Shown here: positions 1-64,000 of the stretch, one piece after another | Numbering within the stretch: position 1 is the first letter of the stretch | Layout of the letters: each line of letters begins with the position of its first letter | Assembly: GCF_045037415.1 (NCBI RefSeq) | Contig: NZ_CP173438.1 | Direction: 5' to 3' (one strand) | Length of the DNA: 64,000 nucleotides | Source: Escherichia coli | GTDB lineage: Bacteria; Pseudomonadota; Gammaproteobacteria; Enterobacterales; Enterobacteriaceae | Notes under the pieces: generated by a model | Databases searched by the model: none | What the model was told of the DNA's origin: nothing | The model's input: the letters and a program-made list of their open reading frames with translations, nothing else | Made by a program: the position numbers and the translations under genes

Positions 1-78
1 TAAACAAGCAGTATTTACTCACAGCGCCCCGCTTTCCGCAGGGCGCGTTACGCAAATACTGCTTTCTCTGGCTCAGGA

Positions 79-2511
79 TTACAACAACTGCGCCAGTCGG
101 TTAATATCCGACTGAATCGCCCCGGCGGTGACGTCGCGCCCTGCACCTGGCCCGCGGATCACCAGCGGGTTGTCGCGATACCAGCGGCTTTCGATGGCAA
201 AGACGTTATCGCATGGCAGTAGTGATGCCAGCGGATGGTCTTCACGCACCGCTTCCACGCCCACACGCGCTTTGCCATTGGCATCGAAACGCGCCACGTA
301 GCGCAGCACCAGCCCCATTTCGCGGGCCGCTTCCAGTCGTTGCACCATCTGCTCGTTAAGTTCATCGCCATTTTCAAAGAAATGGTCGATGCTGCCGCCT
401 TCGCAATGGGCAGGCACCAGTGATTCAACACGTACCTGGTCCGGTTCAATGTTGTAACCCGCTTCACGCGCCAGAATCACCAGCTTGCGCATTACGTCTT
501 TGCCGGAAAGGTCATCACGCGGGTCAGGTTCGGTTAAGCCTTGCTGCCACGCCTGATCCACCAGTTCGGTAAACGGCACGCTACCGTCGAATTGCAGGAA
601 CAGCCAGGAGAGCGTGCCGGAGAAGATCCCACTGATCGACAAAATGGTATCGCCGCTGTCGATCAGATCGCGCACGGTATGGTTGATCGGCAAACCCGCA
701 CCGACGGTGGCGTTGTACAGCCAGTGACGCCCGGTTTTTTCGAAGGCGTCGTGGATCTGGCGATATTTATTGCTGTCGCTTGCTCCTGCCAGTTTGTTGG
801 CACTGATGACGTGGAAACCGTGGCTGGCGAAATCAAGATACTGGTCAGCGAGCTGCTGGCTGGCGGTAACGTCCAGCACCACTAAATCATCATACGGATG
901 GGCGCGCATCCACAGGAACAGCGACTCTTCATCCTGCTCGACCGCTTCATCGTTGAAGAAGGCTAACGCGCGGCTGGCGTCCAGACCGTCATAGCTCAAC
1001 AGGCTACGGCGGCTGTCCACCACGCCTGCCAGCACAAATTCAAAGCCGGTACGTGCCGAAAGCGTACTCTGCTCACGGGCGAACAGTTCCAGCCAGCGGG
1101 AACCGATATTGCCCTTGCCGAACAATACCAGGCCGATGCGTTTTTCCGCGCGGAAGACGGACTGATGCAGCCCCTGAATCAGGCTTTCGGTCGGGCCGGT
1201 GCGCAGTACTGCCACCAGGCTGATGCCGTCATCGGACTGCCAGGTAAATTCGACCGGCTGGCCTTTCAGTTGCTGCCAGAAGCGGTGGCAATGCAGCGGG
1301 TTACGGGTGACGCCCGCCCCAACCATCGCCACCAGCGCCAGCCCCTGACGCAGGCGCAGTTCGCCAGGTAATCCCGCTTCGTCGAGGATTTTCAGCGCAC
1401 TGTCGGCCACTTCTGAGGTGTAGCAAAATTGCAGCAACTGGCGATCGTTATGCACGCCAACCGCCAGTGGACGTACCTGAGCACGTTTCAGGATCTGGTC
1501 GATCTCTTTATGCGCCAGTTTGAAATCCTGGCTGGCGGGCACCTGAAACTCAATCAAGCAGACATCATCATGGCTGGTGACAATACGCGCACCAGTACCG
1601 GAGGCCAGCACGCGTTCAATGCGCGTGGAACCTTGATCCGGCGTGTAGCTACAGCGCAGTTGCAGGTCGATTTCGCTGCCAGAAACGGGCTGTAAAGTAC
1701 GGGCATGAAGAACGGGAGCCGCCAGACGCGCCAGTTCGCTGGCTTCATCCAGACGCAGCAACGGCAGCAGGCAGGCATCTTTCACTTTACGCGGGTCGGC
1801 GCTATATACCCCGGCGACGTCGCTCCAGATGGTTACGCGAGAAACACCCGCCAGCGCACCGATTTGTGTCGCGGAATAGTCGGAACCGTTACGCCCCAGC
1901 AGCACCGTTTCACCGGCGTTGTTACGGCTGATAAACCCGGTCACCACCAGACGTTTGCCCGGATGTTGTACCAGTAGCTGTTGCAGCAACGGGTAAGAAA
2001 GCCCTTCATCAACCTGCGGTTGCGCAGCGCGTTCAGCGCGTAAAAACTCGCGGGCATCAAGCCAGGCCGATGGCAGCCCTTGTTGATTAAGCACCGCAGA
2101 CATCAGGCGCGCCGACCACACTTCACCGTGGCCCACCACTTCCGCATACACCGCATCGTTAATACCGCTGTCGAGCAACGCCGCCAGGCGCTCAAGATCG
2201 CTGACAAAAGCGCTAATGAGGTTATCGGCTTCTTCGGCGGGTAGCAGGCCGCTAATCAGATCGCACTGATAACGACGTAATGTTTGTTGAACCTGATGCG
2301 CAGAGAGACGATCGGTCTGGCTTAGTTTCAACCAGTTAATCAACTGGTTAGTGGTGCTACCGGCGGCGGAAACCACCATCATATCGTCAGGCTGAGAGTA
2401 CTCCGCCATAATGCCCGCGACACGCAAATAACACTTCACATCAGCCAGACTACTGCCACCAAATTTATGCAGTTGACGACCTTTCGCCCCTGCCTGCGCA
2501 ATCACACTCAT
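79..2511 (-). CDS. metL: bifunctional aspartokinase II / homoserine dehydrogenase II
   Basis: 810-aa ORF with N-terminal aspartokinase and C-terminal homoserine dehydrogenase regions; starts 2 nt after the metB stop, as in the metBL operon. Confidence 0.93.
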   Translation of the reverse strand: MSVIAQAGAKGRQLHKFGGSSLADVKCYLRVAGIMAEYSQPDDMMVVSAAGSTTNQLINWLKLSQTDRLSAHQVQQTLRRYQCDLISGLLPAEEADNLISAFVSDLERLAALLDSGINDAVYAEVVGHGEVWSARLMSAVLNQQGLPSAWLDAREFLRAERAAQPQVDEGLSYPLLQQLLVQHPGKRLVVTGFISRNNAGETVLLGRNGSDYSATQIGALAGVSRVTIWSDVAGVYSADPRKVKDACLLPLLRLDEASELARLAAPVLHARTLQPVSGSEIDLQLRCSYTPDQGSTRIERVLASGTGARIVTSHDDVCLIEFQVPASQDFKLAHKEIDQILKRAQVRPLAVGVHNDRQLLQFCYTSEVADSALKILDEAGLPGELRLRQGLALVAMVGAGVTRNPLHCHRFWQQLKGQPVEFTWQSDDGISLVAVLRTGPTESLIQGLHQSVFRAEKRIGLVLFGKGNIGSRWLELFAREQSTLSARTGFEFVLAGVVDSRRSLLSYDGLDASRALAFFNDEAVEQDEESLFLWMRAHPYDDLVVLDVTASQQLADQYLDFASHGFHVISANKLAGASDSNKYRQIHDAFEKTGRHWLYNATVGAGLPINHTVRDLIDSGDTILSISGIFSGTLSWLFLQFDGSVPFTELVDQAWQQGLTEPDPRDDLSGKDVMRKLVILAREAGYNIEPDQVRVESLVPAHCEGGSIDHFFENGDELNEQMVQRLEAAREMGLVLRYVARFDANGKARVGVEAVREDHPLASLLPCDNVFAIESRWYRDNPLVIRGPGAGRDVTAGAIQSDINRLAQLL

Positions 2512-2513
2512 TT

Positions 2514-3674
2514 TTACCCCTTGTTTGCAGCCCGGAAGCCATTTTCCAGGTCGGCAATTAAATCTTCGCCATCTTCAATACCGGTGGAGATACGCAGCAG
2601 CGTCTCGGAGATCCCGGCGGCAGCACGCGCTTCTGGTGCCATGCCTGCATGTGTCATGGTTGCGGCGTGAGAGATTAAACTTTCCACTCCCCCTAATGAT
2701 TCCGCCAGCGTAAACAACGACAGCCCGCCCAGGAAACGACGCAGCGTCTGCTCATCGCCATCCAGTTCAAAACTCAACATTGCGCCAAAGCCTTTTTGCT
2801 GGCGCGCGGCAATTTCATGCCCCTGATTTTCCGGCAGCGACGGGTGATACAGTTTCTTCACCAACGGCTGGGTTTGCAGATATTTCACAATCGCCTGCGC
2901 GTTGCGCTGCGCCAGCTCCATACGCGGCACCAGCGTTCGCAACCCGCGCAGCAGCAGATAGCTGTCAAACGCGCCGCCCGTCACGCCAATATTGTTTGCC
3001 CACCAGGCAAGTTCAGTGACAACGTCCGGGTCTTTAGCAATCACTACGCCTGCCACCACGTCAGAGTGACCGTTCAGATATTTCGTGCATGAATGCAACA
3101 CCAGATCGGCACCTAATGCCAGTGGATTTTGTAATGCCGGGCTTAAGAAGGTGTTATCCACCACGCTCACCGCCCCGACTTCCCTTGCCAGATGGCAAAT
3201 TTTCGCAATATCCACGACGCGTAACAATGGATTACTTGGGCTTTCTACCAGTACCAGTTTGGGTTTTTCTGCCAGCGCTGCCCGTAATGCCTGTTCATCG
3301 CTTTGATCAACAAACAACACGCGATAGCAACCGCGTTTCGCCAGGCTGTCGAACAGGCGATAGCTACCGCCGTAGCAGTCGTGCGGCGCAACCAGCAGAT
3401 CGCCAGGTTTCAAAAAGACGGTCGTTACCAGGTGAATCGCGGACATGCCGGTATTAGTAAGTACGGCACCGGCACCGCCTTCCAGTTCTGCCAGCGCACG
3501 CTGAACCACATCGCGCGTTGGGTTGCCGCGACGCGAGTAATCATGCGCACGTGGTTCATTAAATCCGGTAAAGTTATAGGTACTGGAAAGATGGATGGGA
3601 GGGACAACGCAACCATACTGTTCGTCGTCATTTAACCCGCTACGCACTGCGATGGTGGCCTGTTTACGCGTCAT
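2514..3674 (-). CDS. metB: cystathionine gamma-synthase (PLP-dependent)
   Basis: ORF track gives 445 aa from 3851; the internal start MTRKQATIAVRSG at 3674 gives the expected 386 aa and leaves the operator region free. Confidence 0.92.
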   Translation of the reverse strand: MTRKQATIAVRSGLNDDEQYGCVVPPIHLSSTYNFTGFNEPRAHDYSRRGNPTRDVVQRALAELEGGAGAVLTNTGMSAIHLVTTVFLKPGDLLVAPHDCYGGSYRLFDSLAKRGCYRVLFVDQSDEQALRAALAEKPKLVLVESPSNPLLRVVDIAKICHLAREVGAVSVVDNTFLSPALQNPLALGADLVLHSCTKYLNGHSDVVAGVVIAKDPDVVTELAWWANNIGVTGGAFDSYLLLRGLRTLVPRMELAQRNAQAIVKYLQTQPLVKKLYHPSLPENQGHEIAARQQKGFGAMLSFELDGDEQTLRRFLGGLSLFTLAESLGGVESLISHAATMTHAGMAPEARAAAGISETLLRISTGIEDGEDLIADLENGFRAANKG

Positions 3675-3737
3675 GTGATGAAGTTCCCTGGGCTTTGTCG
3701 GTGAAATGTCAGGCACCAGAGTAAACATTGTGTTAAT

Positions 3738-3769
3738 GGACGTCAATACATCTGGACATCTAAACTTCT
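3738..3769. promoter_or_regulatory. four tandem 8-bp Met-box-like repeats (MetJ operator) in the metB-metJ divergent promoter region
   Basis: GGACGTCA ATACATCT GGACATCT AAACTTCT, each 6/8 to the AGACGTCT Met-box consensus, about 65-95 bp upstream of the metB start. Confidence 0.5.
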
Positions 3770-3950
3770 TTGCGTATAGATTGAGCAAATCCCAAATAGC
3801 CGTTAAAATTATATGCATTATCACGCCGACAGGTGCATTACACGATGTCACGGTAACGCCTGTACGGTAAACTATGCGGGTTTACGGTCAGTACCCACAT
3901 TAACTGTGTGGTCTGGTCTCAATTTATTGACGAAGAGGATTAAGTATCTC

Positions 3951-4268
3951 ATGGCTGAATGGAGCGGCGAATATATCAGCCCATACGCTGAGCACGGCAA
4001 GAAGAGTGAACAAGTCAAAAAGATTACGGTTTCCATTCCTCTTAAGGTGTTAAAAATCCTCACCGATGAACGCACGCGTCGTCAGGTGAACAACCTGCGT
4101 CACGCTACCAACAGCGAGCTGCTGTGCGAAGCGTTTCTGCATGCCTTTACCGGGCAACCTTTGCCGGATGATGCCGATCTGCGTAAAGAGCGCAGCGACG
4201 AAATTCCGGAGGCGGCAAAAGAGATCATGCGTGAGATGGGGATTAACCCGGAGACGTGGGAATACTAA
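3951..4268 (+). CDS. metJ: methionine repressor MetJ
   Basis: ORF track starts at 3813; the internal ATG at 3951 ([18 protein letters not shown]) gives the 105-aa MetJ. Confidence 0.93.
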
Positions 4269-4279
4269 AGCGGAAAAGA

Positions 4280-4308
4280 GCGGCGCGGAGTTAACCAGCC
4301 GCTTTTTT
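4280..4308 (+). terminator. rho-independent terminator downstream of metJ
   Basis: GCGGC / GCCGC stem followed by TTTTTT. Confidence 0.5.
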
Positions 4309-4327
4309 CATACATGGACGTTTAACG

Positions 4328-4936
4328 ATGAAAATCAGGCTACTGATCCCCGGCCTGCTGGTTTCTGTGCCTGCATTTGCCTGGCAACCACAAACCGGCG
4401 ACATCATCTTTCAGATCTCTCGCTCATCGCAAAGTAAAGCGATCCAACTGGCGACCCATTCCGATTACAGCCACACCGGTATGCTGGTGATACGCAACAA
4501 AAAGCCCTACGTCTTTGAAGCCGTCGGCCCGGTAAAATATACCCCGCTGAAACAGTGGATCGCCCACGGTGAAGATAGCAAGTACATCGTGCGTCGCGTT
4601 AAAGGCGAGCTAAATGCCGAACAACAGCAAAAACTGGCGCAAACGGCAAAACGTTATCTCGGTAAACCGTATGACTCCAGCTTCTCGTGGAGCGACGATC
4701 GCCAGTACTGTTCGGAAGTGGTGTGGAAGGTCTACCAGAATGCGCTGGGAATGCGTGTGGGCGAGCAGCAGAAGCTGAAAGAGTTCGATCTTAGTAACCC
4801 GCTAGTTCAGGCAAAGCTCAAAGAACGCTACGGCAAAAATATTCCGCTTGAGGAAACGGTAGTTTCACCACAAGCCGTTTTCGACGCGCCACAACTCACC
4901 ACGGTCGCCAAAGAATGGCCGCTGTTTTCCTGGTAA
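4328..4936 (+). CDS. yiiX: YiiX-like putative secreted hydrolase
   Basis: 202-aa ORF with N-terminal signal peptide (MKIRLLIPGLLVSVPAFA); sits between metJ and rpmE as yiiX does in K-12. Confidence 0.8.
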   Translation: MKIRLLIPGLLVSVPAFAWQPQTGDIIFQISRSSQSKAIQLATHSDYSHTGMLVIRNKKPYVFEAVGPVKYTPLKQWIAHGEDSKYIVRRVKGELNAEQQQKLAQTAKRYLGKPYDSSFSWSDDRQYCSEVVWKVYQNALGMRVGEQQKLKEFDLSNPLVQAKLKERYGKNIPLEETVVSPQAVFDAPQLTTVAKEWPLFSW

Positions 4937-4955
4937 TACGACCAAAATTCAGGCA

Positions 4956-4985
4956 CAAAAAAAGCGCCGTGCGGCGCTTTTTTCG
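4956..4985. terminator. bidirectional terminator between convergent yiiX and rpmE
   Basis: AGCGCCG / CGGCGCT inverted repeat flanked by an A-tract on one side and a T-tract on the other. Confidence 0.55.
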
Positions 4986-4996
4986 GAAATCCGGTC

Positions 4997-5248
<252 letters not shown>

Positions 5249-5252
5249 CTAA

Positions 5253-7610
<2,358 letters not shown>

Positions 7611-7765
7611 ACCGCTCACGATGCGAGGCGGATCGAAAAATTCAATATTCATCACACTTTTCATGAAAATTCTGTAACCGTTTTCACGCGCTATCTGCTA
7701 AAAATGTTGCCGATGTGAAGTAAACATGGATGTAGTACGCCTGACGTGCCAGGCGAGGAGTGAGT

Positions 7766-8791
7766 GTGAAAGCGAAGAAGCAGGAAACTGCCGCGACCAT
7801 GAAAGACGTTGCCCTCAAGGCAAAAGTCTCTACAGCGACTGTCTCCCGAGCATTAATGAATCCCGATAAAGTCTCCCAGGCCACCCGTAATCGGGTTGAA
7901 AAAGCGGCCCGGGAAGTGGGTTATTTACCGCAGCCTATGGGGCGCAACGTCAAGCGTAATGAATCCCGCACCATTCTGGTGATTGTCCCGGATATCTGCG
8001 ACCCTTTCTTTAGCGAAATTATTCGCGGTATCGAAGTTACGGCGGCAAATCACGGATATCTGGTGCTGATTGGCGACTGTGCGCATCAAAATCAGCAGGA
8101 AAAAACCTTTATCGATTTGATCATCACCAAGCAAATTGATGGCATGTTGTTGCTGGGTTCAAGGCTGCCGTTTGATGCCAGCATTGAGGAACAGCGTAAT
8201 CTGCCGCCGATGGTGATGGCGAACGAATTTGCACCGGAACTGGAGCTGCCTACCGTTCATATCGACAATCTGACCGCCGCATTTGATGCAGTAAATTATT
8301 TATATGAGCAAGGGCATAAACGGATTGGCTGTATAGCCGGTCCCGAAGAGATGCCGCTGTGTCACTACCGCCTGCAAGGCTATGTTCAGGCGCTGCGTCG
8401 CTGCGGCATTATGGTTGATCCGCAATACATCGCCCGTGGCGACTTCACCTTCGAAGCCGGAAGCAGAGCAATGCAACAGCTGCTTGATCTTCCACAACCG
8501 CCTACTGCTGTCTTCTGCCATAGCGATGTGATGGCGCTCGGCGCACTTTCTCAGGCAAAACGTCAGGGGCTGAAAGTCCCGGAAGACCTTTCCATAATCG
8601 GTTTTGATAACATCGACCTGACGCAATTTTGTGATCCGCCGCTGACAACCATCGCGCAGCCGCGTTACGAAATCGGTCGGGAAGCTATGCTGTTATTGCT
8701 TGATCAAATGCAGGGGCAACACGTTGGCAGTGGCTCTCGTTTAATGGACTGCGAACTTATCATCCGGGGATCAACACGCGCGTTACCTTAA
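7766..8791 (+). CDS. cytR: LacI-family transcriptional repressor CytR
   Basis: N-terminal HTH (ATMKDVALKAKVSTATVSRAL) plus periplasmic-binding-protein-like effector domain; GTG start at 7766 gives 341 aa. Confidence 0.9.
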   Translation: MKAKKQETAATMKDVALKAKVSTATVSRALMNPDKVSQATRNRVEKAAREVGYLPQPMGRNVKRNESRTILVIVPDICDPFFSEIIRGIEVTAANHGYLVLIGDCAHQNQQEKTFIDLIITKQIDGMLLLGSRLPFDASIEEQRNLPPMVMANEFAPELELPTVHIDNLTAAFDAVNYLYEQGHKRIGCIAGPEEMPLCHYRLQGYVQALRRCGIMVDPQYIARGDFTFEAGSRAMQQLLDLPQPPTAVFCHSDVMALGALSQAKRQGLKVPEDLSIIGFDNIDLTQFCDPPLTTIAQPRYEIGREAMLLLLDQMQGQHVGSGSRLMDCELIIRGSTRALP

Positions 8792-8882
8792 AGTAAACCT
8801 TTAAGACTGCCGTGACTGGTCAAAGGCCCGCCGCTTAAGTAACATGGCGGGCTGACGAACGAATAAATACAGCGAAACGATA

Positions 8883-9842
8883 GTGGCACAACGAGATTAT
8901 GTACGCCGCAGCCAACCGGCACCTTCGCGGCGAAAAAAGAGCACCTCACGGAAAAAGCAACGAAATCTGCCTGCGGTTTCTCCCGCTATGGTCGCTATTG
9001 CTGCCGCCGTTCTTGTGACCTTTATCGGTGGTCTGTACTTCATTACGCATCACAAGAAAGAAGAGTCCGAGACGCTGCAAAGCCAGAAAGTGACCGGAAA
9101 CGGACTACCACCAAAACCAGAAGAACGCTGGCGCTACATTAAAGAGCTGGAAAGTCGCCAGCCGGGTGTGCGTGCGCCCACAGAACCTTCTGCCGGTGGT
9201 GAAGTGAAAACGCCGGAGCAACTGACACCAGAACAACGCCAGCTTCTTGAACAAATGCAGGCCGATATGCGCCAGCAGCCAACGCAGCTGGTTGAAGTTC
9301 CGTGGAATGAGCAGACGCCGGAACAGCGTCAGCAAACGCTACAGCGCCAGCGTCAGGCGCAGCAATTAGCGGAGCAGCAACGCCTGGCTCAGCAGTCGCG
9401 TACGACTGAACAAAGCTGGCAGCAGCAGACGCGTACGTCGCAAGCCGCGCCGGTACAGGCGCAACCGCGCCAGTCTAAACCGGCTTCTACTCAGCAGCCG
9501 TACCAGGATCTGCTGCAAACCCCTGCGCACACGACCGCGCAGTCGAAGCCGCAGCAAGCTGCGCCGGTTGCTCGTGCCGCTGACGCGCCAAAACCGACGG
9601 CGGAGAAAAAAGACGAACGCCGCTGGATGGTGCAGTGCGGTTCGTTCAGAGGCGCGGAACAGGCAGAGACGGTACGTGCTCAGCTGGCGTTCGAAGGCTT
9701 TGACTCAAAAATTACCACCAACAATGGCTGGAATCGTGTGGTGATTGGCCCGGTGAAAGGCAAAGAGAACGCAGACAGCACCCTCAATCGCTTGAAGATG
9801 GCGGGTCATACAAACTGCATTCGGCTCGCCGCCGGGGGTTGA
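8883..9842 (+). CDS. ftsN: cell division protein FtsN
   Basis: 319 aa, GTG start; short cytoplasmic tail, one TM helix, Gln/Pro-rich linker, C-terminal SPOR domain. Confidence 0.9.
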   Translation: MAQRDYVRRSQPAPSRRKKSTSRKKQRNLPAVSPAMVAIAAAVLVTFIGGLYFITHHKKEESETLQSQKVTGNGLPPKPEERWRYIKELESRQPGVRAPTEPSAGGEVKTPEQLTPEQRQLLEQMQADMRQQPTQLVEVPWNEQTPEQRQQTLQRQRQAQQLAEQQRLAQQSRTTEQSWQQQTRTSQAAPVQAQPRQSKPASTQQPYQDLLQTPAHTTAQSKPQQAAPVARAADAPKPTAEKKDERRWMVQCGSFRGAEQAETVRAQLAFEGFDSKITTNNGWNRVVIGPVKGKENADSTLNRLKMAGHTNCIRLAAGG

Positions 9843-9866
9843 AACCCTCAAAATCCCCCCCATCTA
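9839..9866 (+). promoter_or_regulatory. sigma-32 heat-shock promoter of hslVU
   Basis: TTGAAA (9839-9844) then 12-13 nt spacer then CCCCATCTA, matching the sigma-32 consensus; the -35 overlaps the ftsN stop codon. Confidence 0.6.
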
Positions 9867-9879
9867 TAATTGCATTATG

Positions 9880-9899
9880 CCCCGTACTTTTGTACGGGG
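9880..9899 (+). other. perfect 8-bp stem-loop in the hslVU 5' leader
   Basis: CCCCGTAC-TTTT-GTACGGGG, 35 nt upstream of the hslV ATG. Confidence 0.45.
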
Positions 9900-9934
9900 T
9901 TTGTACTCTGTATTCGTAACCAAGGGGTCAGCTC

Positions 9935-10465
9935 GTGACAACTATAGTAAGCGTACGCCGTAACGGCCATGTGGTCATCGCTGGTGATGGTCAGGCCACG
10001 TTGGGCAATACCGTAATGAAAGGCAACGTGAAAAAGGTCCGCCGTCTGTACAACGACAAAGTCATCGCGGGCTTTGCGGGCGGTACTGCGGATGCTTTTA
10101 CGCTGTTCGAACTGTTTGAACGTAAACTGGAAATGCATCAGGGCCATCTGGTCAAAGCCGCCGTTGAGCTGGCGAAAGACTGGCGTACCGATCGCATGCT
10201 GCGCAAACTTGAAGCACTGCTGGCAGTCGCGGATGAAACTGCATCGCTTATCATCACCGGTAACGGTGACGTGGTGCAGCCAGAAAACGATCTTATTGCT
10301 ATCGGCTCCGGCGGCCCTTACGCCCAGGCTGCGGCGCGCGCGCTGTTAGAAAACACTGAACTTAGCGCCCGTGAAATTGCTGAAAAGGCGTTGGATATTG
10401 CAGGCGACATTTGCATCTATACCAACCATTTCCACACCATCGAAGAATTAAGCTACAAAGCGTAA
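9935..10465 (+). CDS. hslV: ATP-dependent protease subunit HslV
   Basis: 176 aa; N-terminal Thr ([20 protein letters not shown]) typical of proteasome-like HslV. Confidence 0.95.
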
Positions 10466-10474
10466 GGATCTCCC

Positions 10475-11806
10475 ATGTCTGAAATGACCCCACGCGAAAT
10501 CGTCAGCGAACTGGATAAGCACATCATCGGCCAGGACAACGCCAAGCGTTCCGTGGCGATTGCTCTGCGTAACCGCTGGCGTCGCATGCAGCTCAACGAA
10601 GAGCTGCGCCATGAAGTGACCCCGAAAAATATCCTGATGATCGGCCCGACCGGTGTCGGTAAAACTGAAATCGCCCGTCGTCTGGCTAAGCTGGCGAATG
10701 CGCCGTTCATCAAAGTTGAAGCGACCAAATTCACCGAAGTGGGCTATGTCGGTAAGGAAGTGGATTCTATTATTCGCGATCTGACCGATGCCGCCGTGAA
10801 AATGGTACGCGTCCAGGCTATCGAGAAAAACCGTTATCGCGCTGAAGAACTGGCAGAAGAACGTATTCTCGACGTACTGATCCCACCGGCTAAAAATAAC
10901 TGGGGACAGACCGAACAGCAGCAGGAGCCGTCCGCTGCTCGTCAGGCATTCCGCAAAAAACTGCGTGAAGGCCAGCTTGATGACAAAGAAATTGAGATCG
11001 ATCTTGCCGCAGCACCGATGGGCGTTGAAATTATGGCTCCTCCGGGCATGGAAGAGATGACCAGCCAGCTGCAGTCCATGTTCCAGAACCTGGGCGGTCA
11101 GAAGCAAAAGGCGCGTAAGCTGAAAATCAAAGACGCCATGAAGCTGCTGATTGAAGAAGAAGCGGCGAAACTGGTGAACCCGGAAGAGCTGAAGCAAGAT
11201 GCTATCGACGCTGTTGAGCAGCACGGGATCGTGTTTATCGACGAAATCGACAAAATCTGTAAGCGCGGCGAGTCTTCCGGTCCGGATGTTTCTCGTGAAG
11301 GCGTTCAGCGTGACCTGCTGCCGCTGGTAGAAGGTTGCACTGTTTCCACCAAACACGGGATGGTCAAAACTGACCACATTCTGTTTATCGCTTCTGGCGC
11401 GTTCCAGATTGCGAAACCGTCTGACCTGATCCCGGAACTGCAAGGTCGTCTGCCAATCCGCGTTGAGCTGCAGGCACTGACCACCAGCGACTTTGAGCGT
11501 ATTTTGACCGAGCCGAATGCCTCTATCACCGTGCAGTACAAAGCACTGATGGCAACTGAGGGCGTAAATATCGAGTTTACCGACTCCGGTATTAAGCGCA
11601 TCGCGGAAGCGGCATGGCAGGTGAACGAATCTACCGAAAACATCGGTGCTCGTCGTTTACATACCGTTCTGGAGCGTTTAATGGAAGAGATTTCCTACGA
11701 CGCCAGCGATTTAAGCGGTCAAACTATCACTATTGACGCAGATTATGTGAGCAAACATCTGGATGCGTTGGTGGCAGATGAAGATCTGAGCCGTTTTATC
11801 CTATAA
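10475..11806 (+). CDS. hslU: ATP-dependent protease ATPase subunit HslU
   Basis: 443 aa AAA+ ATPase; Walker A GPTGVGKT; 9 nt after hslV. Confidence 0.95.
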
Positions 11807-11835
11807 TCGCGTTCAATCATTTTCATCATTGTTTG

Positions 11836-11860
11836 ATGGGGCTGAAAGGCCCCATTTTTA
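11836..11860 (+). terminator. rho-independent terminator after hslU
   Basis: ATGGGGC / GCCCCAT stem followed by TTTTTATT. Confidence 0.55.
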
Positions 11861-11872
11861 TTGGCGCGTATT

Positions 11873-12799
11873 ATGACTGAACAACAAATTAGCCGAACTC
11901 AGGCGTGGCTGGAAAGTTTACGACCTAAAACCCTCCCCCTCGCCTTTGCTGCAATTATCGTCGGGACGGCGCTGGCATGGTGGCAAGGTCACTTCGATCC
12001 ACTGGTCGCCCTGCTGGCATTGATTACCGCCGGGCTATTACAGATCCTTTCTAACCTCGCCAATGATTACGGCGATGCGGTAAAAGGCAGCGATAAACCT
12101 GACCGCATTGGGCCGCTACGCGGCATGCAAAAAGGGGTCATTACCCAGCAAGAGATGAAACGGGCGCTCATTATTACCGTCGTGCTCATCTGTCTCTCCG
12201 GGCTGGCACTGGTTGCAGTGGCGTGCCATACGCTGGCCGATTTTGTCGGTTTCCTGATTCTTGGCGGGTTGTCGATCATTGCCGCTATCACCTACACCGT
12301 GGGCAATCGTCCTTATGGTTATATCGGTTTGGGTGATATTTCCGTACTGGTTTTCTTTGGCTGGTTGAGCGTCATGGGGAGCTGGTATTTACAGGCTCAT
12401 ACATTGATTCCGGCACTGATCCTTCCGGCAACCGCATGCGGCCTGCTGGCAACGGCAGTACTGAACATTAATAACCTGCGTGATATCAATAGCGACCGCG
12501 AAAACGGCAAAAACACGCTGGTGGTGCGCTTAGGTGCAGTAAACGCGCGTCGTTATCATGCCTGCCTGCTGATGGGCTCACTGGTGTGTCTAGCGCTGTT
12601 TAATCTCTTTTCGCTGCATAGCCTGTGGGGCTGGCTGTTCCTGCTGGCGGCACCGTTGCTGGTGAAGCAAGCTCGTTATGTGATGCGCGAAATGGACCCG
12701 GTGGCGATGCGACCAATGCTGGAACGCACTGTCAAAGGAGCGTTACTGACTAACCTGCTGTTTGTTTTAGGGATATTCCTAAGCCAGTGGGCAGCATAA
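11873..12799 (+). CDS. menA: 1,4-dihydroxy-2-naphthoate octaprenyltransferase
   Basis: polytopic UbiA-family membrane protein; ORF track begins at a TTG at 11861, I prefer the ATG at 11873 (MTEQQISRTQAWLESL). Confidence 0.88.
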   Translation: MTEQQISRTQAWLESLRPKTLPLAFAAIIVGTALAWWQGHFDPLVALLALITAGLLQILSNLANDYGDAVKGSDKPDRIGPLRGMQKGVITQQEMKRALIITVVLICLSGLALVAVACHTLADFVGFLILGGLSIIAAITYTVGNRPYGYIGLGDISVLVFFGWLSVMGSWYLQAHTLIPALILPATACGLLATAVLNINNLRDINSDRENGKNTLVVRLGAVNARRYHACLLMGSLVCLALFNLFSLHSLWGWLFLLAAPLLVKQARYVMREMDPVAMRPMLERTVKGALLTNLLFVLGIFLSQWAA

Positions 12800-12891
12800 C
12801 TGACAAATATCAATTAACAATTGATGATTTTGCCAACAGCCCACATAGCGCGATATACTGAAAATTCTCGCAGCAACTGAATGTTAAGCCT

Positions 12892-13377
12892 ATGAAATAC
12901 GATACTTCCGAGCTTTGTGACATCTATCAAGAAGATGTTAACGTCGTGGAACCGCTGTTCTCCAACTTTGGCGGACGGGCGTCGTTTGGCGGACAAATAA
13001 TCACGGTAAAATGTTTCGAGGACAACGGGTTGCTGTACGATCTGCTCGAACAGAATGGCCGTGGTCGTGTTCTTGTCGTCGATGGCGGAGGTTCTGTTCG
13101 CCGCGCACTGGTCGATGCTGAACTGGCGCGTCTGGCAGTACAAAATGAATGGGAAGGCCTGGTCATTTACGGCGCGGTGCGTCAGGTAGATGACCTGGAA
13201 GAGTTGGATATCGGCATCCAGGCGATGGCGGCAATTCCGGTTGGTGCCGCTGGCGAAGGCATTGGCGAAAGCGATGTCCGCGTCAATTTTGGCGGTGTCA
13301 CCTTCTTCTCCGGCGACCATCTTTATGCCGACAATACCGGGATTATTCTTTCAGAAGATCCGCTGGATATTGAATGA
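12892..13377 (+). CDS. rraA: RNase E regulator RraA (MenG-like)
   Basis: 161-aa [32 protein letters not shown]... Confidence 0.92.
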
Positions 13378-13378
13378 T

Positions 13379-13407
13379 AAAAAAGGCACCGCAAGGTGCC
13401 TTTTTTC
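13379..13407. terminator. bidirectional terminator between convergent rraA and zapB
   Basis: GGCACC-GCAA-GGTGCC hairpin flanked by A6 and T6. Confidence 0.6.
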
Positions 13408-13461
13408 TGCGTTACCTGTTGGCCTACACAGTAAAGAAATTACGCGAAAGATGAAGTGTAA

Positions 13462-13755
<294 letters not shown>

Positions 13756-13999
13756 TTACCGGTGACGCCTTAATAAATACGAGCGCACTTTAGTTAGCTC
13801 CGATTGTATGAAGCCGCGCCATCGCTGTCCAGCGGCACGCCTTGCAGATTACGGTTTGCCACACTTTTCATCCTTCTCCTGGTGACATAATCCACATCAA
13901 TCGAAAATGTTAATAAATTTGTTGCGCGAATGATCTAACAAACATGCATCATGTACAATCAGATGGAATAAATGGCGCGATAACGCTCATTTTATGACG

Positions 14000-14060
14000 G
14001 AGCACACACATTTTAAGTTCGATATTTCTCGTTTTTGCTCGTTAACGATAAGTTTACAGC
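14000..14060 (+). promoter_or_regulatory. glpFKX promoter region with GlpR-operator-like half-sites
   Basis: AAGTTCGATA and CGTTAACGATAAG elements resembling GlpR operator half-sites, 70-130 bp upstream of glpF. Confidence 0.4.
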
Positions 14061-14131
14061 ATGCCTACAAGCATCGTGGAGGTCCGTGACTTTCACGCAT
14101 ACAACAAACATTAACTCTTCAGGATCCGATT

Positions 14132-16508
<2,377 letters not shown>

Positions 16509-16516
16509 TAATGATT

Positions 16517-16612
16517 GCCTGATGCGACGCTTGCGCGTCTTATCAGGCCTACGAGTCGGATACACATCCGGCATCACGCAGACTCTGAAACCGTGCGGGG
16601 GCAACCCCGCAC
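16517..16612. repeat. REP element plus GCAA-tetraloop hairpin in the glpK-glpX intergenic region
   Basis: GCCTGATGCGACGCTTGCGCGTCTTATCAGGCCTAC (16517-16552) and GTGCGGGG-GCAA-CCCCGCAC (16593-16612). Confidence 0.6.
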
Positions 16613-16678
16613 ACATCAATAATCCCGCCCTTCCCCTGTGCTACACTTCGCGCCATTCCTTACTGCTTAGAGTTTGCT

Positions 16679-17689
16679 ATGAGACGAGAACTTGCCATCG
16701 AATTTTCCCGCGTCACCGAATCAGCGGCGCTGGCTGGCTACAAATGGTTAGGACGCGGCGATAAAAACACCGCGGACGGCGCGGCGGTAAACGCCATGCG
16801 TATTATGCTCAACCAGGTCAACATTGACGGCACCATCGTCATTGGTGAAGGTGAAATCGACGAAGCACCGATGCTCTACATTGGTGAAAAAGTCGGTACT
16901 GGTCGCGGCGACGCGGTAGATATTGCTGTTGATCCGATTGAAGGCACGCGCATGACGGCGATGGGCCAGGCTAACGCGCTGGCGGTGCTGGCAGTAGGCG
17001 ATAAAGGCTGTTTCCTCAACGCGCCAGATATGTATATGGAGAAGCTGATCGTCGGACCGGGAGCCAAAGGCACCATTGATCTGAACCTGCCGCTGGCGGA
17101 TAACCTGCGCAATGTTGCGGCGGCGCTCGGCAAACCGTTGAGCGAACTGACGGTAACGATTCTGGCAAAACCGCGCCACGATGCCGTTATCGCTGAAATG
17201 CAACAACTCGGCGTACGCGTATTTGCTATTCCGGACGGCGACGTTGCAGCCTCAATTCTCACCTGTATGCCGGACAGTGAAGTCGATGTGCTGTACGGCA
17301 TTGGCGGCGCGCCGGAAGGCGTGGTTTCTGCGGCGGTGATCCGCGCATTAGATGGCGACATGAATGGTCGTCTGCTGGCACGTCATGACGTCAAAGGCGA
17401 CAACGAAGAGAATCGTCGCATTGGCGAGCAGGAGCTGGCACGCTGCAAAGCGATGGGCATCGAAGCCGGTAAAGTATTGCGTTTGGGCGATATGGCGCGC
17501 AGCGACAACGTCATCTTCTCTGCCACCGGTATTACCAAAGGCGATCTGCTGGAAGGCATTAGCCGCAAAGGCAATATCGCCACCACCGAAACGCTGCTGA
17601 TCCGTGGTAAATCACGCACCATTCGTCGCATTCAGTCCATCCACTATCTGGATCGTAAAGACCCGGAAATGCAGGTGCACATTCTCTGA
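16679..17689 (+). CDS. glpX: fructose-1,6-bisphosphatase class II
   Basis: 336-aa ORF, third gene of the glpFKX operon. Confidence 0.93.
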   Translation: MRRELAIEFSRVTESAALAGYKWLGRGDKNTADGAAVNAMRIMLNQVNIDGTIVIGEGEIDEAPMLYIGEKVGTGRGDAVDIAVDPIEGTRMTAMGQANALAVLAVGDKGCFLNAPDMYMEKLIVGPGAKGTIDLNLPLADNLRNVAAALGKPLSELTVTILAKPRHDAVIAEMQQLGVRVFAIPDGDVAASILTCMPDSEVDVLYGIGGAPEGVVSAAVIRALDGDMNGRLLARHDVKGDNEENRRIGEQELARCKAMGIEAGKVLRLGDMARSDNVIFSATGITKGDLLEGISRKGNIATTETLLIRGKSRTIRRIQSIHYLDRKDPEMQVHIL

Positions 17690-17711
17690 GTGATTTGATC
17701 GATTGAGCCTT

Positions 17712-17738
17712 CCAGTCCTTCGGGACTGGAATTTTTTT
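17712..17738 (+). terminator. rho-independent terminator after glpX
   Basis: CCAGTCC-TTCG-GGACTGG followed by a T7 tract. Confidence 0.65.
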
Positions 17739-17785
17739 GTTCGGAGAACGAAGATAAGGCAAGTCAATCAAAACAGGAGAAAAAC

Positions 17786-18532
17786 ATGGCTGATTGGGTA
17801 ACAGGCAAAGTCACTAAAGTGCAGAACTGGACCGACGCCCTGTTTAGTCTCACCGTTCACGCTCCCGTGCTTCCGTTTACCGCCGGGCAATTCACCAAAC
17901 TTGGCCTTGAAATTGAAGGCGAACGCGTTCAGCGTGCCTACTCTTACGTTAACTCGCCCGACAATCCCGATCTGGAGTTTTACCTGGTCACCGTCCCCGA
18001 TGGCAAATTAAGCCCGCGACTGGCGGCGCTAAAACCGGGTGATGAAGTGCAAGTGGTTAGTGAGGCGGCAGGCTTCTTTGTGCTGGATGAAGTCCCTGAC
18101 TGCGAAACACTGTGGATGCTGGCGACTGGTACGGCGATTGGCCCTTATTTATCGATTCTGCAATTGGGCAAAGATTTAGAACGCTTCAAAAACATGGTGC
18201 TGGTTCACGCCGCACGATATGCCGCCGACTTAAGCTATCTACCTCTGATGCAGGAACTGGAAAAACGCTACGAGGGGAAACTGCGCATTCAGACGGTGGT
18301 CAGTCGGGAAACGGCTGCGGGTTCGCTCACTGGGCGGATACCGGCGTTAATTGAAAGTGGTGAACTGGAAAGCGCGGTTGGCCTGCCGATGAATAAAGAA
18401 ACCAGCCATGTGATGCTGTGCGGCAATCCACAGATGGTGCGCGATACACAACAGTTGCTGAAAGAGACCCGGCAGATGACGAAACATTTACGTCGCCGAC
18501 CGGGCCATATGACAGCGGAGCATTACTGGTAA
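17786..18532 (+). CDS. fpr: ferredoxin/flavodoxin-NADP+ reductase
   Basis: 248 aa; FAD-binding RAYSY motif. Confidence 0.92.
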   Translation: MADWVTGKVTKVQNWTDALFSLTVHAPVLPFTAGQFTKLGLEIEGERVQRAYSYVNSPDNPDLEFYLVTVPDGKLSPRLAALKPGDEVQVVSEAAGFFVLDEVPDCETLWMLATGTAIGPYLSILQLGKDLERFKNMVLVHAARYAADLSYLPLMQELEKRYEGKLRIQTVVSRETAAGSLTGRIPALIESGELESAVGLPMNKETSHVMLCGNPQMVRDTQQLLKETRQMTKHLRRRPGHMTAEHYW

Positions 18533-18536
18533 GCGG

Positions 18537-18965
18537 TTACTTGTCGATAAACGGCACGATCAAGAGATCCGCACTCAACTTATTGATCATCCCGCGATAT
18601 GCCGGCATCAAACGGTTGATAAATGAGTGGTGATGACCACAGACAAGGAGGTCGCACTGCTCTTTTTGCATAATTTCCAGCAGTGTTTCCGGCATTTCTC
18701 CGCGTTCAATACGCAGTTTTGTCTTCGGCCATTGAATATTTTTCGTCAGTTTATACAGCTTGTTATCCGACTTATTCTTCAACAATTGAAGAATATCTTC
18801 TGTTGCAGGGAAGTAGATACCCGGATACAACTCGCTTAAGCCATCATCAATATGAATTAACGTCAGGTGAGCGTCATTATGTCTGGCGAGCTCCAGGGCT
18901 TTATTCACCAGTAAGGCATCTTCTTCATTCCCGGAAATTGCCACGCCAATGTGTTTATAAGCCAT
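18537..18965 (-). CDS. uspD: universal stress protein D
   Basis: 142-aa UspA-fold ORF; convergent with fpr with only 4 bp between stops. Confidence 0.88.
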
Positions 18966-18991
18966 GTTTAACTCCTTCTAAAGCAACTCCA

Positions 18992-19291
18992 TCAAGCTAA
19001 CGAACGCAGTGATAACTCAAAAATAATCATCTCGGCCTGGCATGAGAAGGTGAAGGCCGCATCAAGCTCAACTTGCCCTTCCAGATCTTTAATCTTATAG
19101 GCCACGCTGGCCCCTTCATCTGCAGAGGATGCAGCGGCGGCAAGCTCTTTCAGTTTGGTCATAAAGGACTCTGCTTCTTCGCGGGTGGCAAAAAAGCGCG
19201 AAAACTTACTGGTACAGTTGTCGTTATCAATCACCGTACCGATATCAATCGCACATCCTTTAGTACTGCATTTATCTACGACATCTTTCAT
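18992..19291 (-). CDS. yiiS: YiiS-like small conserved protein
   Basis: 99-aa ORF in the K-12 yiiS position. Confidence 0.8.
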
Positions 19292-19502
19292 AGGGCACCT
19301 CTGTATATTCGCCTCTCTGTCGATTACGACTTAAGAATAATGCGCCGTTAAAGGAAGAACAAACAAGTAATGATCTTATGGATTACCATTTTTTTTGATA
19401 TTGCTTAAGGTGAAGAGTTCAGAAGGATTTTCCGGGCATTGTCACTTGCATCGTGGAAATAACAATCCCGGAAAAAAATAGCGATAAGAGATATATTAAA
19501 GG

Positions 19503-19943
19503 TTAATTACTTGATTTATTGTCGGCTTTATACTTCACATCCTGGGTATCTTTACCATATTTATTTTCGCCTTGTGTGCCAACAAACGCACCAAGATCGA
19601 TAAGCATCATCACCAGAATCAGTGTTGGGATAAAACGCCCCACCGCCCATTGCCATACCCCCGGCAAAATTGCCCAGTTACCCGCCAGCAGCATCCACGC
19701 CACAATCATCAGAAATGCCCATGCGCCGGAACGCCCGCGATCATGCAAGCGCTTAACGGTTACTGCCGCTGTTGGCCAAAGCAAGCACACAAGGCAAAAC
19801 GCCGCGGTCTGAATATCGAGTAAATTTTTACCCGCCAGTGAGAAAAGCACCAGCATGCCTGCGAACCACAGGCCTATCCAAATCCAGAAATCACGGCGTC
19901 CAATACGCCCTTTAAATGAGAATAACCATTGCTGTATGGTCAT
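19503..19943 (-). CDS. yiiR: YiiR-like inner membrane protein
   Basis: 146 aa with about four hydrophobic helices. Confidence 0.8.
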   Translation of the reverse strand: MTIQQWLFSFKGRIGRRDFWIWIGLWFAGMLVLFSLAGKNLLDIQTAAFCLVCLLWPTAAVTVKRLHDRGRSGAWAFLMIVAWMLLAGNWAILPGVWQWAVGRFIPTLILVMMLIDLGAFVGTQGENKYGKDTQDVKYKADNKSSN

Positions 19944-20043
19944 GTAAGTTCCTTGATGGTTGTCTTTTCCAGGATTCTACCCTTTTGACAAGGGCGACAG
20001 ATATCGTTTTAATCGGAGCCAGTCATAACAAAAGGTACTGTCA

Positions 20044-20643
20044 ATGAAGCCAGGGTGTACGCTGTTTATTCTCTTATGTTCTGCATTAACCGTTACAACA
20101 ACGGCGCATGCACAAACACCAGATACGGCAACGACCGCGCCTTATCTGCTGGCTGGAGCCCCTACTTTCGATCTCTCCATCAGCCAGTTTCGAGAAGACT
20201 TTAACAGCCAGAATCCCAGCCTGCCACTGAACGAATTTCGTGCCATCGACAGCAGTCCCGACAAAGCCAATCTCACTCGTGCAGCAAGTAAAATTAACGA
20301 GAACTTGTATGCTTCTACTGCGCTGGAGCGCGGTACCTTAAAAATCAAAAGCATTCAAATAACCTGGCTACCCATCCAGGGGCCAGAGCAAAAAGCCGCG
20401 AAAGCGAAAGCTCAGGCATACATGGCAGCGGTGATCCGCACACTCACCCCATTAATGACCAAAACTCAAAGCCAGAAAAAACTGCAGTCGCTACTAACGG
20501 CGGGGAAAAACAAACGTTATTACACCGAGACAGAAGGTGCACTGCGTTATGTTGTCGCGGACAACGGCGAAAAGGGGCTGACCTTCGCTGTTGAACCGAT
20601 TAAGCTGGCGCTATCTGAATCGCTTGAAGGTTTGAATAAATGA
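20044..20643 (+). CDS. yiiQ: YiiQ-like periplasmic protein
   Basis: 199 aa with signal peptide (MKPGCTLFILLCSALTVTTTAHA). Confidence 0.8.
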   Translation: MKPGCTLFILLCSALTVTTTAHAQTPDTATTAPYLLAGAPTFDLSISQFREDFNSQNPSLPLNEFRAIDSSPDKANLTRAASKINENLYASTALERGTLKIKSIQITWLPIQGPEQKAAKAKAQAYMAAVIRTLTPLMTKTQSQKKLQSLLTAGKNKRYYTETEGALRYVVADNGEKGLTFAVEPIKLALSESLEGLNK

Positions 20644-20750
20644 CAAAAAGCAAAGCCTTTGTGCCGATGAATCTCTATACTGTTTCACAGACCTGCTGCC
20701 CTGCGGGGCGGCCATCTTCCTTTATTCGCTTATAAGCGTGGAGAATTAAA

Positions 20751-21518
20751 ATGCGACATCCTTTAGTGATGGGTAACTGGAAACTGAACGGCAGCCGCCA
20801 CATGGTTCACGAGCTGGTTTCTAACCTGCGTAAAGAGCTGGCAGGTGTTGCTGGCTGTGCGGTTGCAATCGCACCACCGGAAATGTACATCGATATGGCG
20901 AAGCGTGAAGCTGAAGGCAGCCACATCATGCTGGGTGCGCAAAACGTGGACCTGAACCTGTCCGGCGCATTCACCGGTGAAACCTCTGCTGCTATGCTGA
21001 AAGACATCGGCGCACAGTACATCATCATCGGCCACTCTGAACGTCGTACTTACCACAAAGAATCTGACGAACTGATCGCGAAAAAATTCGCGGTGCTGAA
21101 AGAGCAGGGTCTAACTCCGGTTCTGTGCATCGGTGAAACCGAAGCGGAAAACGAAGCGGGCAAAACTGAAGAAGTTTGTGCACGTCAGATCGACGCGGTA
21201 CTGAAAACCCAGGGTGCTGCGGCATTCGAAGGTGCGGTTATCGCTTACGAACCTGTATGGGCAATCGGTACTGGCAAATCTGCAACTCCGGCTCAGGCAC
21301 AGGCTGTTCACAAATTCATCCGTGACCACATTGCTAAAGTTGACGCTAACATCGCTGAACAAGTGATCATTCAGTACGGCGGCTCTGTAAACGCGTCTAA
21401 CGCTGCAGAACTGTTTGCTCAGCCAGACATCGACGGCGCGCTGGTTGGCGGTGCTTCTCTGAAAGCTGACGCTTTCGCCGTGATCGTTAAAGCTGCAGAA
21501 GCGGCTAAACAGGCTTAA
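20751..21518 (+). CDS. tpiA: triosephosphate isomerase
   Basis: 255 aa; catalytic IGHSERR and [11 protein letters not shown] motifs. Confidence 0.96.
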
Positions 21519-21527
21519 GTCTGACAG

Positions 21528-21550
21528 GTGCCGGATTTCATATCCGGCAC
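21528..21550. terminator. hairpin between convergent tpiA and cdh
   Basis: GTGCCGGAT / ATCCGGCAC 9-bp inverted repeat. Confidence 0.5.
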
Positions 21551-21572
21551 TTACTTTCCTAAACTCCTCGCC

Positions 21573-22328
21573 TTAACGCAAAATCTCACACTGATGATCC
21601 TGGATTTCTTCGGCTGAAGCACGGTTCAGCGTCAGTAGATTTCGTTGTGTCGCCAGCAATACAAATGAGTTATCACTCTGCCGTACCATCGCCAGCCCGT
21701 AGCTTCCCATATGTTCCCGCGCCTCAGGCACTTCTTCCGCCAGCATCATAAATGGGCTGCGTTGTACCAGTTCGCTTTCCGTTACCCGACGCGCCAGGTA
21801 CTCATGCCCACGCAAACCACCTGGCAGTGGCAACCAGCGGCTACTGATGTTCGCCAGATTGTTATCCAGCTGTTCGCGCACATCAGGACGAATACAAGAA
21901 ATATGAATATGAAAATGGTTTTGCGTACGCCCGGTGCGGGAGTTGATCGCCAGAGATACCGCGCGATCGGGAACAGGCTGGCCGTATTTTTGGCTCATAA
22001 AATCACGCGCCTGCCAGGCTAACCAGAAAAAATTAGGCGTTGACGGATCGGTCAACAATGGGCTTTCAGTACCGTTAATACGGTACGTTGGCATTAACAG
22101 ATATTGCAGTGGGCCATGACGATCTTTTAAAACCACGTATCCGGCGTTGGGTTTGACTTCCGCACATGGCGACGGGTTTTGGTTTTCCTGCTGGTTGGGC
22201 AAACATTGCTCAAGAACTATCTTACGTAACGTGTCTGACTCTTCACCGGTTAATTTCCAGTAACCAATACCGGCAGTCACAACGGCGATAACTATCATCA
22301 CCAAAAAAAGAAGACCCGCTTTTTTCAT
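21573..22328 (-). CDS. cdh: CDP-diacylglycerol pyrophosphatase
   Basis: ORF track starts at 22520 inside sbp; internal start [17 protein letters not shown] at 22328 gives 251 aa with an N-terminal membrane anchor. Confidence 0.9.
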
Positions 22329-22434
22329 CTTTTTTTCCCTGTACCTCAAAGAGATGCAAGGGTAACGCAAAATCGTGACAAATAAAAAACCCAGTGGCGA
22401 GAAACCACCGGGCTTGATAATTATCCTGGGGAAA

Positions 22435-23424
22435 TCAGCGTTTGCTGATCTGATCGAACGTACCGCCGTTAGCAAAATGCTCTTTTTGCGCTTTCGTCCA
22501 GCCGCCGAACTCTTCATCAATGGTGAATAACTTCAATTTTGGAAACGCATTTTCGTACTTTTTCGCTACCTCAGCGTCGCGCGGACGGTAGTAGTTTTTC
22601 GCTGCAATTTCCTGACCTTCTGGCGAGTAGAGATATTTCAGGTAGGCTTCCGCCACCTCTTTGGTGCCTTTTTTCTCGACCACTTTATCGACCACCGACA
22701 CGGTTGGCTCTGCGAGGATAGACTCACTCGGCGTGACGATTTCGAATTTATCTTTCCCCAGTTCATTCGCTGCCAGCAGAGCTTCGTTTTCCCAGGCAAT
22801 CAGTACATCGCCAATTCCGCGCTCGACAAAAGTGTTAGTGGATCCACGCGCGCCAGAATCCAGAACTTCGACGTTTTTATACAGTGCCCGAACAAAATCC
22901 TGTGCTTTTGCCTGATCGTTGTTGTTGTGATGAAGCGCGTAGCCCCAGGCTGCCAGGTAATTCCAGCGCGCGCCACCAGAGCTTTTCGGATTAGGCGTGA
23001 TCACCGAAACACCCGGTTTAATCAGATCGTTCCAGTCATGGATCTGCTTCGGATTACCCTTACGTACCAGGAAAACAATGGTGGAAGTGTACGGTGCGGA
23101 GTTATCCGGCAGACGTTTGATCCACTCTTTATCAATCCGCCCGCGTTCCGCAATTGCGTCCACGTCATAGGCCAGAGCCAGCGTGACAACATCAGCTTCA
23201 ATACCGTTGATTACCGACGTCGCTTGTTTGCCTGAACCACCGTGTGACTGACGAATCACCACGTTATCGCCAGTTTGCTGTTTCCAGTGGGCGCTGAATG
23301 CCTTGTTGTACTGTTCGTACAATTCGCGCGTTGGATCATATGAAACGTTAAGAAGCTGAATATCCTTTGCCATAACGCTGGTTGCCACCAGCAAAAATGT
23401 TAACCCTACGCCCCACTTTTTCAT
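22435..23424 (-). CDS. sbp: sulfate/thiosulfate-binding periplasmic protein
   Basis: 329 aa with signal peptide; periplasmic binding protein fold. Confidence 0.92.
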
Positions 23425-23532
23425 CGCCCGACTCTCTTATGTTGTGTTGTGATGAGCAAAGCGTGCCAGAAGGTTGACCAAACATTAAAGAATAAAAAAA
23501 GATTGGCTATAACTTGCGAGTATATGTTGGGG

Positions 23533-23559
23533 GATTAAAAAGGCGGAAGAAATCCGCCT
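23533..23559 (-). terminator. rho-independent terminator after pfkA
   Basis: AGGCGGA-AGAAA-TCCGCCT hairpin followed on the minus strand by TTTTAAT. Confidence 0.5.
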
Positions 23560-23589
23560 CATATTGCTGACAAAGTGCGCTTTGTCCAT

Positions 23590-23686
23590 GCCGGATGCGG
23601 CACAAACGCCTTATCCGGCCTACAAAAGTTTGCAAATTCAATAGATTACAGAATTCATGTAGGCCTGATAAGCGAAGCGCATCAGG
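23590..23686. repeat. REP pair (BIME) between pfkA and sbp
   Basis: GCCGGATGCGGCACAAACGCCTTATCCGGCCTAC and inverted GTAGGCCTGATAAGCGAAGCGCATCAGGC. Confidence 0.65.
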
Positions 23687-23743
23687 CCTTTTTGCTTCTG
23701 TCATCGGTTTCAGGCTAAAGGAATCTGCCTTTTTCCGAAATCA

Positions 23744-24706
23744 TTAATACAGTTTTTTCGCGCAGTCCAGCCAGTCGCCTTTGAACGGACGCTTCATGTT
23801 TTCGATAGCGTCGATGATGTCGTGGTGAACCAGCTGTTCGTTCTGGATACCTACGCAACGACCACCGTAACCTGCCAGCAGCAGATCGATAGCGTAAGCG
23901 CCCATACGGGAAGCCAGAATACGGTCGTAAGGCACCGGAGAACCACCGCGCTGGATGTGGCCCAGCACAGTTGCGCGGGTTTCACGACCGGTTTCTTTCT
24001 CGATGAAATGCGCCAGTTCGTCAACATCACACATATGTTCGGTAATCGCCACGATCGCGTGTTTTTTACCTTTCGCGATACCCGCTTTGATTTCGTTTAC
24101 CAGGTCTTCACGGCTGAATTCAACTTCCGGAACCACAACGAATTCACAGCCACCGGCAATGGCCGCAGCCAACGTCAGATCGCCACAATAACGGCCCATC
24201 ACTTCCACCACGGAAATACGCTGGTGAGAAGAAGAGGTGTCACGCAGACGGTCGATCGCTTCTACAACGGTGCTCAGCGCAGTGAAGAAACCGATAGTGT
24301 AGTCAGTGCCTTTGATGTCGTTGTCGATAGTGCCCGGCAGGCCGATGCACGGGAAGCCCATTTCGGTCAGACGCATTGCACCCATGTAGGAACCGTCACC
24401 GCCGATAACCACCAGCGCGTCGATCCCACGTTTTTTCAGGTTTTCGATAGCCACGGCGCGGATGTTCTCGTCGCGGAATTCCGGGAAACGCGCAGAACCG
24501 AGGAACGTACCGCCACGGTTGATCATGTCAGAAACGCTGTAACGGTCTAGCTGTACCATACGGTCTTCATACAGACCCAGATAGCCGTCATAAATGCCCA
24601 TTACTTCCAGACCTTCTGTCAGCGCAGAACGAACAACCCCGCGAATTGCGGCGTTCATGCCTGGCGCATCACCGCCGCTTGTCAACACACCGATTTTCTT
24701 AATCAT
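23744..24706 (-). CDS. pfkA: ATP-dependent 6-phosphofructokinase I
   Basis: ORF track starts at 24802; internal start [23 protein letters not shown] at 24706 gives 320 aa. Confidence 0.96.
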
Positions 24707-24886
24707 GACTACCTCTGAACTTTGGAATGCAAAATGAAATCTGTTGCCGGAAGTCTTCTTGCACATCGAAGTGATCCAACGAATGTGCAAATAGTATAAC
24801 AATCACTTCCTGCTGAATTGATTCAGGTCAGGCCAAATGGCGGTATTTTATACACAAAATGCGGGTCTGGCTCTCTTTTATACTGA

Positions 24887-25789
24887 TTATGAAAGCATAG
24901 ACCGTTTACCCTCCCTGGGTACGACGGAACAGGGGTCCTGATGGATAATCACATCCGATCCCGGAAAACGCCGTAAAATAGCCTGCTCTACCTGATCCGC
25001 CACCATATGTGCCTGAACCAAAGGCAGAGAGTCTTCCATTTCCAAATGAATCTGAATAAAGCGGGTCGGCCCTGACTGCCGCGTGCGAAGATCGTGAGCG
25101 CCGCTAACACCCGGCCAGGAAGTCACGATATCAATAATTTCTTGCCGTTCCTCATCAGGCAATGCGCGATCCAGTAATGACTGTACCGCCTCATATCCCA
25201 TGCGTAACGCGCTATATAAAATATAGATGCCGATCCCCAATGCAAACAGAGCATCGGCGCGATGCCAGCCGTACCAGGACAACCCCAGCGCCAGCAGAAT
25301 TGCGCCGTTCATCATAACATCAGACTGGTAATGTAGCATATCAGCCCGCACCGCCTGGCTTTGCGTCCGGCGCACCACCCAACGCTGAAACGAGACAAGG
25401 ATAATCGTACAAATTAGCGCCACAATTGTCACGATAACCCCGACGCCTGGATCTGTCATCGGTGTTGGAGATACCAGATGTTGAATACCCGTCAAAAACA
25501 GGAATAGTGCCGAACCGGAGATAAACATACTTTGCGCCAGCGCCGCGAGGGACTCAGCTTTACCGTGACCAAACGAGTGATTATCGTCGGCAGGTTGCAG
25601 GGAATATCGCACCACCAGTAAATTCGTCAACGACGCACCGATATCCACCAGCGAATCCACCAGCGCGGCGAGAATACTCACCGACCCGGTATACCACCAT
25701 GCAAAAATTTTAATCAGCAATAGCAGCGAAGCCATCGCCGTCGCAGCAATCGCCGCCCGACTGACCAGCCGTCCATAAGATTGATTCAT
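24887..25789 (-). CDS. fieF: cation-diffusion-facilitator Fe/Zn efflux pump
   Basis: CDF-family membrane protein; internal start [23 protein letters not shown] at 25789 gives 300 aa. Confidence 0.9.
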
Positions 25790-25870
25790 AAATACTCCCG
25801 CTATCAACTGACGGTAGTATAACGGAAGCAAATCATCTGCAATGCATTAAGCAGCAGGCAAATTGAGGAT

Positions 25871-25930
25871 AAAAAAAACCCCCACATCATGTGGGGGAAG
25901 ACAGGGATGGTGTCTATGGCAAGGAAAACA
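25871..25930 (-). ncRNA. cpxQ: CpxQ-like sRNA derived from the cpxP 3' UTR, including the cpxP terminator
   Basis: minus-strand sequence ...UUUCCUUGCCAUAGACACCAUCCCUGUCUUCCCCCACAUGAUGUGGGGG + U8 lies just 3' of the cpxP stop; hairpin CCCCCACAT-CATGTGGGGG at 25879-25897. Confidence 0.55.
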
Positions 25931-25937
25931 GGGTTTA

Positions 25938-26438
25938 CTACTGGGAACGTGAGTTGCTACTACTCAATAGCTTCAACGATGAACTTTTTTGCCATTGCGT
26001 CACGTCGCGCAACTGCTCCATTCGTTGTTGATGTTTCTCGTTTAAAACCGCTTGCTGCTCCGGCGTTAACAGGCGATACATTTGGTTGCGGACTTTTGCC
26101 ATCTCAACCTGACGAGCAATTTGCTCATTCGCCATTTTTTCTGCCTGTGCGCGCACAGCGTTTTCATCAAAATTTTCTGCGGTGACAAGGCGATGCATTG
26201 TCTCCAGTTCGCTAACATTAACAGGAGGCTGTTCGTGCCGGGCCTGTTGCATAAGATCTCGCATCTGCTGACGCTGATGTTCGGTTAAACTTATGCCGTC
26301 GAACATATGGCTCTGCGTACTGCGCTGCGTAAGTTCTTCACCCGGATGCCAGTTATCGCCTGAACCGACTTCAGCAGCGTGGCTTAATGAACTGACTGCC
26401 AGCGTTGAGGCCATGACGGCAGCGGTAACTATGCGCAT
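25938..26438 (-). CDS. cpxP: periplasmic envelope-stress adaptor CpxP
   Basis: 166 aa with signal peptide and two LTxxQ motifs. Confidence 0.93.
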
Positions 26439-26517
26439 CATTTGCTCCCAAAATCTTTCTGTCGCGATTCAACGATAGAGAGTTTACGATTCAGGCTGCA
26501 AACATGCGTCAGGGGGT

Positions 26518-26532
26518 GTAAAACAACGTAAA
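26518..26532. promoter_or_regulatory. CpxR box in the cpxP-cpxR divergent promoter region
   Basis: GTAAA-ACAAC-GTAAA, exact match to GTAAA(N5)GTAAA. Confidence 0.65.
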
Positions 26533-26587
26533 GTCATGGATTAGCGACGTCTGATGACGTAATTTCTGCCTCGGAGGTATTTAAACA

Positions 26588-27286
26588 ATGAATAAAATCC
26601 TGTTAGTTGATGATGACCGAGAGCTGACTTCCCTATTAAAGGAGCTGCTCGAGATGGAAGGCTTCAACGTGATTGTTGCCCACGATGGGGAACAGGCGCT
26701 TGATCTTCTGGACGACAGCATTGATTTACTTTTGCTTGATGTAATGATGCCGAAGAAAAATGGTATCGACACATTAAAAGCACTTCGCCAGACACACCAG
26801 ACGCCTGTCATTATGTTGACGGCGCGCGGCAGTGAACTTGATCGCGTTCTCGGCCTTGAGCTGGGCGCAGATGACTATCTCCCGAAACCGTTTAATGATC
26901 GTGAGCTGGTGGCACGTATTCGCGCGATCCTGCGCCGTTCGCACTGGAGCGAACAACAGCAAAACAACGACAACGGTTCACCGACACTGGAAGTTGATGC
27001 CTTAAGTCTCAATCCTGGTCGCCAGGAAGCCACCTTCGACGGGCAAACGCTGGAGTTAACCGGTACGGAGTTTACCCTGCTCTATTTGCTGGCACAGCAT
27101 CTGGGTCAGGTGGTTTCCCGTGAGCATTTAAGCCAGGAAGTGCTGGGCAAGCGCCTGACGCCTTTCGACCGCGCTATCGATATGCACATTTCCAACCTGC
27201 GTCGTAAACTGCCGGATCGTAAAGATGGTCACCCGTGGTTTAAAACCTTGCGTGGTCGCGGCTATCTGATGGTTTCTGCTTCATGA
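26588..27286 (+). CDS. cpxR: OmpR-family response regulator CpxR
   Basis: 232 aa; receiver domain plus winged-helix output domain. Confidence 0.95.
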   Translation: MNKILLVDDDRELTSLLKELLEMEGFNVIVAHDGEQALDLLDDSIDLLLLDVMMPKKNGIDTLKALRQTHQTPVIMLTARGSELDRVLGLELGADDYLPKPFNDRELVARIRAILRRSHWSEQQQNNDNGSPTLEVDALSLNPGRQEATFDGQTLELTGTEFTLLYLLAQHLGQVVSREHLSQEVLGKRLTPFDRAIDMHISNLRRKLPDRKDGHPWFKTLRGRGYLMVSAS

Positions 27287-28656
27287 TAGGCAGCTTAACC
27301 GCGCGCATCTTCGCCATCTTCTGGCTGACGCTGGCGCTGGTGTTGATGTTGGTTTTGATGTTACCCAAGCTCGATTCACGCCAGATGACCGAGCTTCTGG
27401 ATAGCGAACAGCGTCAGGGTCTGATGATTGAGCAGCATGTCGAAGCGGAGCTGGCGAACGATCCGCCCAACGATTTAATGTGGTGGCGGCGTCTGTTCCG
27501 GGCGATTGATAAGTGGGCACCGCCAGGACAGCGTTTGTTACTGGTGACCACCGAAGGCCGCGTGATCGGCGCTGAACGCAGCGAAATGCAGATCATTCGT
27601 AACTTTATTGGTCAGGCCGATAACGCCGATCATCCGCAGAAGAAAAAGTATGGCCGCGTGGAACTGGTCGGTCCGTTCTCCGTGCGTGATGGCGAAGATA
27701 ATTACCAACTTTATCTGATTCGTCCGGCCAGCAGTTCTCAATCCGATTTCATAAACTTACTGTTTGACCGCCCGCTATTACTGCTGATTGTCACCATGCT
27801 GGTCAGTACGCCGCTGCTGTTGTGGTTGGCCTGGAGTCTGGCAAAACCGGCGCGTAAGCTGAAAAACGCTGCCGATGAAGTTGCCCAGGGAAACTTACGC
27901 CAGCACCCGGAACTGGAAGCGGGGCCACAGGAATTCCTTGCCGCCGGTGCCAGTTTTAACCAGATGGTCACCGCGCTGGAGCGCATGATGACCTCTCAGC
28001 AGCGTCTACTTTCTGATATCTCTCACGAACTGCGCACCCCGCTGACGCGTCTGCAACTGGGTACGGCGTTACTGCGCCGTCGTAGCGGTGAAAGCAAGGA
28101 ACTGGAGCGTATTGAAACCGAAGCGCAACGTCTGGACAGCATGATCAACGATCTGTTGGTGATGTCACGTAATCAGCAGAAAAATGCGCTGGTTAGCGAG
28201 ACCATCAAAGCCAACCAGTTGTGGAGTGAAGTGCTGGATAACGCGGCGTTCGAAGCCGAGCAAATGGGCAAGTCGTTGACGGTTAACTTCCCACCTGGGC
28301 CGTGGCCGCTGTACGGCAACCCGAACGCCCTGGAAAGTGCGCTGGAAAACATTGTTCGTAATGCTCTGCGTTATTCCCATACGAAGATTGAAGTGGGCTT
28401 TGCGGTAGATAAAGACGGTATCACCATTACGGTGGACGACGATGGTCCTGGCGTTAGCCCGGAAGATCGCGAACAGATTTTCCGTCCGTTCTATCGGACC
28501 GATGAAGCACGCGATCGTGAATCTGGCGGTACAGGTTTGGGGCTGGCGATTGTTGAAACCGCCATTCAGCAGCATCGTGGCTGGGTGAAGGCAGAAGACA
28601 GCCCGCTGGGCGGTTTACGGCTGGTGATTTGGTTGCCGCTGTATAAGCGGTCATAA
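27283..28656 (+). CDS. cpxA: envelope-stress sensor histidine kinase CpxA
   Basis: 457 aa; two TM segments, H-box SHELRTPLT, ATPase G-boxes; 4-nt overlap with cpxR. Confidence 0.95.
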   Translation: MIGSLTARIFAIFWLTLALVLMLVLMLPKLDSRQMTELLDSEQRQGLMIEQHVEAELANDPPNDLMWWRRLFRAIDKWAPPGQRLLLVTTEGRVIGAERSEMQIIRNFIGQADNADHPQKKKYGRVELVGPFSVRDGEDNYQLYLIRPASSSQSDFINLLFDRPLLLLIVTMLVSTPLLLWLAWSLAKPARKLKNAADEVAQGNLRQHPELEAGPQEFLAAGASFNQMVTALERMMTSQQRLLSDISHELRTPLTRLQLGTALLRRRSGESKELERIETEAQRLDSMINDLLVMSRNQQKNALVSETIKANQLWSEVLDNAAFEAEQMGKSLTVNFPPGPWPLYGNPNALESALENIVRNALRYSHTKIEVGFAVDKDGITITVDDDGPGVSPEDREQIFRPFYRTDEARDRESGGTGLGLAIVETAIQQHRGWVKAEDSPLGGLRLVIWLPLYKRS

Positions 28657-28679
28657 CGTCAACCTTCAGGTAAAAAAAT

Positions 28680-28816
28680 GCCTGATGCACTACGCTTATC
28701 AGGCCTACAAAACCTGTTGAATTTATGGGTTTTGTAGGCTGGATAAGGCGTTTACGCCGCATCCGGCATTTGAGCAGGATGCCTGATGCGACGCTGATAG
28801 CGTCTTATCAGGCCTA
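28680..28816. repeat. cluster of three REP elements (BIME) downstream of cpxA
   Basis: GCCTGATGCACTACGCTTATCAGGCCTAC, GTAGGCTGGATAAGGCGTTTACGCCGCATCCGGC and GCCTGATGCGACGCTGATAGCGTCTTATCAGGCCTAC. Confidence 0.65.
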
Positions 28817-28826
28817 CACTCCGGGG

Positions 28827-29501
28827 TTATTTTCCCCACAAACGGCGGGAAAAATCTTCGATCTTGCCGCTCAGTCGGCGCTTTTGCATCGTTCGCGTCC
28901 AGCTTTTCGATAACCCTGCAACGGAGAGTAAACGGTGATACTGATCGTCATCAAACGGCATATGCCATGCGATGGCGGCAGCCTCCTGCACGGTCACATC
29001 GCTGACACGGGAAACCAACTCCAGTGGCGCATCAGCAGATACCAACCCTGGTGCAATTACGCTATACAACCACCCCACTTTACCCGTGTTTTGCATCAAC
29101 TGCGCTATATCGCTGATATCAAAATGGTAATTGAGTTTATAGCAAGGTGAGCGTGGCTGGCTGACCTGAATTAATGCCTCTCCCCAGCGGAAAATATCAC
29201 CAATATAAACATTACTTTCCGTCAGACCGTCGGTTGAGAGATTTTCGCCAAACGCAGGCGCAACAAACAGCTCCGCCTGTTCCGGAAATTCCCGCGCCCA
29301 GTAGAGATAATGCTCACGAGGATAATGACACAGCGCTCTGTCTGGCCCGCCGTGGATCTTTTTCTCCGCCTGTTCGTCACCTTCCAGCCCCAGGTCCGTC
29401 AGCATCAACTCACCATCAACCTGGATTTTGGCAATTGCGCTGGGTTTGCCTTCGGGATAAGCCTGAATCTTGCCTGTGTATACATCAACCGGATATCGCA
29501 T
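28827..29501 (-). CDS. yiiM: MOSC-domain protein YiiM
   Basis: internal start MRYPVDVYTGKIQAYPEG gives 224 aa; ORF track begins 10 codons earlier. Confidence 0.8.
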   Translation of the reverse strand: MRYPVDVYTGKIQAYPEGKPSAIAKIQVDGELMLTDLGLEGDEQAEKKIHGGPDRALCHYPREHYLYWAREFPEQAELFVAPAFGENLSTDGLTESNVYIGDIFRWGEALIQVSQPRSPCYKLNYHFDISDIAQLMQNTGKVGWLYSVIAPGLVSADAPLELVSRVSDVTVQEAAAIAWHMPFDDDQYHRLLSVAGLSKSWTRTMQKRRLSGKIEDFSRRLWGK

Positions 29502-29649
29502 CTGTTCCCTCTCCACGAGAAATTTCCCCATTAGACCATATTTATTTTATGTCAGGCGTGCTGTTTTCGCGGTAAGTATCCAGGCAGAAACGCAATTGAA
29601 AACCGGACGAACGTTAGTTCATCCGGCTGTGGGGATTAAGGAAGCTGGT

Positions 29650-30633
29650 TTATTTCACCGTACCTAAAATTTCGATTTTCGCCGCTCTGGCTTTGACTTT
29701 ACGTGACCAGATAGAGGTAAGAATTGGCACCAGAATCGAAGTCACAATGACCGCCGTCGCTACCAGCGAAGTTGCTGCCGGAGCCATAGGTTTAAACGCA
29801 GGCACCATTTCTGCAATCAGCACAGGTGTCGCTACCGCGGCCCCAGCGGAACTGGAAGCGGCAATTCCGGCAGTGCCATCGCCACCGCCAATCAATTTAT
29901 CGGCGATAATCAACGGAATACCGGTCACGATAATTACTGCCACACCCAACAGGATCCCCAGCAAACCTGTCTGGGCAATTACAGTCAAATCAATGGTATT
30001 GCCCAGTGCGAAGGCAAAGAATGGAATCAGCGTCTGCACCGCTTTGCTGAAAAATTCTCGTAACTCAGGGTCAAGGTTCCCCAGGGCAAAGCCCACCAGG
30101 AACGGCAATACTGCGCCGACGAAAACATGCGGTTCAAACGAGGCAATCCCGGCAGTGCCCAGAATAATCATCGTCATGAGCGGCCCGGACTCCAACGACA
30201 TCAACACAAATGCCCCAGCTTCTTCTTTTGTGCCGTACTGCTGCATGATGGAAGCGTAAAGTCCGCCGTTGGTCATATCCATCGCCGCCACCAGCGCCAA
30301 CGTTGAAAGTCCGGCAAAAAATCCAACTTCAACACCATGTTCCGGAATAATGCGCGAGGCAATTGCCGCAACCACCCACGCGACGGCAATTTTAGTTACC
30401 ACCAGCGTACCGGATTTACGCAGTACCGTTCCCGTCGCGCTTAATTTTATTGACGCCCCCATGCAAAAAAACCACACCGCCAGAATGGGCACCGTACCGG
30501 TAATCATCCCGTTGGTGAATGATCCAAAATATTTCCCCGCCCCCGGCGAGAAGGTGTGGCACAGTGCGCCAAGGAATAGCGGGACGAGCATCATCCCCCC
30601 CGGGATTTTCTCAATCGAGCGTTTTATCTGCAT
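29650..30633 (-). CDS. kdgT: 2-keto-3-deoxygluconate permease
   Basis: polytopic membrane protein; internal start [23 protein letters not shown] gives 327 aa. Confidence 0.85.
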
Positions 30634-30892
30634 TTCCATCACCTGTCGGCATATTTTTAAGGGCTGATGCGTCATTCCTCAACGGAGCATCAGTGTTGAT
30701 GGAAACGAAGATAAACATTCATTTGATCAATAAAAGTGATCAAAACCACATCAATTGAAACGATGTTTTATTTTTATCGGATCGTTGTTTTTATTTTGAA
30801 AGTGATCACAAAAAAACCACCGCCGTTGGCGATGGTTCATTTTTTAAGCTGCAATGCGGCGTAAACGCCTCATTGCAGCAGGCGTCAAATGA

Positions 30893-31513
30893 TTATTTTT
30901 TCGCCGCGAAACGTGCCGCTGCTTCGTCCCAGTTCACCACGTTCCAGAACTCTTTAATGTAGTCCGGACGGCGGTTCTGGAATTTCAGGTAGTAAGCATG
31001 TTCCCACACATCCAGGCCCACAATCGGGAAGCCGGAAGCGCCAGAAATGGCTTCGCCCATCAGCGGAGAGTCCTGGTTAGCAGTAGAAACCACCGCCAGT
31101 TTATCGCCTTTTTGCACCAGCCATGCCCAGCCGGAACCAAAGCGGGAAGCTGCCGCTTTTTCAAATTCTGCTTTGAAATTATCAACGGAACCGAAATCAC
31201 GTTCGATAGCCGCTTTCAGGTCGCCCTGCAGGGTGGTGCCTTTTTTCAGACCTTTCCAGAACAGACTGTGGTTAGCGTGACCGCCAGCGTTATTGCGCAG
31301 TACGGTTTTCTTGTCTGCTGGCAGCTGGTCCAGTTTGGTGATCAGCTCTTCAACCGGCAGGTTAGCGAATTCTGGCAGGCTTTCCAGCGCCGCATTGGCG
31401 TTGTTAACGTAGGCCTGATGGTGTTTGGTGTGGTGGATTTCCATGGTCTGCTTATCGAAGTGCGGTTCCAGGGCATCGTAAGCATACGGCAGGGATGGCA
31501 GGGTATAACTCAT
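30893..31513 (-). CDS. sodA: manganese superoxide dismutase
   Basis: 206 aa from [33 protein letters not shown]; Mn/Fe SOD signature. Confidence 0.96.
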
Positions 31514-31570
31514 ATTCATCTCCAGTGTGGTCGGGCGGCCGATTGTTAATGCCGCGTAAGCAGTTGGTTC

Positions 31571-31606
31571 ATTATAGTTAATTAAATGATATTGAAAATG
31601 ATTATC
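31571..31606 (-). promoter_or_regulatory. sodA promoter with Fur box
   Basis: minus strand reads GATAATCATTTTCAATATCATTTAATTAACTATAAT: Fur-box-like AT-rich palindrome overlapping a TATAAT -10. Confidence 0.6.
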
Positions 31607-31797
31607 AATGCCGTACTTTTCATAAGGGTATGGTTTTGCAGGAAAATGCCCAAGATGTGAAGCAAATCACCCACTTAATGCCGTGATTGCCAGTAAATCG
31701 GCAGCGGCGGCAACAGGCGAAAGGTTAATCGACAGCTCAATTTTTACACTCATCTCGTCGGAGATGTGACGCGACGAAAAATGATGAGGATAAGAAG

Positions 31798-32832
31798 ATG
31801 AGTAACGCGATTACGATGGGGATATTTTGGCATTTGATCGGCGCGGCCAGTGCAGCCTGTTTTTACGCGCCGTTCAAAAAAGTAAAAAAGTGGTCATGGG
31901 AAACCATGTGGTCAGTCGGTGGGATTGTTTCGTGGATTATCCTGCCGTGGGCCATCAGCGCCCTGTTACTACCGAATTTCTGGGCGTATTACAGCTCATT
32001 TAGTCTCTCTACGCTGCTGCCTGTTTTTCTGTTCGGCGCTATGTGGGGGATCGGTAATATCAACTACGGCCTGACCATGCGTTATCTCGGCATGTCGATG
32101 GGAATTGGCATCGCCATTGGCATTACGTTGATTGTCGGTACGCTGATGACGCCAATTATCAACGGCAATTTCGATGTGCTGATTAATACCGAAGGCGGAC
32201 GCATGACGTTGCTCGGCGTTCTGGTGGCGCTGATTGGCGTAGGGATTGTAACTCGCGCCGGGCAGTTGAAAGAGCGCAAGATGGGCATTAAAGCCGAAGA
32301 GTTCAATCTGAAAAAAGGGCTGGTGCTGGCGGTGATGTGCGGCATTTTCTCTGCCGGGATGTCCTTTGCGATGAACGCCGCAAAACCGATGCATGAAGCC
32401 GCTGCCGCGCTGGGCGTCGATCCCCTGTATGTCGCTTTGCCAAGCTATGTTGTCATCATGGGCGGCGGCGCAATCATCAACCTCGGCTTCTGCTTCATTC
32501 GTCTGGCCAAAGTGAAAGATTTGTCGCTAAAAGCCGACTTCTCGCTGGCAAAACCGCTGATCATTCACAATGTGTTACTCTCAGCACTGGGCGGGTTGAT
32601 GTGGTATCTGCAATTCTTTTTCTATGCCTGGGGCCACGCCCGCATTCCGGCGCAGTATGACTACATCAGCTGGATGCTGCATATGAGCTTCTATGTATTG
32701 TGCGGCGGTATCGTCGGGCTGGTGCTGAAAGAGTGGAACAATGCAGGACGCCGTCCGGTAACGGTGTTGAGCCTCGGTTGTGTGGTGATTATTGTCGCCG
32801 CTAACATCGTCGGCATCGGCATGGCGAATTAA
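31798..32832 (+). CDS. rhaT: L-rhamnose:H+ symporter
   Basis: 344-aa 10-TM membrane protein next to rhaRS. Confidence 0.92.
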
Positions 32833-33677
32833 TCTTTCTGCGAATTGAGATGACGCCACTGGCTGGGCGTCATCCCGGTTTCCCGGGTAAACACCACCGA
32901 AAAATAGTTACTATCTTCAAAGCCACATTCGGTCGAAATATCACTGATTAACAGGCGGCTATGCTGGAGAAGATATTGCGCATGACACACTCTGACCTGC
33001 CGCAGATATTGATTGATGGTCATTCCAGTCTGCTGGCGAAATTGCTGACGCAAAACACGCTCACTGCATGATGCCTCATCACAAAATTTATCCAGCGCAA
33101 AGGGACTTTTCAGGCTAGCCGCCAGCCGGGTAATCAGCTTATCCAGCAATGTTTCGCTGGATGTTGGCGGCAACGAATCACTGGTGTAACGATGGCGATT
33201 CAGCAACATCACCAACTGCCCGAACAGCAACTCAGCCATTTCGTTAGCAAACGACACATGCTGACTACTTTCATGCTCAAGCTGACCGATAACCTGCCGC
33301 GCCTGCGCCATCCCCACGCTACCTAAGCGCCAGTGTGGTTGCCCTGCGCTGGCGCTAAATCCCGGAATCGCGCCCTGCCAGTCAAGATTCAGCTTCAGCC
33401 GCTCCGGGCAATAAATAATATTCTGCAAAACCAGATCGTTAACGGAAGCGTAGGAGTGTTTATCGTCAGCATGAATATAAAAGAGATCGCCACGGGTAAT
33501 GCGATAAGGGCGATCGTTGAGTACATGCAGACCATTACCGCGCCAGACAATCACCAGCTCACAAAAATCATGTGTATGTTCGGCAAAGACATCTTGCGGA
33601 TAACGGTCAGCCACAGCGACTGCCTGCTGGTCGCTGGCAAAAAAATCATCTTTGAGAAGTTTTAACTGATGCGCCAC
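32829..33677 (-). CDS. rhaR: AraC-family activator RhaR
   Basis: ORF track gives 319 aa from 33788; the GTG at 33677 ([13 protein letters not shown]) gives 282 aa; C-terminal AraC HTH. Confidence 0.85.
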
Positions 33678-33750
33678 CGTGGCTACCTCGGCCAGAGAAC
33701 GAAGTTGATTATTCGCAATATGGCGTACAAATACGTTGAGAAGATTCGCG

Positions 33751-34587
33751 TTATTGCAGAAAACCATCCCGTCCCTGACGAATATCACGCGGTGACCAGT
33801 TAAACTCTCGGCGAAAAAGCGTCGAAAAGTGGTTACTGTCGCTGAATCCGCAGCGATAGGCGATGTCAGTAACGCTGGCCTCGCTGTGGCGTAGCAGATG
33901 TCGGGCTTTCATCAGTCGCAGGCGGTTCAGGTAACGCTGAGGCGTCAGTCCCGTTTGCTGCTTAAGCTGCCGATGTAGCGTACGCAATGAAAGAGAAAAT
34001 TGAGCCGCCACTGCATCCCAATTCACCTCATCGGCAAAATGGTCCTCCAGCCAGGCCAGAAGCAAGTTGAGACGTGATGCGCTGTTTTCCACGCTCTCCT
34101 GCAAACTGCTTTTACGCAGTAAGAGCAGTAATTGCATAAACAGAATTTCACGACTGGCGGTCGAGGGTAAATCATTTCCCTCTTCTTGTTGTTCCAACTG
34201 TGCAACCAGTTGGCGCACCTGCTGTAATACGCAATGGTTAACGCGCCAGTGAGACGGATACTGCCCATCCTGCTCTTGTGGCAGCAACTGATTCAGCCCG
34301 GCGAGAAACTGAAATCGATCCGGCGAGCGATACAGCACATTGGTCAGACACAGATTATCGGTATGTTCATACAGATGCCGATCATGATCGCGTACGAAAC
34401 AAACCGTCCCACCGGTGATGGTATAGGGCTGCCCATTAAATACATGAATACCCGTGCCATGTTCGACAATCACAATTTCATGAAAATCATGATGATGTTC
34501 AGGAAAATCCGCCTGCGGGAGCCGGGGTTCTATCGCCACGGACGCGTTACCAGACGGAAAAAAATCCACACTATGTAATACGGTCAT
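33751..34587 (-). CDS. rhaS: AraC-family activator RhaS
   Basis: 278 aa; cupin sensing domain plus AraC-type HTH. Confidence 0.93.
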
Positions 34588-34750
34588 ACTGGCCTCCTGA
34601 TGTCGTCAACACGGCGAAATAGTAATCACGAGGTCAGGTTCTTACCTTAAATTTTCGACGGAAAACCACGTAAAAAACGTCGATTTTTCAAGATACAGCG
34701 TGAATTTTCAGGAAATGCGGTGAGCATCACATCACCACAATGAAGCAAAT

Positions 34751-37600
<2,850 letters not shown>

Positions 37601-37605
37601 ACACT

Positions 37606-37823
37606 GCCGGATGCGGCACAAGTGCCTTATCCGGCCTACGGGTCGGCAATAGTTGTAGGCCTGATAAGACGCGACAGCGTCGCATCAGGCATTGATTGCC
37701 GGATGCGGCACGAGTGCCTTATCCGGCCTACGGGTCAGCAACAGTTGTAGGCCTGATAAGACGCGACAGCGTCGCATCAGGCATTGATTGCCGGATGTGG
37801 CGCGAGTGCCTTATCCGGCCTAC
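37606..37823. repeat. tandem BIME array (five REP elements, 92-bp period) between rhaA and rhaD
   Basis: alternating GCCGGATGCGGCAC(A/G)AGTGCCTTATCCGGCCTAC and GTAGGCCTGATAAGACGCGACAGCGTCGCATCAGGC units at 37606, 37655, 37698, 37747 and 37790. Confidence 0.75.
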
Positions 37824-37866
37824 AGGTCGTGCATCCGACAACACCGAATTAACAGGAACACAGAAC

Positions 37867-38691
37867 ATGCAAAACATAACCCAGTCCTGGTTTGTCCAGG
37901 GAATGATCAAAGCCACCACCGATGCCTGGCTGAAAGGCTGGGACGAGCGCAACGGCGGCAACCTGACGCTGCGCCTGGATGACGCCGATATCGCACCATA
38001 TCACGACAATTTTCACCAACAACCGCGCTATATCCCGCTCAGCCAGCCCATGCCTTTACTGGCAAATACACCGTTTATTGTCACCGGCTCCGGCAAATTC
38101 TTCCGTAACGTCCAGCTTGATCCTGCGGCTAACTTAGGCATCGTAAAAGTCGACAGCGACGGCGCGGGCTACCACATTCTTTGGGGGTTAACCAACGAAG
38201 CCGTTCCCACTTCTGAACTTCCGGCTCACTTTCTCTCCCACTGCGAGCGCATTAAAGCCACCAACGGTAAAGATCGGGTGATCATGCACTGCCACGCCAC
38301 CAACCTGATCGCCCTCACCTATGTACTTGAAAACGACACCGCGGTCTTCACTCGCCAACTGTGGGAAGGCAGCACCGAGTGTCTGGTGGTATTCCCGGAT
38401 GGCGTTGGCATTCTGCCGTGGATGGTGCCCGGCACGGACGAAATCGGCCAGGCAACTGCACAAGAGATGCAAAAACATTCGCTGGTGTTGTGGCCCTTCC
38501 ACGGTGTGTTCGGCAGCGGGCCGACGCTGGATGAAACCTTCGGTTTAATCGACACCGCAGAAAAATCAGCACAAGTATTAGTGAAGGTTTATTCGATGGG
38601 CGGCATGAAACAGACCATCAGCCGTGAAGAGTTGATAGCGCTCGGCCAGCGTTTCGGCGTTACACCACTCGCCAGTGCGCTGGCGCTGTAA
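37867..38691 (+). CDS. rhaD: rhamnulose-1-phosphate aldolase
   Basis: ORF track start at 37696 runs through the REP array; the ATG at 37867 ([21 protein letters not shown]) gives 274 aa. Confidence 0.93.
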
Positions 38692-38700
38692 GGAGCAAAC

Positions 38701-39015
38701 ATGATCCGCAAAGCCTTTGTCATGCAGGTAAACCCCGACGCCCACGAAGAGTATCAGCGTCGGCATAATCCCATCTGGCCGGAACTGGAAGCAGTGCTGA
38801 AATCTCACGGTGCGCATAACTACGCCATCTATCTCGACAAAGCGCGTAATCTGCTATTTGCCACGATAGAGATTGAATCTGAAGAGCGGTGGAATGCGGT
38901 TGCCAGTACAGATGTTTGCCAACGTTGGTGGAAATATATGACCGACGTTATGCCCGCTAATGCGGATAACAGCCCAGTCAGTAGCGAACTGCAAGAAGTG
39001 TTTTACCTGCCTTAA
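38701..39015 (+). CDS. rhaM: L-rhamnose mutarotase
   Basis: 104-aa [49 protein letters not shown]. Confidence 0.9.
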
Positions 39016-39055
39016 TGAGTTGCGGTGCCGGAAAATATCCAGCACCGCCCTTTCA

Positions 39056-40450
39056 TCAGAAGAAGTATTTAAAGCGAACGCGTGCGCCGTAACGGTCATC
39101 ACTATCGTCGCCGTGTATCTTATCGCCGTCGCTATCCAGAATGGAGTAATACGTGCCGAGGTAAATATTAAAGTTCTCCATATCCATCACATTAGCGAAC
39201 TGATAAGACGCATGAATGGTGTGAATGTTGTATGTTCCTTCATCATCAATCCAGCAATCGTTATCACAAACCACGCCACTAAATTCATCAATCTTATTAT
39301 GTGCGTAGATATAACCCAGCTCGAAACGTTTCCACAGCGCGTTAATCCCAGCGGTGAAATCTTTCTCATTATTAGCATCTAAATAGGCGGTATTAAGATT
39401 AACCACGATGCCATTTTCCGGATCGGTTTTCAGGCCATTCCAGGTCATGCTCATGCCATAACCGGTACGATCGGACTGATCGACAAAATTACCCTTGCTA
39501 TCGGTATAACCATAAGCATTATTTACCACGTTCGCTTCCATCGCTGCGGAAACGGTGAATTCTTCCGTCGGCGACCAGGCAATTACCGGACGCAGATAAG
39601 CAACATTTTTCTGCTGTTCCATATCGCGTCCATGATAATTACCGTCGTTATATAAAGATGTTCCGTCTTCCAGTAACGTGTTTAATTCAAAATACCAGTT
39701 ATCGAGTTGTTTGCTGACGAGGAAATTACCGCCAGCGTTAGAACGCCCGCGGCCCTCTTTCATCATATAGATATAACCGCTGCCATCGTCATAAAGATCG
39801 TTCGCAGTATTACCGGAATGTTCAACAAAGGTATCCTGATTCAGCGGGAACATATCGTAGGCTTCAAAACGGCCTACTTTGACCTTCCAGTCGTTTTCTT
39901 TGCCAAAGAAGAAAACCGCATCATCGATATTTACTGAACCGTGCATATCCCCCAGCGGTTGTGCGGAGAACCCAGCGAAATAGCCATTATCCAGTTTTCG
40001 CATACCATCAAAACCTAACAGAATACGACCATTGAGATTCCACTGTTCATTAGTGGGATCGCTATTCACATCAGCGTTGGTCATTGCCAGCAGGCCATGA
40101 TTACTTTCCGCATCCATATTAAATTCTACGTCACCGTAGATTTTTAAATCGCCATACCCTGAAAGCAGGAGATTAGGCGGGGTGGCGTTTTTCTTCTCTG
40201 ACTCCGTCGTTGATTGACCGTTTACCGGCGTGTTGCCCTGTGCGGTTTTAATTTCGCGGATCTCGGCGGCTTGTTGTGTCTGAAGCTGTTTAACCTGCCC
40301 CTCTGCTTTTGCTGCCCGCATTTCTGCCGCTTCCAGGCGTTCTTCCAGCAATGCCATGCGTTGTTCCAGCGTTAAATGCTGTGTTTTTGCCATACCGGTA
40401 CTACATGCCAATAATAAACCGATGGCTAAAGATAATGTCGATTTTTTCAT
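39056..40450 (-). CDS. putative outer-membrane sugar-porin-like protein with N-terminal coiled-coil
   Basis: 464 aa; signal peptide MKKSTLSLAIGLLLACSTGMA, about 50 aa of heptad-like Ala/Glu/Gln-rich sequence, then an aromatic-rich region ending in the C-terminal FKYFF typical of beta-barrel OMPs; AGGGAA Shine-Dalgarno 8 nt upstream; family assignment is from memory of ScrY/RafY-type glycoporins and is uncertain. Confidence 0.65.
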   Translation of the reverse strand: MKKSTLSLAIGLLLACSTGMAKTQHLTLEQRMALLEERLEAAEMRAAKAEGQVKQLQTQQAAEIREIKTAQGNTPVNGQSTTESEKKNATPPNLLLSGYGDLKIYGDVEFNMDAESNHGLLAMTNADVNSDPTNEQWNLNGRILLGFDGMRKLDNGYFAGFSAQPLGDMHGSVNIDDAVFFFGKENDWKVKVGRFEAYDMFPLNQDTFVEHSGNTANDLYDDGSGYIYMMKEGRGRSNAGGNFLVSKQLDNWYFELNTLLEDGTSLYNDGNYHGRDMEQQKNVAYLRPVIAWSPTEEFTVSAAMEANVVNNAYGYTDSKGNFVDQSDRTGYGMSMTWNGLKTDPENGIVVNLNTAYLDANNEKDFTAGINALWKRFELGYIYAHNKIDEFSGVVCDNDCWIDDEGTYNIHTIHASYQFANVMDMENFNIYLGTYYSILDSDGDKIHGDDSDDRYGARVRFKYFF

Positions 40451-40803
40451 TATTTACGTTCCCTGAAATAAAGGAGACCCTACGCTTTCCAAAAGGAATA
40501 CGTATATAGAGAAATATAAGGTGTGCACTTTCGAATTTTTAATCCAACTTCAGCAGGCCGATGGATAGTATCCCGCCATATAATATGAGTAAATCCGCTG
40601 ATTTCCTGGAACGTGAGGAATATAACAATAGTGCCGTTTTTAACTAAATATCGTAAAAAATATTAGATATGATTCACGCTGACTCATAAGCCACAAATAT
40701 AAATAACGCTTAAACAAATTATCTGAGATATTTTAACATTCACAAAATCATTAAATAATGATACTTTATTCACAAAATTTATCCTTCACTCTGCTTTATA
40801 TTG

Positions 40804-41349
40804 TTACGACTTCGTGACATATCCGTGCTCATCACAAACCCGCCCCGCGATTACAATTAACTGAAATATTTCATCGACCATTTCGTTGTAATCGCATAAC
40901 GCTCGTGGAAATGAGTCTTCGGCCATCCAGCTTGAGTTTGCGTCCTGAAGTTGCTCTTTATCCCAGTCAGAGTACGGGACTTTATCTCTGATGCGGCGAA
41001 CGTATTTTTTAGCCTCGAGTTGATACTGGCCTGCCGAATTAATAAACGAGAAATTCATGCCGCTTTTATCCGCTTCTTTGGCTTGCGCCACCAGCGTTTC
41101 CAGTTCAGACACTTTCTTCATTGCCGCTTCTGCATCAAACTTATCTTGCGATATCAGGTTATTAATTTGTTTCGCTGAAATCATGACTGCCAGAGAGTAG
41201 TAGTGGAATGTTTTCCCTTTCGCAAACGCATCGTCTTTATAATTTTCCTGGGTGTAATATTTATCCATTTCGTTAATGGTATTACCCAACGCTACGGCAG
41301 CATCAATATAACTCACCGCCACGCCATCAATAGGTTGCAGCGCAGGCAT
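40804..41349 (-). CDS. hypothetical helical protein (K-12 yiiG position; homology unverified)
   Basis: 184-aa ORF from a GTG at 41358, or 181 aa from the ATG at 41349; no signal peptide; begins just after a hairpin downstream of fdhD. Confidence 0.45.
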   Translation of the reverse strand: MPALQPIDGVAVSYIDAAVALGNTINEMDKYYTQENYKDDAFAKGKTFHYYSLAVMISAKQINNLISQDKFDAEAAMKKVSELETLVAQAKEADKSGMNFSFINSAGQYQLEAKKYVRRIRDKVPYSDWDKEQLQDANSSWMAEDSFPRALCDYNEMVDEIFQLIVIAGRVCDEHGYVTKS

Positions 41350-41402
41350 TAACGCCACTACACGCGTTTTGTTTATAAAAAAATAACAAAATTCACGAAA
41401 TG

Positions 41403-41441
41403 AATAAGTCCTGTAATTTAATATATATCGCAGGACTTATT
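41403..41441 (-). terminator. long inverted repeat downstream of fdhD
   Basis: AATAAGTCCTG - 17 nt - CAGGACTTATT, followed on the minus strand by a T-rich stretch. Confidence 0.45.
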
Positions 41442-41445
41442 TTAA

Positions 41446-42279
41446 TTAATTGCTCAAACGCTGCGGATGGGTATAAACCGTCGCCCGACCCGGTTTACAA
41501 AAGCCCACCAGCGTCAGATTACAGCGCTCAGCCACTTCTACAGCAAGTGTGGTCGCGGCAGACACCGCAAACAAAATCTCTACGCCGCACATCGCCGACT
41601 TTTGCACCATTTCATAACTGGCACGGCTGGAAACCAGCACCGCACCTTGCTGCCAGCTTTCCCCTTCTTGTGATCGGCGGCCTAACAGTTTGTCCAGCGC
41701 CACATGGCGACCCACGTCTTCATGCCCGCCGACCAGTTCGCCAGATGGCAACATCCATGCAGCGGCGTGAGTACAACCAGTCAGTTGCCCCACTGGCTGG
41801 AAATCATTGAGATGACGTAATGCATCATCCAGTTTGTTGAGATCAAACGTCTGGGTGAACGGCAGCGGCTGCACCGGTTTACCGATATCGTTAAGCTGTT
41901 CTACACCGCATACGCCACAGCCCGTACGTCCCGCCAGCGCCCGGCGACGTTCCTTCAACCCCATAAAGCGGCGGCTGGAAAGCTCAATTTGTACTTCCAG
42001 GCCATTACAGGAAGGAACGACATCCATGCCGAAGATATCGCGCGGGCTTTCGATAATTCCTTCGGAAAGCGAAAAACCGAGCGCAAAGTACTCAAGGTCT
42101 TTGGGCGACGCCATCATCACCACGTGCGAAATGCCGTTGTAGACCAGCGCAACGGGAACTTCTTCCGCCACCTCATCTAACCGTGGGTGTTGTAAATCAT
42201 CACGCCGCCATAACTCAATTTGACGAACACCTGTGATATTTGTCACATTCTCGATTTCTTTTTGCTGTGTTTTTTTCAC
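41446..42279 (-). CDS. fdhD: formate dehydrogenase sulfurtransferase/accessory protein FdhD
   Basis: 277-aa ORF divergent from fdoG. Confidence 0.92.
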
Positions 42280-42472
42280 TTTCTATTAACCAGATAAGAA
42301 CACACACACCAACATTATGGTATTCTGTTACAAACCCTTCCTGGATGGAGGGAAATTGAGCCAATTCTGGACCTTTGCGGCCCCTTCCGCAAAGAAAAAT
42401 AACTCCCACTCCCTGCACACGCAGCAAGCGAATGTAAATGGGACGTGACAATGTCGAAACAAGGAGCAATCC

Positions 42473-45400
42473 ATGCAGGTCAGCAGAAGGCAGTTCTTTA
42501 AGATCTGCGCTGGCGGTATGGCAGGCACCACGGCAGCGGCACTGGGTTTTGCACCCAGCGTAGCACTCGCGGAAACCCGGCAGTATAAACTGCTGCGCAC
42601 CCGCGAAACCCGTAATACCTGCACCTATTGTTCCGTAGGCTGTGGGCTGTTGATGTACAGCCTCGGTGACGGAGCAAAAAACGCCAAAGCATCTATCTTC
42701 CATATCGAAGGTGACCCGGATCACCCGGTCAACCGCGGAGCACTTTGTCCGAAAGGCGCTGGCCTGGTGGATTTCATCCACTCCGAAAGCCGTCTGAAGT
42801 TTCCGGAATACCGTGCGCCAGGTTCTGATAAATGGCAGCAAATCAGTTGGGAAGAGGCGTTTGATCGCATCGCCAAACTGATGAAAGAAGACCGCGATGC
42901 AAACTACATTGCGCAAAACGCCGAAGGCGTGACTGTTAACCGCTGGCTCTCCACCGGGATGCTGTGTGCTTCCGCGTCGAGCAACGAAACCGGCTATTTA
43001 ACGCAAAAATTCTCCCGCGCGCTGGGTATGCTCGCGGTCGACAACCAGGCGCGTGTCTGACACGGACCAACGGTAGCAAGTCTTGCTCCAACATTTGGTC
43101 GCGGTGCGATGACCAACCACTGGGTCGACATCAAGAATGCCAACCTCGTCGTGGTGATGGGCGGTAACGCCGCTGAAGCTCACCCGGTCGGGTTCCGCTG
43201 GGCGATGGAAGCCAAAATTCACAACGGCGCGAAGCTGATTGTGATCGATCCTCGCTTTACGCGTACAGCGGCGGTGGCTGACTACTATGCCCCTATCCGT
43301 TCCGGTACTGACATTGCTTTCCTGTCAGGCGTATTGCTGTACCTGCTGAACAATGAAAAATTCAACCGCGAATACACCGAAGCCTATACCAACGCTAGCC
43401 TGATCGTGCGTGAGGATTACGGCTTTGAAGATGGCCTGTTCACCGGCTACGACGCGGAAAAACGCAAGTACGATAAGTCCACCTGGACTTACGAACTGGA
43501 CGAAAACGGCTTCGCCAAACGCGATACTACCCTGCAACATCCACGTTGCGTGTGGAACTTGCTGAAACAGCACGTTTCCCGCTACACGCCAGATGTGGTT
43601 GAAAACATCTGCGGTACGCCAAAAGACGCATTCCTGAAAGTCTGCGAATACATCGCAGAGACCAGTGCTCACGATAAAACTGCCTCGTTCCTTTACGCCC
43701 TCGGCTGGACGCAACACTCCATCGGTGCGCAGAACATCCGTACGATGGCGATGATCCAGTTGCTGCTCGGCAATATGGGGATGGCTGGCGGCGGCGTTAA
43801 CGCCCTGCGCGGTCACTCCAATATTCAGGGGCTGACGGACCTGGGGCTGCTGTCGCAGAGTCTGCCAGGTTACATGACGCTGCCAAGCGAGAAGCAGACC
43901 GATCTGCAAACTTACCTTACCGCCAACACGCCGAAACCACTGCTGGAAGGCCAGGTTAACTACTGGGGCAACTACCCGAAATTCTTCGTCTCTATGATGA
44001 AGGCCTTCTTTGGTGATAAAGCGACGGCGGAAAATAGCTGGGGCTTTGACTGGTTGCCGAAGTGGGATAAAGGCTACGACGTCCTGCAATACTTCGAGAT
44101 GATGAAAGAGGGCAAGGTCAATGGCTATATCTGCCAGGGCTTTAACCCTGTTGCCTCATTCCCGAACAAAAACAAAGTGATCGGCTGTCTGTCGAAGCTG
44201 AAATTCCTCGTGACTATCGACCCGCTGAACACTGAAACCTCTAACTTCTGGCAGAACCACGGTGAACTGAACGAAGTTGACTCGTCGAAGATCCAGACCG
44301 AAGTGTTCCGTCTGCCATCGACCTGCTTCGCGGAAGAGAACGGTTCAATCGTTAACTCTGGTCGCTGGTTGCAGTGGCACTGGAAAGGTGCGGACGCCCC
44401 GGGGATTGCGCTGACTGATGGCGAGATCCTCTCCGGTATCTTCCTGCGCTTGCGCAAGATGTATGCCGAACAGGGTGGCGCGAACCCGGACCAGGTGCTG
44501 AACATGACCTGGAACTACGCCATCCCGCATGAGCCGAAGTCGGAAGAAGTGGCGATGGAGAGCAACGGTAAGGCGCTGGCCGATATTACCGATCCGGCAA
44601 CCGGTGCGGTTATTGTCAAGAAAGGCCAACAACTTAGCTCGTTCGCTCAACTGCGCGATGACGGTACAACCTCCTGTGGCTGCTGGATTTTCGCCGGTAG
44701 CTGGACGCCAGAAGGCAACCAGATGGCGCGTCGTGATAACGCCGATCCGTCTGGCCTCGGTAACACGCTGGGCTGGGCATGGGCATGGCCGCTTAACCGC
44801 CGCATTCTGTATAACCGCGCCTCCGCAGATCCGCAGGGTAACCCGTGGGATCCGAAGCGTCAGTTGCTGAAATGGGACGGCACTAAGTGGACCGGCTGGG
44901 ATATTCCGGACTACAGCGCAGCGCCTCCGGGCAGTGGCGTCGGGCCGTTTATCATGCAGCAGGAAGGCATGGGGCGTCTGTTTGCCCTCGATAAGATGGC
45001 GGAAGGTCCGTTCCCGGAACACTACGAGCCGTTTGAAACGCCGCTGGGAACTAACCCGCTGCATCCAAACGTTATCTCGAATCCGGCGGCGCGTATCTTT
45101 AAAGACGATGCCGAAGCATTGGGGAAAGCCGATAAGTTCCCGTATGTCGGAACCACCTATCGTCTGACCGAGCACTTCCACTACTGGACCAAACACGCGC
45201 TGTTGAACGCGATTTTGCAACCAGAGCAGTTTGTGGAAATCGGGGAGTCGCTGGCGAATAAACTTGGCATTGCCCAGGGCGATACTGTGAAAGTCTCCTC
45301 CAACCGTGGCTATATCAAAGCCAAAGCGGTAGTGACCAAACGTATTCGCACGCTGAAAGCAAACGGCAAAGATATCGATACCATCGGTATTCCGATTCAC

Positions 45401-45523
45401 TGGGGCTATGAAGGTGTTGCGAAAAAAGGCTTTATTGCCAATACGTTGACGCCATTCGTCGGTGATGCGAACACGCAGACGCCGGAGTTTAAGTCCTTCC
45501 TTGTGAATGTGGAAAAGGTGTAA
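42473..45523 (+). CDS. fdoG: formate dehydrogenase-O major subunit (selenocysteine-containing)
   Basis: ORFs 42473-43060 and 43109-45523 are in the same frame, separated only by TGA at 43058-43060, read as Sec; combined 1016 aa; Tat motif RRQFFK; N-terminal 4Fe-4S Cys cluster. Confidence 0.92.
43061..43110 (+). other. putative SECIS stem-loop directing Sec insertion at the fdoG UGA
   Basis: immediately 3' of the in-frame TGA; contains AGCAAG-T-CTTGCT inverted repeat. Confidence 0.5.
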
Positions 45524-45535
45524 CGGAGACGACAT

Positions 45536-46438
45536 ATGGCTTATCAATCGCAAGATATCATTCGTCGTTCCGCGACTAACGGTCTGACCCCCGCGCCTCA
45601 GGCGCGGGACTTCCAGGAAGAAGTGGCGAAACTCATCGACGTTACCACCTGTATCGGCTGTAAAGCCTGTCAGGTGGCGTGTTCAGAGTGGAACGACATT
45701 CGCGATACCGTCGGCAATAACATTGGGGTGTATGACAACCCCAATGATTTAAGTGCCAAATCGTGGACGGTGATGCGATTCTCGGAAGTGGAGCAGAACG
45801 ACAAACTGGAATGGCTGATCCGCAAAGACGGCTGTATGCACTGTTCCGATCCAGGCTGCCTGAAAGCATGCCCGGCGGAAGGGGCAATTATTCAGTATGC
45901 CAATGGTATCGTCGACTTCCAGTCCGAGCAGTGCATCGGCTGCGGTTATTGCATCGCAGGGTGCCCGTTCAACGTGCCACGCCTCAACCCGGAAGACAAC
46001 CGCGTCTACAAATGTACGTTGTGCGTTGACCGCGTGGTGGTTGGGCAAGAACCGGCCTGCGTGAAGACCTGCCCAACGGGCGCGATTCACTTCGGTACGA
46101 AAGAGTCGATGAAAACGCTGGCGAGCGAGCGCGTGGCGGAGCTGAAAACCCGCGGTTACGACAATGCGGGTCTGTACGATCCGGCAGGCGTCGGTGGTAC
46201 ACACGTTATGTACGTACTGCACCATGCTGACAAGCCAAATCTGTATCATGGCTTGCCGGAGAACCCGGAAATCAGCGAAACCGTGAAATTCTGGAAAGGC
46301 ATCTGGAAACCACTCGCAGCTGTTGGCTTTGCGGCTACCTTCGCAGCCAGTATCTTCCACTACGTGGGTGTCGGTCCGAACCGTGCGGATGAGGAAGAGA
46401 ATAATCTGCACGAAGAGAAAGACGAGGAGCGCAAATGA
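45536..46438 (+). CDS. fdoH: formate dehydrogenase-O iron-sulfur subunit
   Basis: 300 aa; four CxxCxxCxxxCP ferredoxin motifs; C-terminal TM anchor. Confidence 0.95.
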
Positions 46439-47070
46439 AACGACGTGACACCATCGTGCGCTACACCGCGCCGGAACGTATCAACCACTGGATCACCGCC
46501 TTCTGCTTCATCCTGGCGGCGGTGAGCGGGCTGGGCTTTTTGTTCCCGTCCTTCAACTGGTTGATGCAAATCATGGGCACACCGCAGCTGGCGCGAATTC
46601 TGCATCCGTTTGTCGGCGTGGTTATGTTTGCCTCGTTCATCATCATGTTTTTCCGTTACTGGCATCACAACCTAATCAATCGGGATGATATCTTTTGGGC
46701 GAAGAATATTCGTAAGATCGTCGTCAACGAGGAAGTAGGTGACACCGGGCGTTATAACTTCGGTCAGAAATGCGTTTTCTGGGCGGCGATTATTTTCCTG
46801 GTCCTGTTGCTGGTGAGCGGCGTGATTATCTGGCGTCCTTATTTTGCGCCTGCTTTCTCAATCCCGGTGATCCGATTCGCGTTAATGCTGCATTCATTTG
46901 CCGCAGTGGCGTTAATTGTGGTTATCATGGTGCATATCTACGCCGCCCTTTGGGTGAAAGGCACGATTACCGCCATGGTGGAAGGATGGGTGACCAGCGC
47001 ATGGGCAAAGAAACATCACCCGCGCTGGTACCGTGAGGTCCGCAAGACAACGGAAAAGAAAGCTGAATGA
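46435..47070 (+). CDS. fdoI: formate dehydrogenase-O cytochrome b556 subunit
   Basis: 211-aa four-helix membrane protein with conserved His; 4-nt overlap with fdoH. Confidence 0.95.
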
Positions 47071-47996
47071 GTATTCGCATAATCCCGCAAGATGAGCTGG
47101 GTTCGAGCGAGAAACGTACGGCGGATATGATTCCGCCGTTATTGTTCCCTCGGCTCAAGAATTTATACAACCGCCGCGCCGAGCGTCTGCGCGAGCTGGC
47201 AGAACATAATCCGCTGGGTGATTACCTGCGCTTTGCTGCGCTTATCGCCCACGCCCAGGAAGTGGTGCTGTACGACCATCCGCTGGAGATGGATCTGACC
47301 ACGCGCATTAAAGAAGCCAGCGCACAAGGCAAGCCCCCGCTGGATATTCACGTTCTGCCGCGTGATAAGCACTGGCAAAAGCTGCTGATGGCGCTGATTG
47401 CTGAGCTGAAACCTGAAATGAGCGGCCCGGCGCTGGCAGTGATTGAGAATCTGGAGAAGGCATCGACTCAGGAGCTGGAAGATATGGCCAGCGCACTGTT
47501 TGCCTCTGATTTCTCGTCCGTCAGCAGCGATAAAGCGCCGTTTATCTGGGCTGCGCTGTCGCTCTACTGGGCGCAGATGGCTAATCTGATCCCCGGCAAA
47601 GCCCGCGCTGAATACGGCGAACAACGTCAATATTGCCCGGTATGTGGCTCTATGCCGGTGTCCAGCATGGTGCAAATTGGCACCACTCAGGGTCTGCGTT
47701 ACCTGCACTGCAACCTGTGTGAAACTGAATGGCACGTAGTGCGCGTAAAATGCAGCAACTGTGAACAGAGCGGCAAACTGCATTACTGGTCGCTGGATGA
47801 CGAACAGGCCGCGATTAAAGCCGAAAGCTGCGATGACTGCGGCACTTACCTGAAGATTCTTTATCAGGAAAAAGAACCGAAAGTTGAAGCCGTGGCAGAT
47901 GACCTCGCCTCTCTGGTACTGGACGCGCGAATGGAGCAAGAAGGCTATGCCCGTAGTTCCATCAACCCGTTCCTGTTTCCGGGTGAAGGGGAGTAA
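47067..47996 (+). CDS. fdhE: formate dehydrogenase maturation protein FdhE
   Basis: 309 aa; CPVCG...CNLCETEWH...CSNCEQ...CDDCGTYLK cysteine pairs. Confidence 0.93.
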
Positions 47997-48177
47997 TCTC
48001 TGACGTTTTCCGGGTGGCGCAGGTCGCCCGGATTACAGTTCATAGGGTGTGACGACACTATCTCTCGTATTCCGCGTTACCTCCTCAAGCTATGCCGCCA
48101 GTGCCTGTTTGGCCTCAATTTTCACGCTGAGAAAATCGATAAGGATATCGATATCAAATAGCCAAATCTTTTTGCCA

Positions 48178-48396
48178 TTACCATTTCTCGCGCAGCTTAC
48201 GCAGGTATTCGACACCATCTTCCTCACACCCTTGCCAGATGCCAGGAACACTGGTTCTTGCTGTTTGCGATTGATTTACCAGGTATTGATCTACCGCTTC
48301 CCGTAATAGGTCTGCACGCGGAAGATTACGCTGCACCTCAAGATCATCAAGTTGCTTAATCACCTCATTCGATAAATCGAGTAAAATTCTGCTCAT
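48178..48396 (-). CDS. ribbon-helix-helix (CopG-like) DNA-binding protein, yiiF-like
   Basis: [39 protein letters not shown] has the RHH beta-strand/helix pattern; 72 aa from the ATG at 48396 (alternative starts 48402, 48420); paralogous to the ORF at 50508-50726. Confidence 0.75.
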
Positions 48397-48510
48397 ATCC
48401 ATACCTGCCAGAGGGTTCATAAATATCTCGCCAATATCATTTTGAATCTATGGAGAGAAAAGTACCCTTGTCGAATCTTTAAAGAAAGCGCATTTACGCA
48501 TCACTTTTTA

Positions 48511-48556
48511 TTTTTGCGAGGCGTTTTCCAGATACGATGTAACAGTTGCAGTTATT
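48511..48556. promoter_or_regulatory. conserved promoter/operator-like motif, copy A
   Basis: TTTTTGCGAGGCGTTTTCCAGATACGATGTAACAGTTGCAGTTATT, recurring at 50820-50866 and in part at 52483-52504. Confidence 0.4.
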
Positions 48557-48709
48557 ACGAAAACCAGTAAAAAATGGAAGTGAAAACAGTCGTGTGAAAA
48601 TTTCTACTCTTTCTGAATTTACTCTATAAAGTTGCCTTTCTCACATCCAATAGCTTAATGTCATCTACCAAGAAAAAACGATAAGTCGTCAGGGAACGGA
48701 ACAGATATA

Positions 48710-49558
48710 ATGAATAAAAACGAATCAATTTCTTACACCGAAATGCAAAAATTTTTTGCCAGAGAAATTAAGGAAGTAGGCGGTAGGCCCATCACTTCTA
48801 AGAATTTAGAGTTAAGTCTGCTACCCATTCACGCCAGGGAAAACCTTTCTGCGCCAGAAATGCCGTGGTATACCGAAGTTAATGATATCTATATGGAGTT
48901 CAGACGCTCACCATTCTGGATGGTTGCCGGTTATGTATTCCTGGGATTTATGCTTTCACTACTTTCCATCTCGATATTATCTATTGTTGCATTCTCATTT
49001 TATGAGATGGGCTTTAATAGTGACTTGTTATTTCTGTATCTACTTGCATTTGTGCTTGGCTGTTTTATATTACCTGGCGCTGCAAAAATTGCTTTTTTCA
49101 CGCCACATTATCTTCCTATAAGATTTAACAGAAAAACACAAAAAATTTATGTTTCAGATTTAATTATTGAAGGCAATATCTTCTTTGGAAAAATAAAACT
49201 CACTTTTCATGAATATGACTGGAAAGATGTTGAAGGTTGGGAGGTGAGTAGACATTTCAGTAAAAGTATGCCTTACAATGGATTACATCTGGTAGTTAAT
49301 AGAGAAAATGATATAAATGCACTGCGACAGACACGCGTTTATACAACCCGTGCACCGTGGAGTGCACAAGAAATGGCAAGACAAAAGAACTATATCCCCC
49401 AAATATGGCTTTATTGCCATAATTATATGGCTTATAAAACTGTGTCTGGTGCAAAGAACAAACCACAACCATTTATTTTTTTAAGAAACAATTGGCTATT
49501 TAAATGGCCAAAAGAAATGGATAAACGTTCCAGAAGCTCAAAGATACTGTCTGAATAA
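48710..49558 (+). CDS. hypothetical membrane protein (two adjacent TM helices), unknown family
   Basis: 282-aa ORF in low-GC DNA (first 200 nt of the ORF about 38% GC by hand count); TM hairpin FWMVAGYVFLGFMLSLLSISILSIVAFSF / LLFLYLLAFVLGCFILPGAAKIAFF; purine-rich SD-like stretch upstream; no family recognised. Confidence 0.6.
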   Translation: MNKNESISYTEMQKFFAREIKEVGGRPITSKNLELSLLPIHARENLSAPEMPWYTEVNDIYMEFRRSPFWMVAGYVFLGFMLSLLSISILSIVAFSFYEMGFNSDLLFLYLLAFVLGCFILPGAAKIAFFTPHYLPIRFNRKTQKIYVSDLIIEGNIFFGKIKLTFHEYDWKDVEGWEVSRHFSKSMPYNGLHLVVNRENDINALRQTRVYTTRAPWSAQEMARQKNYIPQIWLYCHNYMAYKTVSGAKNKPQPFIFLRNNWLFKWPKEMDKRSRSSKILSE

Positions 49559-49582
49559 GCATAATAATGAAGGATTTCGACT

Positions 49583-50323
49583 ATGATTAACAAACTTACT
49601 CTTCCTTGGCCGGTATTATTTTTAGAATTTTTTGTGCGAGAAGTTGCCTTTAAGGGTAAGGGAATTGTTCGTTCTACATTACCAGCAGATGCCCATTTTT
49701 ATACCGGTGGGTCAAAAGCCCTGCGTTATCACCTACAACCAGGAAACCAATGGCCAAACTATATATGGCATGATGATATAGGTGATATTGTACCGTTTCC
49801 TCTACCCTCACTTCCGCTTACATTTACCGCTAACCGACCCACATTTAATTCCAGAGAATTAGCGGATAAATGGATGAAGGATAATATTCATACCGCTGTC
49901 ATCATGGCGGGGGAATTTCTGTCTGCTAATGAATGGATTCGCCGCAAAAACCAGCTTAAAACTAGTGTACACCCTGCGTCAGTTGCTTCTTTCGCACCCT
50001 ATGGCTTTAACATTAACCAGTGTGATGACGATGGCAATCTTTGGACTAATTTCCCACGTCCCCACATCAAATTAAAAATCGCACCAGGAAAAACAGCTTG
50101 TTTTCTCTGCCGCCGGGAAGAGCTTTTATTTGGTTATGATGAAGCACATAATCACTACCAGCCGAATCTTAATCTGGTTTTATTTGTGAAAAATCATGGG
50201 TTGCATAAGGATGTTTACCTAAAATCTCATGACGATAAAAGTGAATACGATAGCAGAATATTATGTAACGAAAAATTTACCACTTATGATTTCCGTAAAA
50301 ACCGGTCCAGATACAGCTTTTGA
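49583..50323 (+). CDS. hypothetical soluble protein, unknown family
   Basis: 246-aa ORF starting 24 nt after the upstream gene with a GAAGGA Shine-Dalgarno; AT-rich codon usage; no motif recognised. Confidence 0.6.
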   Translation: MINKLTLPWPVLFLEFFVREVAFKGKGIVRSTLPADAHFYTGGSKALRYHLQPGNQWPNYIWHDDIGDIVPFPLPSLPLTFTANRPTFNSRELADKWMKDNIHTAVIMAGEFLSANEWIRRKNQLKTSVHPASVASFAPYGFNINQCDDDGNLWTNFPRPHIKLKIAPGKTACFLCRREELLFGYDEAHNHYQPNLNLVLFVKNHGLHKDVYLKSHDDKSEYDSRILCNEKFTTYDFRKNRSRYSF

Positions 50324-50507
50324 TAGTTTATTATCCTGGATGATATCAGGAGCGATATCTATAAAGTTTATGCATTCCCTGTGATCAATTTTTCCTGTTA
50401 GTGAGCACAAATTCAATCTGATTGATGCCAGAATAAAGGCATCTGGCATGTTGATTTTATGTTCCAGAATGACAAAACATTGCTGTTAATAAGCACGACT
50501 CTTTTTG

Positions 50508-50726
50508 TCATTCCTCATGCCACTTACCCTGTTCTTCAACACCAACTACCTCACCCCTTTGCCTGTCACTTTTTGCCTTACGCACCGGAAATTGCTGACG
50601 CTCCAGATATTGCTCTACCGCTTCGCGTAAAATTGCAGAGCGCGAAACCTTACGCCAGCCCCGAAGCTTGTTCAGCCGTTTAATTGCCTCTTCTGATAAA
50701 TGAAGAAAAACCGTATTCATCGCCAT
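50508..50726 (-). CDS. ribbon-helix-helix (CopG-like) DNA-binding protein, yiiE-like
   Basis: MAMNTVFLHLSEEAIKRLNKLRGWRKVSRSAILREAVEQYL; 72 aa from the ATG at 50726 (alternatives 50720, 50753). Confidence 0.75.
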   Translation of the reverse strand: MAMNTVFLHLSEEAIKRLNKLRGWRKVSRSAILREAVEQYLERQQFPVRKAKSDRQRGEVVGVEEQGKWHEE

Positions 50727-50819
50727 TGCCACCACCTTACATATATTACTCATTAATGTATGTGCGAAAATTACGCCGAAAAATCATTTAAAAAAAGCGG
50801 ATTTTTGCATGTCGTTTTG

Positions 50820-50866
50820 TTTTTGCGAGACTGCATCCAAAGATAATGTAACAGTTGCAGTTATTT
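50820..50866. promoter_or_regulatory. conserved promoter/operator-like motif, copy B
   Basis: TTTTTGCGAGACTGCATCCAAAGATAATGTAACAGTTGCAGTTATTT; shares TTTTTGCGAG and ATGTAACAGTTGCAGTTATT with copy A. Confidence 0.4.
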
Positions 50867-51122
50867 CAATTGTTACTCAAAAATGGTTTATTACTTTTAA
50901 TTAAGCGGGGGCACATCTACAGAAAAGAAACAACAAATAATAAGGATGAATTATGGATGCTATAAATATTTTATATTCAAGAATATTTTTTTGATTGGGT
51001 CTTCATTTGCTTCATCAGGATGGTGTACCCGAAAAAGTCAGCAGCTTTACCGCACCAGGGGTTAAGGTGAAATCTACCATTCATAACGACCGGTCAGTGC
51101 CGCACCAACCGGTCTTTAATTG

Positions 51123-51401
51123 TTAGTAGTAGTAAATTTGTGGATAACAGTCCGGGAACCAGACGATTCCTTCCGGATCATCCCCCTGCATTACCCGATG
51201 ACATTGGCGTCGATCATCTGCGCGACGGCGAAGCGTAGTATAGAGCCGCTTCCATTCATGATCGCCCGGTGTACTGTAGTTTACCCAACAATCCATTGAA
51301 GGGTGACGCCATTTACCTGTAAGTGTTGGGATCCCTGAATGCTTATGCGGCTTCGCTTTACCATTACGATCCCTATCTTTACGCGTATTAAACGTGGACA
51401 T
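51123..51401 (-). CDS. hypothetical small basic Cys/His-rich protein
   Basis: 92-aa ORF; no recognisable family; may be a fragment. Confidence 0.3.
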   Translation of the reverse strand: MSTFNTRKDRDRNGKAKPHKHSGIPTLTGKWRHPSMDCWVNYSTPGDHEWKRLYTTLRRRADDRRQCHRVMQGDDPEGIVWFPDCYPQIYYY

Positions 51402-51462
51402 TTTTAGTCTCCTGTTAAGAGTTCTAAAAATGTGCTTCCTTAAAATAGTTCATCATTTTCCC

Positions 51463-51675
51463 TTAATTCGCATAGCGTGCTTTTGCACGAATTTCCGATA
51501 CGCGGGGACCATTATGATAGCGTCGATGCCCACACATCCAACAAGAACAAATACAGGGAGTACGAAAGCAAATACCTGATGCTTTTTTGCTTCCATCGCC
51601 TGCAGTGCGATAACGACAGCGGATTTTTTTTAATCGCACCATATGATGGCGACGTTCAGCACGATTACGGGTCAT
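51463..51675 (-). CDS. hypothetical small basic Cys-rich protein (possible zinc ribbon)
   Basis: 70-aa ORF with CxC...CxxC spacing (CICSCWMCGH); no recognisable family. Confidence 0.3.
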   Translation of the reverse strand: MTRNRAERRHHMVRLKKIRCRYRTAGDGSKKASGICFRTPCICSCWMCGHRRYHNGPRVSEIRAKARYAN

Positions 51676-51759
51676 AGCAAAACTCCTGAACAGGCGGCAC
51701 TATGCCGCTTTCATAGGAGTTCTGAATGCTGGTGCTTTCTGTATGGCATAACCATGCCT

Positions 51760-52050
51760 CTAACGGTTAAGTGCTTGCAGCACATGTTGCGGATCATTGG
51801 CAATCGCTCGCAGCAAAGCCTTTGCAGGCCCGGTCGGTGAACGTCGCCCCTGCTCCCAGTTACGCAACGTGTCTACGCTTACGGAAATAAGATCGGCAAA
51901 TTTAGATTGTGACAACCCTGAAGCGCGGCGTATTTCTTTGATTTTCATAGCATCAACTTCAAAAGTCCGTGAAGGCTGTCGCGTTCCTTCAATAATTTCA
52001 TTCATCTGGGCCATGCTGTGAGTCAACCGCTCAAAAAGTGCCTTATCCAT
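51760..52050 (-). CDS. HTH (XRE-type) antitoxin, HigA-like
   Basis: 96 aa; helix-turn-helix IRRASGLSQSKFADLISVSVDTLRNWEQGRR; ATG directly abuts the upstream toxin stop (TAA-ATG). Confidence 0.75.
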   Translation of the reverse strand: MDKALFERLTHSMAQMNEIIEGTRQPSRTFEVDAMKIKEIRRASGLSQSKFADLISVSVDTLRNWEQGRRSPTGPAKALLRAIANDPQHVLQALNR

Positions 52051-52362
52051 TTACCACCTCGTATTTAACAACCGGAGCATTGCTTTTTCCTGGGGAGACA
52101 GATCATCTTTAATACCCTTACGATAAATAAGCAGTAATCTGATCTCATAATGTTTAACCTGATGAAAGTAAATAACCCTGACACCAGCACGTTTCCCCTT
52201 TCCTCCTGAGACCCATCGAACCTTTCTTAACCCACCAGTTTCAGGTATTACCTCACCATAGTCAGGATTCAAGGCCAGGAAAAACTGAAAACGACTGAAT
52301 TCATCGTCGTTCAGCAGTTTTTGAACATCTTCAGTAAAAATTTCCGTTTCGATGAAGAGCAT
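52051..52362 (-). CDS. RelE/ParE-superfamily toxin, HigB-like (toxin-first arrangement)
   Basis: 103 aa, MLFIETEIFTEDVQKLLNDDEF...GGLRKVRW...GVRVIYFH...IRLLLIYRKG; size, basic patches and coupling to a downstream HTH partner. Confidence 0.7.
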   Translation of the reverse strand: MLFIETEIFTEDVQKLLNDDEFSRFQFFLALNPDYGEVIPETGGLRKVRWVSGGKGKRAGVRVIYFHQVKHYEIRLLLIYRKGIKDDLSPQEKAMLRLLNTRW

Positions 52363-52482
52363 AATTATACGCCATTGGCTTAGAGCAACAATCCTTTTTG
52401 TACGTCATTGACGTACCATTGAAACCACTAGCTTACTGATAGTGCTCCAGCAAAACCACGTCTCTGCCGGGTTTGTCTTTAC

Positions 52483-52504
52483 ATTTGCGAGGCGCTTTCC
52501 AGAT
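52483..52504. promoter_or_regulatory. conserved promoter/operator-like motif, partial copy C
   Basis: ATTTGCGAGGCGCTTTCCAGAT, one mismatch to the first half of copy A. Confidence 0.35.
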
Positions 52505-52578
52505 TTTTCACGCCCGTGAATTTCCCTGTATCCATCCAGCAAAAACGGGTGTATAAAACTGTACATTCATACAGCAAA

Positions 52579-53499
52579 ATGAGTTCTACTATGGCACTGG
52601 AAAAAGGAATTGCAGAGTTAGTCGAAGAGTTTATCGCTGCGGGTCGCCCCTCATCGCGCCAACAAAGTATTACGCAGCGCAGAGAGGGCTATATCGCCAG
52701 CGCTGTCCTTGCGGGTGAGACAGAAACGCGGGTAGATATTCAGACTATCGAACTTGAAGGGATGACCTTACGAATAGTGTCACCGCTGAATGCCCCGACA
52801 TTACTCCCGACGATAATTTATTACTACGGTGGCTGTTTTGTTAGCGGCGGGTTCGCAACTCACGACAACCAGCTGCGCCAGTTAGCCTATTACGGGCAAT
52901 GTCGGGTTATTGCCGTCCAGTATCGGCTGGCACCGGAACATACTTTCCCCGCCGCCCATGATGATGCACAACGAGGTGCAGAATTAGTCCGGCAACACGC
53001 CGAACGACTCGGCGTTGATAAACAACGAATAACTCTTGCCGGTGACAGTGCGGGAGGGCATCTGGCGCTGGTAACTGCTTTGCGATTGAAGCGTGCTGGC
53101 GAGTGGCAACCAGCACAACTCATCTTAATTTATCCTATGCTTGATGCGACTGCGCATTTCGAAAGCTACATACGCAATGGTCACGATTACATCATCACAC
53201 GCGACACTTTACTGAGCGGCTTTGAGATGTACCTGCCAGGCATTGAACGCAGGCATCCTGAAGCCAGCCCTATTTGGCGCAATGATTTCAATGGCTTGCC
53301 ACCTGTACATATCATTACCGCTGAATACGACCCACTTTGCGATGAAGGTGAAGCGTTGTATCACCGCATGACAGGGCAAGGAGTGCAATGCACCTGCCAA
53401 CGCTACCTTGGCGTTATCCACGGATTTTTTCAGTTAGGTGGTATCAGTGAGGCTGCGCGATCGGCGTTACGGGATGTTGCCTGGAGAGCGGGAAGGTAA
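52579..53499 (+). CDS. alpha/beta-hydrolase-fold esterase/lipase
   Basis: oxyanion-hole region YYYGGCF and nucleophile elbow GDSAGG; ORF track starts at a GTG (52516) inside the conserved motif, ATG at 52579 or 52591 preferred. Confidence 0.7.
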   Translation: MSSTMALEKGIAELVEEFIAAGRPSSRQQSITQRREGYIASAVLAGETETRVDIQTIELEGMTLRIVSPLNAPTLLPTIIYYYGGCFVSGGFATHDNQLRQLAYYGQCRVIAVQYRLAPEHTFPAAHDDAQRGAELVRQHAERLGVDKQRITLAGDSAGGHLALVTALRLKRAGEWQPAQLILIYPMLDATAHFESYIRNGHDYIITRDTLLSGFEMYLPGIERRHPEASPIWRNDFNGLPPVHIITAEYDPLCDEGEALYHRMTGQGVQCTCQRYLGVIHGFFQLGGISEAARSALRDVAWRAGR

Positions 53500-53562
53500 C
53501 TCCGGACCAGGGCCCAGAAAAGGTTTTCAGATTGAAAACCTTTTCAGTCAAGTAAAACGCCC

Positions 53563-54552
53563 CTACTCTTCTTCGTTCCCGCCCTCTTCATACGGGCCAA
53601 ATGGCTTCGCGGGCAGAACGATATACGTGCCTTCAAACACTGCACCCGGCGTCTCGTCGCCAAAGATTTCTACTTGCATCTGCACCCGTGCTTTTCGTCC
53701 GCGCGCCAGACGGTCGAGATCGCCACTTAAGGCACCAAGGTCGGCTACCGCATGGGGTTTTCCGCTAATCGGCTTGCTGTAGCGGATATGCGCATCCGCC
53801 AGAATAATCGTTCCGCCGAGGTGGCGTTCGCGCAGCATCAGCCAGATAAGCCCCCAACCGGTGAGCGTAGCCAGCGAGAATAAACTCCCGGCAAACAGCG
53901 TGTGATGCGGATTCTGATTGCCGGTTTCCGGCATGGTGGTGATAAATTTTTGCCCGGTATATTGCTGAATGCGCACACCCATTTTTTCGCTTAACGGGAT
54001 ATGTTCATACCACGCTTGCTGGAGCTGGGCGCACCAGTCGCCGCGATGAAGAATATCATCCAGAGTGGCGACGGGTTTAATCATCAGAAAATGGCGAATC
54101 GGCGTGGTGGTTGGCGTGGTGATTTCACCCTGATTAACAAACCCCAGCTTGGCGAAAAACTCCACCGCGTCTTCACGGGCGCTACAGGTCACGCGCTTAA
54201 CGCCTTCCTGACGTGCCACCGACTCCAGGGTCATCGCCATCAGCGTGCCTAACCCTTTGTCCTGCACGTCGGGATGAACGGCCATAAAGCGAATGGACGC
54301 TTCATTGTCGGCATTAATATACAGTCGGCCTACCGCTACCAGATTACCCTGCTCGTCGACGACCATCTGGTGATGCGCCATCGCATCCCACGCGTCGCGT
54401 TCCGAACCTTTTGGTTGATGCAGGGGCTTACGCAACATTTCCCAGCGAAACTGATAGTAACGCTCTAATTCTTCTTCTGTTTGTGGAACCCGAAGGTGAT
54501 ACATAGCGATACTCTCTCTTGTTTCCCGTGACAACCCTGGAAGCTGGCTCAT
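53563..54552 (-). CDS. yiiD: GNAT acetyltransferase / hotdog-fold fusion protein YiiD (FabY)
   Basis: 329 aa; N-terminal GNAT region and C-terminal thioesterase-like region. Confidence 0.88.
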
Positions 54553-54986
54553 ACCTGCAACCAGAATGTCACGGGGCCATCATTGACCAGCGATACCTGC
54601 ATATCCGCAGCGAAGCGTCCTGTTTGCGTGTTCATATCTTGCTGACGGCAGCGTTCGACGAAATAGTCATATAACGCCTCTGCGCGATCCGGTGATGCGC
54701 CTTTGGAGAAACTTGGGCGCATCCCCCGTTCGGTATCTGCGGCAAGGGTAAACTGGGAAACCACCAGTACACTGCCGCCCGCCTGTTGCACGTTGAGATT
54801 CATCTTGCCTTCGGCATCGCTAAAGATGCGGTAGCCGAGTACACGCTCGCACAGACGGTTTGCTTTCTGTTCGTCGTCATCCTTTTCGACACCCAATAAC
54901 ACCAAAAGTCCCGCGCCAATTTCACCCGTCACTTCTCCCTCCACGGTGACGCTGGCACGGGTTACGCGTTGAATTAATGCAATCAT
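54549..54986 (-). CDS. dtd: D-aminoacyl-tRNA deacylase
   Basis: 145 aa [17 protein letters not shown]...; SQFTL motif; 4-nt overlaps with both neighbours. Confidence 0.93.
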
Positions 54987-55855
54987 GGTTCGTCGTCTTC
55001 TTCTTGTTCAGCAGCTTGTTTTAATTTGCGGTATTCCCCGAGAGTGACAGTAATTTCCGCGCCAAGCAAGACGATACACCATGTCCAGTAGACCCAAACA
55101 AAGAGAATGGGGATCACCGCCAGCACGCCGTAAATGAGCTGATATGACGGGAACATGGTGATATAAAGCGCGAAACCTTTCTTTCCTGCTTCGAACAGGA
55201 GCGCGGCGACAAACGCGCCGACAATCGCGTCGCGGTTAGGTACGCGAATGGTAGGAACGATGCTGTACAGCAACCAAAAGGAGATCCACGATAACAGCAG
55301 CGGAAAAATACGCAGCACGTTGTCGATGACAGTATTGAGATCGCTCGCCCAGCGCAGGGAAAGCAGATAGGAGCTGATCGCCAGACTGGCCCCTGCCAGC
55401 AGCGGCCCCAGCGTTAAAATCATCCAGTACACGGCAAACGAGTAAATTTTGGGTCGCGCTCGTTTACTGCGCCAGATGGTATTCAACGCGCTATCGATGG
55501 AGTACATCAACAATAACGCCGTGACGATCAGCCCGCACGCCCCGACGGCGGTCATTTTGTTGGAATTGGCGACAAACTGTTCGATATATCGCTGGATAAC
55601 ATCGCCAGTAGCAGGCAGAAAGTTGGCAAAAATAAAGTGACGCAACTGAATGCTGACGTCGGAAAACATGGGAAAAGCGGCGAAAAGCGCAAAAACAACG
55701 GCAACCAGCGGCACTAATGAGAGCAACGACACATAGGCAAGGTTACCTGCCAGGGTTGTCATGTTGTCCTCATCAATGCGTTGCCAGAGTAGTTTTAGCC
55801 AGGCCCATAGTGGACGGGTACGATGCCTGGCTTTGTCCTGAATGGTTTTTAGCAT
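54983..55855 (-). CDS. yihY: YihY/BrkB-family inner membrane protein
   Basis: 290-aa polytopic membrane protein. Confidence 0.88.
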
Positions 55856-56448
55856 AACACCTTCGCGAAATAGTCCGGGATGGTGGTTTTATCTTTCACC
55901 AGAATACTAGTAATGCCTAGCCGATTAGCTCCTTCTATATTATCGGCGTTATCGTCGAAAAAGACCGTATCGTCTGGTGAAAAACCTTCTGCCCGCAAAA
56001 CATGCTGATAAATTCGTGCTTCAGGTTTGCGCATACCCAAGTCTTGCGACAGATAGATATGGTCAGCAGCATCACGGATTTCCGGGTATTCCTCCGGCCA
56101 GAAGGTAGTATGCAGGCGGTTAGTATTGGAAAGCACCACCACGCGATGCCCCTGCTCACGCAGTTTATGCATGATGGCGATCACTTCCGGTCGTAGCGCA
56201 ACAAATACCGCCTGCCAACCGTGGGAGAACTGCTCATAGCTTAGCGGCAGGGCCATCTCATGACACAGTGCCTCTGCGAACGCTTCGTCGCTAATTTCCC
56301 CACGCTCATGCTGATGAAACGCCTCGCCCATGTGGAAACTCTTCTTAAGCGTAGCCAGTGGAACACGCGTTAAATCGCTCCAGGCCCCCAGCACACGGTT
56401 AAAGTCGATATCGACAATCACATTACCTAAATCAAAGATATAGAGCAT
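55849..56448 (-). CDS. yihX: HAD-family sugar phosphatase YihX
   Basis: internal start [15 protein letters not shown] gives 199 aa with the HAD motif I DxG. Confidence 0.88.
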
Positions 56449-56588
56449 TTTTGCCTCCTTTCGCGCCACAAGAAATTAACTGTAGCGGGAAAGGATGGGT
56501 TTGGCTATGTGGCAATAAGGGTAATCTTGTGATGCTGATTGCGAAAAAGCAGAGTAATTTCACTGGCTTTTTCGCAATAGATGAATGG

Positions 56589-57521
56589 TTAAGATTCAGG
56601 TGTAAATTGCCAACGAGTTTCGATGACCAGCGGCTTATCTGGTGTCACAAATTCCGGCGTTAGATTTATTGCGTTAGGTGCCTGAGTCAGCGGGTTAATA
56701 CAGGTGGCATCGGGCTGTTTATCAAATACCACCAGACTGTTTGCAGAAGAGGTCATGGTCATCGCGAGTTTACCAGGCCACAGTAACTTAACCTTCACCC
56801 CGTCATAAAAACCAAAACAGTCATCCCAGGGACCAACTTGAGGAGAGATACGATTTCCAGTTGGCAGTTCATCACTACCCGCTTCTTCTTGCCAGTCCGC
56901 ATCAAAAAGCACCTGCAACGATTCTGTATTTTGCGGAGTCAGCTTTTTCGCAAACCACGGATGCCAGCCTGCGGAGGCCGGGAATGTATCGGCATATGAA
57001 TGGACTTCCAGTTGCAAAACCAGCGCATCGTTCTCCAGCAAAAAAGTCTGAATCACTTCCCCTTGCCAGGGCCACGGTGAAGTCAGGGGCATACGTAAAG
57101 TCAGGGAATCTGCTGTTTTGTCGATGATTTCCCACGTTGAGTAACAAGCCATACCATGCAACGCATGTGGTGGTTTATTGGCGGGTAAAGAATAACATTG
57201 CCCACCAGCATTCAGCGTCGCATTCCCCAGTCGCCCTGCCCACGGCACCATTGGGAAACAGCCATACTGAAAAGCTCTGCGCTGCGGCTGCCATTGGCGT
57301 AATACTTCAGAACCAAATGCCTTTAACGAGGTTATCCTGGCACCATCATGCGGATAAATCTGCAGGTGAATATTGCCTTTTTCCAGCGTCACTAACTCTC
57401 CTACAGGCCCAGGCCATGGCGCGTCAAACGCCTGTTGTAGCGCCAGGTAATGCTCGTTTTTTCGTTCAGTTTTCATGAGATTGTTCCCTGATGTAGCGGT
57501 AAGAAGCGGTTTCTTGTTCAT
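56589..57521 (-). CDS. aldose 1-epimerase-family protein, YihR-like
   Basis: GWHPWF and CFPMVPWAGR motifs resemble mutarotase-family YihR; start ambiguous (57521 gives 310 aa, 57476 has the better SD); either start overlaps the stop of the upstream MFS gene. Confidence 0.7.
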   Translation of the reverse strand: MNKKPLLTATSGNNLMKTERKNEHYLALQQAFDAPWPGPVGELVTLEKGNIHLQIYPHDGARITSLKAFGSEVLRQWQPQRRAFQYGCFPMVPWAGRLGNATLNAGGQCYSLPANKPPHALHGMACYSTWEIIDKTADSLTLRMPLTSPWPWQGEVIQTFLLENDALVLQLEVHSYADTFPASAGWHPWFAKKLTPQNTESLQVLFDADWQEEAGSDELPTGNRISPQVGPWDDCFGFYDGVKVKLLWPGKLAMTMTSSANSLVVFDKQPDATCINPLTQAPNAINLTPEFVTPDKPLVIETRWQFTPES

Positions 57522-58815
57522 CGGTTGGCTCAATCAGCCAGACGCAAACAAAGGAAAGAACTGAGACAGCAAATAAAAACAGAGCGACATACCACGGTTT
57601 TCCTCCCCCTAGCGCCAGCAAACTTGAGGCGATAAGGGGGCTTAGTCCGCCAAGAATCGCGGAAAATTGATAAGCAAAAGAAAGGCCGGTATATCGTACT
57701 TTGGTACCGAACATGCGGGTGAAAAGTGTTGGCTGCACGGCAAACATCATCGTCGGACCTAAGTTGTAGCCAAGGATCATACTGCACCAGATGATGAGCG
57801 TACTTTTGCTATCCAGTAATAAGAAGAAAGGAAACGCGAACAGGACACAAAACCCTGCTCCCGACAAATACAGACTTTTTTGACCTATACGATCTGATAA
57901 CCATCCAACCAATGGACAACTGAAAATACCGATCGCCGAGGCAATCAACATACCCGTCAGGGGAATATCTCGCGACAATGCTAATTGGCTGGAAATATAG
58001 ACAATACCAAAGGCGTTAATAATATTAGAGGAGACACTTTCCGCCAGCCTCGCACCCAGTGCCAATAAAATATTTCGTGGATGTTTTTTGAATAATTCAA
58101 TCAACGGAGGAACGGACTTTTCTTTATTATTCGTCGTTTTTTGCTTTTGAAAATCCAGCGTTTCTTCGGTATGCAGGCGGATAAACAGCCCAACGATCAA
58201 CATCACCGCAGAAAGCCAAAACGGAATGCGCCATCCCCAGGAGAGAAACTGCTCCGAAGTAAGAAAATGGTTACAGAGAGCAAAAATACCGGTTGCCAGC
58301 ATAATACCCACAGACGCAGCCGTTTGCGGGAGTGAACCTAAAAATCCGCGTCGGGATTCGGGCGCTGATTCTATGGTCATCAATGCCGCTCCGCCGTACT
58401 CGCCACCAAGACCAAAGCCCTGAATTAAACGTAGCACCATTAATATGAGCGGTGCCCAGATCCCAATTTCCTGATACGTCGGAATAAAACCAATCAAAAA
58501 TGTGGAGCAACCGACAATAGCCAACGTCCAGATAAGCGTTATTTTTCGCCCTATTTTATCGCCAAAATGACCAAAGACGATGCCACCTAAAGGACGAGTC
58601 AGAAAACCGACACCAAAGGTCGCAAAGGAAGCTATAAGACCTATAAAAGGATCGCTGTCTGGATAAAACAGCGGTGCAAATACCAGTCCTGCTGCCGTGC
58701 CAAAAATAAAGAAGTCATACCATTCCATTAACGCGCCTGCGAAACTGCCCATAACGACACGTCTCATGGCTTTACCGGAAAGCCCTTCACGCGGTGCGGG
58801 TAACTTTTCAGACAT
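57466..58815 (-). CDS. MFS transporter, metabolite:H+ symporter (MHS) type
   Basis: 449 aa, about 12 TM; EWYDFF motif and GDKIGRK loop typical of ProP/KgtP/ShiA-type carriers. Confidence 0.8.
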   Translation of the reverse strand: MSEKLPAPREGLSGKAMRRVVMGSFAGALMEWYDFFIFGTAAGLVFAPLFYPDSDPFIGLIASFATFGVGFLTRPLGGIVFGHFGDKIGRKITLIWTLAIVGCSTFLIGFIPTYQEIGIWAPLILMVLRLIQGFGLGGEYGGAALMTIESAPESRRGFLGSLPQTAASVGIMLATGIFALCNHFLTSEQFLSWGWRIPFWLSAVMLIVGLFIRLHTEETLDFQKQKTTNNKEKSVPPLIELFKKHPRNILLALGARLAESVSSNIINAFGIVYISSQLALSRDIPLTGMLIASAIGIFSCPLVGWLSDRIGQKSLYLSGAGFCVLFAFPFFLLLDSKSTLIIWCSMILGYNLGPTMMFAVQPTLFTRMFGTKVRYTGLSFAYQFSAILGGLSPLIASSLLALGGGKPWYVALFLFAVSVLSFVCVWLIEPTDEQETASYRYIREQSHEN

Positions 58816-58913
58816 AATTTTCCTCTCCTGGTAGGCGAGAAATCTGGGATACGAACCACTAAACGTGGGCAGTTTGAATTAATGCGCATCGGCTTAAACC
58901 GATGCGCATTAAA

Positions 58914-60347
58914 TTATTTCTTCAATTCAGCCAGAACCTCTGCGTCCTCAGCATCAACATTTGCACCCAGTGGTTCCCAATTAATCAATACACAGGTCAG
59001 GAATCCCAGGAATGGCACGATTGCCAACCAGTAAAACGCTTCGGTTTTCAACGCACCCCACAGCATCGGCCAGAAAATGAGTCCTGCAATTGCCCCTGTG
59101 CGCATAATAGCGCGGGCAAATCCGACCCCAGTAGGGCGAATAGCGGGAGGATAAGAGAGTGTGGCAATGGTCATGCCCAGCCCACCAGGACCCGCTGAAT
59201 GGAAGAAAATAATTGATCCCAATAACCCTAAAGACAGCCAGGGATTAGTCGTTGCCAGTGCGCCTAACGACAGCAATGCTAAGGTCACAACAGCAAATCC
59301 ATACATCGACTGTCGGCGAGTACCCAGTCGTTGGAGAATAAACGAGCCGATCATCCCGCCTGTCACCCCACAAAGGGCATTCACGACGGCAGAACCGGTC
59401 AACGCGCCAGTAAGCCCGCCACTTATTATTCCCGCCAACGTAAGAGGAAGATAAACACCTACGGCGTTATATTGCCACGCCTGCATGGTTGCCACGACAC
59501 AGCCAAGAATGGTGCGTTTGCGGTAACGATCATTAAATAAGATGCCATATCCACCACTGTATTTATTCTCTGCTTTTTCCGAGAATTTCGCTTCTGTTGT
59601 ACCCGATGCCGCAACGCGAGCCTGAACACCATAACGTTTTCCCAGAATGTCGCACGCTTCCTGGTAACGCCCGACGCGTGCGGCCCACATTGCGGATTCA
59701 CCAATAAAGAAGTAACGCAAAATCATGAAGATGACTGCAAAAATAGCTCCGATGAATATTCCGTAACGCCACAATTGTTCTTCAGCGATACCCGACAGAA
59801 GCAGCGGCAAAAGCACCAAATAAACAACGGTTGTCGAAACATACCAGGCCATTTGCCAGAGGTTGACCGACGTTCCGGTTTTCTTCGACGTTGAACCACG
59901 AAGCTCTGCCACGGCATTGGTTGCCAAAGGGAAGTCGATGCCTAAACCAAAGCCCATGATGACGCGGCACACCAGCACCCACCAGATACTGGGAGCAATA
60001 GCTACCGCTGCAGCACCGATGGTGCACAGCCCCATGCCAATAATAAATGCCCGCTTTTGCCCAAAGCGGTTTATTACTCGGTTCGCTAATAAACCGCCAA
60101 TTAACGCGGCGATTAATACTGATGCATTGACGGTTGCAGCAAGACCCGGCGAAATGCCGAATTGAGCGGCAATGTATTTATTACCAAACCCCACCATCGC
60201 CGCCTGGTAGGCATCAATCAATATGCCGCCCAAAGCAATAAAAATAACGCCGATACTGGTGTTGATTGCAGAGTTCTTATTAACAATATCAATTACGTCC
60301 TGTGGCCGACTAATTGAATAAGTTGCAGGACTGGTGATTTGACTCAT
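58914..60347 (-). CDS. MFS transporter, sugar-porter type
   Basis: 477 aa, about 12 TM; NRFGQKR loop. Confidence 0.8.
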   Translation of the reverse strand: MSQITSPATYSISRPQDVIDIVNKNSAINTSIGVIFIALGGILIDAYQAAMVGFGNKYIAAQFGISPGLAATVNASVLIAALIGGLLANRVINRFGQKRAFIIGMGLCTIGAAAVAIAPSIWWVLVCRVIMGFGLGIDFPLATNAVAELRGSTSKKTGTSVNLWQMAWYVSTTVVYLVLLPLLLSGIAEEQLWRYGIFIGAIFAVIFMILRYFFIGESAMWAARVGRYQEACDILGKRYGVQARVAASGTTEAKFSEKAENKYSGGYGILFNDRYRKRTILGCVVATMQAWQYNAVGVYLPLTLAGIISGGLTGALTGSAVVNALCGVTGGMIGSFILQRLGTRRQSMYGFAVVTLALLSLGALATTNPWLSLGLLGSIIFFHSAGPGGLGMTIATLSYPPAIRPTGVGFARAIMRTGAIAGLIFWPMLWGALKTEAFYWLAIVPFLGFLTCVLINWEPLGANVDAEDAEVLAELKK

Positions 60348-60416
60348 CGCAGTGTCCTTTTTAATTGTTGTAGGGTGGCGCTGACGTGACGCAGCGCCAG
60401 ACAGAGATTTAGAAAA

Positions 60417-61427
60417 TCATTCCGGCGCAAATTGCAGCATGACCTTTATGGAGTCATTTTGCTGCGCGCGTTCGAATGCCGCCGCTGCATCCTCAATGGC
60501 AAATAAATCGGTAACCAGTTCACTGGTATCAAACCGCCCATCCGCCAGCCATTCGATAACAGCATCGAAATCTTCAGGGATGTACATGCCAGAGTTGAGC
60601 AAGTCACGCTCGAAACGTTGCATCATCGGTAATGGTATTTCACGCGGCCCACTTGGTACGCCCATGCACACGACGGTGCCTCCGGCATATACACGGGTAC
60701 ATGCATCGTTAAGCGTGGCCTGCGCTGCAACGACATCAATCGCCCCCGTAAATCGCACATCTGCGGCCAGCTCACCTGGTGCCCAAACTTCTGCTGCGCC
60801 CAGTTTTAACGCCAGCGCGCGTTTGGCAGCGTCAGGTTCAATCACGGTAATCTTACCTGCCCCCATAATGCGCAGTGCCTGCACGATGGATAAGCCTATC
60901 GTTCCGGCACCAATCACCAGTACGCTTTCCAGAGAAGCTTTCGGCATTCGGTTAACGCAGTGACGAGCACAAGCCGCCGGTTCGGCAAAGGCCAACACTT
61001 TTAGCGGTAAAGAGGCTGGTGCGACATGGCAATTACGCGCAGGAACAATGTGTTGTGAGCGAGCAAAGCCCGGTGCGCGAAAACCAGCAACCTGCGGTGG
61101 TTCACAAAGATTAAAACGTCCTGCTTTGCAGGCTCGGCATTCCATGCAAGCCATGATGGGATCGACCACAACATGATCGCCCGGCTGTACATTTTTAACG
61201 TCGCTGCCCACTTCCGTAACGCGCGCTGCAATTTCATGACCGGGGACGACAGGCGGTTTGGCAAACGGATGACCGCCTTTCAGAACATGCAGATCCGAAC
61301 CGCATATCCCGTAGAACACGGGCGCAATCCGTACTTCGTGCGGTTTAAGTTGCTGGTGTGGTACTTCAACATATTGAGTGGTGACTTTCCCAATATCTGA
61401 AAATAAAACCTGGGTAATTTTATCCAT
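60417..61427 (-). CDS. zinc-dependent medium-chain alcohol/polyol dehydrogenase
   Basis: GICGSDLH and PGHE zinc-ligand motifs; structural-zinc CxxC pair; VIGAGTIG NAD fold. Confidence 0.85.
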   Translation of the reverse strand: MDKITQVLFSDIGKVTTQYVEVPHQQLKPHEVRIAPVFYGICGSDLHVLKGGHPFAKPPVVPGHEIAARVTEVGSDVKNVQPGDHVVVDPIMACMECRACKAGRFNLCEPPQVAGFRAPGFARSQHIVPARNCHVAPASLPLKVLAFAEPAACARHCVNRMPKASLESVLVIGAGTIGLSIVQALRIMGAGKITVIEPDAAKRALALKLGAAEVWAPGELAADVRFTGAIDVVAAQATLNDACTRVYAGGTVVCMGVPSGPREIPLPMMQRFERDLLNSGMYIPEDFDAVIEWLADGRFDTSELVTDLFAIEDAAAAFERAQQNDSIKVMLQFAPE

Positions 61428-61459
61428 TGTTATTCTCCAGAATCGATATCCATAGGGGA

Positions 61460-62347
61460 TTAGCGTTGCGCGATACCTTCATCGACAATTTCAGCCAGCC
61501 GTTGCAAGCGTGGAACGGAGACATCGCGCAGCATGGTTTGTGGATCTTGTGCACCAACAACCGACGCCCAAACCGCTCGTCCAGCCAGGAAGCCCGACGC
61601 ACCACCTTTCATGGCAATACTTACTGCACGGCCAAAAATATCGGCATCAACGCCAGAAGAAAGAATTACCCACGGCATCTTCATCTGATCGTTAAGTTGC
61701 TGACAGGCAGCAAGTAAGGTTTTTTCATCGCCTTTGCCCCCTAATGGCATCTCGGCTTTGTAAAGATCAGCCTCTGTTCCACCAAGCTCTGCGGCGGCGG
61801 CAACAATGGCGCTTTCACGATCAAAGTCCCAACCGCGACGAGGTGGACGCACCACAGGTTCAATAATGCTAACCAGCCCGGCACTACGGCAGCGACGAAC
61901 AAATTTATCAACCATTGCCAGACGTTCCTCTGCGGGTTCATCTTCACGCCAGAGTACAAGTAATTTCATTGCCTTAGCCCCCATTTCACGGGCTTTATGC
62001 GGGTCGACGGACATATCTATTTCAACGCTATCAACCGGGATGCCATTACCTGGGATAAAAAGATCGGCAGCGACAATCAGGCCGCAAGAATTAGCCACAG
62101 CGCCCTGCTCGACTATTTGTTCAAGACAAAATTGTTTATCCGCCAGAACGGCAGAAGCATAAGGAGAAAGGATTCGGGTCGCGGCAACTTTAAAATCGGT
62201 GAGTACACTGTCGGCGATGGGTTTTGGCTGCCCTGCTGCCGCAAACATCAGGCGCATGGCCTCACGCTGATCGACAGCTAACATGGCGAATCCACCACCT
62301 GGGCGGGAGATATCTTTCAGCGTAAATGGGGTGAAGTGGGATGACAT
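61460..62347 (-). CDS. class I aldolase, YihT-like (sulfofructosephosphate / tagatose-bisphosphate aldolase family)
   Basis: 295 aa; [15 protein letters not shown] and [10 protein letters not shown] blocks recalled from YihT/LacD-family aldolases. Confidence 0.78.
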
Positions 62348-62371
62348 AGAAACTCCTGTTAATAGATAAAA

Positions 62372-63250
62372 TTAAAGACCAGCCTGCTGGCGAACCTGAT
62401 TTAGCAGGGCGCTCCAGTCCTGCCGCCCTTTGCCGTCTTGACTTGCTGCGGCGTAATAACTTTCTGCTGCAATCCCCATATTGAGCGGCGCCCCCGTTTT
62501 CCGAGCGACGTCAACTGCAATACGCAGATCTTTCAATGCCAGGTCCACCATGAAGGCGGGAGAAAGATCGCCTTTCAGCACTTTGCCAGGCCAGGTGGTC
62601 GTAAAATGTCCTTTCCCTGCTGCCGTACCACTCATCACCTTAATTGCGACATCAAGATTTAATCCCAGTGACTCACATAACACAGCGGCTTCGGAGGACA
62701 GCGCATTAAGCGCAATGCTCATATAGTTGTTAATTAGCTTCACGCGGATCCCCATTCCTGGGCCACCAGCCTCGACCAGCTCATTACCCATGCACATGAG
62801 AATCGGGCGTGCACGCGCAATCTGCTCATCAGTGCCGCCCGCTAAAATCAGCAATGTGCCATCAATCGCATTCACTGACGTTCTGCCCACGGGGGCGTCC
62901 ATCATATTGATGCCTTTTTCTTGTAATTCCCGTATTAATGCATCGGTCTGTAAGGGATGAATAGTCGACATATCAATCACTAACGCGTCAGATGAAACAG
63001 TTTCACAGACGCCTTTTTCCCCCAACAGCACCTGTCGAACAATGTCCCCATTGGGAAGCATAGTGATGATAAATTCAGCGCTTGCTGCCGCTTCCGCTGG
63101 GGTTTGTGCCGCAGTGGCCCCCTGCGTAACTAGCGCATCGACGGCCTGTGTATTGACATCAAATACCTGTAATGAATGCCCTTTTTGCAATAGATTGTTA
63201 GCCATTGGGCTACCCATCTGCCCCAGCCCGAGAAATGCAATGGTTGCCAT
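62372..63250 (-). CDS. NAD(P)-dependent 3-hydroxyacid/aldehyde reductase, YihU-like (HIBADH family)
   Basis: ORF track starts at 63451; internal start [21 protein letters not shown] at 63250 gives 292 aa with a Rossmann GLGQMG. Confidence 0.8.
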
Positions 63251-63422
63251 GAATACTCTCCTGTCTGACATTGACAAAATAATGACAATTGAAAATTCGT
63301 TTTCGTCTGTTTTTGAGCATATTTGTAATTTATGTTCAAAAACACGACACGCATCACTAATTTGATCATTTGTGTCATTTAAATTGACCAAAGACGACAA
63401 AATTAAACAGGACAAGACAAAT

Positions 63423-64000
63423 ATGACCAGAATTGCATGCGTGGGTATCACAGTTCAGGACAGAATTTATTCTTTGCCCACTCTGCCGGAGGGTGGCGGG
63501 AAATATCAGGCAAATCATTATCTTGAGATTGGTGGCGGCCCGGCAGCAACAGCCGCTGTTGCAATCGCAAAGCTTGGCGTGGAGGTTGATTTCATCGGTC
63601 GCGTCGGCGATGACAGTTGTGGAAATACCTTACTTGCAGAACTTGAGGGTTGGGGCGTCAATACCGCATTTTGCCGCCGATATCCTAACGCCCGTTCGTC
63701 GCAATCAGCGATCCTCGTTGATCAGCATGGCGAACGGATTATCGTTAATTATCCAAGTCCTGATCTCGGTACTGATGCCGAATGGTTAGAAGCGATCGAT
63801 TTCTCTCGTTATGATCTGATTCTGGCCGATGTTCGCTGGCATAGCGGTACTGAAAAAGCATTCTCGCTAGCGCGCCTTGCGGGTGTGACAACGCTTTTAG
63901 ACGCCGATATGACACCGCAGGATATTTCTCCACTTGTCGCGCTTGCCGATCACGCCGTGTTCTCAACACCAGGGCTGAAACGCATGACTGGCCTGCAGTC
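63423..64000 (+). CDS. PfkB-family sugar kinase, YihV-like (3' end beyond the window)
   Basis: my translation from the ATG at 63423: [52 protein letters not shown]...; ribokinase-type GG motif; divergent from the reductase gene; runs off the window. Confidence 0.75.

Follow-up and report, generated by a model that had tools for sequence, protein, structure and literature searches.

The window that we analyzed is a 64,000-nucleotide stretch of an Escherichia coli chromosome (contig NZ_CP173438.1) that displays the gene order yiiX, metJ, metB and metL in common with K-12. Its minus strand carries metB (2514..3674), which codes for the 386-aa cystathionine gamma-synthase, followed by metL (79..2511), whose start is 2 bp past the metB stop according to both the list of open reading frames and the annotation. 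The two genes are reported to belong to one operon (PMC3228920), and metB is the first gene of this metBL operon under operator control, with metL being co-transcribed from the metB promoter. On the plus strand, metJ (3951..4268) codes for the Met repressor, a SAM-dependent protein of 105 aa for which the boxes described below are the binding sites. Both metB and metJ are annotated as such, with the same limits, in SK1144 and K-12. The MetJ protein shows 100% identity to that of K-12, and MetB is 99.5% identical to its K-12 counterpart over the part that was compared. Given these gene limits, and as is evident from the sequence and the list of open reading frames, positions 3675-3950 are exactly the metB-metJ intergenic region of 276 bp.

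The frames of both genes remain open upstream of these starts, and it could be proposed that the region is coding, with a long metB (from GTG 3851) and a long metJ (from ATG 3813) as the real genes and the boxes lying inside an N-terminal extension of MetB. Beyond the open frames themselves, every observation that bears on this proposal opposes it, and we regard it as exceedingly improbable. The annotated starts are the short forms; the 104-residue crystallised chain of PDB 1CMA/1CMB/1CMC, of which 1CMA is the operator complex, corresponds to MetJ residues 2-105 and hence lacks only the first residue of the short form; in a tblastn comparison with about 30 Enterobacterales, the alignments of both MetB and MetJ start at residue 1 or 2; the intergenic lengths in Enterobacterales vary regardless of frame, falling in all three classes modulo 3; and conservation collapses beyond the promoter/operator block (see below). 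On the basis of the annotation, the 1CMA structure, the homologue alignments and the frame-independent spacer lengths, the shorter starts favored in an earlier note on this DNA are right. That note had further stated that the over-extended versions of both genes would cover the operator, which holds for metB, whose long frame from GTG 3851 spans the boxes, but not for metJ, whose long frame begins at 3813, with 44 bp between it and the boxes, and overlaps only the metJ-proximal 3813-3950. The locus matters solely as an annotation check, which confirms the short metB and metJ starts and places the operator and the promoters in this strain.

Within the intergenic region, motif scores, identity with K-12 and conservation delineate a MetJ operator of four contiguous 8-bp Met boxes (3738..3769). 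Read on the metB strand, these are box 1, AGAAGTTT (3769..3762; 6.78 bits), box 2, AGATGTCC (3761..3754; 8.96 bits), box 3, AGATGTAT (3753..3746; 8.57 bits), and box 4, TGACGTCC (3745..3738; 6.87 bits). Every box matches the consensus AGACGTCT at six of the eight positions, and the array as a whole scores 24/32 against (AGACGTCT)x4. The array is separated from the metB ATG by 63 bp, so that the boxes occupy 64-95 bp upstream of metB, closely agreeing with the four contiguous boxes at about 65-95 bp of the earlier note; they also lie, as stated there, on the far side of metJ, with 181 bp between them and the metJ ATG. Given that no box agrees with the consensus at more than six of eight positions, strong binding is likely to depend on cooperativity, a property known from the literature. 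A potential fifth box, ATACGCAA (3777..3770), would bring the score to 28/40 for five boxes, but was rejected as it attains only -0.88 bits, which is below the threshold. Apart from the GACGTC palindrome in box 4 and a hairpin at 3864-3888, a repeat finder detected no inverted repeat in the region.

MetJ and its Met boxes are a textbook case of DNA recognition by a beta-ribbon and of cooperative SAM-dependent repression, for which this locus is the original example. Alignment to the K-12 metB/metJ operator, the check proposed in the earlier note, leaves the boxes unchanged: the spacer is identical to that of K-12 MG1655 (NC_000913.3, 4128396-4128671) at 275 of the 276 positions, with the sole difference (A versus G at window 3901) being outside and far from the boxes. 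Published Table S1 of PMC3228920 gives four boxes, 31.2 bits, a gap of 63 and the sequence agaagtttagatgtccagatgtattgacgtcc for b3939 metB, and four boxes, a gap of 181 and the reverse complement of agaagtttagatgtccagatgtattgacgtcc for b3938 metJ. The 32-bp sequence, the box count and both gaps of the K-12 operator (metJBLF cluster) are therefore identical to those in the window, and the identity with K-12 together with the Table S1 match bears out the description of the region as a metB-metJ divergent control region with tandem Met boxes. Strain background alone sets the two apart, with the window displaying an accessory gene beside metL that K-12 lacks. More broadly, the segment 3500-4100 of the window shows 100% identity to SK1144 and 99% to K-12, and all but one of 5426 complete E. 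coli genomes contain it (5425/5426). The operator segment itself (52 bp) is at least 99% identical in 4440/5426 complete E. coli genomes, and in two variant strains that we inspected, the SNPs fall within the 5′ UTR and the spacer of the metB promoter, with the boxes unchanged. The feature is thereby confirmed as the long-known metB/metJ MetJ operator, unchanged from K-12, already known and ordinary, and nothing in the window alters existing knowledge.

[quoted passage not shown] In the rows of Table S1 of PMC3228920 considered here, those of metF, metA, metE/metR, metC, metK, metNIQ and mmuP are composed of two to four tandem degenerate AGACGTCT octamers. As at metB/metJ, these arrays are next to or overlap promoters, and the metE/metR array is likewise common to a pair of divergent genes. 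Among the K-12 rows examined in that table, metB/metJ has the highest bit total (31.2), followed by mmuP (27.9), metA (27.2) and metF (24.95). A difference is seen with respect to metF, where the boxes have been reported to overlap the -10 element (bioRxiv 10.1101/254623), whereas those of metB/metJ appear to overlap -35 elements (see below).

To assess conservation beyond E. coli, we used a degenerate DNA pattern for a conserved 15-residue MetJ peptide, which, in a collection that represents each species by one genome, recovered 120 loci; 84 of these (K-12 excluded) feature divergent adjacent metJ and metB genes with a spacer of 159-375 bp. A threshold-passing Met-box site is found in all 84 of these other loci, which span several gammaproteobacterial orders, and the number of boxes is exactly four in each of the 30 Enterobacterales loci. 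The best four-box scores across the loci range from 20 to 27 (median 25), as against 14.8 +/- 1.2 in shuffled spacers. When the window was aligned with 29 Enterobacterales spacers, the boxes were 95% identical to the window as opposed to 52% for the remaining spacer, and a conserved block extended over approximately 3737-3815. Across Enterobacterales, the gap between the array and metB is fixed (50-66 bp) and that between the array and metJ is variable (94-283 bp). Vibrionales, Aeromonadales and Orbales likewise display mostly four boxes, common to both genes, between divergent metJ and metB, but with the reverse spacing: the array is held about 75 bp from metJ (medians 75-76), and its distance from metB varies between 50 and 158 bp. 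We also observed metJ-metB loci with Met boxes in contigs labelled as a Neisseriaceae MAG (L117; 12.8 kb, with low coverage), as the SAR92 clade (L120) and as Orbaceae/Gilliamella (L041, L066, L081), all of which are outside the five orders to which MetJ was limited in an earlier survey (PMC3228920); the Neisseriaceae label of L117 may be a binning error.

The degeneracy of the boxes raises the question of whether AT-rich promoter DNA has produced these octamers by chance, with no operator function. In favor of this, every box departs from the consensus at two positions, no family of direct repeats in the region emerged from a generic repeat finder, a search of the window with the ideal 32-mer at up to three mismatches returned no match, and the published thresholds alone yield about 0.6 sites per random 64 kb. 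The two empty searches are accounted for by the boxes being too degenerate for seed-based detection and by the real array having eight mismatches. The scores, for their part, far exceed all random controls. By consensus matches, 24/32 is the top four-box score in the 64-kb window, with the next unrelated site at 19/32, a maximum of 21/32 over 300 Markov-1 random 64-kb sequences and a binomial expectation of 2.7e-4 sites per window. By the published MetJ weight matrix, taken along with its thresholds from Augustus & Spicer 2011 (PMC3228920, Table 3), an operator has at least two adjacent boxes, each with at least one quarter of the consensus bits, and a total that is at least the consensus score; these translate to 3.15 bits per box and 12.58 bits in total. 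The array totals 31.18 bits and is the only threshold-passing site in the 64-kb window, with the maximum in 100 random 64-kb sequences being 19.2 bits. The best two-box match outside the operator, TGACGTCA TGACGTGC (17378-17393, inside glpX), scores 11/16 and fails the thresholds, and we attribute it to chance. Together with the identity to an experimentally studied K-12 site, the conservation of the boxes over the flanking spacer in Enterobacterales and the comparable site in 84/84 other loci, these scores leave a vanishingly small probability of chance resemblance, which we consider to be already effectively refuted.

The promoters surrounding the array were predicted from hexamers, conservation and published interference data. 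The predicted metB(L) promoter (3718..3746, minus strand) has a -35 hexamer TTGACG (3746..3741), a 17-bp spacer and a -10 hexamer TACTCT (3723..3718). It matches the consensus at 8/12 positions and is not in the promoter-scan list; its hexamers are conserved in Enterobacterales and the intervening spacer is not. Box 4 overlaps the TTGACG -35, and the hexamers and their conservation predict a metBL start near 3711. On the opposite strand, a candidate upstream metJ promoter (3753..3782), which is probably PmetJ1, combines a -35 hexamer TGGACA (3753-3758), sitting inside boxes 2 and 3, with an 18-bp spacer and a -10 hexamer TAGATT (3777-3782), scores 9/12 in the scan and falls within the conserved block 3737-3815. 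A second candidate (3781..3809), probably PmetJ2, has a -35 hexamer TTGAGC (3781-3786) that begins 11 bp past the last box, a 17-bp spacer and a -10 hexamer TAAAAT (3804-3809); it also scores 9/12, and its hexamers are 80-100% conserved in Enterobacterales. The third, PmetJ3, is the promoter nearest metJ, whose -10 is overlapped by published CRISPRi protospacers (PMC5240198). These protospacers match the window at approximately 3847-3890, and this placement points to TAAACT (3868-3873) as the likely -10 and, across a 17-bp spacer, to the -35-like ATGTCA (3845-3850) of a promoter at 3845..3873. About 75 bp separate PmetJ3 from the operator, and it is probably this metJ promoter that escapes repression; one of the three metJ promoters has been described as constitutive (PMC3228920).

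The metJ-side part of the conserved block, approximately 3770-3815, matches the boxes in its degree of conservation across Enterobacterales. Most simply, this would be explained by the hexamers of metJ P1 and P2 along with their spacers. A site for a second, undescribed regulator, or a far-upstream metB promoter using TATAAT (3814..3809), would imply that the block holds more than these two promoters, which we consider unlikely. With regard to the latter, the metB strand displays a perfect TATAAT (3809-3814) within the conserved block and a GATAAT (3817-3822) at its poorly conserved edge, approximately 135-148 bp upstream of the metB ATG; neither has a convincing -35, and both are probably the mere complement of the AT-rich -10 region of metJ P2. 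TATAAT (3814..3809) was rejected as part of a second metB promoter, as it is accompanied by no acceptable -35 or TGn element.

Downstream of this block, the E. coli metJ leader is long and poorly conserved (approximately 3830-3915, including PmetJ3). It is absent in Pectobacterium, Brenneria and Dickeya, where the array-metJ gap is 94-96 bp, and looks like a lineage-specific expansion. It contains the aforementioned hairpin (3864-3888), an imperfect 9-nt pairing of ACGGTAAAC / GTTTACGGT around a 7-nt loop, which overlaps the likely -10 and start region of PmetJ3. Comparison of 3500-4400 with Rfam gave no RNA-family hit at E <= 1, and the predicted fold of the metJ leader (3816-3960; -42.3 kcal/mol, z = -2.08) is unremarkable.

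The biochemical framework for this arrangement comes from the literature. A MetJ homodimer binds one 8-bp metbox with SAM as the corepressor, dimers form arrays on adjacent boxes, and at least two adjacent boxes are needed for functional repression (PMC2775130, PMC3228920). The known operators of E. coli (W3110) have been assayed by lacZ reporters, containing 400 bp upstream of each gene, and by gel shift (PMC3228920). Repression of Ec.metJ is reported as weak, about 2-fold (to about half), which the authors explained by the constitutive member of the three metJ promoters. MetJ autoregulation is reported for 96% of species (PMC3228920). A review (PMC3274233) that mixes up MetJ with the leucine zipper of MetR was not relied upon. 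For the window, MetJ binding and repression at the operator, dependence on SAM, cooperativity and the presence of three metJ promoters are drawn from published work.

The gene for the cognate repressor adjoins the operator, the site is 63 bp from the metB start codon while overlapping the predicted -35 elements of both metB and the upstream metJ promoter, and its boxes stand out from the spacer in conservation. We are therefore highly confident that 3738-3769 is the common operator of the divergent metBL and metJ units, at which MetJ-SAM occludes back-to-back promoters. We propose that, when S-adenosylmethionine is abundant, SAM-carrying MetJ homodimers would settle on the array, one on each 8-bp box, with each inserting a two-stranded beta-ribbon into the major groove. 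Neighboring dimers would touch, and hence the four would load cooperatively on the 32-bp array. The loaded array would cover the metB -35 (TTGACG, 3746..3741) along with the DNA just upstream, as well as the opposite-strand -35 (TGGACA, 3753-3758) of the most upstream metJ promoter, and by covering both -35 regions it would shut RNA polymerase out of the back-to-back promoters. The second metJ promoter would be crowded by the four dimers, and PmetJ3, about 75 bp off, would be left free. The expected outcome is that metBL is strongly repressed and metJ only about half, as the downstream promoter (-10 TAAACT) beyond the array would keep supplying the repressor.

It might instead be argued that the operator controls metBL only, with the metJ promoters not meaningfully affected and no true autoregulatory operator being present. 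The 181 bp separating the boxes from the metJ ATG, the fixed distance of the Enterobacterales boxes from metB rather than from metJ, the weak reported repression of metJ (about 0.5) and the remoteness of PmetJ3 from the boxes are all in line with this argument. Yet the metJ strand has one promoter-like -35 within boxes 2 and 3 and another 11 bp beyond the array, both in the conserved block; the boxes of Vibrionales, Aeromonadales and Orbales keep a near-fixed distance of about 75 bp from metJ; autoregulation is widespread and the repression of Ec.metJ is measurable (PMC3228920); and the K-12 literature reports box- and MetJ-dependent repression of the upstream metJ transcripts. Hence, restriction of the operator to metBL is very unlikely, and we favor an operator common to both units.

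Outside the metJBL genes, two other places in the window are of note. Positions 1-115 (plus strand) are the 3′ end of a gene for a 376-aa hypothetical protein (WP_000105529.1 in SK1144), which converges on metL and shares 37 nt with it at the metL stop region (79-115). The first 78 bases of the window are found in only 1178/5426 complete E. coli genomes, including ST131, and K-12 lacks the WP_000105529.1 gene and has metF directly after metL. The occurrence of the gene in a minority of genomes and the K-12 arrangement together indicate an accessory insertion between metL and metF. Farther along, between rhaM and fabY (approximately 39000-52500), several genes are annotated without K-12-style names. 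These include genes for a carbohydrate porin, two small ribbon-helix-helix proteins, a DUF6708 protein, hypothetical proteins, nadS and an alpha/beta hydrolase, as well as a DUF3829 pseudogene, with fdhD and the fdo genes lying among them.

Follow-up and report, generated by a model that had tools for sequence, protein, structure and literature searches.

HslVU (ClpQY) is an ATP-dependent protease whose substrates include SulA and RcsA, with a reported role in LpxC turnover, and its level is set partly by the promoter and leader described here. The closest described system is the stem-loop in the 5′ untranslated region of clpQY characterized by Lien, Yu, Liou and Wu (Lien et al. 2009, Open Microbiol J, PMC2681174), who credit the hslVU promoter to Chuang et al. 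(1993). In that study, expression of clpQ::lacZ and its induction at 42 °C were dependent on rpoH but independent of rpoS, exchange of a C for T in CCCCAT lowered expression 1.7-fold and abolished heat induction, and mutation of a putative sigma-S -10 element had no effect. A 40-bp deletion in the leader reduced reporter activity, clpQ mRNA and ClpQ protein, and removal of the inverted repeat, which left a leader of 35 nt starting at position 9900 in the numbering used here, lowered ClpQ, the mRNA level and the mRNA half-life after rifampicin addition. Replacement of the 3′ arm by T residues caused a similar loss of mRNA level and ClpQ function, whereas swapping of the arms (GGGGCATG TTTT CATGCCCC), which kept the pairing and changed the sequence, restored the message. 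Neither an RNase E nor an RNase III motif was obvious to the authors in the leader (Lien et al. 2009, PMC2681174).

The window, meaning the whole stretch of 64,000 nucleotides that was analysed, includes the E. coli ftsN-hslV-hslU region, which is 100% identical to that of E. coli Nissle 1917 and of many other genomes (Table 1). The 103-nt element was found in 5425 of 5426 complete E. coli genomes, with at least 99% identity in 5290 of them. The weakest among the matches listed for the 5425 genomes carrying it was an alignment of 101 nt in BM28, a heat-evolved strain with a 2-bp deletion in the C-run (PMC10044804). Primers F1 to F9 of Lien et al. (2009) aligned to the window without mismatch, intended mutations aside. 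A search of Rfam release 15 matched the hairpin and the remaining leader to family RF02401 (ClpQY_promoter) over model positions 1-57 of 57, scoring 63.6 bits where the gathering threshold is 42, with an E value of 2e-13; the consensus structure of the family is exactly the 8-bp stem seen here, and the match ends on the GTG start codon of hslV. RF02401, the stem-loop of Lien et al. (2009), the study behind this family, and the element in the window are thus one and the same, and nothing differs in E. coli.

Table 1. Features of the ftsN-hslV intergenic region and flanking genes (positions in the window).
Feature	Position	Strand	Description	Basis
ftsN CDS	8883..9842	+	Stop TGA 9840-9842; end reads GGG GGT TGA	ORF list; RefSeq annotation of identical Nissle 1917 region
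Sigma-32 -35, TTGAAA	9839..9844	+	Encloses ftsN stop TGA 9840-9842	Direct reading; ORF list
Sigma-32 -10, CCCCATCTA	9858..9866	+	Closes C7 run 9855-9861	
TATAAT, perfect sigma-70 -10 hexamer	9865..9870	+	Overlaps sigma-32 -10; probably incidental	
Putative +1	9874	+	A9874, giving a 61-nt leader; 12 nt past A of CCCCAT	
Leader hairpin	9879..9900	+	5′ arm CCCCGTAC 9880-9887; loop TTTT (UUUU) 9888-9891; 3′ arm GTACGGGG 9892-9899	
Rfam RF02401 ClpQY_promoter match	9880..9937	+	Hairpin and leader up to GTG	Rfam release 15
Pyrimidine-rich, G-poor tract, TTTGTACTCTGTATTC	9900..9915	+	3′ of hairpin; weak U-tract	
Shine-Dalgarno, AAGGGG	9922..9927	+	7 nt 5′ of hslV GTG	Direct reading
hslV	9935-10465	+	GTG start at 9935	ORF list; Nissle 1917 annotation
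hslU	10475-11806	+	Downstream of hslV; operon hslV + hslU 9935..11806 driven by the promoter	

We therefore read the 96-nt interval, with a probability of about 90%, as the RpoH (sigma-32) heat-shock promoter of hslVU (clpQY) followed by a 5′ untranslated leader with an mRNA-protecting hairpin. The first-pass annotation had assigned TTGAAA and its -10 partner to a sigma-32 promoter of hslVU and had proposed that the hairpin could modulate hslVU mRNA stability or translation. Each statement of its observation was confirmed at the coordinates given, and both proposals agree with data already published on this exact sequence (PMC2681174): RpoH dependence and the -10 mutant in the first case, the deletion, disruption and arm-swap mutants in the second. 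The experiments it proposed had also been carried out in substance there, hairpin mutants lowering the message. Reading of the raw sequence thus recovered a real regulatory element, an ordinary promoter and leader hairpin already described, tested and catalogued, all of it being published or of textbook level.

Compared with other sigma-32 promoters such as dnaK P1 and groE (consensus CTTGAAA, 13-15 nt, CCCCATNT), the hslVU promoter shares TTGAAA, CCCCATCT and the commonest spacing. The -10 element was said to be correctly spaced downstream of TTGAAA, and indeed a gap of 13 nt separates TTGAAA from CCCCAT; this counts as 14 by the convention of Nonaka (PMC10044804), and 14 is the commonest value among 50 sigma-32 promoters as given in PMC10044804 with citation of Nonaka et al. 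(2006). The combination TTGAAA-N12-15-CCCCATNT occurred once in the 64 kb, both strands included, against 0.01 expected from shuffled sequences, whereas CCCCATNTA alone was unremarkable (two found, 1.4 expected). A second CCCCATTTA at 62323-62331 on the minus strand falls within the coding sequence of a 295-aa ORF, just past its ATG; no TTGAAA precedes it, and it was dismissed as a chance occurrence. The TATAAT hexamer was also considered as part of a sigma-70 promoter and rejected: no -35 element was present at 16-18 nt, TTGAAA being 20 nt upstream, and the hexamer was not conserved across genera. By the preferred reading, sigma-32 holoenzyme binds TTGAAA and CCCCATCT (9858-9865) and starts transcription a few bases past the -10 element, a step demonstrated in published experiments.

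A departure from the sigma-32 consensus, a G in place of C before TTGAAA, is explained by the position of the promoter. As the first-pass annotation had claimed, the -35 hexamer overlaps the ftsN TGA, and the preceding G is the wobble-adjacent base of the ftsN Gly codon GGT, whose last base opens the hexamer; the overlap forces the G. For comparison, the 170 nt upstream of hslV were inspected at 80 hslV loci from species-representative genomes. About 70 Enterobacterales loci carried TTGAAA-13/14-CCC(C/A)ANNT, nearly always after GGG or more G, and in an alignment of 41 species TTGAAA and the two preceding G were invariant. At most Enterobacterales loci the ORF ending at the TGA within TTGAAA was a full-length FtsN ending in ...GG*, so that the overlap of stop codon and -35 element is old and widespread in this order. 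It is not universal: in Budvicia (L045 and L049) the ftsN stop codon lies about 100 nt 5′ of the -35 element, and in three Pantoea-like loci (L066, L070 and L081) no more than the N-terminal third to half of FtsN could be detected upstream. All five of these exceptions kept GGGTTGAAA and the hairpin. Outside Enterobacterales, the loci of Photobacterium, Vibrio, Grimontia and Aestuariibacter had the motif as CTTGAA; ftsN was still the upstream gene there, but the roughly 100-400 nt between its stop codon and hslV place that codon well 5′ of the promoter. The overlap looks like compaction with a dual coding constraint, and any regulatory meaning of it is putative. As a separate observation, the hslV promoter region of Vibrio sp. 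Hep-1b-8 (L079) is immediately preceded, at about 1290-1450, by many tandem copies of the 7-nt unit CTCTCGC.

A perfect 8-bp stem-loop with a 4-nt loop had likewise been claimed for the leader, and it was borne out at 9880-9899. The arms are 100% complementary, and with G9879·U9900 included the stem has 9 pairs. The folding energy of the 28-nt hairpin was -17 kcal/mol (z = -5.5), and none of 200 shuffled sequences folded as well. Perfect 8-bp hairpins with loops of 3-8 nt arose about 7.8 times per simulated 64-kb window, which corresponds to about 0.01 per 92-nt spacer. In 64 of 74 loci the base of the hairpin lay 12-15 nt past the end of CCCCATNT. The sequence and length of the stem varied at this position, as in the arm pairs CCCCGCAC/GTGCGGGG, CCCTGAGC/GCTCAGGG and CTCCGCGC/GCGCGGAG, with stems of 14-21 pairs in Serratia, Yersinia, Rahnella and Photorhabdus and short stems in Vibrionaceae. 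RF02401 also scored above threshold in Enterobacter, Kluyvera, Erwinia, Pantoea, Hafnia, Serratia, Cedecea and Yersinia, and below it in Tatumella, Dickeya and Rahnella. No match at E ≤ 1 was obtained for the long-stem hairpins of Photorhabdus, Xenorhabdus, Proteus, Siccibacter and Edwardsiella or for the mini-hairpins of Vibrionaceae. The hairpins that were negative or below threshold with this model occupy the same position after the -10 element. In Pectobacterium zantedeschiae (L048), an insertion of ~120 nt relative to P. betavasculorum (L043) was observed in the loop of the leader hairpin (about 1320-1460); it has a terminator-like hairpin of its own, and the outer CCCCG...CGGGG stem and T-run are kept.

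Covariation was examined at nine named pairs in a plain, unfitted MAFFT alignment of the 41 species. Standard pairs were formed in 94% of cells, and eight of the nine pairs had changed on both sides. The observed score was reached by none of 500 shuffles, and pairing fell to 38-50% when the 3′ partner was shifted by 1-3 columns. This covariation is clear evidence for selection on the RNA stem and not on the DNA sequence, and it agrees with the published arm-swap result. It also bears on the reading of the site as DNA, either as a binding site for a dimeric regulator or as a bidirectional terminator of an antisense transcript. The hairpin site is a perfect DNA palindrome, the minus strand also folds (-15 kcal/mol), and a Term-seq antisense 3′ end maps to window position 9865 on the minus strand (K-12 4122347, + strand), 15 nt past the hairpin (Adams et al. 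2021, supplementary file 1). However, this 3′ end appears once across the lists for three conditions, with a score below those of neighbouring entries and no U-tract. Moreover, the arm sequences differ freely between genera while pairing is kept, which is the signature of an RNA stem and not of a protein-binding site, and the arm-swapped mutant was functional (PMC2681174). We consider a role of the palindrome at the DNA level very improbable.

The length of the leader depends on the transcription start, which Lien et al. (2009, PMC2681174) placed 71 bp upstream of the GTG. This figure maps to C9864, inside the CCCCATCT that the same authors call the -10 element, whereas sigma-32 starts are expected about 6-8 nt past the -10. 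A9874 fits this expectation, and in the 41-species alignment it is the only invariant base between the -10 element and the hairpin, with a pyrimidine before it. From this invariance and the -10 geometry, A9874 is most likely the transcription start, with a 61-nt leader. Either the 71-nt figure or the assignment to A9874 must be wrong, and this conflict counts against the reading preferred here. The other counts of Lien et al. (2009), which are lengths of 35 nt and 15 nt for two truncated leaders, agree exactly with the sequence, and a difference of exactly 10 nt suggests a counting slip in the literature. Searches of the start-site data of Kim 2012, Cho 2014 and Cappable-seq 2016 with the gene name, the b-number and the coordinates of both K-12 versions yielded no entry for the hslVU promoter. 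The conflict between the 71-nt figure and promoter geometry might merit specialist attention. An outer helix between UUGCA (9870-9874) and a UGCAA-like segment just before the Shine-Dalgarno sequence (9915-9919), which would close the leader, showed 72% pairing over the 41 species with few compensatory changes, and half of it may sit upstream of the start; it was not accepted.

If transcription starts at A9874, a stable, GC-rich hairpin of 8-9 bp would form at a distance of 5-6 nt from the 5′ end of the transcript. The hairpin shields the hslVU message from decay by its structure and not its sequence, as the published mutants show, and so raises the output of HslV and HslU. Probably, by analogy with ompA and papA, it does so by hindering 5′-end-dependent attack or scanning by RNase E, possibly with RppH. 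Like the 5′ stem-loops of these two messages, the hslVU hairpin is stable, would lie near the 5′ end and raises half-life independently of sequence. It differs from the ompA type in its 5′ single-stranded tail, which would measure 5-6 nt, or 15-16 nt with the start as published; this is longer than the few nucleotides that ompA-type protection is known to tolerate. Furthermore, the published structure-dependent stabilization came from pBAD33 constructs, whose transcripts should carry extra vector sequence at the 5′ end, so that strictly 5′-terminal protection is putative. The disruption mutant, in which a long U-run took the place of the 3′ arm, is not a clean test on its own.

An alternative is that the hairpin acts mainly on translation, mRNA stability being secondary to ribosome loading. 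The CCCC of the 5′ arm is complementary to the GGGG of the Shine-Dalgarno sequence, which was at least 90% conserved in the 41-species alignment, and the hairpin might lock this arm away from it; or the pyrimidine tract might pair weakly with the Shine-Dalgarno sequence as a fourU-like thermometer. In the predicted lowest-energy fold of the 61-nt leader, CUCU (9906-9909) pairs with AGGG of the Shine-Dalgarno sequence, and 88-98% of aligned sequences allow pairing between the pyrimidine columns and the G-run. This pairing had no register-specific support, however, as its value of 67% was hardly changed (65%) when the alignment was slid by one column. The 40-bp deletion affected the translational fusion more severely than the transcriptional fusion, but the transcriptional fusion and Northern blots already showed less mRNA, and Lien et al. 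(2009) found no temperature-sensitive segment (PMC2681174). The Shine-Dalgarno sequence itself lies outside the hairpin. A mainly translational role is thus unlikely, and protection of the message is the reading that we retain.

A second role, as a possible addition to message protection, concerns the upstream gene. The hairpin and its U/C-rich tail could also be the intrinsic terminator of ftsN or a hairpin protecting the ftsN 3′ end; the hslVU promoter would then lie inside the ftsN 3′ UTR, and hslVU RNA would read through the terminator about 6-30 nt past its start. The hairpin shares with intrinsic terminators a GC-rich stem of 8-9 bp and a tetraloop followed by UUUGU, and its orthologues in Erwiniaceae and Pectobacteriaceae are followed by U5-U7. 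It differs from them in that the E. coli U-tract is broken and in that the hairpin is downstream of a promoter, with a net positive effect on the downstream genes. It is the sole stable hairpin between the ftsN stop codon and hslV. Among 74 Enterobacterales loci, T made up 66-81% at positions +4, +6 and +7 after the stem (background, 29%) with almost no G, and nine loci had a T-run of 5-7; the T-run was fully terminator-like in Pantoea, Tatumella, Pectobacterium and Dickeya. A terminator scan, which called for a GC-rich hairpin followed by at least 5 T in 8, detected the orthologous hairpin in Tatumella (L040) and Ca. Pantoea persica (L073), but not that of E. coli with its tail TTTGTACT.

Loci outside Enterobacterales also bear on this. 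In Photobacterium, Grimontia and Aestuariibacter the stop codon of ftsN comes about 100-150 nt earlier and A/G-rich sequence follows the leader hairpin, as it does in the five measured loci outside the order, and one Photobacterium locus (L071) has a separate terminator-like hairpin before the promoter. This contrast between clades is effectively a single phylogenetic comparison, however, and Budvicia keeps the T-rich tail with ftsN ending about 100 nt upstream. In the curated Term-seq lists for three conditions (Adams et al. 2021), neither ftsN nor the hslV leader has a 3′ end on the sense strand, although low ftsN expression could hide one, and deletion of the hairpin lowers and does not raise hslV expression (PMC2681174). 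Use of the hairpin as an ftsN terminator or 3′-end protector is accordingly a tentative proposal, rather doubtful on present evidence. Slightly more doubtful is the broader view that the Enterobacterales spacer is so compacted that one hairpin ends or protects ftsN RNA and also caps and stabilizes an hslVU RNA starting about 6 nt before it, and that in the U5-U7 lineages (Pantoea, Tatumella, Rosenbergiella, Pectobacterium and Dickeya) it acts as a promoter-proximal attenuator. If this were true, read-through of the attenuator may add a second control point on HslVU synthesis. The possible role of the hairpin as ftsN terminator, and as a true promoter-proximal terminator in Erwiniaceae and Pectobacteriaceae, at which the comparative data hint, might merit specialist attention.

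Follow-up and report, generated by a model that had tools for sequence, protein, structure and literature searches.

CpxQ, a small RNA derived from the cpxP 3' untranslated region, in the cpxP-fieF interval of Escherichia coli and its overlap with a phage attachment site

The window, meaning the whole 64,000-nt stretch of DNA analysed here, originates from the pfkA-fieF-cpxP / cpxRA region of the E. coli chromosome. A 901-nt segment around the locus, which covers cpxR, cpxP, and fieF, matches many complete E. coli genomes at 100% identity. The cpxP coding sequence, the parental mRNA of the element described below, occupies 25938–26438 on the minus strand (open reading frame and RefSeq annotation), and the fieF ATG lies at 25789. 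The interval to which the initial annotation assigned a CpxQ-like sRNA (25790–25937) is the entire 148-nt cpxP-fieF intergenic region. It does contain CpxQ, but the sRNA itself fills only 58 of the 148 nt, and the remainder is spacer and fieF upstream region. Specifically, the minus strand reads ...CAG TAG TAA ACCCTG, then TTTTCCTTGCCATAGACACCATCCCTGTCTTCCCCCACATGATGTGGGGGTTTTTTTT, then ATCC.... The 9-nt spacer UAAACCCUG (25929–25937, minus strand) connects the cpxP stop codon to the 5' end of CpxQ and, given the RNase E dependence described in the literature, would carry the RNase E processing site. CpxQ follows at 25871–25928 on the minus strand (58 nt; CpxQ nt n is window position 25929 − n). 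Its start 9 nt past the stop codon agrees with the proposed placement directly 3' of cpxP on the minus strand. Homologous loci diverge right after the U-tail, and 25790–25867 (minus strand) is the region upstream of fieF, outside CpxQ.

Several Rfam matches were recorded elsewhere in the window. Three naRNA4 (CssrE) matches above threshold (28737–28814, plus strand; 37658–37728 and 37750–37820, minus strand) are REP-type repeats, one of them just past cpxA. A SECIS_3 match at 43055–43113 (plus strand, 84.3 bits) presumably marks the selenocysteine insertion element in the gene for the alpha subunit of formate dehydrogenase-O. Further matches are to the ClpQY (hslVU) promoter element, the L31 ribosomal-protein leader, and ES036/CssrF (9880–9937, plus strand; 5216–5268, minus strand; 23625–23666, plus strand). 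The ES036/CssrF sRNA match, just 3' of pfkA, is borderline (37.9 versus 37.6 bits).

The MG1655 RefSeq record (NC_000913.3) annotates an ncRNA, cpxQ (b4716, 'small regulatory RNA CpxQ'), at 4106330–4106387, directly after cpxP. Alignment of window positions 25928→25871 with this 58-nt gene, the check suggested in the initial annotation, gives 57 identities of 58, which bears out the claim of a CpxQ-like sRNA in the cpxP 3' UTR. The one mismatch is a polymorphism in the terminator loop, at the third base of the triloop (CpxQ nt 42; 25887, minus strand), which is A here and C in MG1655. A is the majority E. coli allele and is also common to Salmonella contigs and WPhi attP. In 4192 complete E. 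coli genomes the 58-nt segment occurs without a single difference, and 1223 more match it at 95–99% (one or two differences). Agreement of this extent goes far beyond chance. Outside CpxQ, a C/G difference from MG1655 is found upstream of fieF at 25814, one of two single-base differences in the intergenic region. We assign 25871–25928 to CpxQ, a 3'-UTR-derived sRNA with its terminator and the non-coding arm of the Cpx response, with a probability of about 95%.

In the divergent cpxP/cpxR promoter region, a pattern scan of the window located a CpxR box, GTAAA-N5-GTAAA, at 26518–26532 (plus strand). Its sequence is GTAAAACAACGTAAA, and it is the sole match to this pattern in the 64 kb, with a chance expectation of 0.06. 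A consensus scan, a method unable to exclude internal promoters, detected no sigma-70-like site inside cpxP.

The minimum free energy (MFE) fold of the 58-mer leaves nt 1–13 unpaired and contains a 5-bp hairpin at nt 14–30, the terminator at nt 32–50, and U8 (−17.4 kcal/mol; z = −2.7 versus shuffles). The unpaired 5' region, UUUUCCUUGCCAU (25916–25928, minus strand), corresponds to seed region 1 and is essentially invariant in 108 loci. The small hairpin predicted by the same fold, AGACA-CCAUCCC-UGUCU (25899–25915, minus strand), probably holds a second conserved seed; the positions given for both seeds follow secondary sources. The terminator scan returned CCCCCACATGATGTGGGGG at 25897–25879, with 8 pairs (6 G-C), a loop of 3, and a T8 tail at 25878–25871. 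The hairpin, CCCCCACA-UGA-UGUGGGGG (25879–25897, minus strand), and the U8 tail at the transcript 3' end (25871–25878, minus strand) are the CCCCCACAUGAUGUGGGGG plus U8 in which the initial annotation had the element end. A U6–9 tail is present in all homologues listed. By analogy, the terminator and U-tail would constitute an Hfq-binding module.

Automated annotation gives no hint of this element. In other E. coli genomes, PGAP leaves the 100%-identical segment without any annotated feature, and Rfam at gathering thresholds has no match at the locus and no sense-strand CpxQ family, in line with the earlier statement that a known element is missed by gene-only annotation. The Rfam comparison proposed alongside the alignment turned out to be a misleading check: the sense strand is not matched, and the sole notable match, the best at the locus in a permissive scan, is to Hrs1 (RF02628) on the plus strand at 25871–25943, with 44.5 bits versus a threshold of 56.4. 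Weak matches to NsiR1, RyhB, and OmrA-B in the permissive scan cover the terminator only and were rejected as generic terminator shape.

Taken at face value, the orientation of the Hrs1 match implies that the functional RNA is a plus-strand transcript antisense to the cpxP 3' UTR. The match has an E-value of 3.5e-7, and the plus strand folds equally well. Nonetheless, the score is below the gathering threshold, the plus strand lacks a U-tail after the hairpin, and MG1655 cpxQ is annotated on the cpxP strand. Moreover, the Hrs1 model opens with A7 followed by a hairpin, that is, with a reverse-complemented terminator, and the source paper describes hrs1 as co-oriented with cpxP and fieF and as having a rho-independent terminator (PMC4070566). 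We give a plus-strand RNA almost no credence.

When reverse-complemented, the Hrs1 consensus reads as a CpxQ homologue. Erwinia loci pass the RF02628 threshold, also in antisense (82.7 and 72.8 bits; L029 5697–5771 and L047 1298–1373, both plus strand); the 82.7-bit match, in Erwinia persicina, is on the strand opposite cpxP and CpxQ. In Erwinia amylovora, hrs1 was reported to lie in the cpxP-fieF interval in the orientation of both genes, to end in a terminator, and to depend on Hfq; Northern blots confirmed the RNA, which was described as Erwinia-specific (PMC4070566). Position, co-orientation, and terminator are as in CpxQ, while the Erwinia variants differ from CpxQ by a 1-nt core deletion and by different terminator stems. 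Hrs1 thus appears to be the CpxQ orthologue, modelled by Rfam on the antisense strand. Its described restriction to Erwinia is contradicted by the homology to CpxQ, the core of which is invariant across the order. The window falls below the RF02628 threshold because of the narrow seed of the model and its orientation, not because homology is missing. A family built on the wrong strand from too narrow a seed would explain the missing CpxQ labels in automated pipelines.

CpxQ is conserved far beyond E. coli. We searched a single genome of each species for the pattern CCTTGCCANNGNCAN{2,3}TCCCTGTC, which fixes 19 core positions, leaves 12 of nt 1–31 free, and excludes divergent homologues by construction, and obtained at least 120 matches. 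Six matches were rejected as chance, having neither cpxP nor a terminator. True loci occur in at least 114 other species distributed over the Enterobacterales, from Escherichia to Proteus, Photorhabdus, Arsenophonus, Erwinia, and Dickeya, and a cpxP homologue is located directly upstream on the same strand at every listed true locus (at least 114) with enough flank to test. Across the listed loci, CpxP protein identity ranges from 98% down to 36–48%, and the cpxP 3' end is only 13–60% conserved in the same loci. CpxQ nt 1–31, including the 12 positions left free by the pattern, are 97–100% identical in 108 of the loci listed. Identity to E. coli is 0.47 at position −1 but 0.99 at nt 1, so that the conserved block starts exactly at the annotated 5' end.

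The downstream neighbourhood is less uniform. In 11 listed loci, fieF is 1.3–3 kb 3' of CpxQ instead of ~80–150 nt. No recognisable WPhi-type integrase was found in these 11 long CpxQ-fieF gaps, which may represent remnants or different insertions at this position.

The two structured parts of CpxQ evolve differently. At least 66 distinct terminator tails were found, all of which are perfect 5–9 bp hairpins followed by U6–9, with energies of −9.6 to −17.7 kcal/mol by per-sequence folding. A MAFFT and RNAalifold analysis of 44 diverse homologues misaligned the variable-length terminators and returned only the invariant small hairpin; per-sequence folding and a gap-free subset of 13 sequences were used in its place. 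In this subset, stem pairs 36–46 and 37–45 each occur as 4–5 pair types, and the terminator covariation score is 0.213, compared with 0.040 for shuffled alignments, none of which (0 of 500) reached the observed value; sliding the partners brings the score close to zero. That all of the at least 66 terminator sequences form perfect hairpins indicates compensatory change, through which the terminator structure is kept. For the small hairpin at nt 14–30 covariation is neutral, since its 5 pairs are invariant.

This pattern bears on whether the segment is merely the 3' UTR of cpxP with its intrinsic terminator and does not act in trans. A hairpin followed by U8 is typical of any terminator, and regulation in trans is not demonstrable from sequence alone. 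However, hairpin and U-tail suffice for termination, yet these are the parts that vary (at least 66 variants), while the 31 nt 5' of the hairpin stay invariant across the order even where CpxP identity drops to 36–48%. An invariant single-stranded seed combined with a terminator variable in sequence and conserved in structure is what would be predicted for a trans-acting Hfq sRNA, not for a bare terminator. Together with the published genetics, which demonstrate repression of skp, nhaB, and cfa in trans, this makes the terminator-only explanation very improbable.

The 5' boundary of the conserved block also agrees with a processed sRNA. The junction is CCCTG|TTTT or CCTG|TTTTT in 80 of ~109 loci among the matches listed, and R followed by a U-run in nearly all. 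RNase E favours U-rich sequence just past the cut (published RN|WUU motif), and the G|UUUU junction fits this preference. The conserved G|UUUU context and the conservation boundary at nt 1 are consistent with RNase E processing.

The 3' two-thirds of cpxQ coincide with a phage attachment site. The 47-bp attB core of WPhi-type P2-like phages (25868–25914, minus strand) comprises CpxQ nt 15–58 plus ATC, is exactly identical to WPhi attP, and is unoccupied here. In WPhi, the attP core is located between ogr and int (L004 2501–2547) and is flanked by four TGTGGAC repeats; the core was also noted at L003 20001–20061 and L125 2501–2625, and 62 phage records carry the 47-bp core. The assignment as attB follows from the core identity and from occupied sites with int and ogr at the junctions: attL in strain 23556 has the order cpxP-cpxQ-int, with CpxQ intact, and attR in strain 3908 has the order ogrK-core-fieF. 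Of 5425 complete E. coli genomes, 4590 have the junction uninterrupted, which leaves about 835 (15%) with an interruption. Some E. coli genomes contain 2–4 partial CpxQ copies, one of which is on a circular 32-kb P2-like element beside an integrase gene. In at least 12 other Enterobacterales species, a WPhi-Int homologue (51–84% identity) is encoded 140–290 nt 3' of CpxQ. In Rosenbergiella and Tatumella, a second CpxQ copy, starting from nt 17 and carrying a host-specific terminator, flanks an insert.

These data raise the question of whether the segment is conserved as an attachment site and not as an RNA. The 47-bp identity with attP, the interruption of about 15% of E. coli genomes at this point, and the integrase genes after CpxQ in other species would fit such an origin. 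But preserving attB has no known benefit for the host, phages typically use RNA genes that were conserved beforehand, and nt 1–14, outside the att core, are equally invariant. In addition, host-to-host variation within the core is confined to the terminator, and Rosenbergiella and Tatumella have the host-specific terminator in their att repeats, which fits phages tracking the host. Conservation driven by the phage is therefore exceedingly improbable.

The attachment site itself has been described. For WPhi it goes by the name 'cpxP-fieF', and the P2-type insertion sites given in the E. coli W paper include rybB, cyaR, and cpxP-fieF (PMC3032704). A Salmonella Infantis prophage uses cpxP-fieF as well. 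In the searchable literature, which names the site 'cpxP-fieF' only, no link between it and CpxQ was found. The 'cpxP-fieF' site of WPhi/PhiESI-type prophages is the 3' two-thirds of the cpxQ gene, and cpxQ is thus a third P2-type att site in a gene for an Hfq-dependent sRNA, after rybB and cyaR.

We consider it improbable that the use of cpxQ as a landing pad by P2-like phages across Enterobacterales has functional consequences. The att identity is solid, and a functional consequence of the overlap is speculative. If there were one, the copy carried by every WPhi-type phage (CpxQ nt 15/17–58, with the second conserved stretch and the Hfq-binding terminator) might be expressed from the phage or from attR, it might mimic part of CpxQ or compete for Hfq or targets, and lysogeny might alter Cpx-dependent regulation or fieF expression. 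However, ogr of WPhi has a separate terminator before the core (L004 2400–2419), and the sequence preceding the WPhi core yielded no promoter-like site, both of which weaken this possibility. The ogr terminator makes a functional phage-borne CpxQ fragment unlikely, and likewise argues against the phage core being the terminator of ogr or an sRNA from its 3' UTR.

CpxQ of E. coli K-12 and Salmonella is the subject of Chao & Vogel 2016 and Grabowicz et al. 2016. At the present locus, the analysis itself covers the identity to an annotated gene, the position, the terminator and its compensatory changes, the fold, the CpxR box, and how the element is conserved. Phosphorylated CpxR would bind the GTAAA-N5-GTAAA box upstream of cpxP, giving one transcript that ends at the hairpin and U8. 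RNase E would then cut this transcript 9 nt past the stop codon, at the G|UUUU junction, and free a stable RNA with a 5' monophosphate, composed of an unpaired, conserved 5' seed, a small hairpin holding the second conserved stretch, and a terminator and U-tail for Hfq. Together with Hfq, CpxQ would base-pair with mRNAs such as nhaB, skp, agp, ydjN, fimA, and cfa, blocking their translation or promoting their decay by RNase E, and would thereby provide the Cpx response to inner-membrane stress with its non-coding arm. For RNase E processing, Hfq binding, and targets, this scheme adopts what the literature reports for CpxQ.

Specifically, biogenesis of CpxQ via RNase E and Hfq and repression of nhaB, skp, agp, ydjN, fimA, and cfa have been reviewed (PMC9438474), and E. 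coli CpxQ lowers Skp and CpxP (PMC4817254). Regulation of nhaB by CpxQ was reported in E. coli, with U7 pairing with nhaB and a CpxQ half-life of >16 min (PMC10250213). C5, C6, and U7 of CpxQ were mutated to disrupt pairing with cfa, and compensatory mutations in the target were reported to restore regulation (Bianco et al.). All three seed nucleotides are present in the window CpxQ.

The CpxQ of the window is already known, a textbook 3'-UTR-derived sRNA that was correctly recognised. Its recognition has annotation value and is not a discovery; routine annotation by PGAP and Rfam still misses it. It shares with E. coli K-12 b4716 the locus, strand, length, terminator, and CpxR-controlled parental gene, the unpaired nt 42 being the sole difference, and is identical at 58 of 58 positions to the CpxQ of Salmonella contigs in the phage collection. 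As an attachment site, cpxQ resembles those in tRNA, tmRNA, rybB, and cyaR genes, where the phage attP likewise duplicates the 3' part of an RNA gene and integration regenerates an intact gene. Those targets, however, are free-standing RNA genes, whereas cpxQ encodes an sRNA derived from a 3' UTR. Among RNase E-processed 3'-UTR sRNAs, SdhX, SroC, MicL, NarS, and DapZ are built like CpxQ: the mRNA terminator provides the sRNA 3' end, RNase E generates the 5' end near the stop codon, and all are Hfq-dependent (PMC9438474). They differ from CpxQ in parental genes, seeds, and regulons, and their sequences are unrelated.

Follow-up and report, generated by a model that had tools for sequence, protein, structure and literature searches.

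The analyzed window, a 64,000-nucleotide stretch of an Escherichia coli genome, carries the rha genes, of which rhaB, rhaA, rhaD and rhaM are all encoded on the + strand. Full-length matches to NCBIfam equivalogs were obtained for rhaA and rhaD as well as for the surrounding rhaB, rhaS, rhaR and rhaM, and the gene order agrees with that of E. coli genomes such as SK1144 and LF82. Residues 1-273 of RhaD align to positions 1-273 of the 274 positions of the NF002963 profile. Since rhaA ends at position 37600 and rhaD starts at 37867, the region 37601-37866 is exactly the rhaA-rhaD spacer with a length of 266 bp. The features of the spacer and its borders are listed in Table 1.

Table 1. Features of the rhaA-rhaD region (positions refer to the 64,000-nt window; energies are predicted for RNA hairpins)
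Feature	Position	Strand	Evidence or remark
rhaA (L-rhamnose isomerase) CDS	36341..37600	+	NCBIfam TIGR01748/NF002203 equivalogs, E ~1e-248, full length; RefSeq annotation of the identical SK1144 sequence
rhaA stop codon TAA	37598-37600	+	
5-nt lead ACACT, rhaA stop codon to first REP stem	37601..37605	+	identical in 14 of 14 alleles examined
REP 1, Y type (GCCGGATGCGGCACAAGTGCCTTATCCGGCCTAC)	37606..37639	+	hairpin -20.0 kcal/mol
15-nt linker (GGGTCGGCAATAGTT), Y to inverted Z2	37640..37654	+	
REP 2, inverted Z2 type (GTAGGCCTGATAAGACGCGACAGCGTCGCATCAGGC)	37655..37690	-	hairpin -20.5 kcal/mol; aligns to the Z2 hairpin of the Rfam naRNA4 model
7-nt linker ATTGATT, inverted Z2 to Y	37691..37697	+	
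REP 3, Y type	37698..37731	+	hairpin -20.0 kcal/mol; aligns to the Y hairpin of the naRNA4 model
15-nt linker (GGGTCAGCAACAGTT)	37732..37746	+	
REP 4, inverted Z2 type	37747..37782	-	hairpin -20.5 kcal/mol
7-nt linker ATTGATT	37783..37789	+	
REP 5, Y type (GCCGGATGTGGCGCGAGTGCC... variant)	37790..37823	+	hairpin -19.4 kcal/mol
Unique 43-nt tail	37824..37866	+	sequence; predicted mostly unpaired
rhaD Shine-Dalgarno AGGA	37854-37857	+	in the unique tail, 9 nt before ATG
rhaD (rhamnulose-1-phosphate aldolase) CDS, true start ATG 37867	37867..38691	+	NCBIfam NF002963; RefSeq start in the identical SK1144 locus
Rfam RF02564 (naRNA4) match, one Y-Z2 pair	37658-37728	-	74.4 bits; gathering score 59.5
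Rfam RF02564 (naRNA4) match, one Y-Z2 pair	37750-37820	-	68.9 bits; gathering score 59.5
Spurious 57-codon 5' extension of the rhaD ORF, TTG start	37696..37866	+	in-frame TGA 37693-37695; non-coding

Tandem Repeats Finder detected a single array at 37605-37828 with a period of 92, 2.4 copies, 95% matches, no indels and a score of 406, and a repeat search recovered three 92-nt copies in register. Parsing of the REP pattern revealed exactly five REPs in the order Y+, Z2-, Y+, Z2-, Y+. All five are imperfect palindromes of about 34-36 nt in the frame GCCKGATG...CTTATCMGGCCTAC with a GTAG/CTAC end, and each of them forms a hairpin with -19.4 to -20.5 kcal/mol that includes an internal mismatch. 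They are extragenic, as all five are located between the rhaA stop and the rhaD start, and they are members of a multicopy family. In the 64-kb window, 11 occurrences of the REP motif CTTATCMGGCCTAC were counted, compared to 0.03 expected, with five of the 11 in the rhaA-rhaD spacer and six elsewhere. A 300-nt RNA covering the region folds with -138.6 kcal/mol (z = -7.1). By motif count and by RNA folding, the array is far beyond chance. The five alternating REPs with a 92-bp period and about 2.4 units that had been named in the original prediction were borne out by Tandem Repeats Finder and pattern parsing, as was its statement that the array fills the intergenic region: REPs and linkers together occupy 218 of the 266 nt.

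BIME-2 elements were defined by Bachellier, as restated by Ton-Hoang et al. (PMC3333891), by alternating y and z2 REPs in tandem with short linkers, the lack of an IHF linker and a copy number that varies between strains. The rhaA-rhaD array shows all of these sequence-level features, i.e., alternating y/z2 REPs, a tandem arrangement of 2.4 x 92 bp, linkers of 15 and 7 nt and a variable copy number, and the IHF consensus WATCAANNNNTTR, searched on both strands of the array, gave no match. BIME-1 elements (RIP/RIB) likewise consist of inverted REP pairs, but they combine y with z1, contain a long L linker with an IHF site and are present as a single copy (PMC3333891), whereas the array studied here has z2 REPs, linkers of 7 and 15 nt and a tandem structure. 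A reading as BIME-1 or IHF site was rejected, as the IHF consensus is missing and the partner REP is Z2 and not Z1. The REPs align with high posterior probability and near-identical sequence to the Y and Z2 hairpins of the Rfam model RF02564, which was built from REP325.

A counterpart of the array is found in E. coli K-12. The spacer of K-12 MG1655 is longer, with nine such REPs in 450 bp. According to EcoCyc, the K-12 element is REP299a-i, described as "within an operon (rhaBAD)"; among the eight REP regions of interest no other is inside an operon, and it is located at most 15 nt from the upstream gene (bioRxiv 10.1101/2024.07.17.603846). Lead, Y/Z2 units, 15- and 7-nt linkers, 92-bp period and unique tail are all shared, so that both elements are orthologous. 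They differ in size, with nine REPs in 450 bp in K-12 and five REPs in 266 bp here. Point differences are further found at a few positions of the Y loops and at one position of the tail (TTAACAGG versus TTTACAGG). Since K-12 REP299 holds nine orthologous REPs, the spacer represents a shorter allele of a catalogued element. The array is, with near certainty, a five-REP allele of the BIME-2 element known as REP299 in K-12. The element as such is already known, being catalogued in K-12, and REP/BIME arrays have been known since the 1980s.

For the comparison of copy number between strains, flank-only queries composed of the 3' end of rhaA and the 5' end of rhaD were searched against 5,402-5,426 complete E. 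coli genomes, and the spacer length was taken from the span of the hits. The 116 distinct genomes considered here represent two evenly spaced samples. As the sampling was non-random and laboratory derivatives of K-12 are abundant in RefSeq, the allele frequencies are rough. A single REP in a spacer of 82 bp with no other insert was found in 30 of the 116 genomes (about 26%), and 17 of 116 have a spacer of 241 bp in which one REP is combined with an unrelated 179-bp insert. Three REPs occur in 22 of 116 genomes (174, 176 or 184 bp) and five REPs, the number present here, in 16 of 116 (about 14%; 266 or 276 bp). Larger arrays have seven REPs (358 bp, 2 of 116), nine REPs (447, 450 or 460 bp, 28 of 116) or 13 REPs (634 bp, 1 of 116).

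Fourteen alleles were fetched and parsed. In these, the number of REPs is always odd, a Y REP is located at both ends and the alleles differ by whole 92-bp units, while the series of 184-, 276- and 460-bp spacers is explained by a separate 10-bp indel in the unique tail. REP 1 is kept in every allele examined, and an allele with zero REPs was not found among those. A one-REP genome (L135) and a nine-REP genome of the K-12 type (L136) show 0 SNPs in 800 nt of flank, and the same was observed for a one-REP genome of serotype O157:H7 (L011) and a genome with three REPs (L004). B2-like flanks that are 3-11 SNPs distant from the locus studied here carry alleles of 82, 184, 266, 276 and 460 bp. As identical flanks differ in REP number, the locus changes quickly and faster than its flanks gain SNPs. 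For the steps of whole units, the simplest explanation is slippage or unequal recombination between direct repeats of 92 bp. A published alternative route is recombination by TnpAREP, which is able to recombine BIMEs in vitro (PMC3333891), and a REP-associated transposase possibly helps in the gain and loss of units. Chimeric Y/Z2 REPs, present in one further allele (L005) and as the seventh REP of K-12, point by their sequence to exchange or recombination among the copies.

The variation of copy number between strains that the original prediction had proposed is thus confirmed, with one to 13 REPs in the 116 sampled genomes even where flanks are identical. It had named an array that is invariant across strains as evidence against this; the comparison across the 116 genomes was such a check, and the array is far from invariant. 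Its description of the array as "expanded" is not supported and is misleading, since K-12 has nine REPs in 450 bp and one strain 13 REPs in 634 bp, so that five REPs are mid-range; the term is true only relative to the one-REP allele. Coexistence of alleles with one to 13 REPs in closely related strains fits weak or no selection on copy number.

The same junction was inspected in other Enterobacterales. A conserved RhaD motif was used for a scan with one genome per species, and the matches listed were mostly from Firmicutes, with at least 10 from Enterobacterales; Salmonella, Shigella, E. albertii and E. fergusonii are not among the listed Enterobacterales matches. In Yersinia aldovae, Budvicia diplopodorum and Acerihabitans arboris the rhaA-rhaD spacer is only about 10 nt long and contains only a Shine-Dalgarno sequence, and in Enterobacter sp. 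BIGb0383 it has 35 nt with no repeat noted. Citrobacter sp. FP75 carries one REP-like hairpin in a spacer of about 60 nt and Enterobacter sp. Bisph1 a different single REP-like hairpin in 66 nt. The spacer of Enterobacter cloacae (121 nt) contains a GC-rich palindromic element, whose terminal inverted repeats are shared with the insert of the 241-bp allele of E. coli; this insert is present in full length in 787 of 5,426 E. coli genomes (about 14.5%). The longest spacer of this series, with 466 nt, was found in Superficieibacter electus and harbors one Y-like REP and 8.2 copies of a 49-bp repeat. Judged from these sequences, the ancestral junction was probably short, and hairpin repeats of different kinds have come to occupy it on several occasions. 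Such repeated filling may reflect mere tolerance of insertions at this site.

Regarding transcription, a consensus scan of positions 37300-38100 detected neither a sigma-70-like promoter nor an intrinsic terminator. The REPs are located within an operon, between the co-oriented genes rhaA and rhaD, and as the spacer contains no such promoter or terminator of its own, the array should be transcribed within rhaBAD. A function as intrinsic terminator was rejected, since the scan gave no terminator-like site and the REP stems are followed by GGGTC... or ATTGATT and not by a U tract. C/G is below 1 throughout the array, which makes it a poor and untypical Rho-loading site. Among the entries accessible in the list of Rho-binding REPs of bioRxiv 10.64898/2026.03.23.713779, REP297, 298 and 300 are present and REP299 was not found. 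A role as Rho loading site was rejected on both grounds, the second being limited to the accessible entries of that list.

According to RNA folding, each REP accounts for about -20 kcal/mol, and every further unit adds about -56 kcal/mol. The region from the Shine-Dalgarno sequence of rhaD to its AUG shows a mean probability of being unpaired of 0.77 in the allele studied here and of 0.53-0.78 across alleles with one to 13 REPs. Because this region is mostly unpaired in all of these alleles, copy number is not predicted to act by occluding the initiation of rhaD translation.

From these observations and from the known systems discussed below, we propose that the array would act within the rhaBAD mRNA, where it is predicted to form five hairpins of about -20 kcal/mol each. 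These REP hairpins may slow the 3'-to-5' exonucleolytic decay of the upstream rhaBA segment. In addition, the array could be a modest or weak attenuator by which some transcripts would be lost before rhaD, and the size of this effect would be expected to grow with the number of REPs, analogous to REP325 in yjdMN. REP 1, located 5 nt past the rhaA stop, may dampen RhaA translation via ribosome stalling, and translation of rhaD would start independently from the unpaired Shine-Dalgarno sequence in the unique tail. Taken as a whole, the explanation of a hypervariable five-REP BIME-2 allele inside rhaBAD with a putative role as mRNA decay barrier and attenuator appears moderately probable to us. 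For the narrower claim that the array has a measurable local effect on rha mRNA, the chances seem about even when judged by analogy.

Intercistronic REPs were reportedly proposed by Higgins in 1982 and Newbury in 1987 to block 3'-5' exonucleases. The classic cases malE-malF and hisJ-hisQ resemble the rha array in that REP hairpins are placed between promoter-proximal and distal genes of a polycistronic mRNA. With one to three REPs, these loci are smaller than the rha array with its five, and their role is directly supported by experiments. No experiments on the rhaA-rhaD REP array were found in the searchable literature.

The closest analogue is REP325, located between yjdM and yjdN and comprising naRNA1-6. 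In both arrays Y and Z2 REPs alternate between co-oriented operon genes, and one Rfam model matches both of them. The REP325 array consists of 12 hairpins with a period of 100 bp and an inner linker of 13 nt, whereas the rha array has five hairpins (nine in K-12), a 92-bp period and a linker of 7 nt. The two also differ in orientation. In K-12, the six REP325 units match the naRNA4 model RF02564 on the yjdM/yjdN sense strand with 95-111 bits, whereas the four rha units reach 69-77 bits and match the strand opposite to that of rhaA and rhaD. As these naRNA4 matches are antisense to rhaA/rhaD, the rha BIME-2 is inverted relative to operon transcription when compared to REP325. REP325 was described to stabilize the upstream yjdM and to reduce the downstream yjdN about 8-10-fold, partly through Rho; upon its deletion yjdN increased about 8-10-fold and yjdM decreased (bioRxiv 10.64898/2026.03.23.713779). 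The same study observed a ladder of truncated transcripts from the REP325 array and a Rho dependence only for the full array of 12 hairpins and none for fragments with 2-4 hairpins. In tandem gene pairs that contain REPs, the ratio of upstream to downstream RNA is raised genome-wide. Globally, mRNA half-lives were not lengthened by REPs, and the effects depended on context (bioRxiv 10.64898/2026.03.23.713779).

Published values for the RNA of rhaBA versus rhaD were found only for the AIEC strain LF82, which carries the 460-bp allele with nine REPs. The RPKM values for two conditions, whose column order is ambiguous, are 39/376 for rhaA, 65/452 for rhaB and 303/554 for rhaD. The RNA of rhaD is therefore never below that of rhaBA in these values (303 versus 39-65 and 554 versus 376-452 RPKM, with the same ambiguity of the columns). 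As rhaD RNA is equal to or above rhaBA RNA, this argues against strong attenuation. The high basal level of rhaD RNA in LF82 suggests a separate source or a greater stability of the rhaD segment. Upon induction, rhaD increases by about 250 RPKM and rhaA and rhaB by about 340-390 RPKM, so that the increment of rhaD is about two-thirds to three-quarters of theirs. This fits a partial loss across the array and is far from a proof of it.

The proposed role in rhaBAD mRNA has to be weighed against several other explanations. According to the first, the REPs form a selfish or neutral REPIN/BIME population that is tolerated in a non-essential spacer and expands or collapses via slippage, unequal recombination or REP-transposase activity, with copy number having no meaningful effect on rha expression. 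Several of the observations described above fit this explanation: copy number differs between genomes with identical flanks, alleles with one to 13 REPs coexist across lineages, about 26% of the sampled genomes keep one REP and no other insert, and the chimeric Y/Z2 REPs of L005 and K-12 point to recombination among copies, for which the in vitro activity of TnpAREP on BIMEs offers a route (PMC3333891). Effects of REPs on half-life are moreover not general (bioRxiv 10.64898/2026.03.23.713779). However, every allele seen still has the first REP, 5 nt past the stop codon, and none has zero REPs. Hairpin repeats of unrelated kinds are located at this junction in Citrobacter, Enterobacter and Superficieibacter, which could reflect selection or a merely permissive site, and five hairpins of about -20 kcal/mol within an mRNA are unlikely to be fully inert. 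Therefore, we consider a purely neutral array possible but rather unlikely.

A second explanation assigns a function to the stop-proximal REP only. It would stall terminating ribosomes on rhaA and lower RhaA via tmRNA-linked rescue and mRNA cleavage, and the downstream repeats would be passengers. In its summary of Liang et al. [quoted passage not shown] The stem of REP 1 begins 5 nt after the TAA of rhaA, within this limit of 15 nt as far as it is given in that summary, and REP299 has been named as falling within the limit (bioRxiv 10.1101/2024.07.17.603846). Being located 5 nt after the stop in every allele, rha REP 1 belongs to those REPs for which ribosome stalling and thereby a reduced translation of the preceding gene have been reported. 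All alleles share the lead and the first Y REP, whereas whatever follows differs between them. The conservation of the first REP would, however, also be the trivial outcome of unit-wise deletions that leave one Y REP. As a full account of the array, this explanation is possible but rather unlikely; its effect on RhaA is included in the role in rhaBAD mRNA that we favor.

A role at the DNA level was also considered, in which the BIME-2 array would be a binding and cleavage site of gyrase that relieves supercoiling from the strongly induced rhaBAD promoter. BIME-2 repeats were reported as gyrase targets (Espeli and Boccard 1997, as cited in a passage of PMC3333891), and the array agrees with the sequence definition of BIME-2. 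In addition, REP299 is among eight REP regions that were protected from exonuclease in mobilome sequencing of stressed K-12 (bioRxiv 10.1101/2024.07.17.603846). None of this is specific to the rhaA-rhaD locus, and many strains carry a single REP, which is not a BIME; a gyrase site thus seems improbable.

Even less probable, in our opinion, is that the junction is a selected "dial" which Enterobacteriaceae have independently filled with stable hairpin repeats of unrelated families. If this were true, the fast change of copy number in E. coli would tune the RhaD:RhaBA ratio, and hence the flux of rhamnulose-1-phosphate and lactaldehyde, to the niche. The finding itself is an ordinary one and matters little as a discovery. 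A strain-variable copy number is a published general property of BIME-2 elements, and it is now documented at rhaA-rhaD. The allele series from one to 13 REPs in clean 92-bp steps provides a natural experiment for the idea of "REPs as tunable dials" that was raised for REP325.

Two RF02564 matches in the array, both above the gathering score (Table 1), could suggest that its units encode naRNA4-like, HU-binding nucleoid-associated RNAs. The sense strand of rhaBAD yields 53.9 and 51.2 bits with this model, which is below the gathering score of 59.5. A naRNA4 gene would be transcribed in the orientation of the match, whereas the matches at this locus and in K-12 are antisense to rhaBAD, and no promoter-like site is present on that strand. 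The scores are also well under those of the true REP325 units, and the linker has 7 and not 13 nt. For REP325/naRNA4 itself, no measurable nucleoid compaction was reported (bioRxiv 10.64898/2026.03.23.713779). RF02564 matches another BIME in the window as well (28737-28814), and therefore the model recognizes generic Y-Z2 pairs. A true naRNA4 gene was rejected because of the antisense strand, the lower score, the shorter linker and the non-specific matches elsewhere, and naRNA4-like RNAs from this array are very improbable. For annotation, caution is advisable, since generic BIME-2 units are matched by the Rfam naRNA4 model on the strand that is not transcribed.

Finally, a coding function of the array, as an N-terminal extension of RhaD from the TTG at 37696, can practically be dismissed: an ORF of 331 aa does exist (37696-38691), but the alignment to the RhaD family profile begins with residue 1 at ATG 37867, where the RefSeq start is also located and which is preceded by a Shine-Dalgarno sequence, and the extension changes in length with REP copy number and is interrupted by the in-frame TGA at 37693. 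The over-long ORF starts inside the array directly after this TGA. It was correctly described before as extended into the array, but it does not run straight through the whole array and crosses only the 3' 171 nt of the spacer. ORF callers can thus stretch rhaD into the array, which deserves caution in the annotation of this locus.

Chimeric REPs were found in the arrays of K-12 and of a second E. coli sequence (L005), which suggests that REP types have recombined with, or been converted by, one another inside the array. The array of Superficieibacter electus at the same rhaA-rhaD junction is a repeat expansion independent of that in E. coli. Its spacer contains one Y REP like that of E. coli and, after it, a 49-bp unit repeated directly in tandem 8.2 times, which carries a different REP type (GCAGGCCCGGTAAGCGCAGCGCCACCGGGCAGG).

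A 241-bp rhaA-rhaD spacer is present in 787 of the 5,426 complete E. coli genomes (~14.5%), with a single Y REP followed by a GC-rich insert of 179 bp. The insert has long terminal inverted repeats (CCCTCACCCC.GCCCTCTCCC ... GGGGAGAGGGTTAGGGTGAGGG), a genome has related pieces at 3 sites (median), and a shorter member of its family is located at the rhaA-rhaD junction of Enterobacter cloacae. The complete genomes with a partial or no match to the flank query (rhaA 3' and rhaD 5' flanks) include some engineered strains. One of these is BW25113 (H60, NZ_CP193896.1), in which the query matched over its last 118 nt only; this is consistent with the known delta(rhaD-rhaB)568 deletion of this strain.

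In the AIEC strain LF82, basal rhaD RNA reached 303 RPKM compared to 39-65 for rhaA/rhaB (5-8x), and the fold change of rhaD was far below that of rhaA/rhaB (RNA-seq, PMC6379400 Table 4, in whose rha rows the two condition columns are apparently swapped relative to the paper's text). The high basal level together with the small fold change may point to a promoter close to rhaD that has gone unrecognised, or to a far more stable rhaD segment.

Further REP/BIME sites were identified in the window. The cluster of three REPs contains a match above threshold to the Rfam model naRNA4 (28737-28814, + strand, 82 bits). The Y/Z pair is overlapped by a match to Rfam ES036 (CssrF) at 23625-23666, which with 37.9 bits lies barely over the threshold.

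Feature coordinates in the window and in the fetched sequences
Feature	Sequence	Position	Strand	Remark
Chimeric REP	L005 (E. coli)	spacer 98-133		outer stems Y, inner stem-loop Z2; GCCGGATGCGACGCTGTCGCGTCTTATCCGGCCTAC
Chimeric REP	L001 (K-12)	spacer 282-315		half Y, half Z; …CTTATCAGGCCTAC
S. electus rhaA-rhaD spacer	L032	3256-3721		466 bp
E. coli XJ55 rhaA-rhaD spacer	L007	401-641		241-bp allele
E. cloacae rhaA-rhaD junction	L041	684-804		shorter member of insert family
LF82 rha locus	L138	18002-22012		
Three-REP cluster	window	28695-28817		
Y/Z REP pair	window	23610-23672		
Lone Z-type REP	window	16539-16552		
Region downstream of rhaM	window	39056-40450, 40804-41358	-, -	RafY-like porin
SECIS, formate dehydrogenase-O alpha subunit gene	window	43055-43113	+	Rfam
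ClpQY (hslVU) promoter element	window	9880-9937	+	Rfam
L31 ribosomal-protein leader	window	5216-5268	-	Rfam

In the window genome, the position downstream of rhaM that the frv genes occupy in K-12 holds the gene of a carbohydrate porin similar to RafY, which matches Pfam PF16966 at E = 8e-155. LF82 shares the layout of this region, where a DUF3829 pseudogene adjoins the porin; therefore, the window is derived from a B2-like genome. The SECIS, the ClpQY promoter element and the L31 leader are cis-elements that are expected and ordinary in this chromosomal region.

Follow-up and report, generated by a model that had tools for sequence, protein, structure and literature searches.

The window analysed here, a 64-kb stretch of Escherichia coli DNA, carries between rhaM (38701-39015, plus strand) and fdhD (41446-42279, minus strand) an intact open reading frame at 39056-40450 on the minus strand, which starts with ATG, encodes 464 amino acids ending in RFKYFF and has its stop codon at 39056-39058. 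A first-pass annotation had described this frame as the single gene of the interval; the frame itself was confirmed, but a decayed remnant of yiiG (DUF3829) also lies there, at 40804-41358 on the minus strand, recognized by blastn against the O157 and K-12 loci and recorded in RefSeq as a pseudogene, "incomplete; missing N-terminus". The porin gene converges with rhaM, and the 40-bp gap between the two stop codons (39016-39055) contains a strong, GC-rich hairpin resembling a terminator that acts in both directions: the fold of 39010-39062 has an energy of -27.3 kcal/mol (z -6.6) for the minus strand and of -20 kcal/mol (z -5.3) for the plus strand. Rfam gave no match across 39000-41400. The earlier statement that no cognate sugar genes stand alongside the porin was also correct: rafR, rafA, rafB and rafD are absent from the rhaM-fdhD interval. 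Linkage to raf genes characterizes the plasmid operon and does not define the family, many members of which are orphans or belong to other glycan operons.

The product is a member of the RafY family. Its residues 104-464 cover the whole of the Pfam model PF16966, "Porin-like glycoporin RafY" (positions 1-372 of 372; E=9.7e-155, score 515.6); this domain, Porin_8, is its sole Pfam barrel match and is matched by 63 of 63 aligned relatives. The RefSeq entry is named "carbohydrate porin" (WP_000749934.1), the identical protein is public under the same name on at least 1000 contigs, and the AFDB neighbours are named raffinose porin, glycoporin or carbohydrate porin. NCBIfam models matched neither the porin nor the yiiG remnant, so the RefSeq name of the porin was not derived from an NCBIfam HMM. 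The O157 copy is 97% identical to the porin of the window, and a chromosomal rafY homologue of O157:H7, present without rafRABD, has been named rafY2 (PMC4809568), the name used below. The gene is a chromosomal paralogue of plasmid RafY, and its product family, the gene and the exact protein were already known.

Among plasmid-encoded proteins, the reference used was the raf-operon porin of the F-type plasmid p02A16003_A_NDM (79% identity over 450 aa), which has the exact sequence of the UniRef entry "RafY" B1VC75_ECOLX and stands in here for the original pRSD2 sequence; its gene ends an operon of the order LacI / alpha-galactosidase (GH36) / MFS / GH32 / porin. Like plasmid RafY (rafRABD-Y, pRSD2 type, TCDB 1.B.15), the chromosomal protein has 464 residues, the C-terminus RFKYFF and the order signal peptide, coiled-coil helix, linker and barrel. 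Unlike it, the gene is chromosomal, stands at the rhaM site without rafR, rafA, rafB or rafD nearby, and has diverged in the signal peptide and in the surface positions of the coiled coil. The differences concentrate in loops, including the region of the C-terminal loop, which reads SDGDKIHGDDSDD in this porin and SNCRYSNCDITDD in plasmid RafY. In work of Ulmke and colleagues from 1997, RafY reportedly complemented lamB and scrY mutants. Several oligosaccharides, raffinose among them, are transported by RafY, and 16 strands are given for the family in TCDB (PMC4827864). A family homologue in Salmonella is induced by lactulose (PMC13304739).

The protein is predicted to be exported through Sec to the outer membrane and to comprise, from the N-terminus, a heptad helix, then a flexible linker, and finally a general-porin-type barrel with 16 strands. 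The signal peptide spans residues 1-21 (MKKSTLSLAIGLLLACSTGMA; 40388-40450, minus strand), and signal peptidase I is predicted to cut after A21 and before KT. On reading, it shows a positive n-region followed by a hydrophobic core and the cleavage motif G-x-A, in line with the signal peptide proposed earlier, and the cleavage site is kept in orthologues (...LLLVANTGFA|KT). A lipoprotein reading of the loose lipobox LLLAC16 was rejected: Cys16 is limited to E. coli-type alleles, so the resemblance is probably incidental, and the orthologues have LLLVAN with a signal peptidase I site. The mature protein begins with a Sugarporin_N-like helix of approximately residues 26-70 (40241-40375, minus strand), predicted to be periplasmic, in which the a/d heptad pattern TLEQRLxxLExRLxxAExRAxxAExxVxxL is conserved family-wide. 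AlphaFold2 models a single helix at residues 28-70, with pLDDT of about 88-90 over residues 31-60. The first-pass annotation had claimed about 50 residues of coiled coil; the heptad helix stands, but it is shorter, with core heptads of about 35 residues and a modelled helix of 43. Sugarporin_N (PF11471) matches this porin below significance (E=0.08) and 18 of 63 family members at E<=1e-3, with a best value of 5.9e-7. By analogy within the family, three such helices probably form a three-stranded periplasmic coiled coil in a trimer. A low-complexity, Q/T/E/K-rich and apparently disordered linker follows (residues ~71-95; 40166-40240, minus strand); its residues 71-91 have pLDDT below 50 and are poorly conserved in the family alignment. 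The remainder (residues ~96-464; 39059-40165, minus strand) is modelled with high pLDDT as a barrel of 16 strands spanning residues 100-463, in which residues 195-240 form a long loop and the last residue is Phe, in agreement with the beta-barrel body ending in FKYFF that had been suspected.

Comparison of the rhaM-fdhD interval across strains revealed three configurations: porin with frv, porin only, and frv only. The counts that follow are BLAST coverage classes, two of the three obtained by subtraction. Among 5,426 complete E. coli genomes, the porin frame is intact in 2,556 (~47%); about 1,390 of these (by subtraction) have the arrangement rhaM-porin-frvABXR-yiiG-fdhD, and 1,164 (~21% of all) have the porin and lack frvABXR, as in the window. 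The other ~53%, K-12 included, lack the porin and keep frv, and the porin is therefore dispensable. Both O157 and an NEBExpress strain carry porin and frv together, and the neighbouring porin and frvA genes of O157-type genomes are transcribed divergently, 478 bp apart. The porin had been taken to occupy the slot in place of frv, a view contradicted by the ~1,390 genomes that carry both side by side. In the lineage of the window, frvABXR and most of yiiG were lost through three deletions, corresponding by blastn to 10211-15001, ~15351-15475 and ~15625-16095 of the O157-type locus (L002); the frvABXR junction lies at ~40871, and the two further yiiG deletions, internal or 5', at ~41210-41219 and 41351-41358. 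K-12 deleted the porin instead, which makes the locus a tidy case of reciprocal gene loss. The porin thus stands alone in the window as a result of the deletion of the frv sugar-transport operon next to it, and its patchy distribution within E. coli is likewise due to deletions. Two IS1 insertions were seen at the locus, one at the rhaM end and one inside the 3' end of the porin, truncating it. Activation by IS1, as in the bgl operon, was considered and rejected, both insertions lying elsewhere than upstream of the porin.

Orthologues of the porin (75-85% identity) adjoin rhaM, in convergent orientation, in Citrobacter, Kluyvera and Klebsiella, and the same arrangement was found in C. rodentium. 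The porin is therefore ancestral at this site, and a recent horizontal acquisition is contradicted. What differs between genera is the upstream neighbour: an HTH-cupin regulator with azlCD in Citrobacter and Kluyvera, and frvABXR or, as in the window, nothing in E. coli. In K. grimontii, a LacI / MFS / beta-helix module separates the porin from rhaM. Members of the family also occur in sugar operons: directly after rafR-rafA-rafB homologues, at the rhaM site, in Klebsiella sp. B345, at the end of an operon with GH130 and an ABC transporter in Buttiauxella, and closing an AraC / MFS / GH78 alpha-L-rhamnosidase operon in Budvicia. The gene is under purifying selection. Its dN/dS is 0.05 relative to the O157 allele (dS ~0.2), which indicates that it has been maintained, with 0.027 for the barrel part and 0.049 between two divergent alleles from frv-less genomes.

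The upstream region has been retained as well. The AT-rich stretch at 40451-40871 (33.5% GC) is homologous to the whole porin-frvA intergenic region of O157-type genomes, from which it differs by the lack of ~19 bp beside frvA and by a 38-bp indel; positions 38600-40871 of the window align to 7901-10210 of the O157-type locus, where frvA starts at 10229. The strong AT-richness claimed for 40451-40803 was confirmed (31.7% GC against 51.0% for the window), and this value falls in the lowest 0.1% of 353-bp windows in the 64 kb. Upstream blocks of the porin are shared by E. coli, Citrobacter and Kluyvera in the alignment. One of them, conserved in E. coli, Citrobacter, C. rodentium and Kluyvera, contains a candidate CRP site, TGTTA-N6-TCACG (40612-40627, minus strand; 8/10 core matches, 0.2 expected per 450 bp), and another CRP-like site is present at 40759-40774, towards frvA. 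A candidate sigma-70 promoter read by hand at 40565-40593 on the minus strand (-35 TTTACT, 40593-40588; 17-bp spacer; -10 TACTAT, 40570-40565) overlaps a GATTTAC block conserved in the same alignment and would place the CRP-like site at -61.5. An automatic promoter scan returned only other weak candidates, with no enrichment over shuffled sequences. Judged from these sequence features, the porin is probably transcribed from a promoter of its own within the AT-rich region, with catabolite control through the CRP-like site. An ATTCC-N4-GGAA(T) inverted repeat occurs ~50 nt before the ATG, and inverted repeats are similarly placed in Kluyvera and Klebsiella. The conserved 5'-UTR hairpin suspected from them found no support, RNAalifold returning zero consensus pairs for nine orthologous leaders.

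We propose that rafY2 is a RafY paralogue serving as a general oligosaccharide porin and left alone by the frv deletion, and that this is the whole explanation of the locus, with a probability of roughly 0.8. The comparisons show the history of the locus: the ancestral state is a porin convergent with rhaM, beside which Escherichia had frvABXR-yiiG, divergent from the porin and sharing one AT-rich region; loss of frvABXR and most of yiiG then left the porin with that control region. By family analogy, the rafY2 product would trimerise with its N-terminal helices as a periplasmic coiled coil and form a wide, weakly selective diffusion channel for di- to oligosaccharides, so that the passage of raffinose, sucrose, maltodextrins and similar sugars through the outer membrane may be sped up when their concentration is low. 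Such a large general-diffusion channel, speeding oligosaccharide uptake, would supply any inner-membrane sugar system present in the cell and have no single dedicated partner, and it is probably little expressed in rich laboratory media. Carbohydrate scavenging in the gut and antibiotic permeability are the areas on which rafY2 could bear; its importance is modest, the founding member of the family being already characterized.

A more specific role appears unlikely but deserves mention, in which rafY2 would be a normally silent, spare large-channel porin, switched on by promoter-up, hns or crp-region mutations when OmpC or OmpF is lost. The model for it is GlyP of K. pneumoniae, also of the RafY family, a normally poorly expressed accessory porin, as rafY2 probably is too, whose pore is larger than those of the major porins and which is silent until the LacI-type repressor GlyR mutates (bioRxiv 10.64898/2026.03.29.715108). 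In its operon, GlyP is accompanied by repressor, permease and hydrolase genes, whereas the E. coli porin has no adjacent repressor. If this role were real, loss of OmpC/OmpF under carbapenem or cephalosporin pressure could be followed by rafY2 restoring the uptake of nutrients at the price of some added permeability to drugs, and rafY2 would be the E. coli counterpart of GlyR/GlyP, without the dedicated repressor.

We consider it quite improbable that the porin is a dedicated outer-membrane entry for the substrate of the cryptic Frv PTS (frvABXR), co-regulated from the divergent region and now a functionless leftover in the window. The 478-bp divergent arrangement in O157-type genomes, the ~1,390 genomes that keep both, the survival of the whole common control region in the window and the CRP-like site on the frvA side are all compatible with such a partnership. 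The porin nevertheless stands beside rhaM in genera without frv genes there, the two also occur apart in E. coli genomes (~53% frv without porin, 21% porin without frv), and frv-less alleles still give a dN/dS of 0.049; a literature search for a link between frvA and the porin returned nothing relevant.

Nor does the porin resemble a silent relic heading for loss and contributing nothing to the cell, a reading we judge very improbable. Decay is certainly visible around it, in the adjoining yiiG pseudogene with its three deletions, the loss of frvABXR, the deletion of the porin in K-12-type strains and the sporadic IS1 insertions, one of which truncates the porin, and an extremely AT-rich upstream region is as expected for H-NS targets. 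Against this stand the 2,556 genomes with an intact frame, the dN/dS values (0.05 overall; 0.027 for the barrel, with dS ~0.2), the retention of orthologues at this site in at least four genera, and the conservation of upstream blocks between genera.

That the protein is instead a relative of the LamB/ScrY-type maltoporins, with 18 strands, a saturable site and a greasy slide, is already disfavoured and highly implausible. ScrY, BglH and LamB do a similar job in oligosaccharide entry but are 18-stranded; some of them carry Sugarporin_N, and ScrY-type proteins have an N-terminal periplasmic coiled-coil module that the helix of the RafY family appears to resemble. The Sugarporin_N-like helix of this porin (E=0.08; significant in 18 of 63 relatives) would fit such kinship, as would a TCDB-based analysis (PMC4827864) that sets the RafY family nearest to the sugar porin family. 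So would the complementation of lamB and scrY mutants reported for RafY. The modelled barrel, however, has 16 strands, its sole Pfam barrel match is Porin_8, and PDB searches with phmmer and with hmmsearch of the family profile found no relevant match at E<=10. The earlier label of a ScrY/RafY-type glycoporin therefore holds for RafY (PF16966, 79% identity) and fails for a ScrY/LamB-type barrel. DcaP of Acinetobacter baumannii, OprP, Omp32, OmpU and VhChiP are 16-stranded and trimeric, but they share only 8-14% identity with the porin and belong to other families with other substrates. No RafY-family structure has been solved, so that experimental coordinates showing the 16 strands together with the Sugarporin_N-like coiled coil would close a minor gap.

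Least credible of all is a channel for rhamnose-containing oligosaccharides serving the rha regulon, as the conserved rhaM adjacency in Escherichia, Citrobacter, Kluyvera and Klebsiella and the Budvicia member closing an AraC / MFS / GH78 operon might suggest: the convergent orientation and the strong hairpin between the stops exclude co-transcription, E. coli has no rhamnosidase at the locus, K-12 uses rhamnose without the rafY2 porin, and the adjacency is conserved because gene order was inherited.

An intact 464-codon ORF on the minus strand (39056-40450, 45.2% GC) lies between rhaM (38701-39015, plus strand) and fdhD (41446-42279, minus strand) and encodes a porin of the RafY family: residues 104-464 match the Pfam family PF16966 "Porin-like glycoporin RafY" over all 372 model positions (E=9.7e-155). 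The signal peptide, heptad region and terminal FKYFF described in the first-pass annotation are all present in the sequence (the last six residues being RFKYFF), and the proposed likeness to RafY-type glycoporins is confirmed by this match. The other notable Pfam match, Sugarporin_N at residues 27-52, is below threshold (E=0.08), and the NCBIfam search returned no model matching the porin. RefSeq names the product of the identical locus "carbohydrate porin" (WP_000749934.1); the exact porin sequence is public on at least 1000 contigs, and UniRef names it "Porin" (E2QIS8_ECOLX). A paralogue on an F-type plasmid (87% nucleotide and 79% protein identity), named RafY in UniRef, ends an operon of LacI, alpha-galactosidase, MFS permease, GH32 and porin genes, which is the rafR-A-B-D-Y order. 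The window protein and its O157 counterpart are 97% identical, and O157:H7 was described in 2016 as lacking rafRABD but possessing "a rafY homolog annotated as rafY2" (PMC4809568). Because of these concordant records, the window porin is a known, named member (rafY2) of a known, curated Pfam and TCDB family; the observation holds but is ordinary, the gene being annotated in thousands of genomes and already mentioned as rafY2. The context added here comprises the record of reciprocal deletions between rhaM and fdhD, the porin's ancestral place beside rhaM in several genera, a general-porin-like 16-strand model and evidence of selection.

We consider it probable (about 0.8) that this orphan RafY-family porin provides oligosaccharides with a wide, accessory diffusion channel and has its own promoter, probably under catabolite control. 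The protein would be exported by Sec and inserted by BAM through its C-terminal Phe, presumably as a trimer of 16-stranded barrels carrying a periplasmic three-helix coiled coil.

The 353 bp 5' of the gene (40451-40803) are as AT-rich as was first noted, with 31.7% GC vs 51.0% for the window (lowest 0.1% of same-size windows), and H-NS silencing is plausible from this base composition. Phylogenetic footprinting of E. coli against Citrobacter, C. rodentium or Kluyvera revealed a few conserved upstream blocks, the rest of the spacer being poorly alignable (mean column identity 46%). One conserved block contains a candidate CRP site, TGTTATATTCCTCACG (40627-40612, minus strand), with 8 of 10 matches to the CRP core TGTGA-N6-TCACA, where chance would give about 0.2 sites of this quality per 450 bp. 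A candidate -35 element, TTTACT, in the conserved GATTTAC block and a candidate -10 element, TACTAT, 3' of it were read by eye; with their spacing, transcription would start near 40558 and the CRP-like site would lie at -61.5. Automatic scanning of the porin upstream region for promoters gave chance-level candidates only. The convergent rhaM and porin stop codons are separated by 40 bp occupied by a GC-rich hairpin (-27.3 kcal/mol, z -6.6), which looks like a shared terminator. An inverted repeat is located about 35-50 nt 5' of the porin start codon (40483-40502, minus strand), with equivalents in four orthologous loci (L004, L007, L009 and L011); it reads ATTCC-N4-GGAA in E. coli and Citrobacter and has another, still palindromic sequence in Kluyvera and Klebsiella. 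A conserved leader hairpin at this repeat was unsupported by RNAalifold, and the repeat may be a protein-binding site instead.

Family members are normally quiet and inducible, as shown in two recent papers. In K. pneumoniae, the LacI-type regulator GlyR keeps the porin GlyP repressed, and derepression is selected in ompK35/36 mutants (bioRxiv 10.64898/2026.03.29.715108); lactulose induces a Salmonella homologue (PMC13304739). By analogy with GlyP, which is recruited after loss of the major porins, the window porin might be a silent spare recruitable in the same circumstances, a role that is only proposed here and that we regard as unlikely.

The interval was initially read as holding a single gene in the slot occupied by frvABXR in K-12. 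The porin is indeed there and K-12 does have frv without it, but O157:H7 keeps both side by side, in the order rhaM, porin (minus strand), a 478-bp gap, frvABXR (plus), yiiG (minus) and fdhD (minus), and comparison with that locus identifies a second occupant of the window interval, a yiiG (DUF3829) pseudogene remnant with a 184-codon ORF (40804-41358, minus strand). The part of the O157:H7 locus made up of rhaM and the porin is also matched in an NEBExpress strain. Relative to the O157:H7 arrangement, the window has undergone three separate deletions that left yiiG as a remnant: one of 4.8 kb (10211-15001 of the O157-type locus L002), which begins 19 bp 5' of the start codon of frvA and reaches 19 bp into the yiiG 3' end, one of about 125 bp internal to yiiG, and one of about 471 bp covering the yiiG 5' end and its upstream region. 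The largest also removed frvABXR; since its junction is at about 40871, the AT-rich region is the former porin/frvA divergent control region, almost whole save for a 38-bp indel. The large deletion also occurs in strain 22AR0750, whose yiiG remnant is longer and of intermediate form, which shows stepwise decay. K-12 is in the reciprocal state, with frvABXR and yiiG intact and 1.7 kb (the porin and about 290 bp upstream) replaced by 111 unrelated bp.

In 2,556 of 5,426 complete E. coli genomes at least 80% of the porin gene is present, and 1,164 have the frv-deletion junction of the window; by subtraction, about 1,390 have the porin together with frv and about 2,870 have no porin. A further 349 records contain only the raf-operon paralogue (80-90% identical), and plasmids account for 199 of all matching places. 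A porin dedicated to the Frv system, and now a functionless leftover, is quite unlikely, given that the two distributions are independent and that the porin keeps its synteny in genera without frv. Orthologues 75-85% identical occupy the same site, convergent with rhaM, in Citrobacter spp., C. rodentium, Kluyvera and Klebsiella sp. B345. In the last of these the porin directly follows LacI, GH36 and LacY-like genes, forming a chromosomal rafR-A-B-porin array flanked by fdhD and rhaM, and in K. grimontii a different module (LacI, MFS, beta-helix) lies between porin and rhaM. The Citrobacter and Kluyvera porins are as orphaned as that of the window; the HTH-cupin gene upstream of them, divergent from azlCD, most likely belongs with azlCD. 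More distant family members end operons with GH130 and an ABC transporter in Buttiauxella and with a GH78 rhamnosidase and an MFS transporter in Budvicia. The orthologues at the rhaM flank across genera show the porin to be an old resident of this site, beside which catabolic modules have come and gone; this argues against obligatory frv coupling and against recent horizontal acquisition, the first-pass annotation having likened the AT-rich promoter to those of horizontally acquired genes.

The porin is under strong purifying selection, also where frv is gone: by the Nei-Gojobori method, dN/dS is 0.05 between the window and O157 alleles (dS 0.23) and 0.049 between the window allele and a second frv-less allele, with 0.027 for the barrel and 0.115 for the N-terminal part. 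These ratios make a decaying relic very unlikely. Losses do occur, by the K-12-type deletion and by sporadic IS1 insertions, so the porin is useful but dispensable. Independent IS1 insertions in two other strains (L017 609-1306 and L018 693-1390) clipped the rhaM 3' end in one locus and truncated the porin 3' end in the other. The dS of about 0.2 between E. coli alleles (window 39056-40450 vs L002 8357-9751 and 22AR0750 locus L015 1857-3251) is high even between two alleles with the same frv-deletion junction, which suggests old allelic lineages or recombination across the interval.

The porin N-terminus reads MKKSTLSLAIGLLLACSTGMA, followed by KT after the cleavage site, and the cleavage motif is conserved (TGMA/KT in the window, TGFA/KT in most orthologues). 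Cys16 (codon 40403-40405) in LLLAC fits a loose lipobox pattern, is limited to chromosomal alleles of the E. coli type and some alleles on plasmids (other genera have V-A-N there) and is probably incidental. A family-wide heptad pattern, TLEQRLxxLExRLxxAExRAxxAExxVxxL, spans residues of about 26-60. The AlphaFold2 model, built from a 63-sequence family alignment (mean pLDDT 82.5, pTM 0.72), comprises a single long helix (residues 28-70) and, after a linker modelled as disordered (71-91, pLDDT below 50), a 16-strand barrel (100-463); a long non-strand segment (195-240) may fold into the lumen like the constriction loop of general porins. Sugarporin_N gives a significant match in 18 of the 63 sequences of the family and one at E<=0.1 in 32, and many more distant members, of 350-390 aa, have no N-terminal extension and align from query residue of about 98. 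The protein thus appears to combine a ScrY-like periplasmic helix with a barrel of the general-porin type; the ScrY part of the earlier comparison may hold for the helix but not for the barrel, which has no LamB/ScrY profile match. A LamB/ScrY-type specific porin is highly improbable, both the modelled fold and the profile searches being against it. Searches of the PDB by sequence and by family profile detected no relative, and the RafY family is therefore without a solved structure. A rhamnoside channel of the rha regulon, for which the sole support is gene adjacency and the Budvicia operon, is scarcely credible.

Elsewhere in the window, the lowest-GC 1.4-kb stretch (48322-50323, 36% GC) looks like a small strain-specific insertion because it is present in only 564 of the 5,426 genomes. 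Its two plus-strand ORFs, of 282 aa (48710-49558, RefSeq "DUF6708 domain-containing protein") and 246 aa (49583-50323, "hypothetical protein"), lie between yiiF and yiiE, both ribbon-helix-helix genes, and gave no NCBIfam or PADLOC match. A SECIS_3 element (Rfam, 84.3 bits; 43055-43113, plus strand) at the selenocysteine codon explains why the formate dehydrogenase alpha subunit gene is seen as two ORFs (42473-43060 and 43109-45523). Finally, two tandem matches to naRNA4, a REP-derived nucleoid-associated RNA, are found in the rhaA-rhaD intergenic region (37658-37728 and 37750-37820, minus strand).

Follow-up and report, generated by a model that had tools for sequence, protein, structure and literature searches.

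Stepwise decay of yiiG downstream of fdhD in Escherichia coli: a short open reading frame that is very probably a pseudogene

In Escherichia coli K-12, the fdhD gene is followed by yiiG (b3896), which encodes a predicted lipoprotein of the YiiG family (DUF3829) whose function is uncharacterised. In the 64,000-nt stretch of the E. coli contig NZ_CP173438.1 analysed here (the window), a shorter open reading frame (ORF) lies in this place, raising the question of whether it is a genuinely short gene or a truncated or rearranged remnant, perhaps one that was created when the adjacent porin region was acquired. The original prediction, made from the nucleotide sequence, had entertained both readings. 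Its description of the ORF, with a length of 184 or 181 aa depending on whether GTG 41358 or ATG 41349 is taken as the start, no signal peptide, and no obvious Shine-Dalgarno sequence, holds in all these respects. Synteny with K-12 and other strains also agrees with its placement in the yiiG position, the orthologous place downstream of fdhD. The features of the locus are listed in Table 1.

Table 1. Features of the fdhD-porin region, in window coordinates
Feature	Coordinates	Strand	Description and evidence
RafY-type carbohydrate porin gene	39056..40450	minus	464 aa; Pfam Porin_8, E 8e-155
Residual divergent control region, porin / former frvA	40451..40803	.	carries an extra 38-bp deletion
yiiG remnant ORF (pseudogene)	41358..40804	minus	184 codons from GTG, 555 bp; ORF list, Pfam, BLASTP, PGAP
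Tail of the remnant ORF	40804..40869	minus	IFQLIVIAGRVCDEHGYVTKS + stop; read from the strand opposite the sequence once upstream of frvA, not YiiG
~4.8-kb 3' deletion junction	40870..40874	minus	microhomology ATGA(A); BLAST against frv-retaining loci, junction sequences
135-bp in-frame internal deletion junction	41210..41219	minus	10-bp direct repeat AAGGGAAAAC; YiiG 189-233 lost
First ATG in the remnant ORF	41349..41347	minus	181 aa from here; sequence and allele alignment
478-bp 5' deletion junction	41351..41358	minus	8-bp direct repeat GTGGCGTT; alignments with K-12 and other alleles
Retained proximal fdhD-yiiG spacer	41359..41402	minus	colinear with K-12
Hairpin	41403..41441	minus	arms 41403-41413 / 41431-41441 (AATAAGTCCTG / CAGGACTTATT), 11-bp stem, 17-nt loop
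fdhD, intact upstream neighbour	41446..42279 (stop codon 41446-41448)	minus	Pfam FdhD-NarQ, E 9.6e-72; RefSeq

The relationship of the ORF to yiiG was assessed by profile search and by alignment with the full-length protein. The ORF matched the Pfam family PF12889 (DUF3829) with an E-value of 1.6e-48 and a score of 166 bits (cut-off 26.8), but the match was split over two stretches, and the better of these spanned only profile positions 158-282 rather than the complete domain (about 1-285). By comparison, K-12 YiiG (351 aa) covers profile positions 2-285 with its residues 73-349. In the BLASTP comparison with K-12 YiiG, residues 1-50 of the ORF correspond to YiiG 139-188 and residues 51 to 162/163 to YiiG 234 to 345/346, leaving a gap of 45 residues (YiiG 189-233), and the last 21-22 residues of the ORF (about 163-184) have no YiiG counterpart. 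Of the 163 aligned residues, 156 are identical, and the nucleotide identity across the retained segments is 96.6-97.3%. Approximately 162 of the 277 residues of the DUF3829 domain are kept (~58%); the missing 42% include the first 66 residues and 45 internal ones. The alignment with full-length YiiG/DUF3829 homologues that had been suggested as a check, performed here with the 351-aa K-12 protein, thus reveals a gene that is both truncated and internally deleted. Intact yiiG genes encoding 351 aa were found in K-12, XDL, and 06-00048.

Public annotation points the same way. The locus of strain SK1144 is 100% identical to the window across the 1,050 bp tested (40451-41500), and RefSeq/PGAP lists the 555-bp SK1144 gene DAECLI1_RS23550 as a pseudogene ([quoted passage not shown]); the remnants of EcPF14 and N12 received a pseudogene call as well. 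The remnant part of the original prediction is therefore borne out by the two-fragment domain match, the BLASTP correspondences, and the PGAP calls. The SK1144 entry is identical to the remnant in sequence and coordinates. It records only the missing N-terminus and says nothing of the 135-bp internal deletion, of the chimeric tail at the 3' end, or of the link to the frv deletion.

Comparison with K-12 and other alleles resolved the differences from intact yiiG into three deletions. The 5' deletion removed 478 bp between two copies of GTGGCGTT, one located in the fdhD-yiiG spacer and the other at yiiG codons 139-141. The junction was fixed by direct string comparison; MAFFT misplaced the retained spacer across the 478-bp gap. 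Lost with this segment were 56 bp upstream of yiiG, which contain the AAGG ribosome-binding site, the ATG, and codons 1-138, encoding the leader MKRNLLSSAIIVAIMSLGLTGC with its lipobox (LTGC), the linker, and the start of the domain. The first codon of the remnant occupies the position of YiiG residue 139, and the ORF accordingly lacks a signal peptide with a lipobox Cys (...LGLTGC in K-12), the leader falling within the deletion.

A literature search for functional studies of yiiG or DUF3829 found none, only two items that mention yiiG. One of these reports a MarA ChIP peak inside yiiG of the enterotoxigenic strain ETEC H10407, with the motif GCGCGTTATGCTGAC (PMC5684230). In K-12, this motif (minus strand, ~7560-7580 of the extracted locus) falls within the 478-bp segment absent here, and the site is lost from all 1,460 genomes that carry this deletion.

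Both apparent starts of the remnant can be traced to changes at this junction or next to it. GTG 41358 is formed by the first three bases of the surviving GTGGCGTT repeat (window 41358-41351), and an in-frame TAA lies 6 codons 5' of it, in the retained spacer. In the allele alignment, ATG 41349 is a lineage-specific C-to-T change that converted ACG (Thr142) to ATG; 8 of the 10 remnant-bearing sequences aligned have ACG at this place, including EcPF14 and N12, which carry all three deletions. Shine-Dalgarno-like pairing is absent before either codon, with calculated anti-SD duplex energies of +0.6 kcal/mol (GTG) and -1.5 kcal/mol (ATG), compared with -3.8 kcal/mol for the native K-12 yiiG start. 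Consensus promoter and terminator scans of the window gave nothing above the shuffle background, with no promoter-like match upstream of the remnant ORF; the same scans of the K-12 yiiG upstream region likewise yielded nothing above that background. Unlike K-12 yiiG, the remnant has neither the original ribosome-binding site nor the original start codon, and presumably not the original promoter. As judged from these alignments, both apparent starts are accidental, the GTG being supplied by the deletion repeat and the ATG by a private SNP.

Between the AAGGGAAAAC repeats, the internal deletion took out a segment in which the closest undeleted relatives have an A6 run with a -1 frameshift. The 3' deletion, of ~4.8 kb, has one end at yiiG codon 345/346 and the other ~15 bp upstream of the frvA ATG; it eliminated the last six yiiG codons, the yiiG-frvR spacer, and frvR, frvX, frvB, and frvA. 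Window 40871-40773 matches positions 12053-12151 of the ST131-2822 locus and 12004-12104 of the XDL locus, directly upstream of frvA. In contrast to K-12 YiiG, the encoded product would thus lack residues 189-233 and the last six residues and would end in a foreign 22-residue tail. The long ORF survives because the retained pieces all happen to be in frame and no frameshift occurred in this sublineage; the 135-bp deletion, having removed the segment with the -1 frameshift, may be the reason why the frame is open again in the window. The extra 38-bp deletion in the adjoining control region (window ~40773-40782) lies between ATAAATT-type direct repeats and represents a fourth small slippage-type event within 700 bp. 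It is common to every frv-deleted allele examined and is not seen in frv-retaining genomes.

The distribution of the three junctions was determined in 5,426 complete E. coli genomes using short probes of 44-46 nt, with no more than 27 nt on each side of the junction, that is, below the 28-nt seed, so that intact alleles cannot seed. Probes of 100 bp were discarded because the search joins pieces up to ~550 bp apart and intact alleles would therefore score full. The 478-bp 5' junction was detected in 1,460 genomes, the frv-deletion junction in 1,161, and the 135-bp junction in 691. Individual genomes exemplify each state. XDL and ST131-2822 combine intact yiiG with frvRXBA and the porin gene. 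ETEC4068 has a 5' junction identical to that of the window but retains the 135-bp segment, the native C-terminus, the frv operon, and the porin gene. GPEC505, MS1494, E04, JNE, AHB6, PK8275, and WP7-S17 carry the 5' and frv deletions and keep the 135-bp segment; alleles of the GPEC505 and E04 types share both junctions with the window exactly but are frameshifted. All three deletions are present in the window, SK1144, EcPF14, and N12.

These counts, together with the few genomes examined rather than a full phylogeny, suggest that the 478-bp deletion came first, followed by the loss of frv and then by the 135-bp deletion; the 5' truncation was separate from the frv loss, is the more widespread of the two, and probably preceded it. 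The ancestral layout would have been fdhD - hairpin - yiiG - frvR frvX frvB frvA - porin - rhaM. In the proposed first step, the 478-bp deletion between the GTGGCGTT repeats would have been enough alone to inactivate yiiG. In the second, the ~4.8-kb deletion at the ATGA(A) microhomologies would have taken away the frv operon, so that the frame now runs on for 22 codons into what had been the frvA upstream region. The third would have been the in-frame 135-bp deletion between the AAGGGAAAAC repeats. Given that all three deletions occurred at short direct repeats, they point to replication slippage or illegitimate recombination rather than to a mobile element, and we infer slippage as the mechanism.

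Strain 06-00048 carries an independent and different frv deletion (locus 6335-6846), with frvR and frvA fragments beside intact yiiG and the porin gene; therefore, frv has been lost more than once. Junctions of the yiiG remnant were also found in two plasmid-labelled records, which are probably mislabelled or misassembled chromosomal replicons.

The original prediction had noted an inverted repeat that looked like the fdhD terminator, with the ORF starting just after it. The 11-bp stem after fdhD is present, but the ORF does not follow directly: the hairpin starts 4 nt past the fdhD stop, and the remnant begins 44 nt beyond the hairpin. The 5' deletion spared the hairpin, as it set in 44 nt further downstream. 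In K-12, both the hairpin and the 44-nt spacer belong to the ordinary, conserved sequence of the fdhD-yiiG intergenic region; the hairpin is a pre-existing, conserved element of this spacer that was not made by the rearrangement. The predicted RNA fold of the window hairpin has an energy of -13.9 kcal/mol (z = -2.8 versus shuffles), compared with -18.4 kcal/mol in K-12, -22.1 kcal/mol in ST131, and -23.1 kcal/mol in XDL (z <= -5 for each of the three). The window hairpin is the weakest of the four, owing to a change at 41414 that leaves a C/A mismatch in place of the 12th pair, which is C-G in K-12; in XDL, the stem is kept through a compensatory G-C to U-A double change. The G+C-rich core GUCCUG/CAGGAC is followed by the U-rich UUAUUCAUUU, a tract that is partly paired in the predicted fold. 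The consensus terminator scan did not call this hairpin, whose 17-nt loop is above the scan's loop limit of 8, and an Rfam scan of 40400-41600 at E <= 1 gave no match. By its sequence and predicted fold, the hairpin is plausibly an intrinsic terminator of fdhD.

In XDL and ST131-2822, a two-gene insertion (XDL locus 1821-5964, ST131-2822 locus 1812-5955; matching site in the window at about 41442-41466) separates the fdhD stop from the hairpin and yiiG, and the stem-loop therefore travels with the yiiG side. Its two genes code for a GHKL/Hsp90-like ATPase of 611 aa and for a protein of 768 aa with a weak TPR match, and ~12 bp of the fdhD 3' end are repeated at both of its borders. PADLOC reported only weak TmtA-like matches (E 5.5e-06) for these genes, which could constitute a small defence-type island. 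The intact yiiG of ST131-2822 (locus 6175-7218) is very divergent, with 81-88% nucleotide identity to other E. coli alleles, a pS of about 0.43, and a pN/pS of about 0.26; fdhD next to it shares 99.7% identity with the window copy. This pattern suggests a foreign allele imported by recombination, perhaps with the neighbouring insertion. The best match to a chimeric yiiG query reached only 80-90% identity in 147 genomes. On the other side of fdhD, the gene for the large formate dehydrogenase subunit (window 42473-45523, plus strand) appears as two ORFs (42473-43060 and 43109-45523). The gene contains an in-frame TGA selenocysteine codon, and RefSeq has a single 3,051-bp CDS across it; the split is expected and is not a lesion.

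The alleles that share the 5' junction differ by sublineage in their further lesions, which include a -1 frameshift, a +1 frameshift, a 3-bp insertion, and the 135-bp deletion. In GPEC505 and MS1494, the -1 frameshift in the A6 run leads to a stop at codon 65. E04, JNE, AHB6, and PK8275 have a +1 insertion near codon 334, to which E04 adds the 3-bp insertion. Changes private to the remnants comprise 10 non-synonymous and 6 synonymous substitutions (n = 16, a small sample from alleles that are recombination mosaics). This 10:6 ratio is compatible with neutrality (P = 0.13) and fits poorly with omega = 0.15 (P = 0.018), omega = 0.25 being compatible too. Pairwise pN/pS between divergent remnants is 0.15-0.26, as low as between intact alleles. 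However, 18 sites variable among remnants carry the same variants in intact genes, and we attribute the low values to recombination with intact alleles; the remnants being mosaics of variants shared with intact genes, pairwise dN/dS among them is uninformative.

Could the remnant have originated in one step, with a foreign porin segment taking the place of frv and cutting into yiiG? The original prediction had named the acquisition of the porin region as a possible cause. Of frv and the porin gene, K-12 has only the former at this locus and the window only the latter, and the 3' end of the ORF departs from K-12 exactly at the rearrangement boundary, both in keeping with such a replacement. Yet the porin gene coexists with frv beside intact yiiG in XDL and ST131-2822 and beside 5'-truncated yiiG in ETEC4068; because it adjoins frv in genomes with intact yiiG, its presence is unrelated to the truncation. 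Past the 3' boundary comes the native frvA upstream region, which identifies the event as a deletion of frv, not an insertion. The 5' junction outnumbers the frv junction by about 300 genomes and is therefore independent of the frv event. Moreover, the porin gene is found in 2,556 of the 5,426 genomes (47%), including O157:H7, at 95-100% identity. It is a resident gene of the locus, with a spread typical of vertical inheritance at phylogroup-level divergence. The probability that we assign to a one-step porin replacement is almost negligible, the lowest among the readings considered here. The neighbouring rearrangement is a loss of frvRXBA, not a gain of the porin gene, and explains no more of the remnant than its 3' end.

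A genuinely short functional gene, encoding a cytoplasmic DUF3829 fragment with a new role from GTG 41358 or ATG 41349, would find some support in the uninterrupted 184-codon frame shared by the window, SK1144, EcPF14, and N12, in the occurrence of the 135-bp junction in 691 genomes, in the removal of the frameshift-bearing segment by an in-frame deletion, and in the low pairwise pN/pS among remnants. However, neither a ribosome-binding site nor a promoter-like site precedes the frame, the ATG is a private SNP missing even from other alleles with all three deletions, 42% of the domain is gone, alleles with the same 5' end contain two different frameshifts, and the recently derived changes are mostly non-synonymous. 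Same-size copies in other genomes, of the kind that would speak for a short gene, do exist, but all of them share identical junctions and therefore represent one allele, not independent homologues. We thus regard a short functional gene as highly improbable. Even more so, to the point of being barely credible, is the elaborated form of this idea, in which the 135-bp deletion re-opened a frameshifted remnant and transcripts from fdhD that read through the weakened hairpin would allow expression of the leaderless, signal-less 181-184-aa DUF3829 fragment, with a new role in the cytoplasm as the reason for its retention in ~13% of sequenced E. coli. A non-coding role, with the stretch serving as a spacer or terminator between convergent units (fdhD and the orphaned antisense frv promoter region) and the ORF being incidental, is very unlikely as well, if the least improbable of the alternatives. 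The former frvA upstream region now adjoins the remnant in antisense orientation, and the A-rich and U-rich flanks of the hairpin could terminate transcription in both directions. Against this role, the sole plus-strand promoter-like match (40733-40762, 9/12) is no better than shuffled sequence, Rfam has no match, the hairpin is weakened in the window lineage, and the successive deletions indicate a stretch that is being lost, not conserved.

The porin gene decays independently: it is interrupted by an IS1 insertion in GN05652, frameshifted in EcPF14, and reduced to a 77-bp stub in HS30-1. In K-12, the corresponding site, from which the porin gene is absent, is at locus 1915-2216.

We conclude with high confidence that the ORF downstream of fdhD is a non-functional pseudogene of yiiG, an uncharacterised DUF3829 lipoprotein gene. 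The disabling lesion is present: the 478-bp deletion took the start codon, the ribosome-binding site, and essential coding sequence, and the remnant is presumably not expressed. What is seen here is ordinary gene decay rather than a new short gene, and the locus already carries the pseudogene label in public annotation.

A false “orphan gene” is thereby removed from consideration, with little at stake for new biology in what is a routine case of stepwise decay, and the direction of the neighbouring rearrangement is corrected, frv having been lost and the porin gene not gained. About 27% of complete E. coli genomes share a single deletion by which yiiG, an uncharacterised lipoprotein gene, has been naturally inactivated. 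Mutations in the yiiG promoter and start codon were among those of antibiotic-selected mutants in a laboratory screen (PMC11742677), and these natural null alleles are therefore possible ready-made material for studying YiiG function.

Follow-up and report, generated by a model that had tools for sequence, protein, structure and literature searches.

The window analysed here, a 64,000-base stretch of DNA, corresponds in reverse complement to positions 4435368–4499367 of the Escherichia coli 4/1-1 chromosome (NZ_CP023844.1), with 100% identity and no gaps. Its central feature is fdoG, which encodes the catalytic subunit of formate dehydrogenase-O and lies between the divergently transcribed fdhD and the genes for the two other enzyme subunits and an accessory protein (Table 1). 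This core gene order (fdhD / fdoGHI-fdhE) matches that of b3891–b3895 in strain K-12, where the same 3051-nt fdoG gene is found with only strain-level polymorphism. The flanking regions differ between the two strains: the window contains a carbohydrate porin gene and a truncated yiiG, whereas K-12 contains yiiG and frv genes. The cytochrome subunit encoded in the window passes the FdoI-type model NF007924 but scored 243.6 bits against the FdnI model NF007558, below its cut-off of 339, and the operon was therefore assigned to the Fdh-O type rather than to the Fdh-N type.

Table 1. Positions of the genes and sequence elements discussed in the text (window coordinates)
Feature	Position	Strand	Evidence
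fdhD, accessory sulfurtransferase, divergently transcribed	41446..42279	-	TIGR00129, 340 bits; PGAP
fdoG, formate dehydrogenase-O catalytic (alpha) subunit	42473..45523	+	One 1016-aa selenoprotein frame including UGA
Predicted Tat (twin-arginine) signal peptide of FdoG, approximately residues 1–33 (MQVSRRQFFK...VALA)	42473..42571	+	Motif from translation
SECIS element, inside the coding sequence; extended hairpin 43055–43110	43055..43113	+	Rfam RF01989 (SECIS_3)
UGA codon 196, selenocysteine, active-site Mo-ligand residue	43058..43060	+	Sec alignment; published MS peptide
Apical minihelix, putative SelB-binding part, containing the AGCAAG-T-CTTGCT palindrome	43072..43089	+	Covariation, conservation
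fdoH, iron-sulfur (beta) subunit	45536..46438	+	NCBIfam TIGR01582, 477.7 bits; PGAP
fdoI, cytochrome b556 (gamma) subunit	46435..47070	+	NF007924, 453 bits (cut-off 341)
fdhE, formate dehydrogenase accessory protein	47067..47996	+	NF002925, 602 bits

A mechanical search for open reading frames divides fdoG into two pieces, a 195-aa ORF (42473..43060) and an 804-aa ORF (43109..45523) that begins with the ATG at 43109. These pieces are in the same frame (43109 − 42473 = 636 = 212 × 3), and the translation of the entire gene (1017 codons) contains only one internal stop, the TGA at codon 196, in agreement with the initial annotation, which had described the two pieces as being separated by this triplet alone. 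When read through the TGA, the protein matches the FdnG/FdoG-type equivalog model TIGR01553 of NCBIfam over its full length (1573.2 bits against a cut-off of 814.2; residues 2–1015), and its best match in the PDB is the FdnG chain 1kqf_A (1901 bits; residues 1–1015). Compared with fdoG of K-12 (b3894), the gene shows 97.5% nucleotide identity, and its 75 nucleotide substitutions result in only three amino acid differences over 1016 residues. No nucleotide difference to K-12 is present across gene positions 511–665, a segment within which both the UGA and the SECIS element lie. A 3.3-kb region containing fdoG is present in 5425 of the 5426 complete E. coli genomes.

The N-terminal part of the translated protein also displays the expected features. 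The sequence SRRQFFK occupies residues 4–10 and, judging from the known Tat consensus, probably acts as a Tat signal, with cleavage predicted after ALA. Further downstream, C50, C53 and C57 are contained in the sequence NTCTYCSVGC; these three cysteines are ligands of a [4Fe-4S] cluster (PMC3636253).

The assignment of codon 196 was examined by alignment with homologous proteins. Residue 196 of 1KQF, which is given as X in the sequence file, aligns exactly with the stop codon of fdoG within ARV-X-HGPTVASLAPTFGRGAMTNHW, and the residue following codon 196 is histidine (HGPTV), as in 1kqf_A. When the three E. coli proteins are aligned together, U196 of FdoG, U196 of FdnG and U140 of FdhF fall into one column, with ARV-U-HGP(T/S)VA as the common motif. 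The TGA thus occupies the selenocysteine position of both FdnG and FdhF, and the proposal of the initial annotation that it represents a selenocysteine codon and not a pseudogene break was borne out. Among the selenocysteine-containing periplasmic formate dehydrogenases of other bacteria, FdhA proteins of Desulfovibrio (6SDR, 8CM4) are full-length homologues (∼930 bits) in which selenocysteine aligns within AR(V/I)-U-H(G/S)PTV, although their subunit partners are unlike those of FdoG. The SECIS elements of the Desulfovibrio-type loci (L028 and L061) are also divergent, with GGCUCUGG as the loop region.

The alignment is in accordance with published protein data. FdoG and FdnG each contain one selenocysteine, encoded by UGA at position 196, and the peptide VU196HGPTVASLAPTFGR has been detected by mass spectrometry in K-12 derivatives, in which a single gel band of FdoG (∼110 kDa) carries this junction peptide (PMC3636253). 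These data bear directly on the possibility that the locus encodes two separate polypeptides, a 195-aa protein with the Fe-S site and the Tat signal and an 804-aa molybdopterin protein. The ATG that opens the second piece is suggestive of such an arrangement, and both fragments are found in databases. However, FdnG in 1KQF is a single chain of 1015 residues to which FdoG can be aligned from end to end over the junction, the mass-spectrometric peptide crosses the junction, and the conserved motif HGPTVASLAPTFGRGA is encoded by the 48 nt that separate the TGA from the ATG. We therefore give hardly any credence to the existence of two separate products.

Equally improbable is the explanation that the TGA is a true nonsense mutation and that fdoG is broken in the window strain. 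It finds some support in the two pieces of the mechanical ORF list and in the many public annotations that list these pieces as separate proteins. Nevertheless, at least 99% identity to the 86 nt surrounding the TGA, which at this length excludes any mismatch, is found in 5320 records, and these 86 nt are kept in 5425 of the 5426 complete E. coli genomes. Moreover, the same codon specifies selenocysteine in the solved FdnG structure, the protein sequence is conserved on both flanks, as indicated by the very small number of differences to K-12 mentioned above, and a SECIS element lies downstream of the codon. The pseudogene explanation is thus effectively refuted; fdoG is intact in the window strain, and the TGA is its selenocysteine codon, Sec196.

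The SECIS element was identified with covariance models. The SECIS_3 model of Rfam (RF01989) matches the segment that begins one codon before the UGA with 84.3 bits (gathering score 63), over the full length of the model (1–59) and with an E value of 1.8e-19; it is also the highest-ranking hit across the whole window (E value of 1.4e-18). Assignment to SECIS_2, the type to which the element of fdhF belongs, was rejected, because the fdoG element reached only 28.1 bits against a gathering score of 70. In the predicted apical minihelix, a GG/CC stem is followed by a bulged U at 43074 and by a stem formed by 43075–43079 and 43083–43087, which encloses a G-U-C loop (43080–43082). Counted from the U of the UGA, nucleotide 17 is U (43074) and nucleotides 23–24 are GU (43080–43081), and the spacing of U17, G23 and U24 from the UGA is shared by all three SECIS elements of E. 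coli (fdoG, fdnG and fdhF). According to a review, an upper stem-loop of 17 nt, beginning 11 nt past the UGA, constitutes the minimal bacterial SECIS, and the bulged U17 and the loop nucleotides G23 and U24 are the essential determinants for SelB (PMC8659212). Because the positions of nucleotides 17 and 23–24 match these determinants, the centre of the AGCAAG-T-CTTGCT palindrome can be equated with the G23-U24 loop.

Comparison with the two other E. coli elements provided additional information. The SECIS of K-12 fdnG, a gene of the paralogous nitrate-inducible Fdh-N operon, is identical to that of fdoG over 71 nt (43055–43125), obtains the same SECIS_3 score of 84.3 bits and serves the same Sec196. 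The element of K-12 fdhF, which is the commonest experimental model (PMC8659212), matches SECIS_2 (RF01988) with 87.1 bits. It resembles that of fdoG in the UGA-CAC-GG start, the GG/CC stem located 11 nt after the UGA, the bulged U17 and the G23-U24 loop. In contrast, the stem of fdhF contains U18-A29 and that of fdoG A18-U30, and fdoG has one extra base pair; the predicted loops consist of 3 nt in fdoG and 4 nt in fdhF, and the lower stems also differ. A literature search found no open-access paper on the structure of the fdnG or fdoG SECIS.

The initial annotation had drawn attention to the palindrome itself, as an inverted repeat immediately downstream of the TGA and a candidate SECIS element. 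The repeat is indeed present (AGCAAG at 43075–43080, T at 43081 and CTTGCT at 43082–43087), but it starts 15 nt past the TGA and does not adjoin it. Taken alone, it is not useful as evidence for a SECIS: the window contains 19 perfect repeats of 6 + 6 nt separated by a 1-nt spacer, close to the ∼16 expected by chance (64000/4096). A 1-nt loop is also sterically impossible, and the predicted hairpin therefore consists of five base pairs closing the G-U-C loop. What stands above chance is instead the covariance-model match over 43055–43113, which, together with the covariation described below, confirmed the candidate and showed the palindrome to be its apical stem.

RNA folding of the region downstream of the UGA had been suggested as a check. 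The element was recognized as a SECIS by the covariance model and by covariation, but the folding energy did not discriminate. The folding energy was no better than that of shuffled sequences for segments of 53 nt (z = −0.67), 59 nt (z = −0.77) or 84 nt (z = +0.25), and a z value of −2.06 was obtained for the 18-nt minihelix alone. The positive control, fdhF, fared no better, with a z value of only −1.23, indicating that folding energy cannot serve as a criterion in this case, and it was discarded as such.

Covariation was analysed by a scan with the pattern CGNGTNTGACAYGGNCCNACNGT in one genome per species, which yielded at least 120 loci from many bacterial genera and, from these, 77 distinct 62-nt segments. 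Alignment columns 1–20, including the UGA and U17, are partly set by the search pattern, and invariance in these columns is uninformative. Among the 77 distinct sequences of the matches listed, 97.8% of the cells of the apical helix (43072–43079 with 43083–43089) are paired, and compensatory double changes occur in four of the seven apical pairs. For example, the pair 43078:43084 varies among A-U, C-G and G-C and the pair 43075:43087 among G-C, A-U and C-G, mostly at third codon positions. None of 500 shuffles reached the observed covariation score, and pairing fell to 28–50% when the 3' partners were slid by 1–3 columns. In the loop, none of the 77 distinct sequences from the matches listed departs from U at 43081, although this is a third codon position, and the G is at least 90% conserved in the same set.

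The lower helix behaves differently. It is paired in 81–84% of the cells with almost no double changes, and its best register varies by lineage. In the register of the Rfam consensus, positions 8:48 and 12:44 of the model are occupied by non-canonical pairs in the window sequence, and this register was therefore not adopted for it; a shifted register is better here and worse in most other lineages. The comparative data favour no single register for the lower stem, and, while covariation argues for the apical stem, it speaks only weakly for the lower helix.

A third line of evidence was obtained from synonymous sites. The fdoG gene of the window and fdnG of K-12 share 74.8% identity at the DNA level and 76.8% at the protein level, and their longest identical run, which is twice as long as the next longest, is the 71-nt segment at exactly 43055–43125. 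Of the degenerate codons at which both genes specify the same amino acid, all 20 within this run agree, compared with 57.7% in the background (0.577^20, or ∼2e-5). In an alignment of 27 fdoG/fdnG sequences from Enterobacterales, codons for invariant amino acids are essentially fixed from 43055 to ∼43123, whereas two to five codons are used in the flanks, and this frozen block is common to Photorhabdus, Providencia, Yersinia and Escherichia. Gene conversion between fdoG and fdnG was considered as a source of the identity and ruled out, because the same 62 nt recur in distant genera; the extension of the identity across genera points to purifying selection instead.

These results also bear on the possibility of ordinary read-through, in which a near-cognate tRNA (for Trp or Cys) or a frameshift would carry translation past the TGA without the selenocysteine machinery and the hairpin would be incidental. 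A UGA followed by C, as in this gene, is generally deemed a leaky stop context, and this counts in favour of such read-through, as does the lack of significance of the hairpin energy. On the other hand, the covariation and the frozen synonymous sites indicate that the hairpin is under selection, and a frameshift would be superfluous, as both ORF pieces are in one frame. In addition, cysteine has never been seen at position 196, and translation stops at UGA196 when Sec-tRNA(Sec) is lacking, as stated from earlier work (PMC3636253). Consequently, the probability that we assign to ordinary read-through is vanishingly small.

Genes required for decoding UGA as selenocysteine are present in the genome that is identical to the window. 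The initial annotation had named the absence of selA, selB or selC as an observation that would speak against a selenocysteine codon, but all three are found in NZ_CP023844.1, with selB at 4111436–4113280, selA at 4113277–4114668 and the gene for tRNA-Sec (selC) at 4191803–4191897. The location of selC elsewhere in the genome is in accordance with a tRNA scan of the 64-kb window, which found none. The machinery is also nearly universal in the species: selAB and selD are each present in 5425 of the 5426 complete E. coli genomes and selC in 5424.

Taken together, we consider it virtually certain that the TGA at 43058–43060, codon 196 of fdoG, is translated as selenocysteine by means of the SECIS element. 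The computed basis of this conclusion comprises the reading frame, homology, the alignment of the selenocysteine position, membership in the SECIS family, covariation of the stem, synonymous constraint and the presence of selA, selB and selC, and no result contradicts it. For the binding of SelB, the actual insertion of selenocysteine and the competition with release factor 2 (RF2), we rely on the literature or on inference. In the mechanism that we envisage, the mRNA 3' of the UGA would fold into the SECIS hairpin (43055–43110), whose apical minihelix would display a bulged U, 17 nt away from the first UGA base, along with a G-U at nucleotides 23–24. SelB, together with GTP and the Sec-tRNA(Sec) that is encoded by selC and charged via SelA and SelD, would bind this minihelix, and the tethered SelB complex, competing with RF2, would bring selenocysteine to the UGA. 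The hairpin would next be unwound by the ribosome and translated as HGPTVASLAPTFGRG, and the final product would be FdoG as a Tat-exported molybdo-selenoprotein of 1016 aa with Sec196 in the active site.

The prediction in the initial annotation that automated pipelines would split or pseudogenise fdoG turned out to be only partly right. In PGAP/RefSeq and in the curated K-12 annotation, the gene is a single intact CDS of 3051 nt, and the PGAP CDS for fdoG of the window carries no flag, but other gene callers do split it. Public collections list the exact 195-aa and 804-aa fragments as individual proteins, with at least 1000 contigs for each, which indicates that gene callers unaware of selenocysteine divide fdoG at codon 196. 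RefSeq uses the name 'fdnG' for the fdoG gene of the window.

E. coli has three classic selenoproteins, of which FdoG, with its Sec196 and SECIS element, is one, and the finding presented here is correct, ordinary and already known. Biologically, it provides nothing new; its practical value lies in annotation. Annotations must retain fdoG as a single CDS that carries a translation exception at 43058–43060; thousands of database entries still contain the 195-aa and 804-aa halves separately, some of them under wrong names. Furthermore, fdoG can serve as a positive control for genome scans, and it illustrates that a palindrome downstream of a TGA is insufficient even in combination with a folding-energy test, whereas the covariance model, covariation and synonymous conservation are decisive.

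The only residual interest lies in the extent of the constraint, which spans the entire extended hairpin plus a few codons past it and thus exceeds the needs of the 17-nt minimal element. Tentatively, and with less than even confidence, we suggest that selection on the RNA of fdoG and fdnG may reach well beyond the SelB minihelix, into the lower stem and the 3' flank. These parts may, for instance, determine when the UGA becomes exposed relative to RF2, or they may be needed for an exact spacing on the ribosome. If this suggestion is true, the lower stem and the 3' flank would have an additional role in Enterobacterales.

The gene encoding the formate dehydrogenase-O alpha subunit (window 42473-45523, corresponding to 4453845-4456895 of NZ_CP023844.1) is labelled 'fdnG, formate dehydrogenase-N subunit alpha' by RefSeq/PGAP in all of the E. 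coli genomes listed. The gene bearing this label is located within the fdoGHI-fdhE operon, and the curated K-12 record names it fdoG. The name 'fdnG' is taken from the title of TIGR01553, the NCBIfam model of FdnG/FdoG-type alpha subunits. Separate entries for the two halves of fdoG that flank the in-frame TGA (window 42473-43057 and 43109-45520) are also frequent among public protein sets, their protein clusters containing 3382 and 6687 members, respectively. The name 'sulfate ABC transporter substrate-binding protein', given to some of the N-terminal fragments (195 aa) of Cronobacter and Hafnia, is evidently an annotation error.

The 5' leader and start region of fdoG (window 42304-42502, + strand) yielded a sub-threshold match to Rfam RF02778 ('FdoG-1 5' UTR thermometer'), with a score of 32 bits versus the gathering score of 50 (E 5e-5). 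The alignment is good only in the 3' half, near the ribosome-binding site and the start codon of fdoG. Further Rfam matches in the window that reached the threshold are listed in the table together with genes that flank the fdo locus on both sides.

Genes flanking the fdo locus and further Rfam matches in the window
Feature	Position	Strand	Location or remark
Carbohydrate porin gene	39056-40450	-	fdhD-rhaM interval (39056-41358)
Truncated DUF3829/yiiG pseudogene	40804-41358	-	fdhD-rhaM interval (39056-41358)
DUF6708 protein	48710-49558		within 48049-52500
Hypothetical proteins	e.g. 49583-50323		within 48049-52500
CopG-family regulators and NadS-family gene			within 48049-52500
naRNA4 (CssrE)	28737-28814	+	above threshold; by position between cpxA and yiiM
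naRNA4 (CssrE)	37658-37728	-	above threshold; by position between rhaA and rhaD
naRNA4 (CssrE)	37750-37820	-	above threshold; by position between rhaA and rhaD
L31 ribosomal-protein leader	5216-5268	-	above threshold; adjoins rpmE
ClpQY (hslVU) promoter element	9880-9937	+	above threshold
ES036 (CssrF) sRNA	23625-23666	+	barely at threshold (37.9 vs 37.6)

In K-12, the neighbour of fdhD is yiiG in intact form, with frvR, frvX and frvB after it, whereas the strain analysed here carries the carbohydrate porin gene and the truncated yiiG at this position. The stretch 3' of fdhE (window 48049-52500) is strain-variable, and K-12 contains only yiiF and yiiE at the corresponding position. The genome contains a second copy of the DUF6708 gene at another site; this copy has an internal stop and is a pseudogene.

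When a 25-kb portion of the window (30000-54999) was compared with other E. coli genomes, several genomes with 100% identity across this portion aligned as two pieces, separated by approximately 777 or 1,890 additional bases. At least some of these genomes carry an ISEc53 (ISL3-like) transposase. Therefore, an insertion is present in these genomes, and the window represents the form without it.
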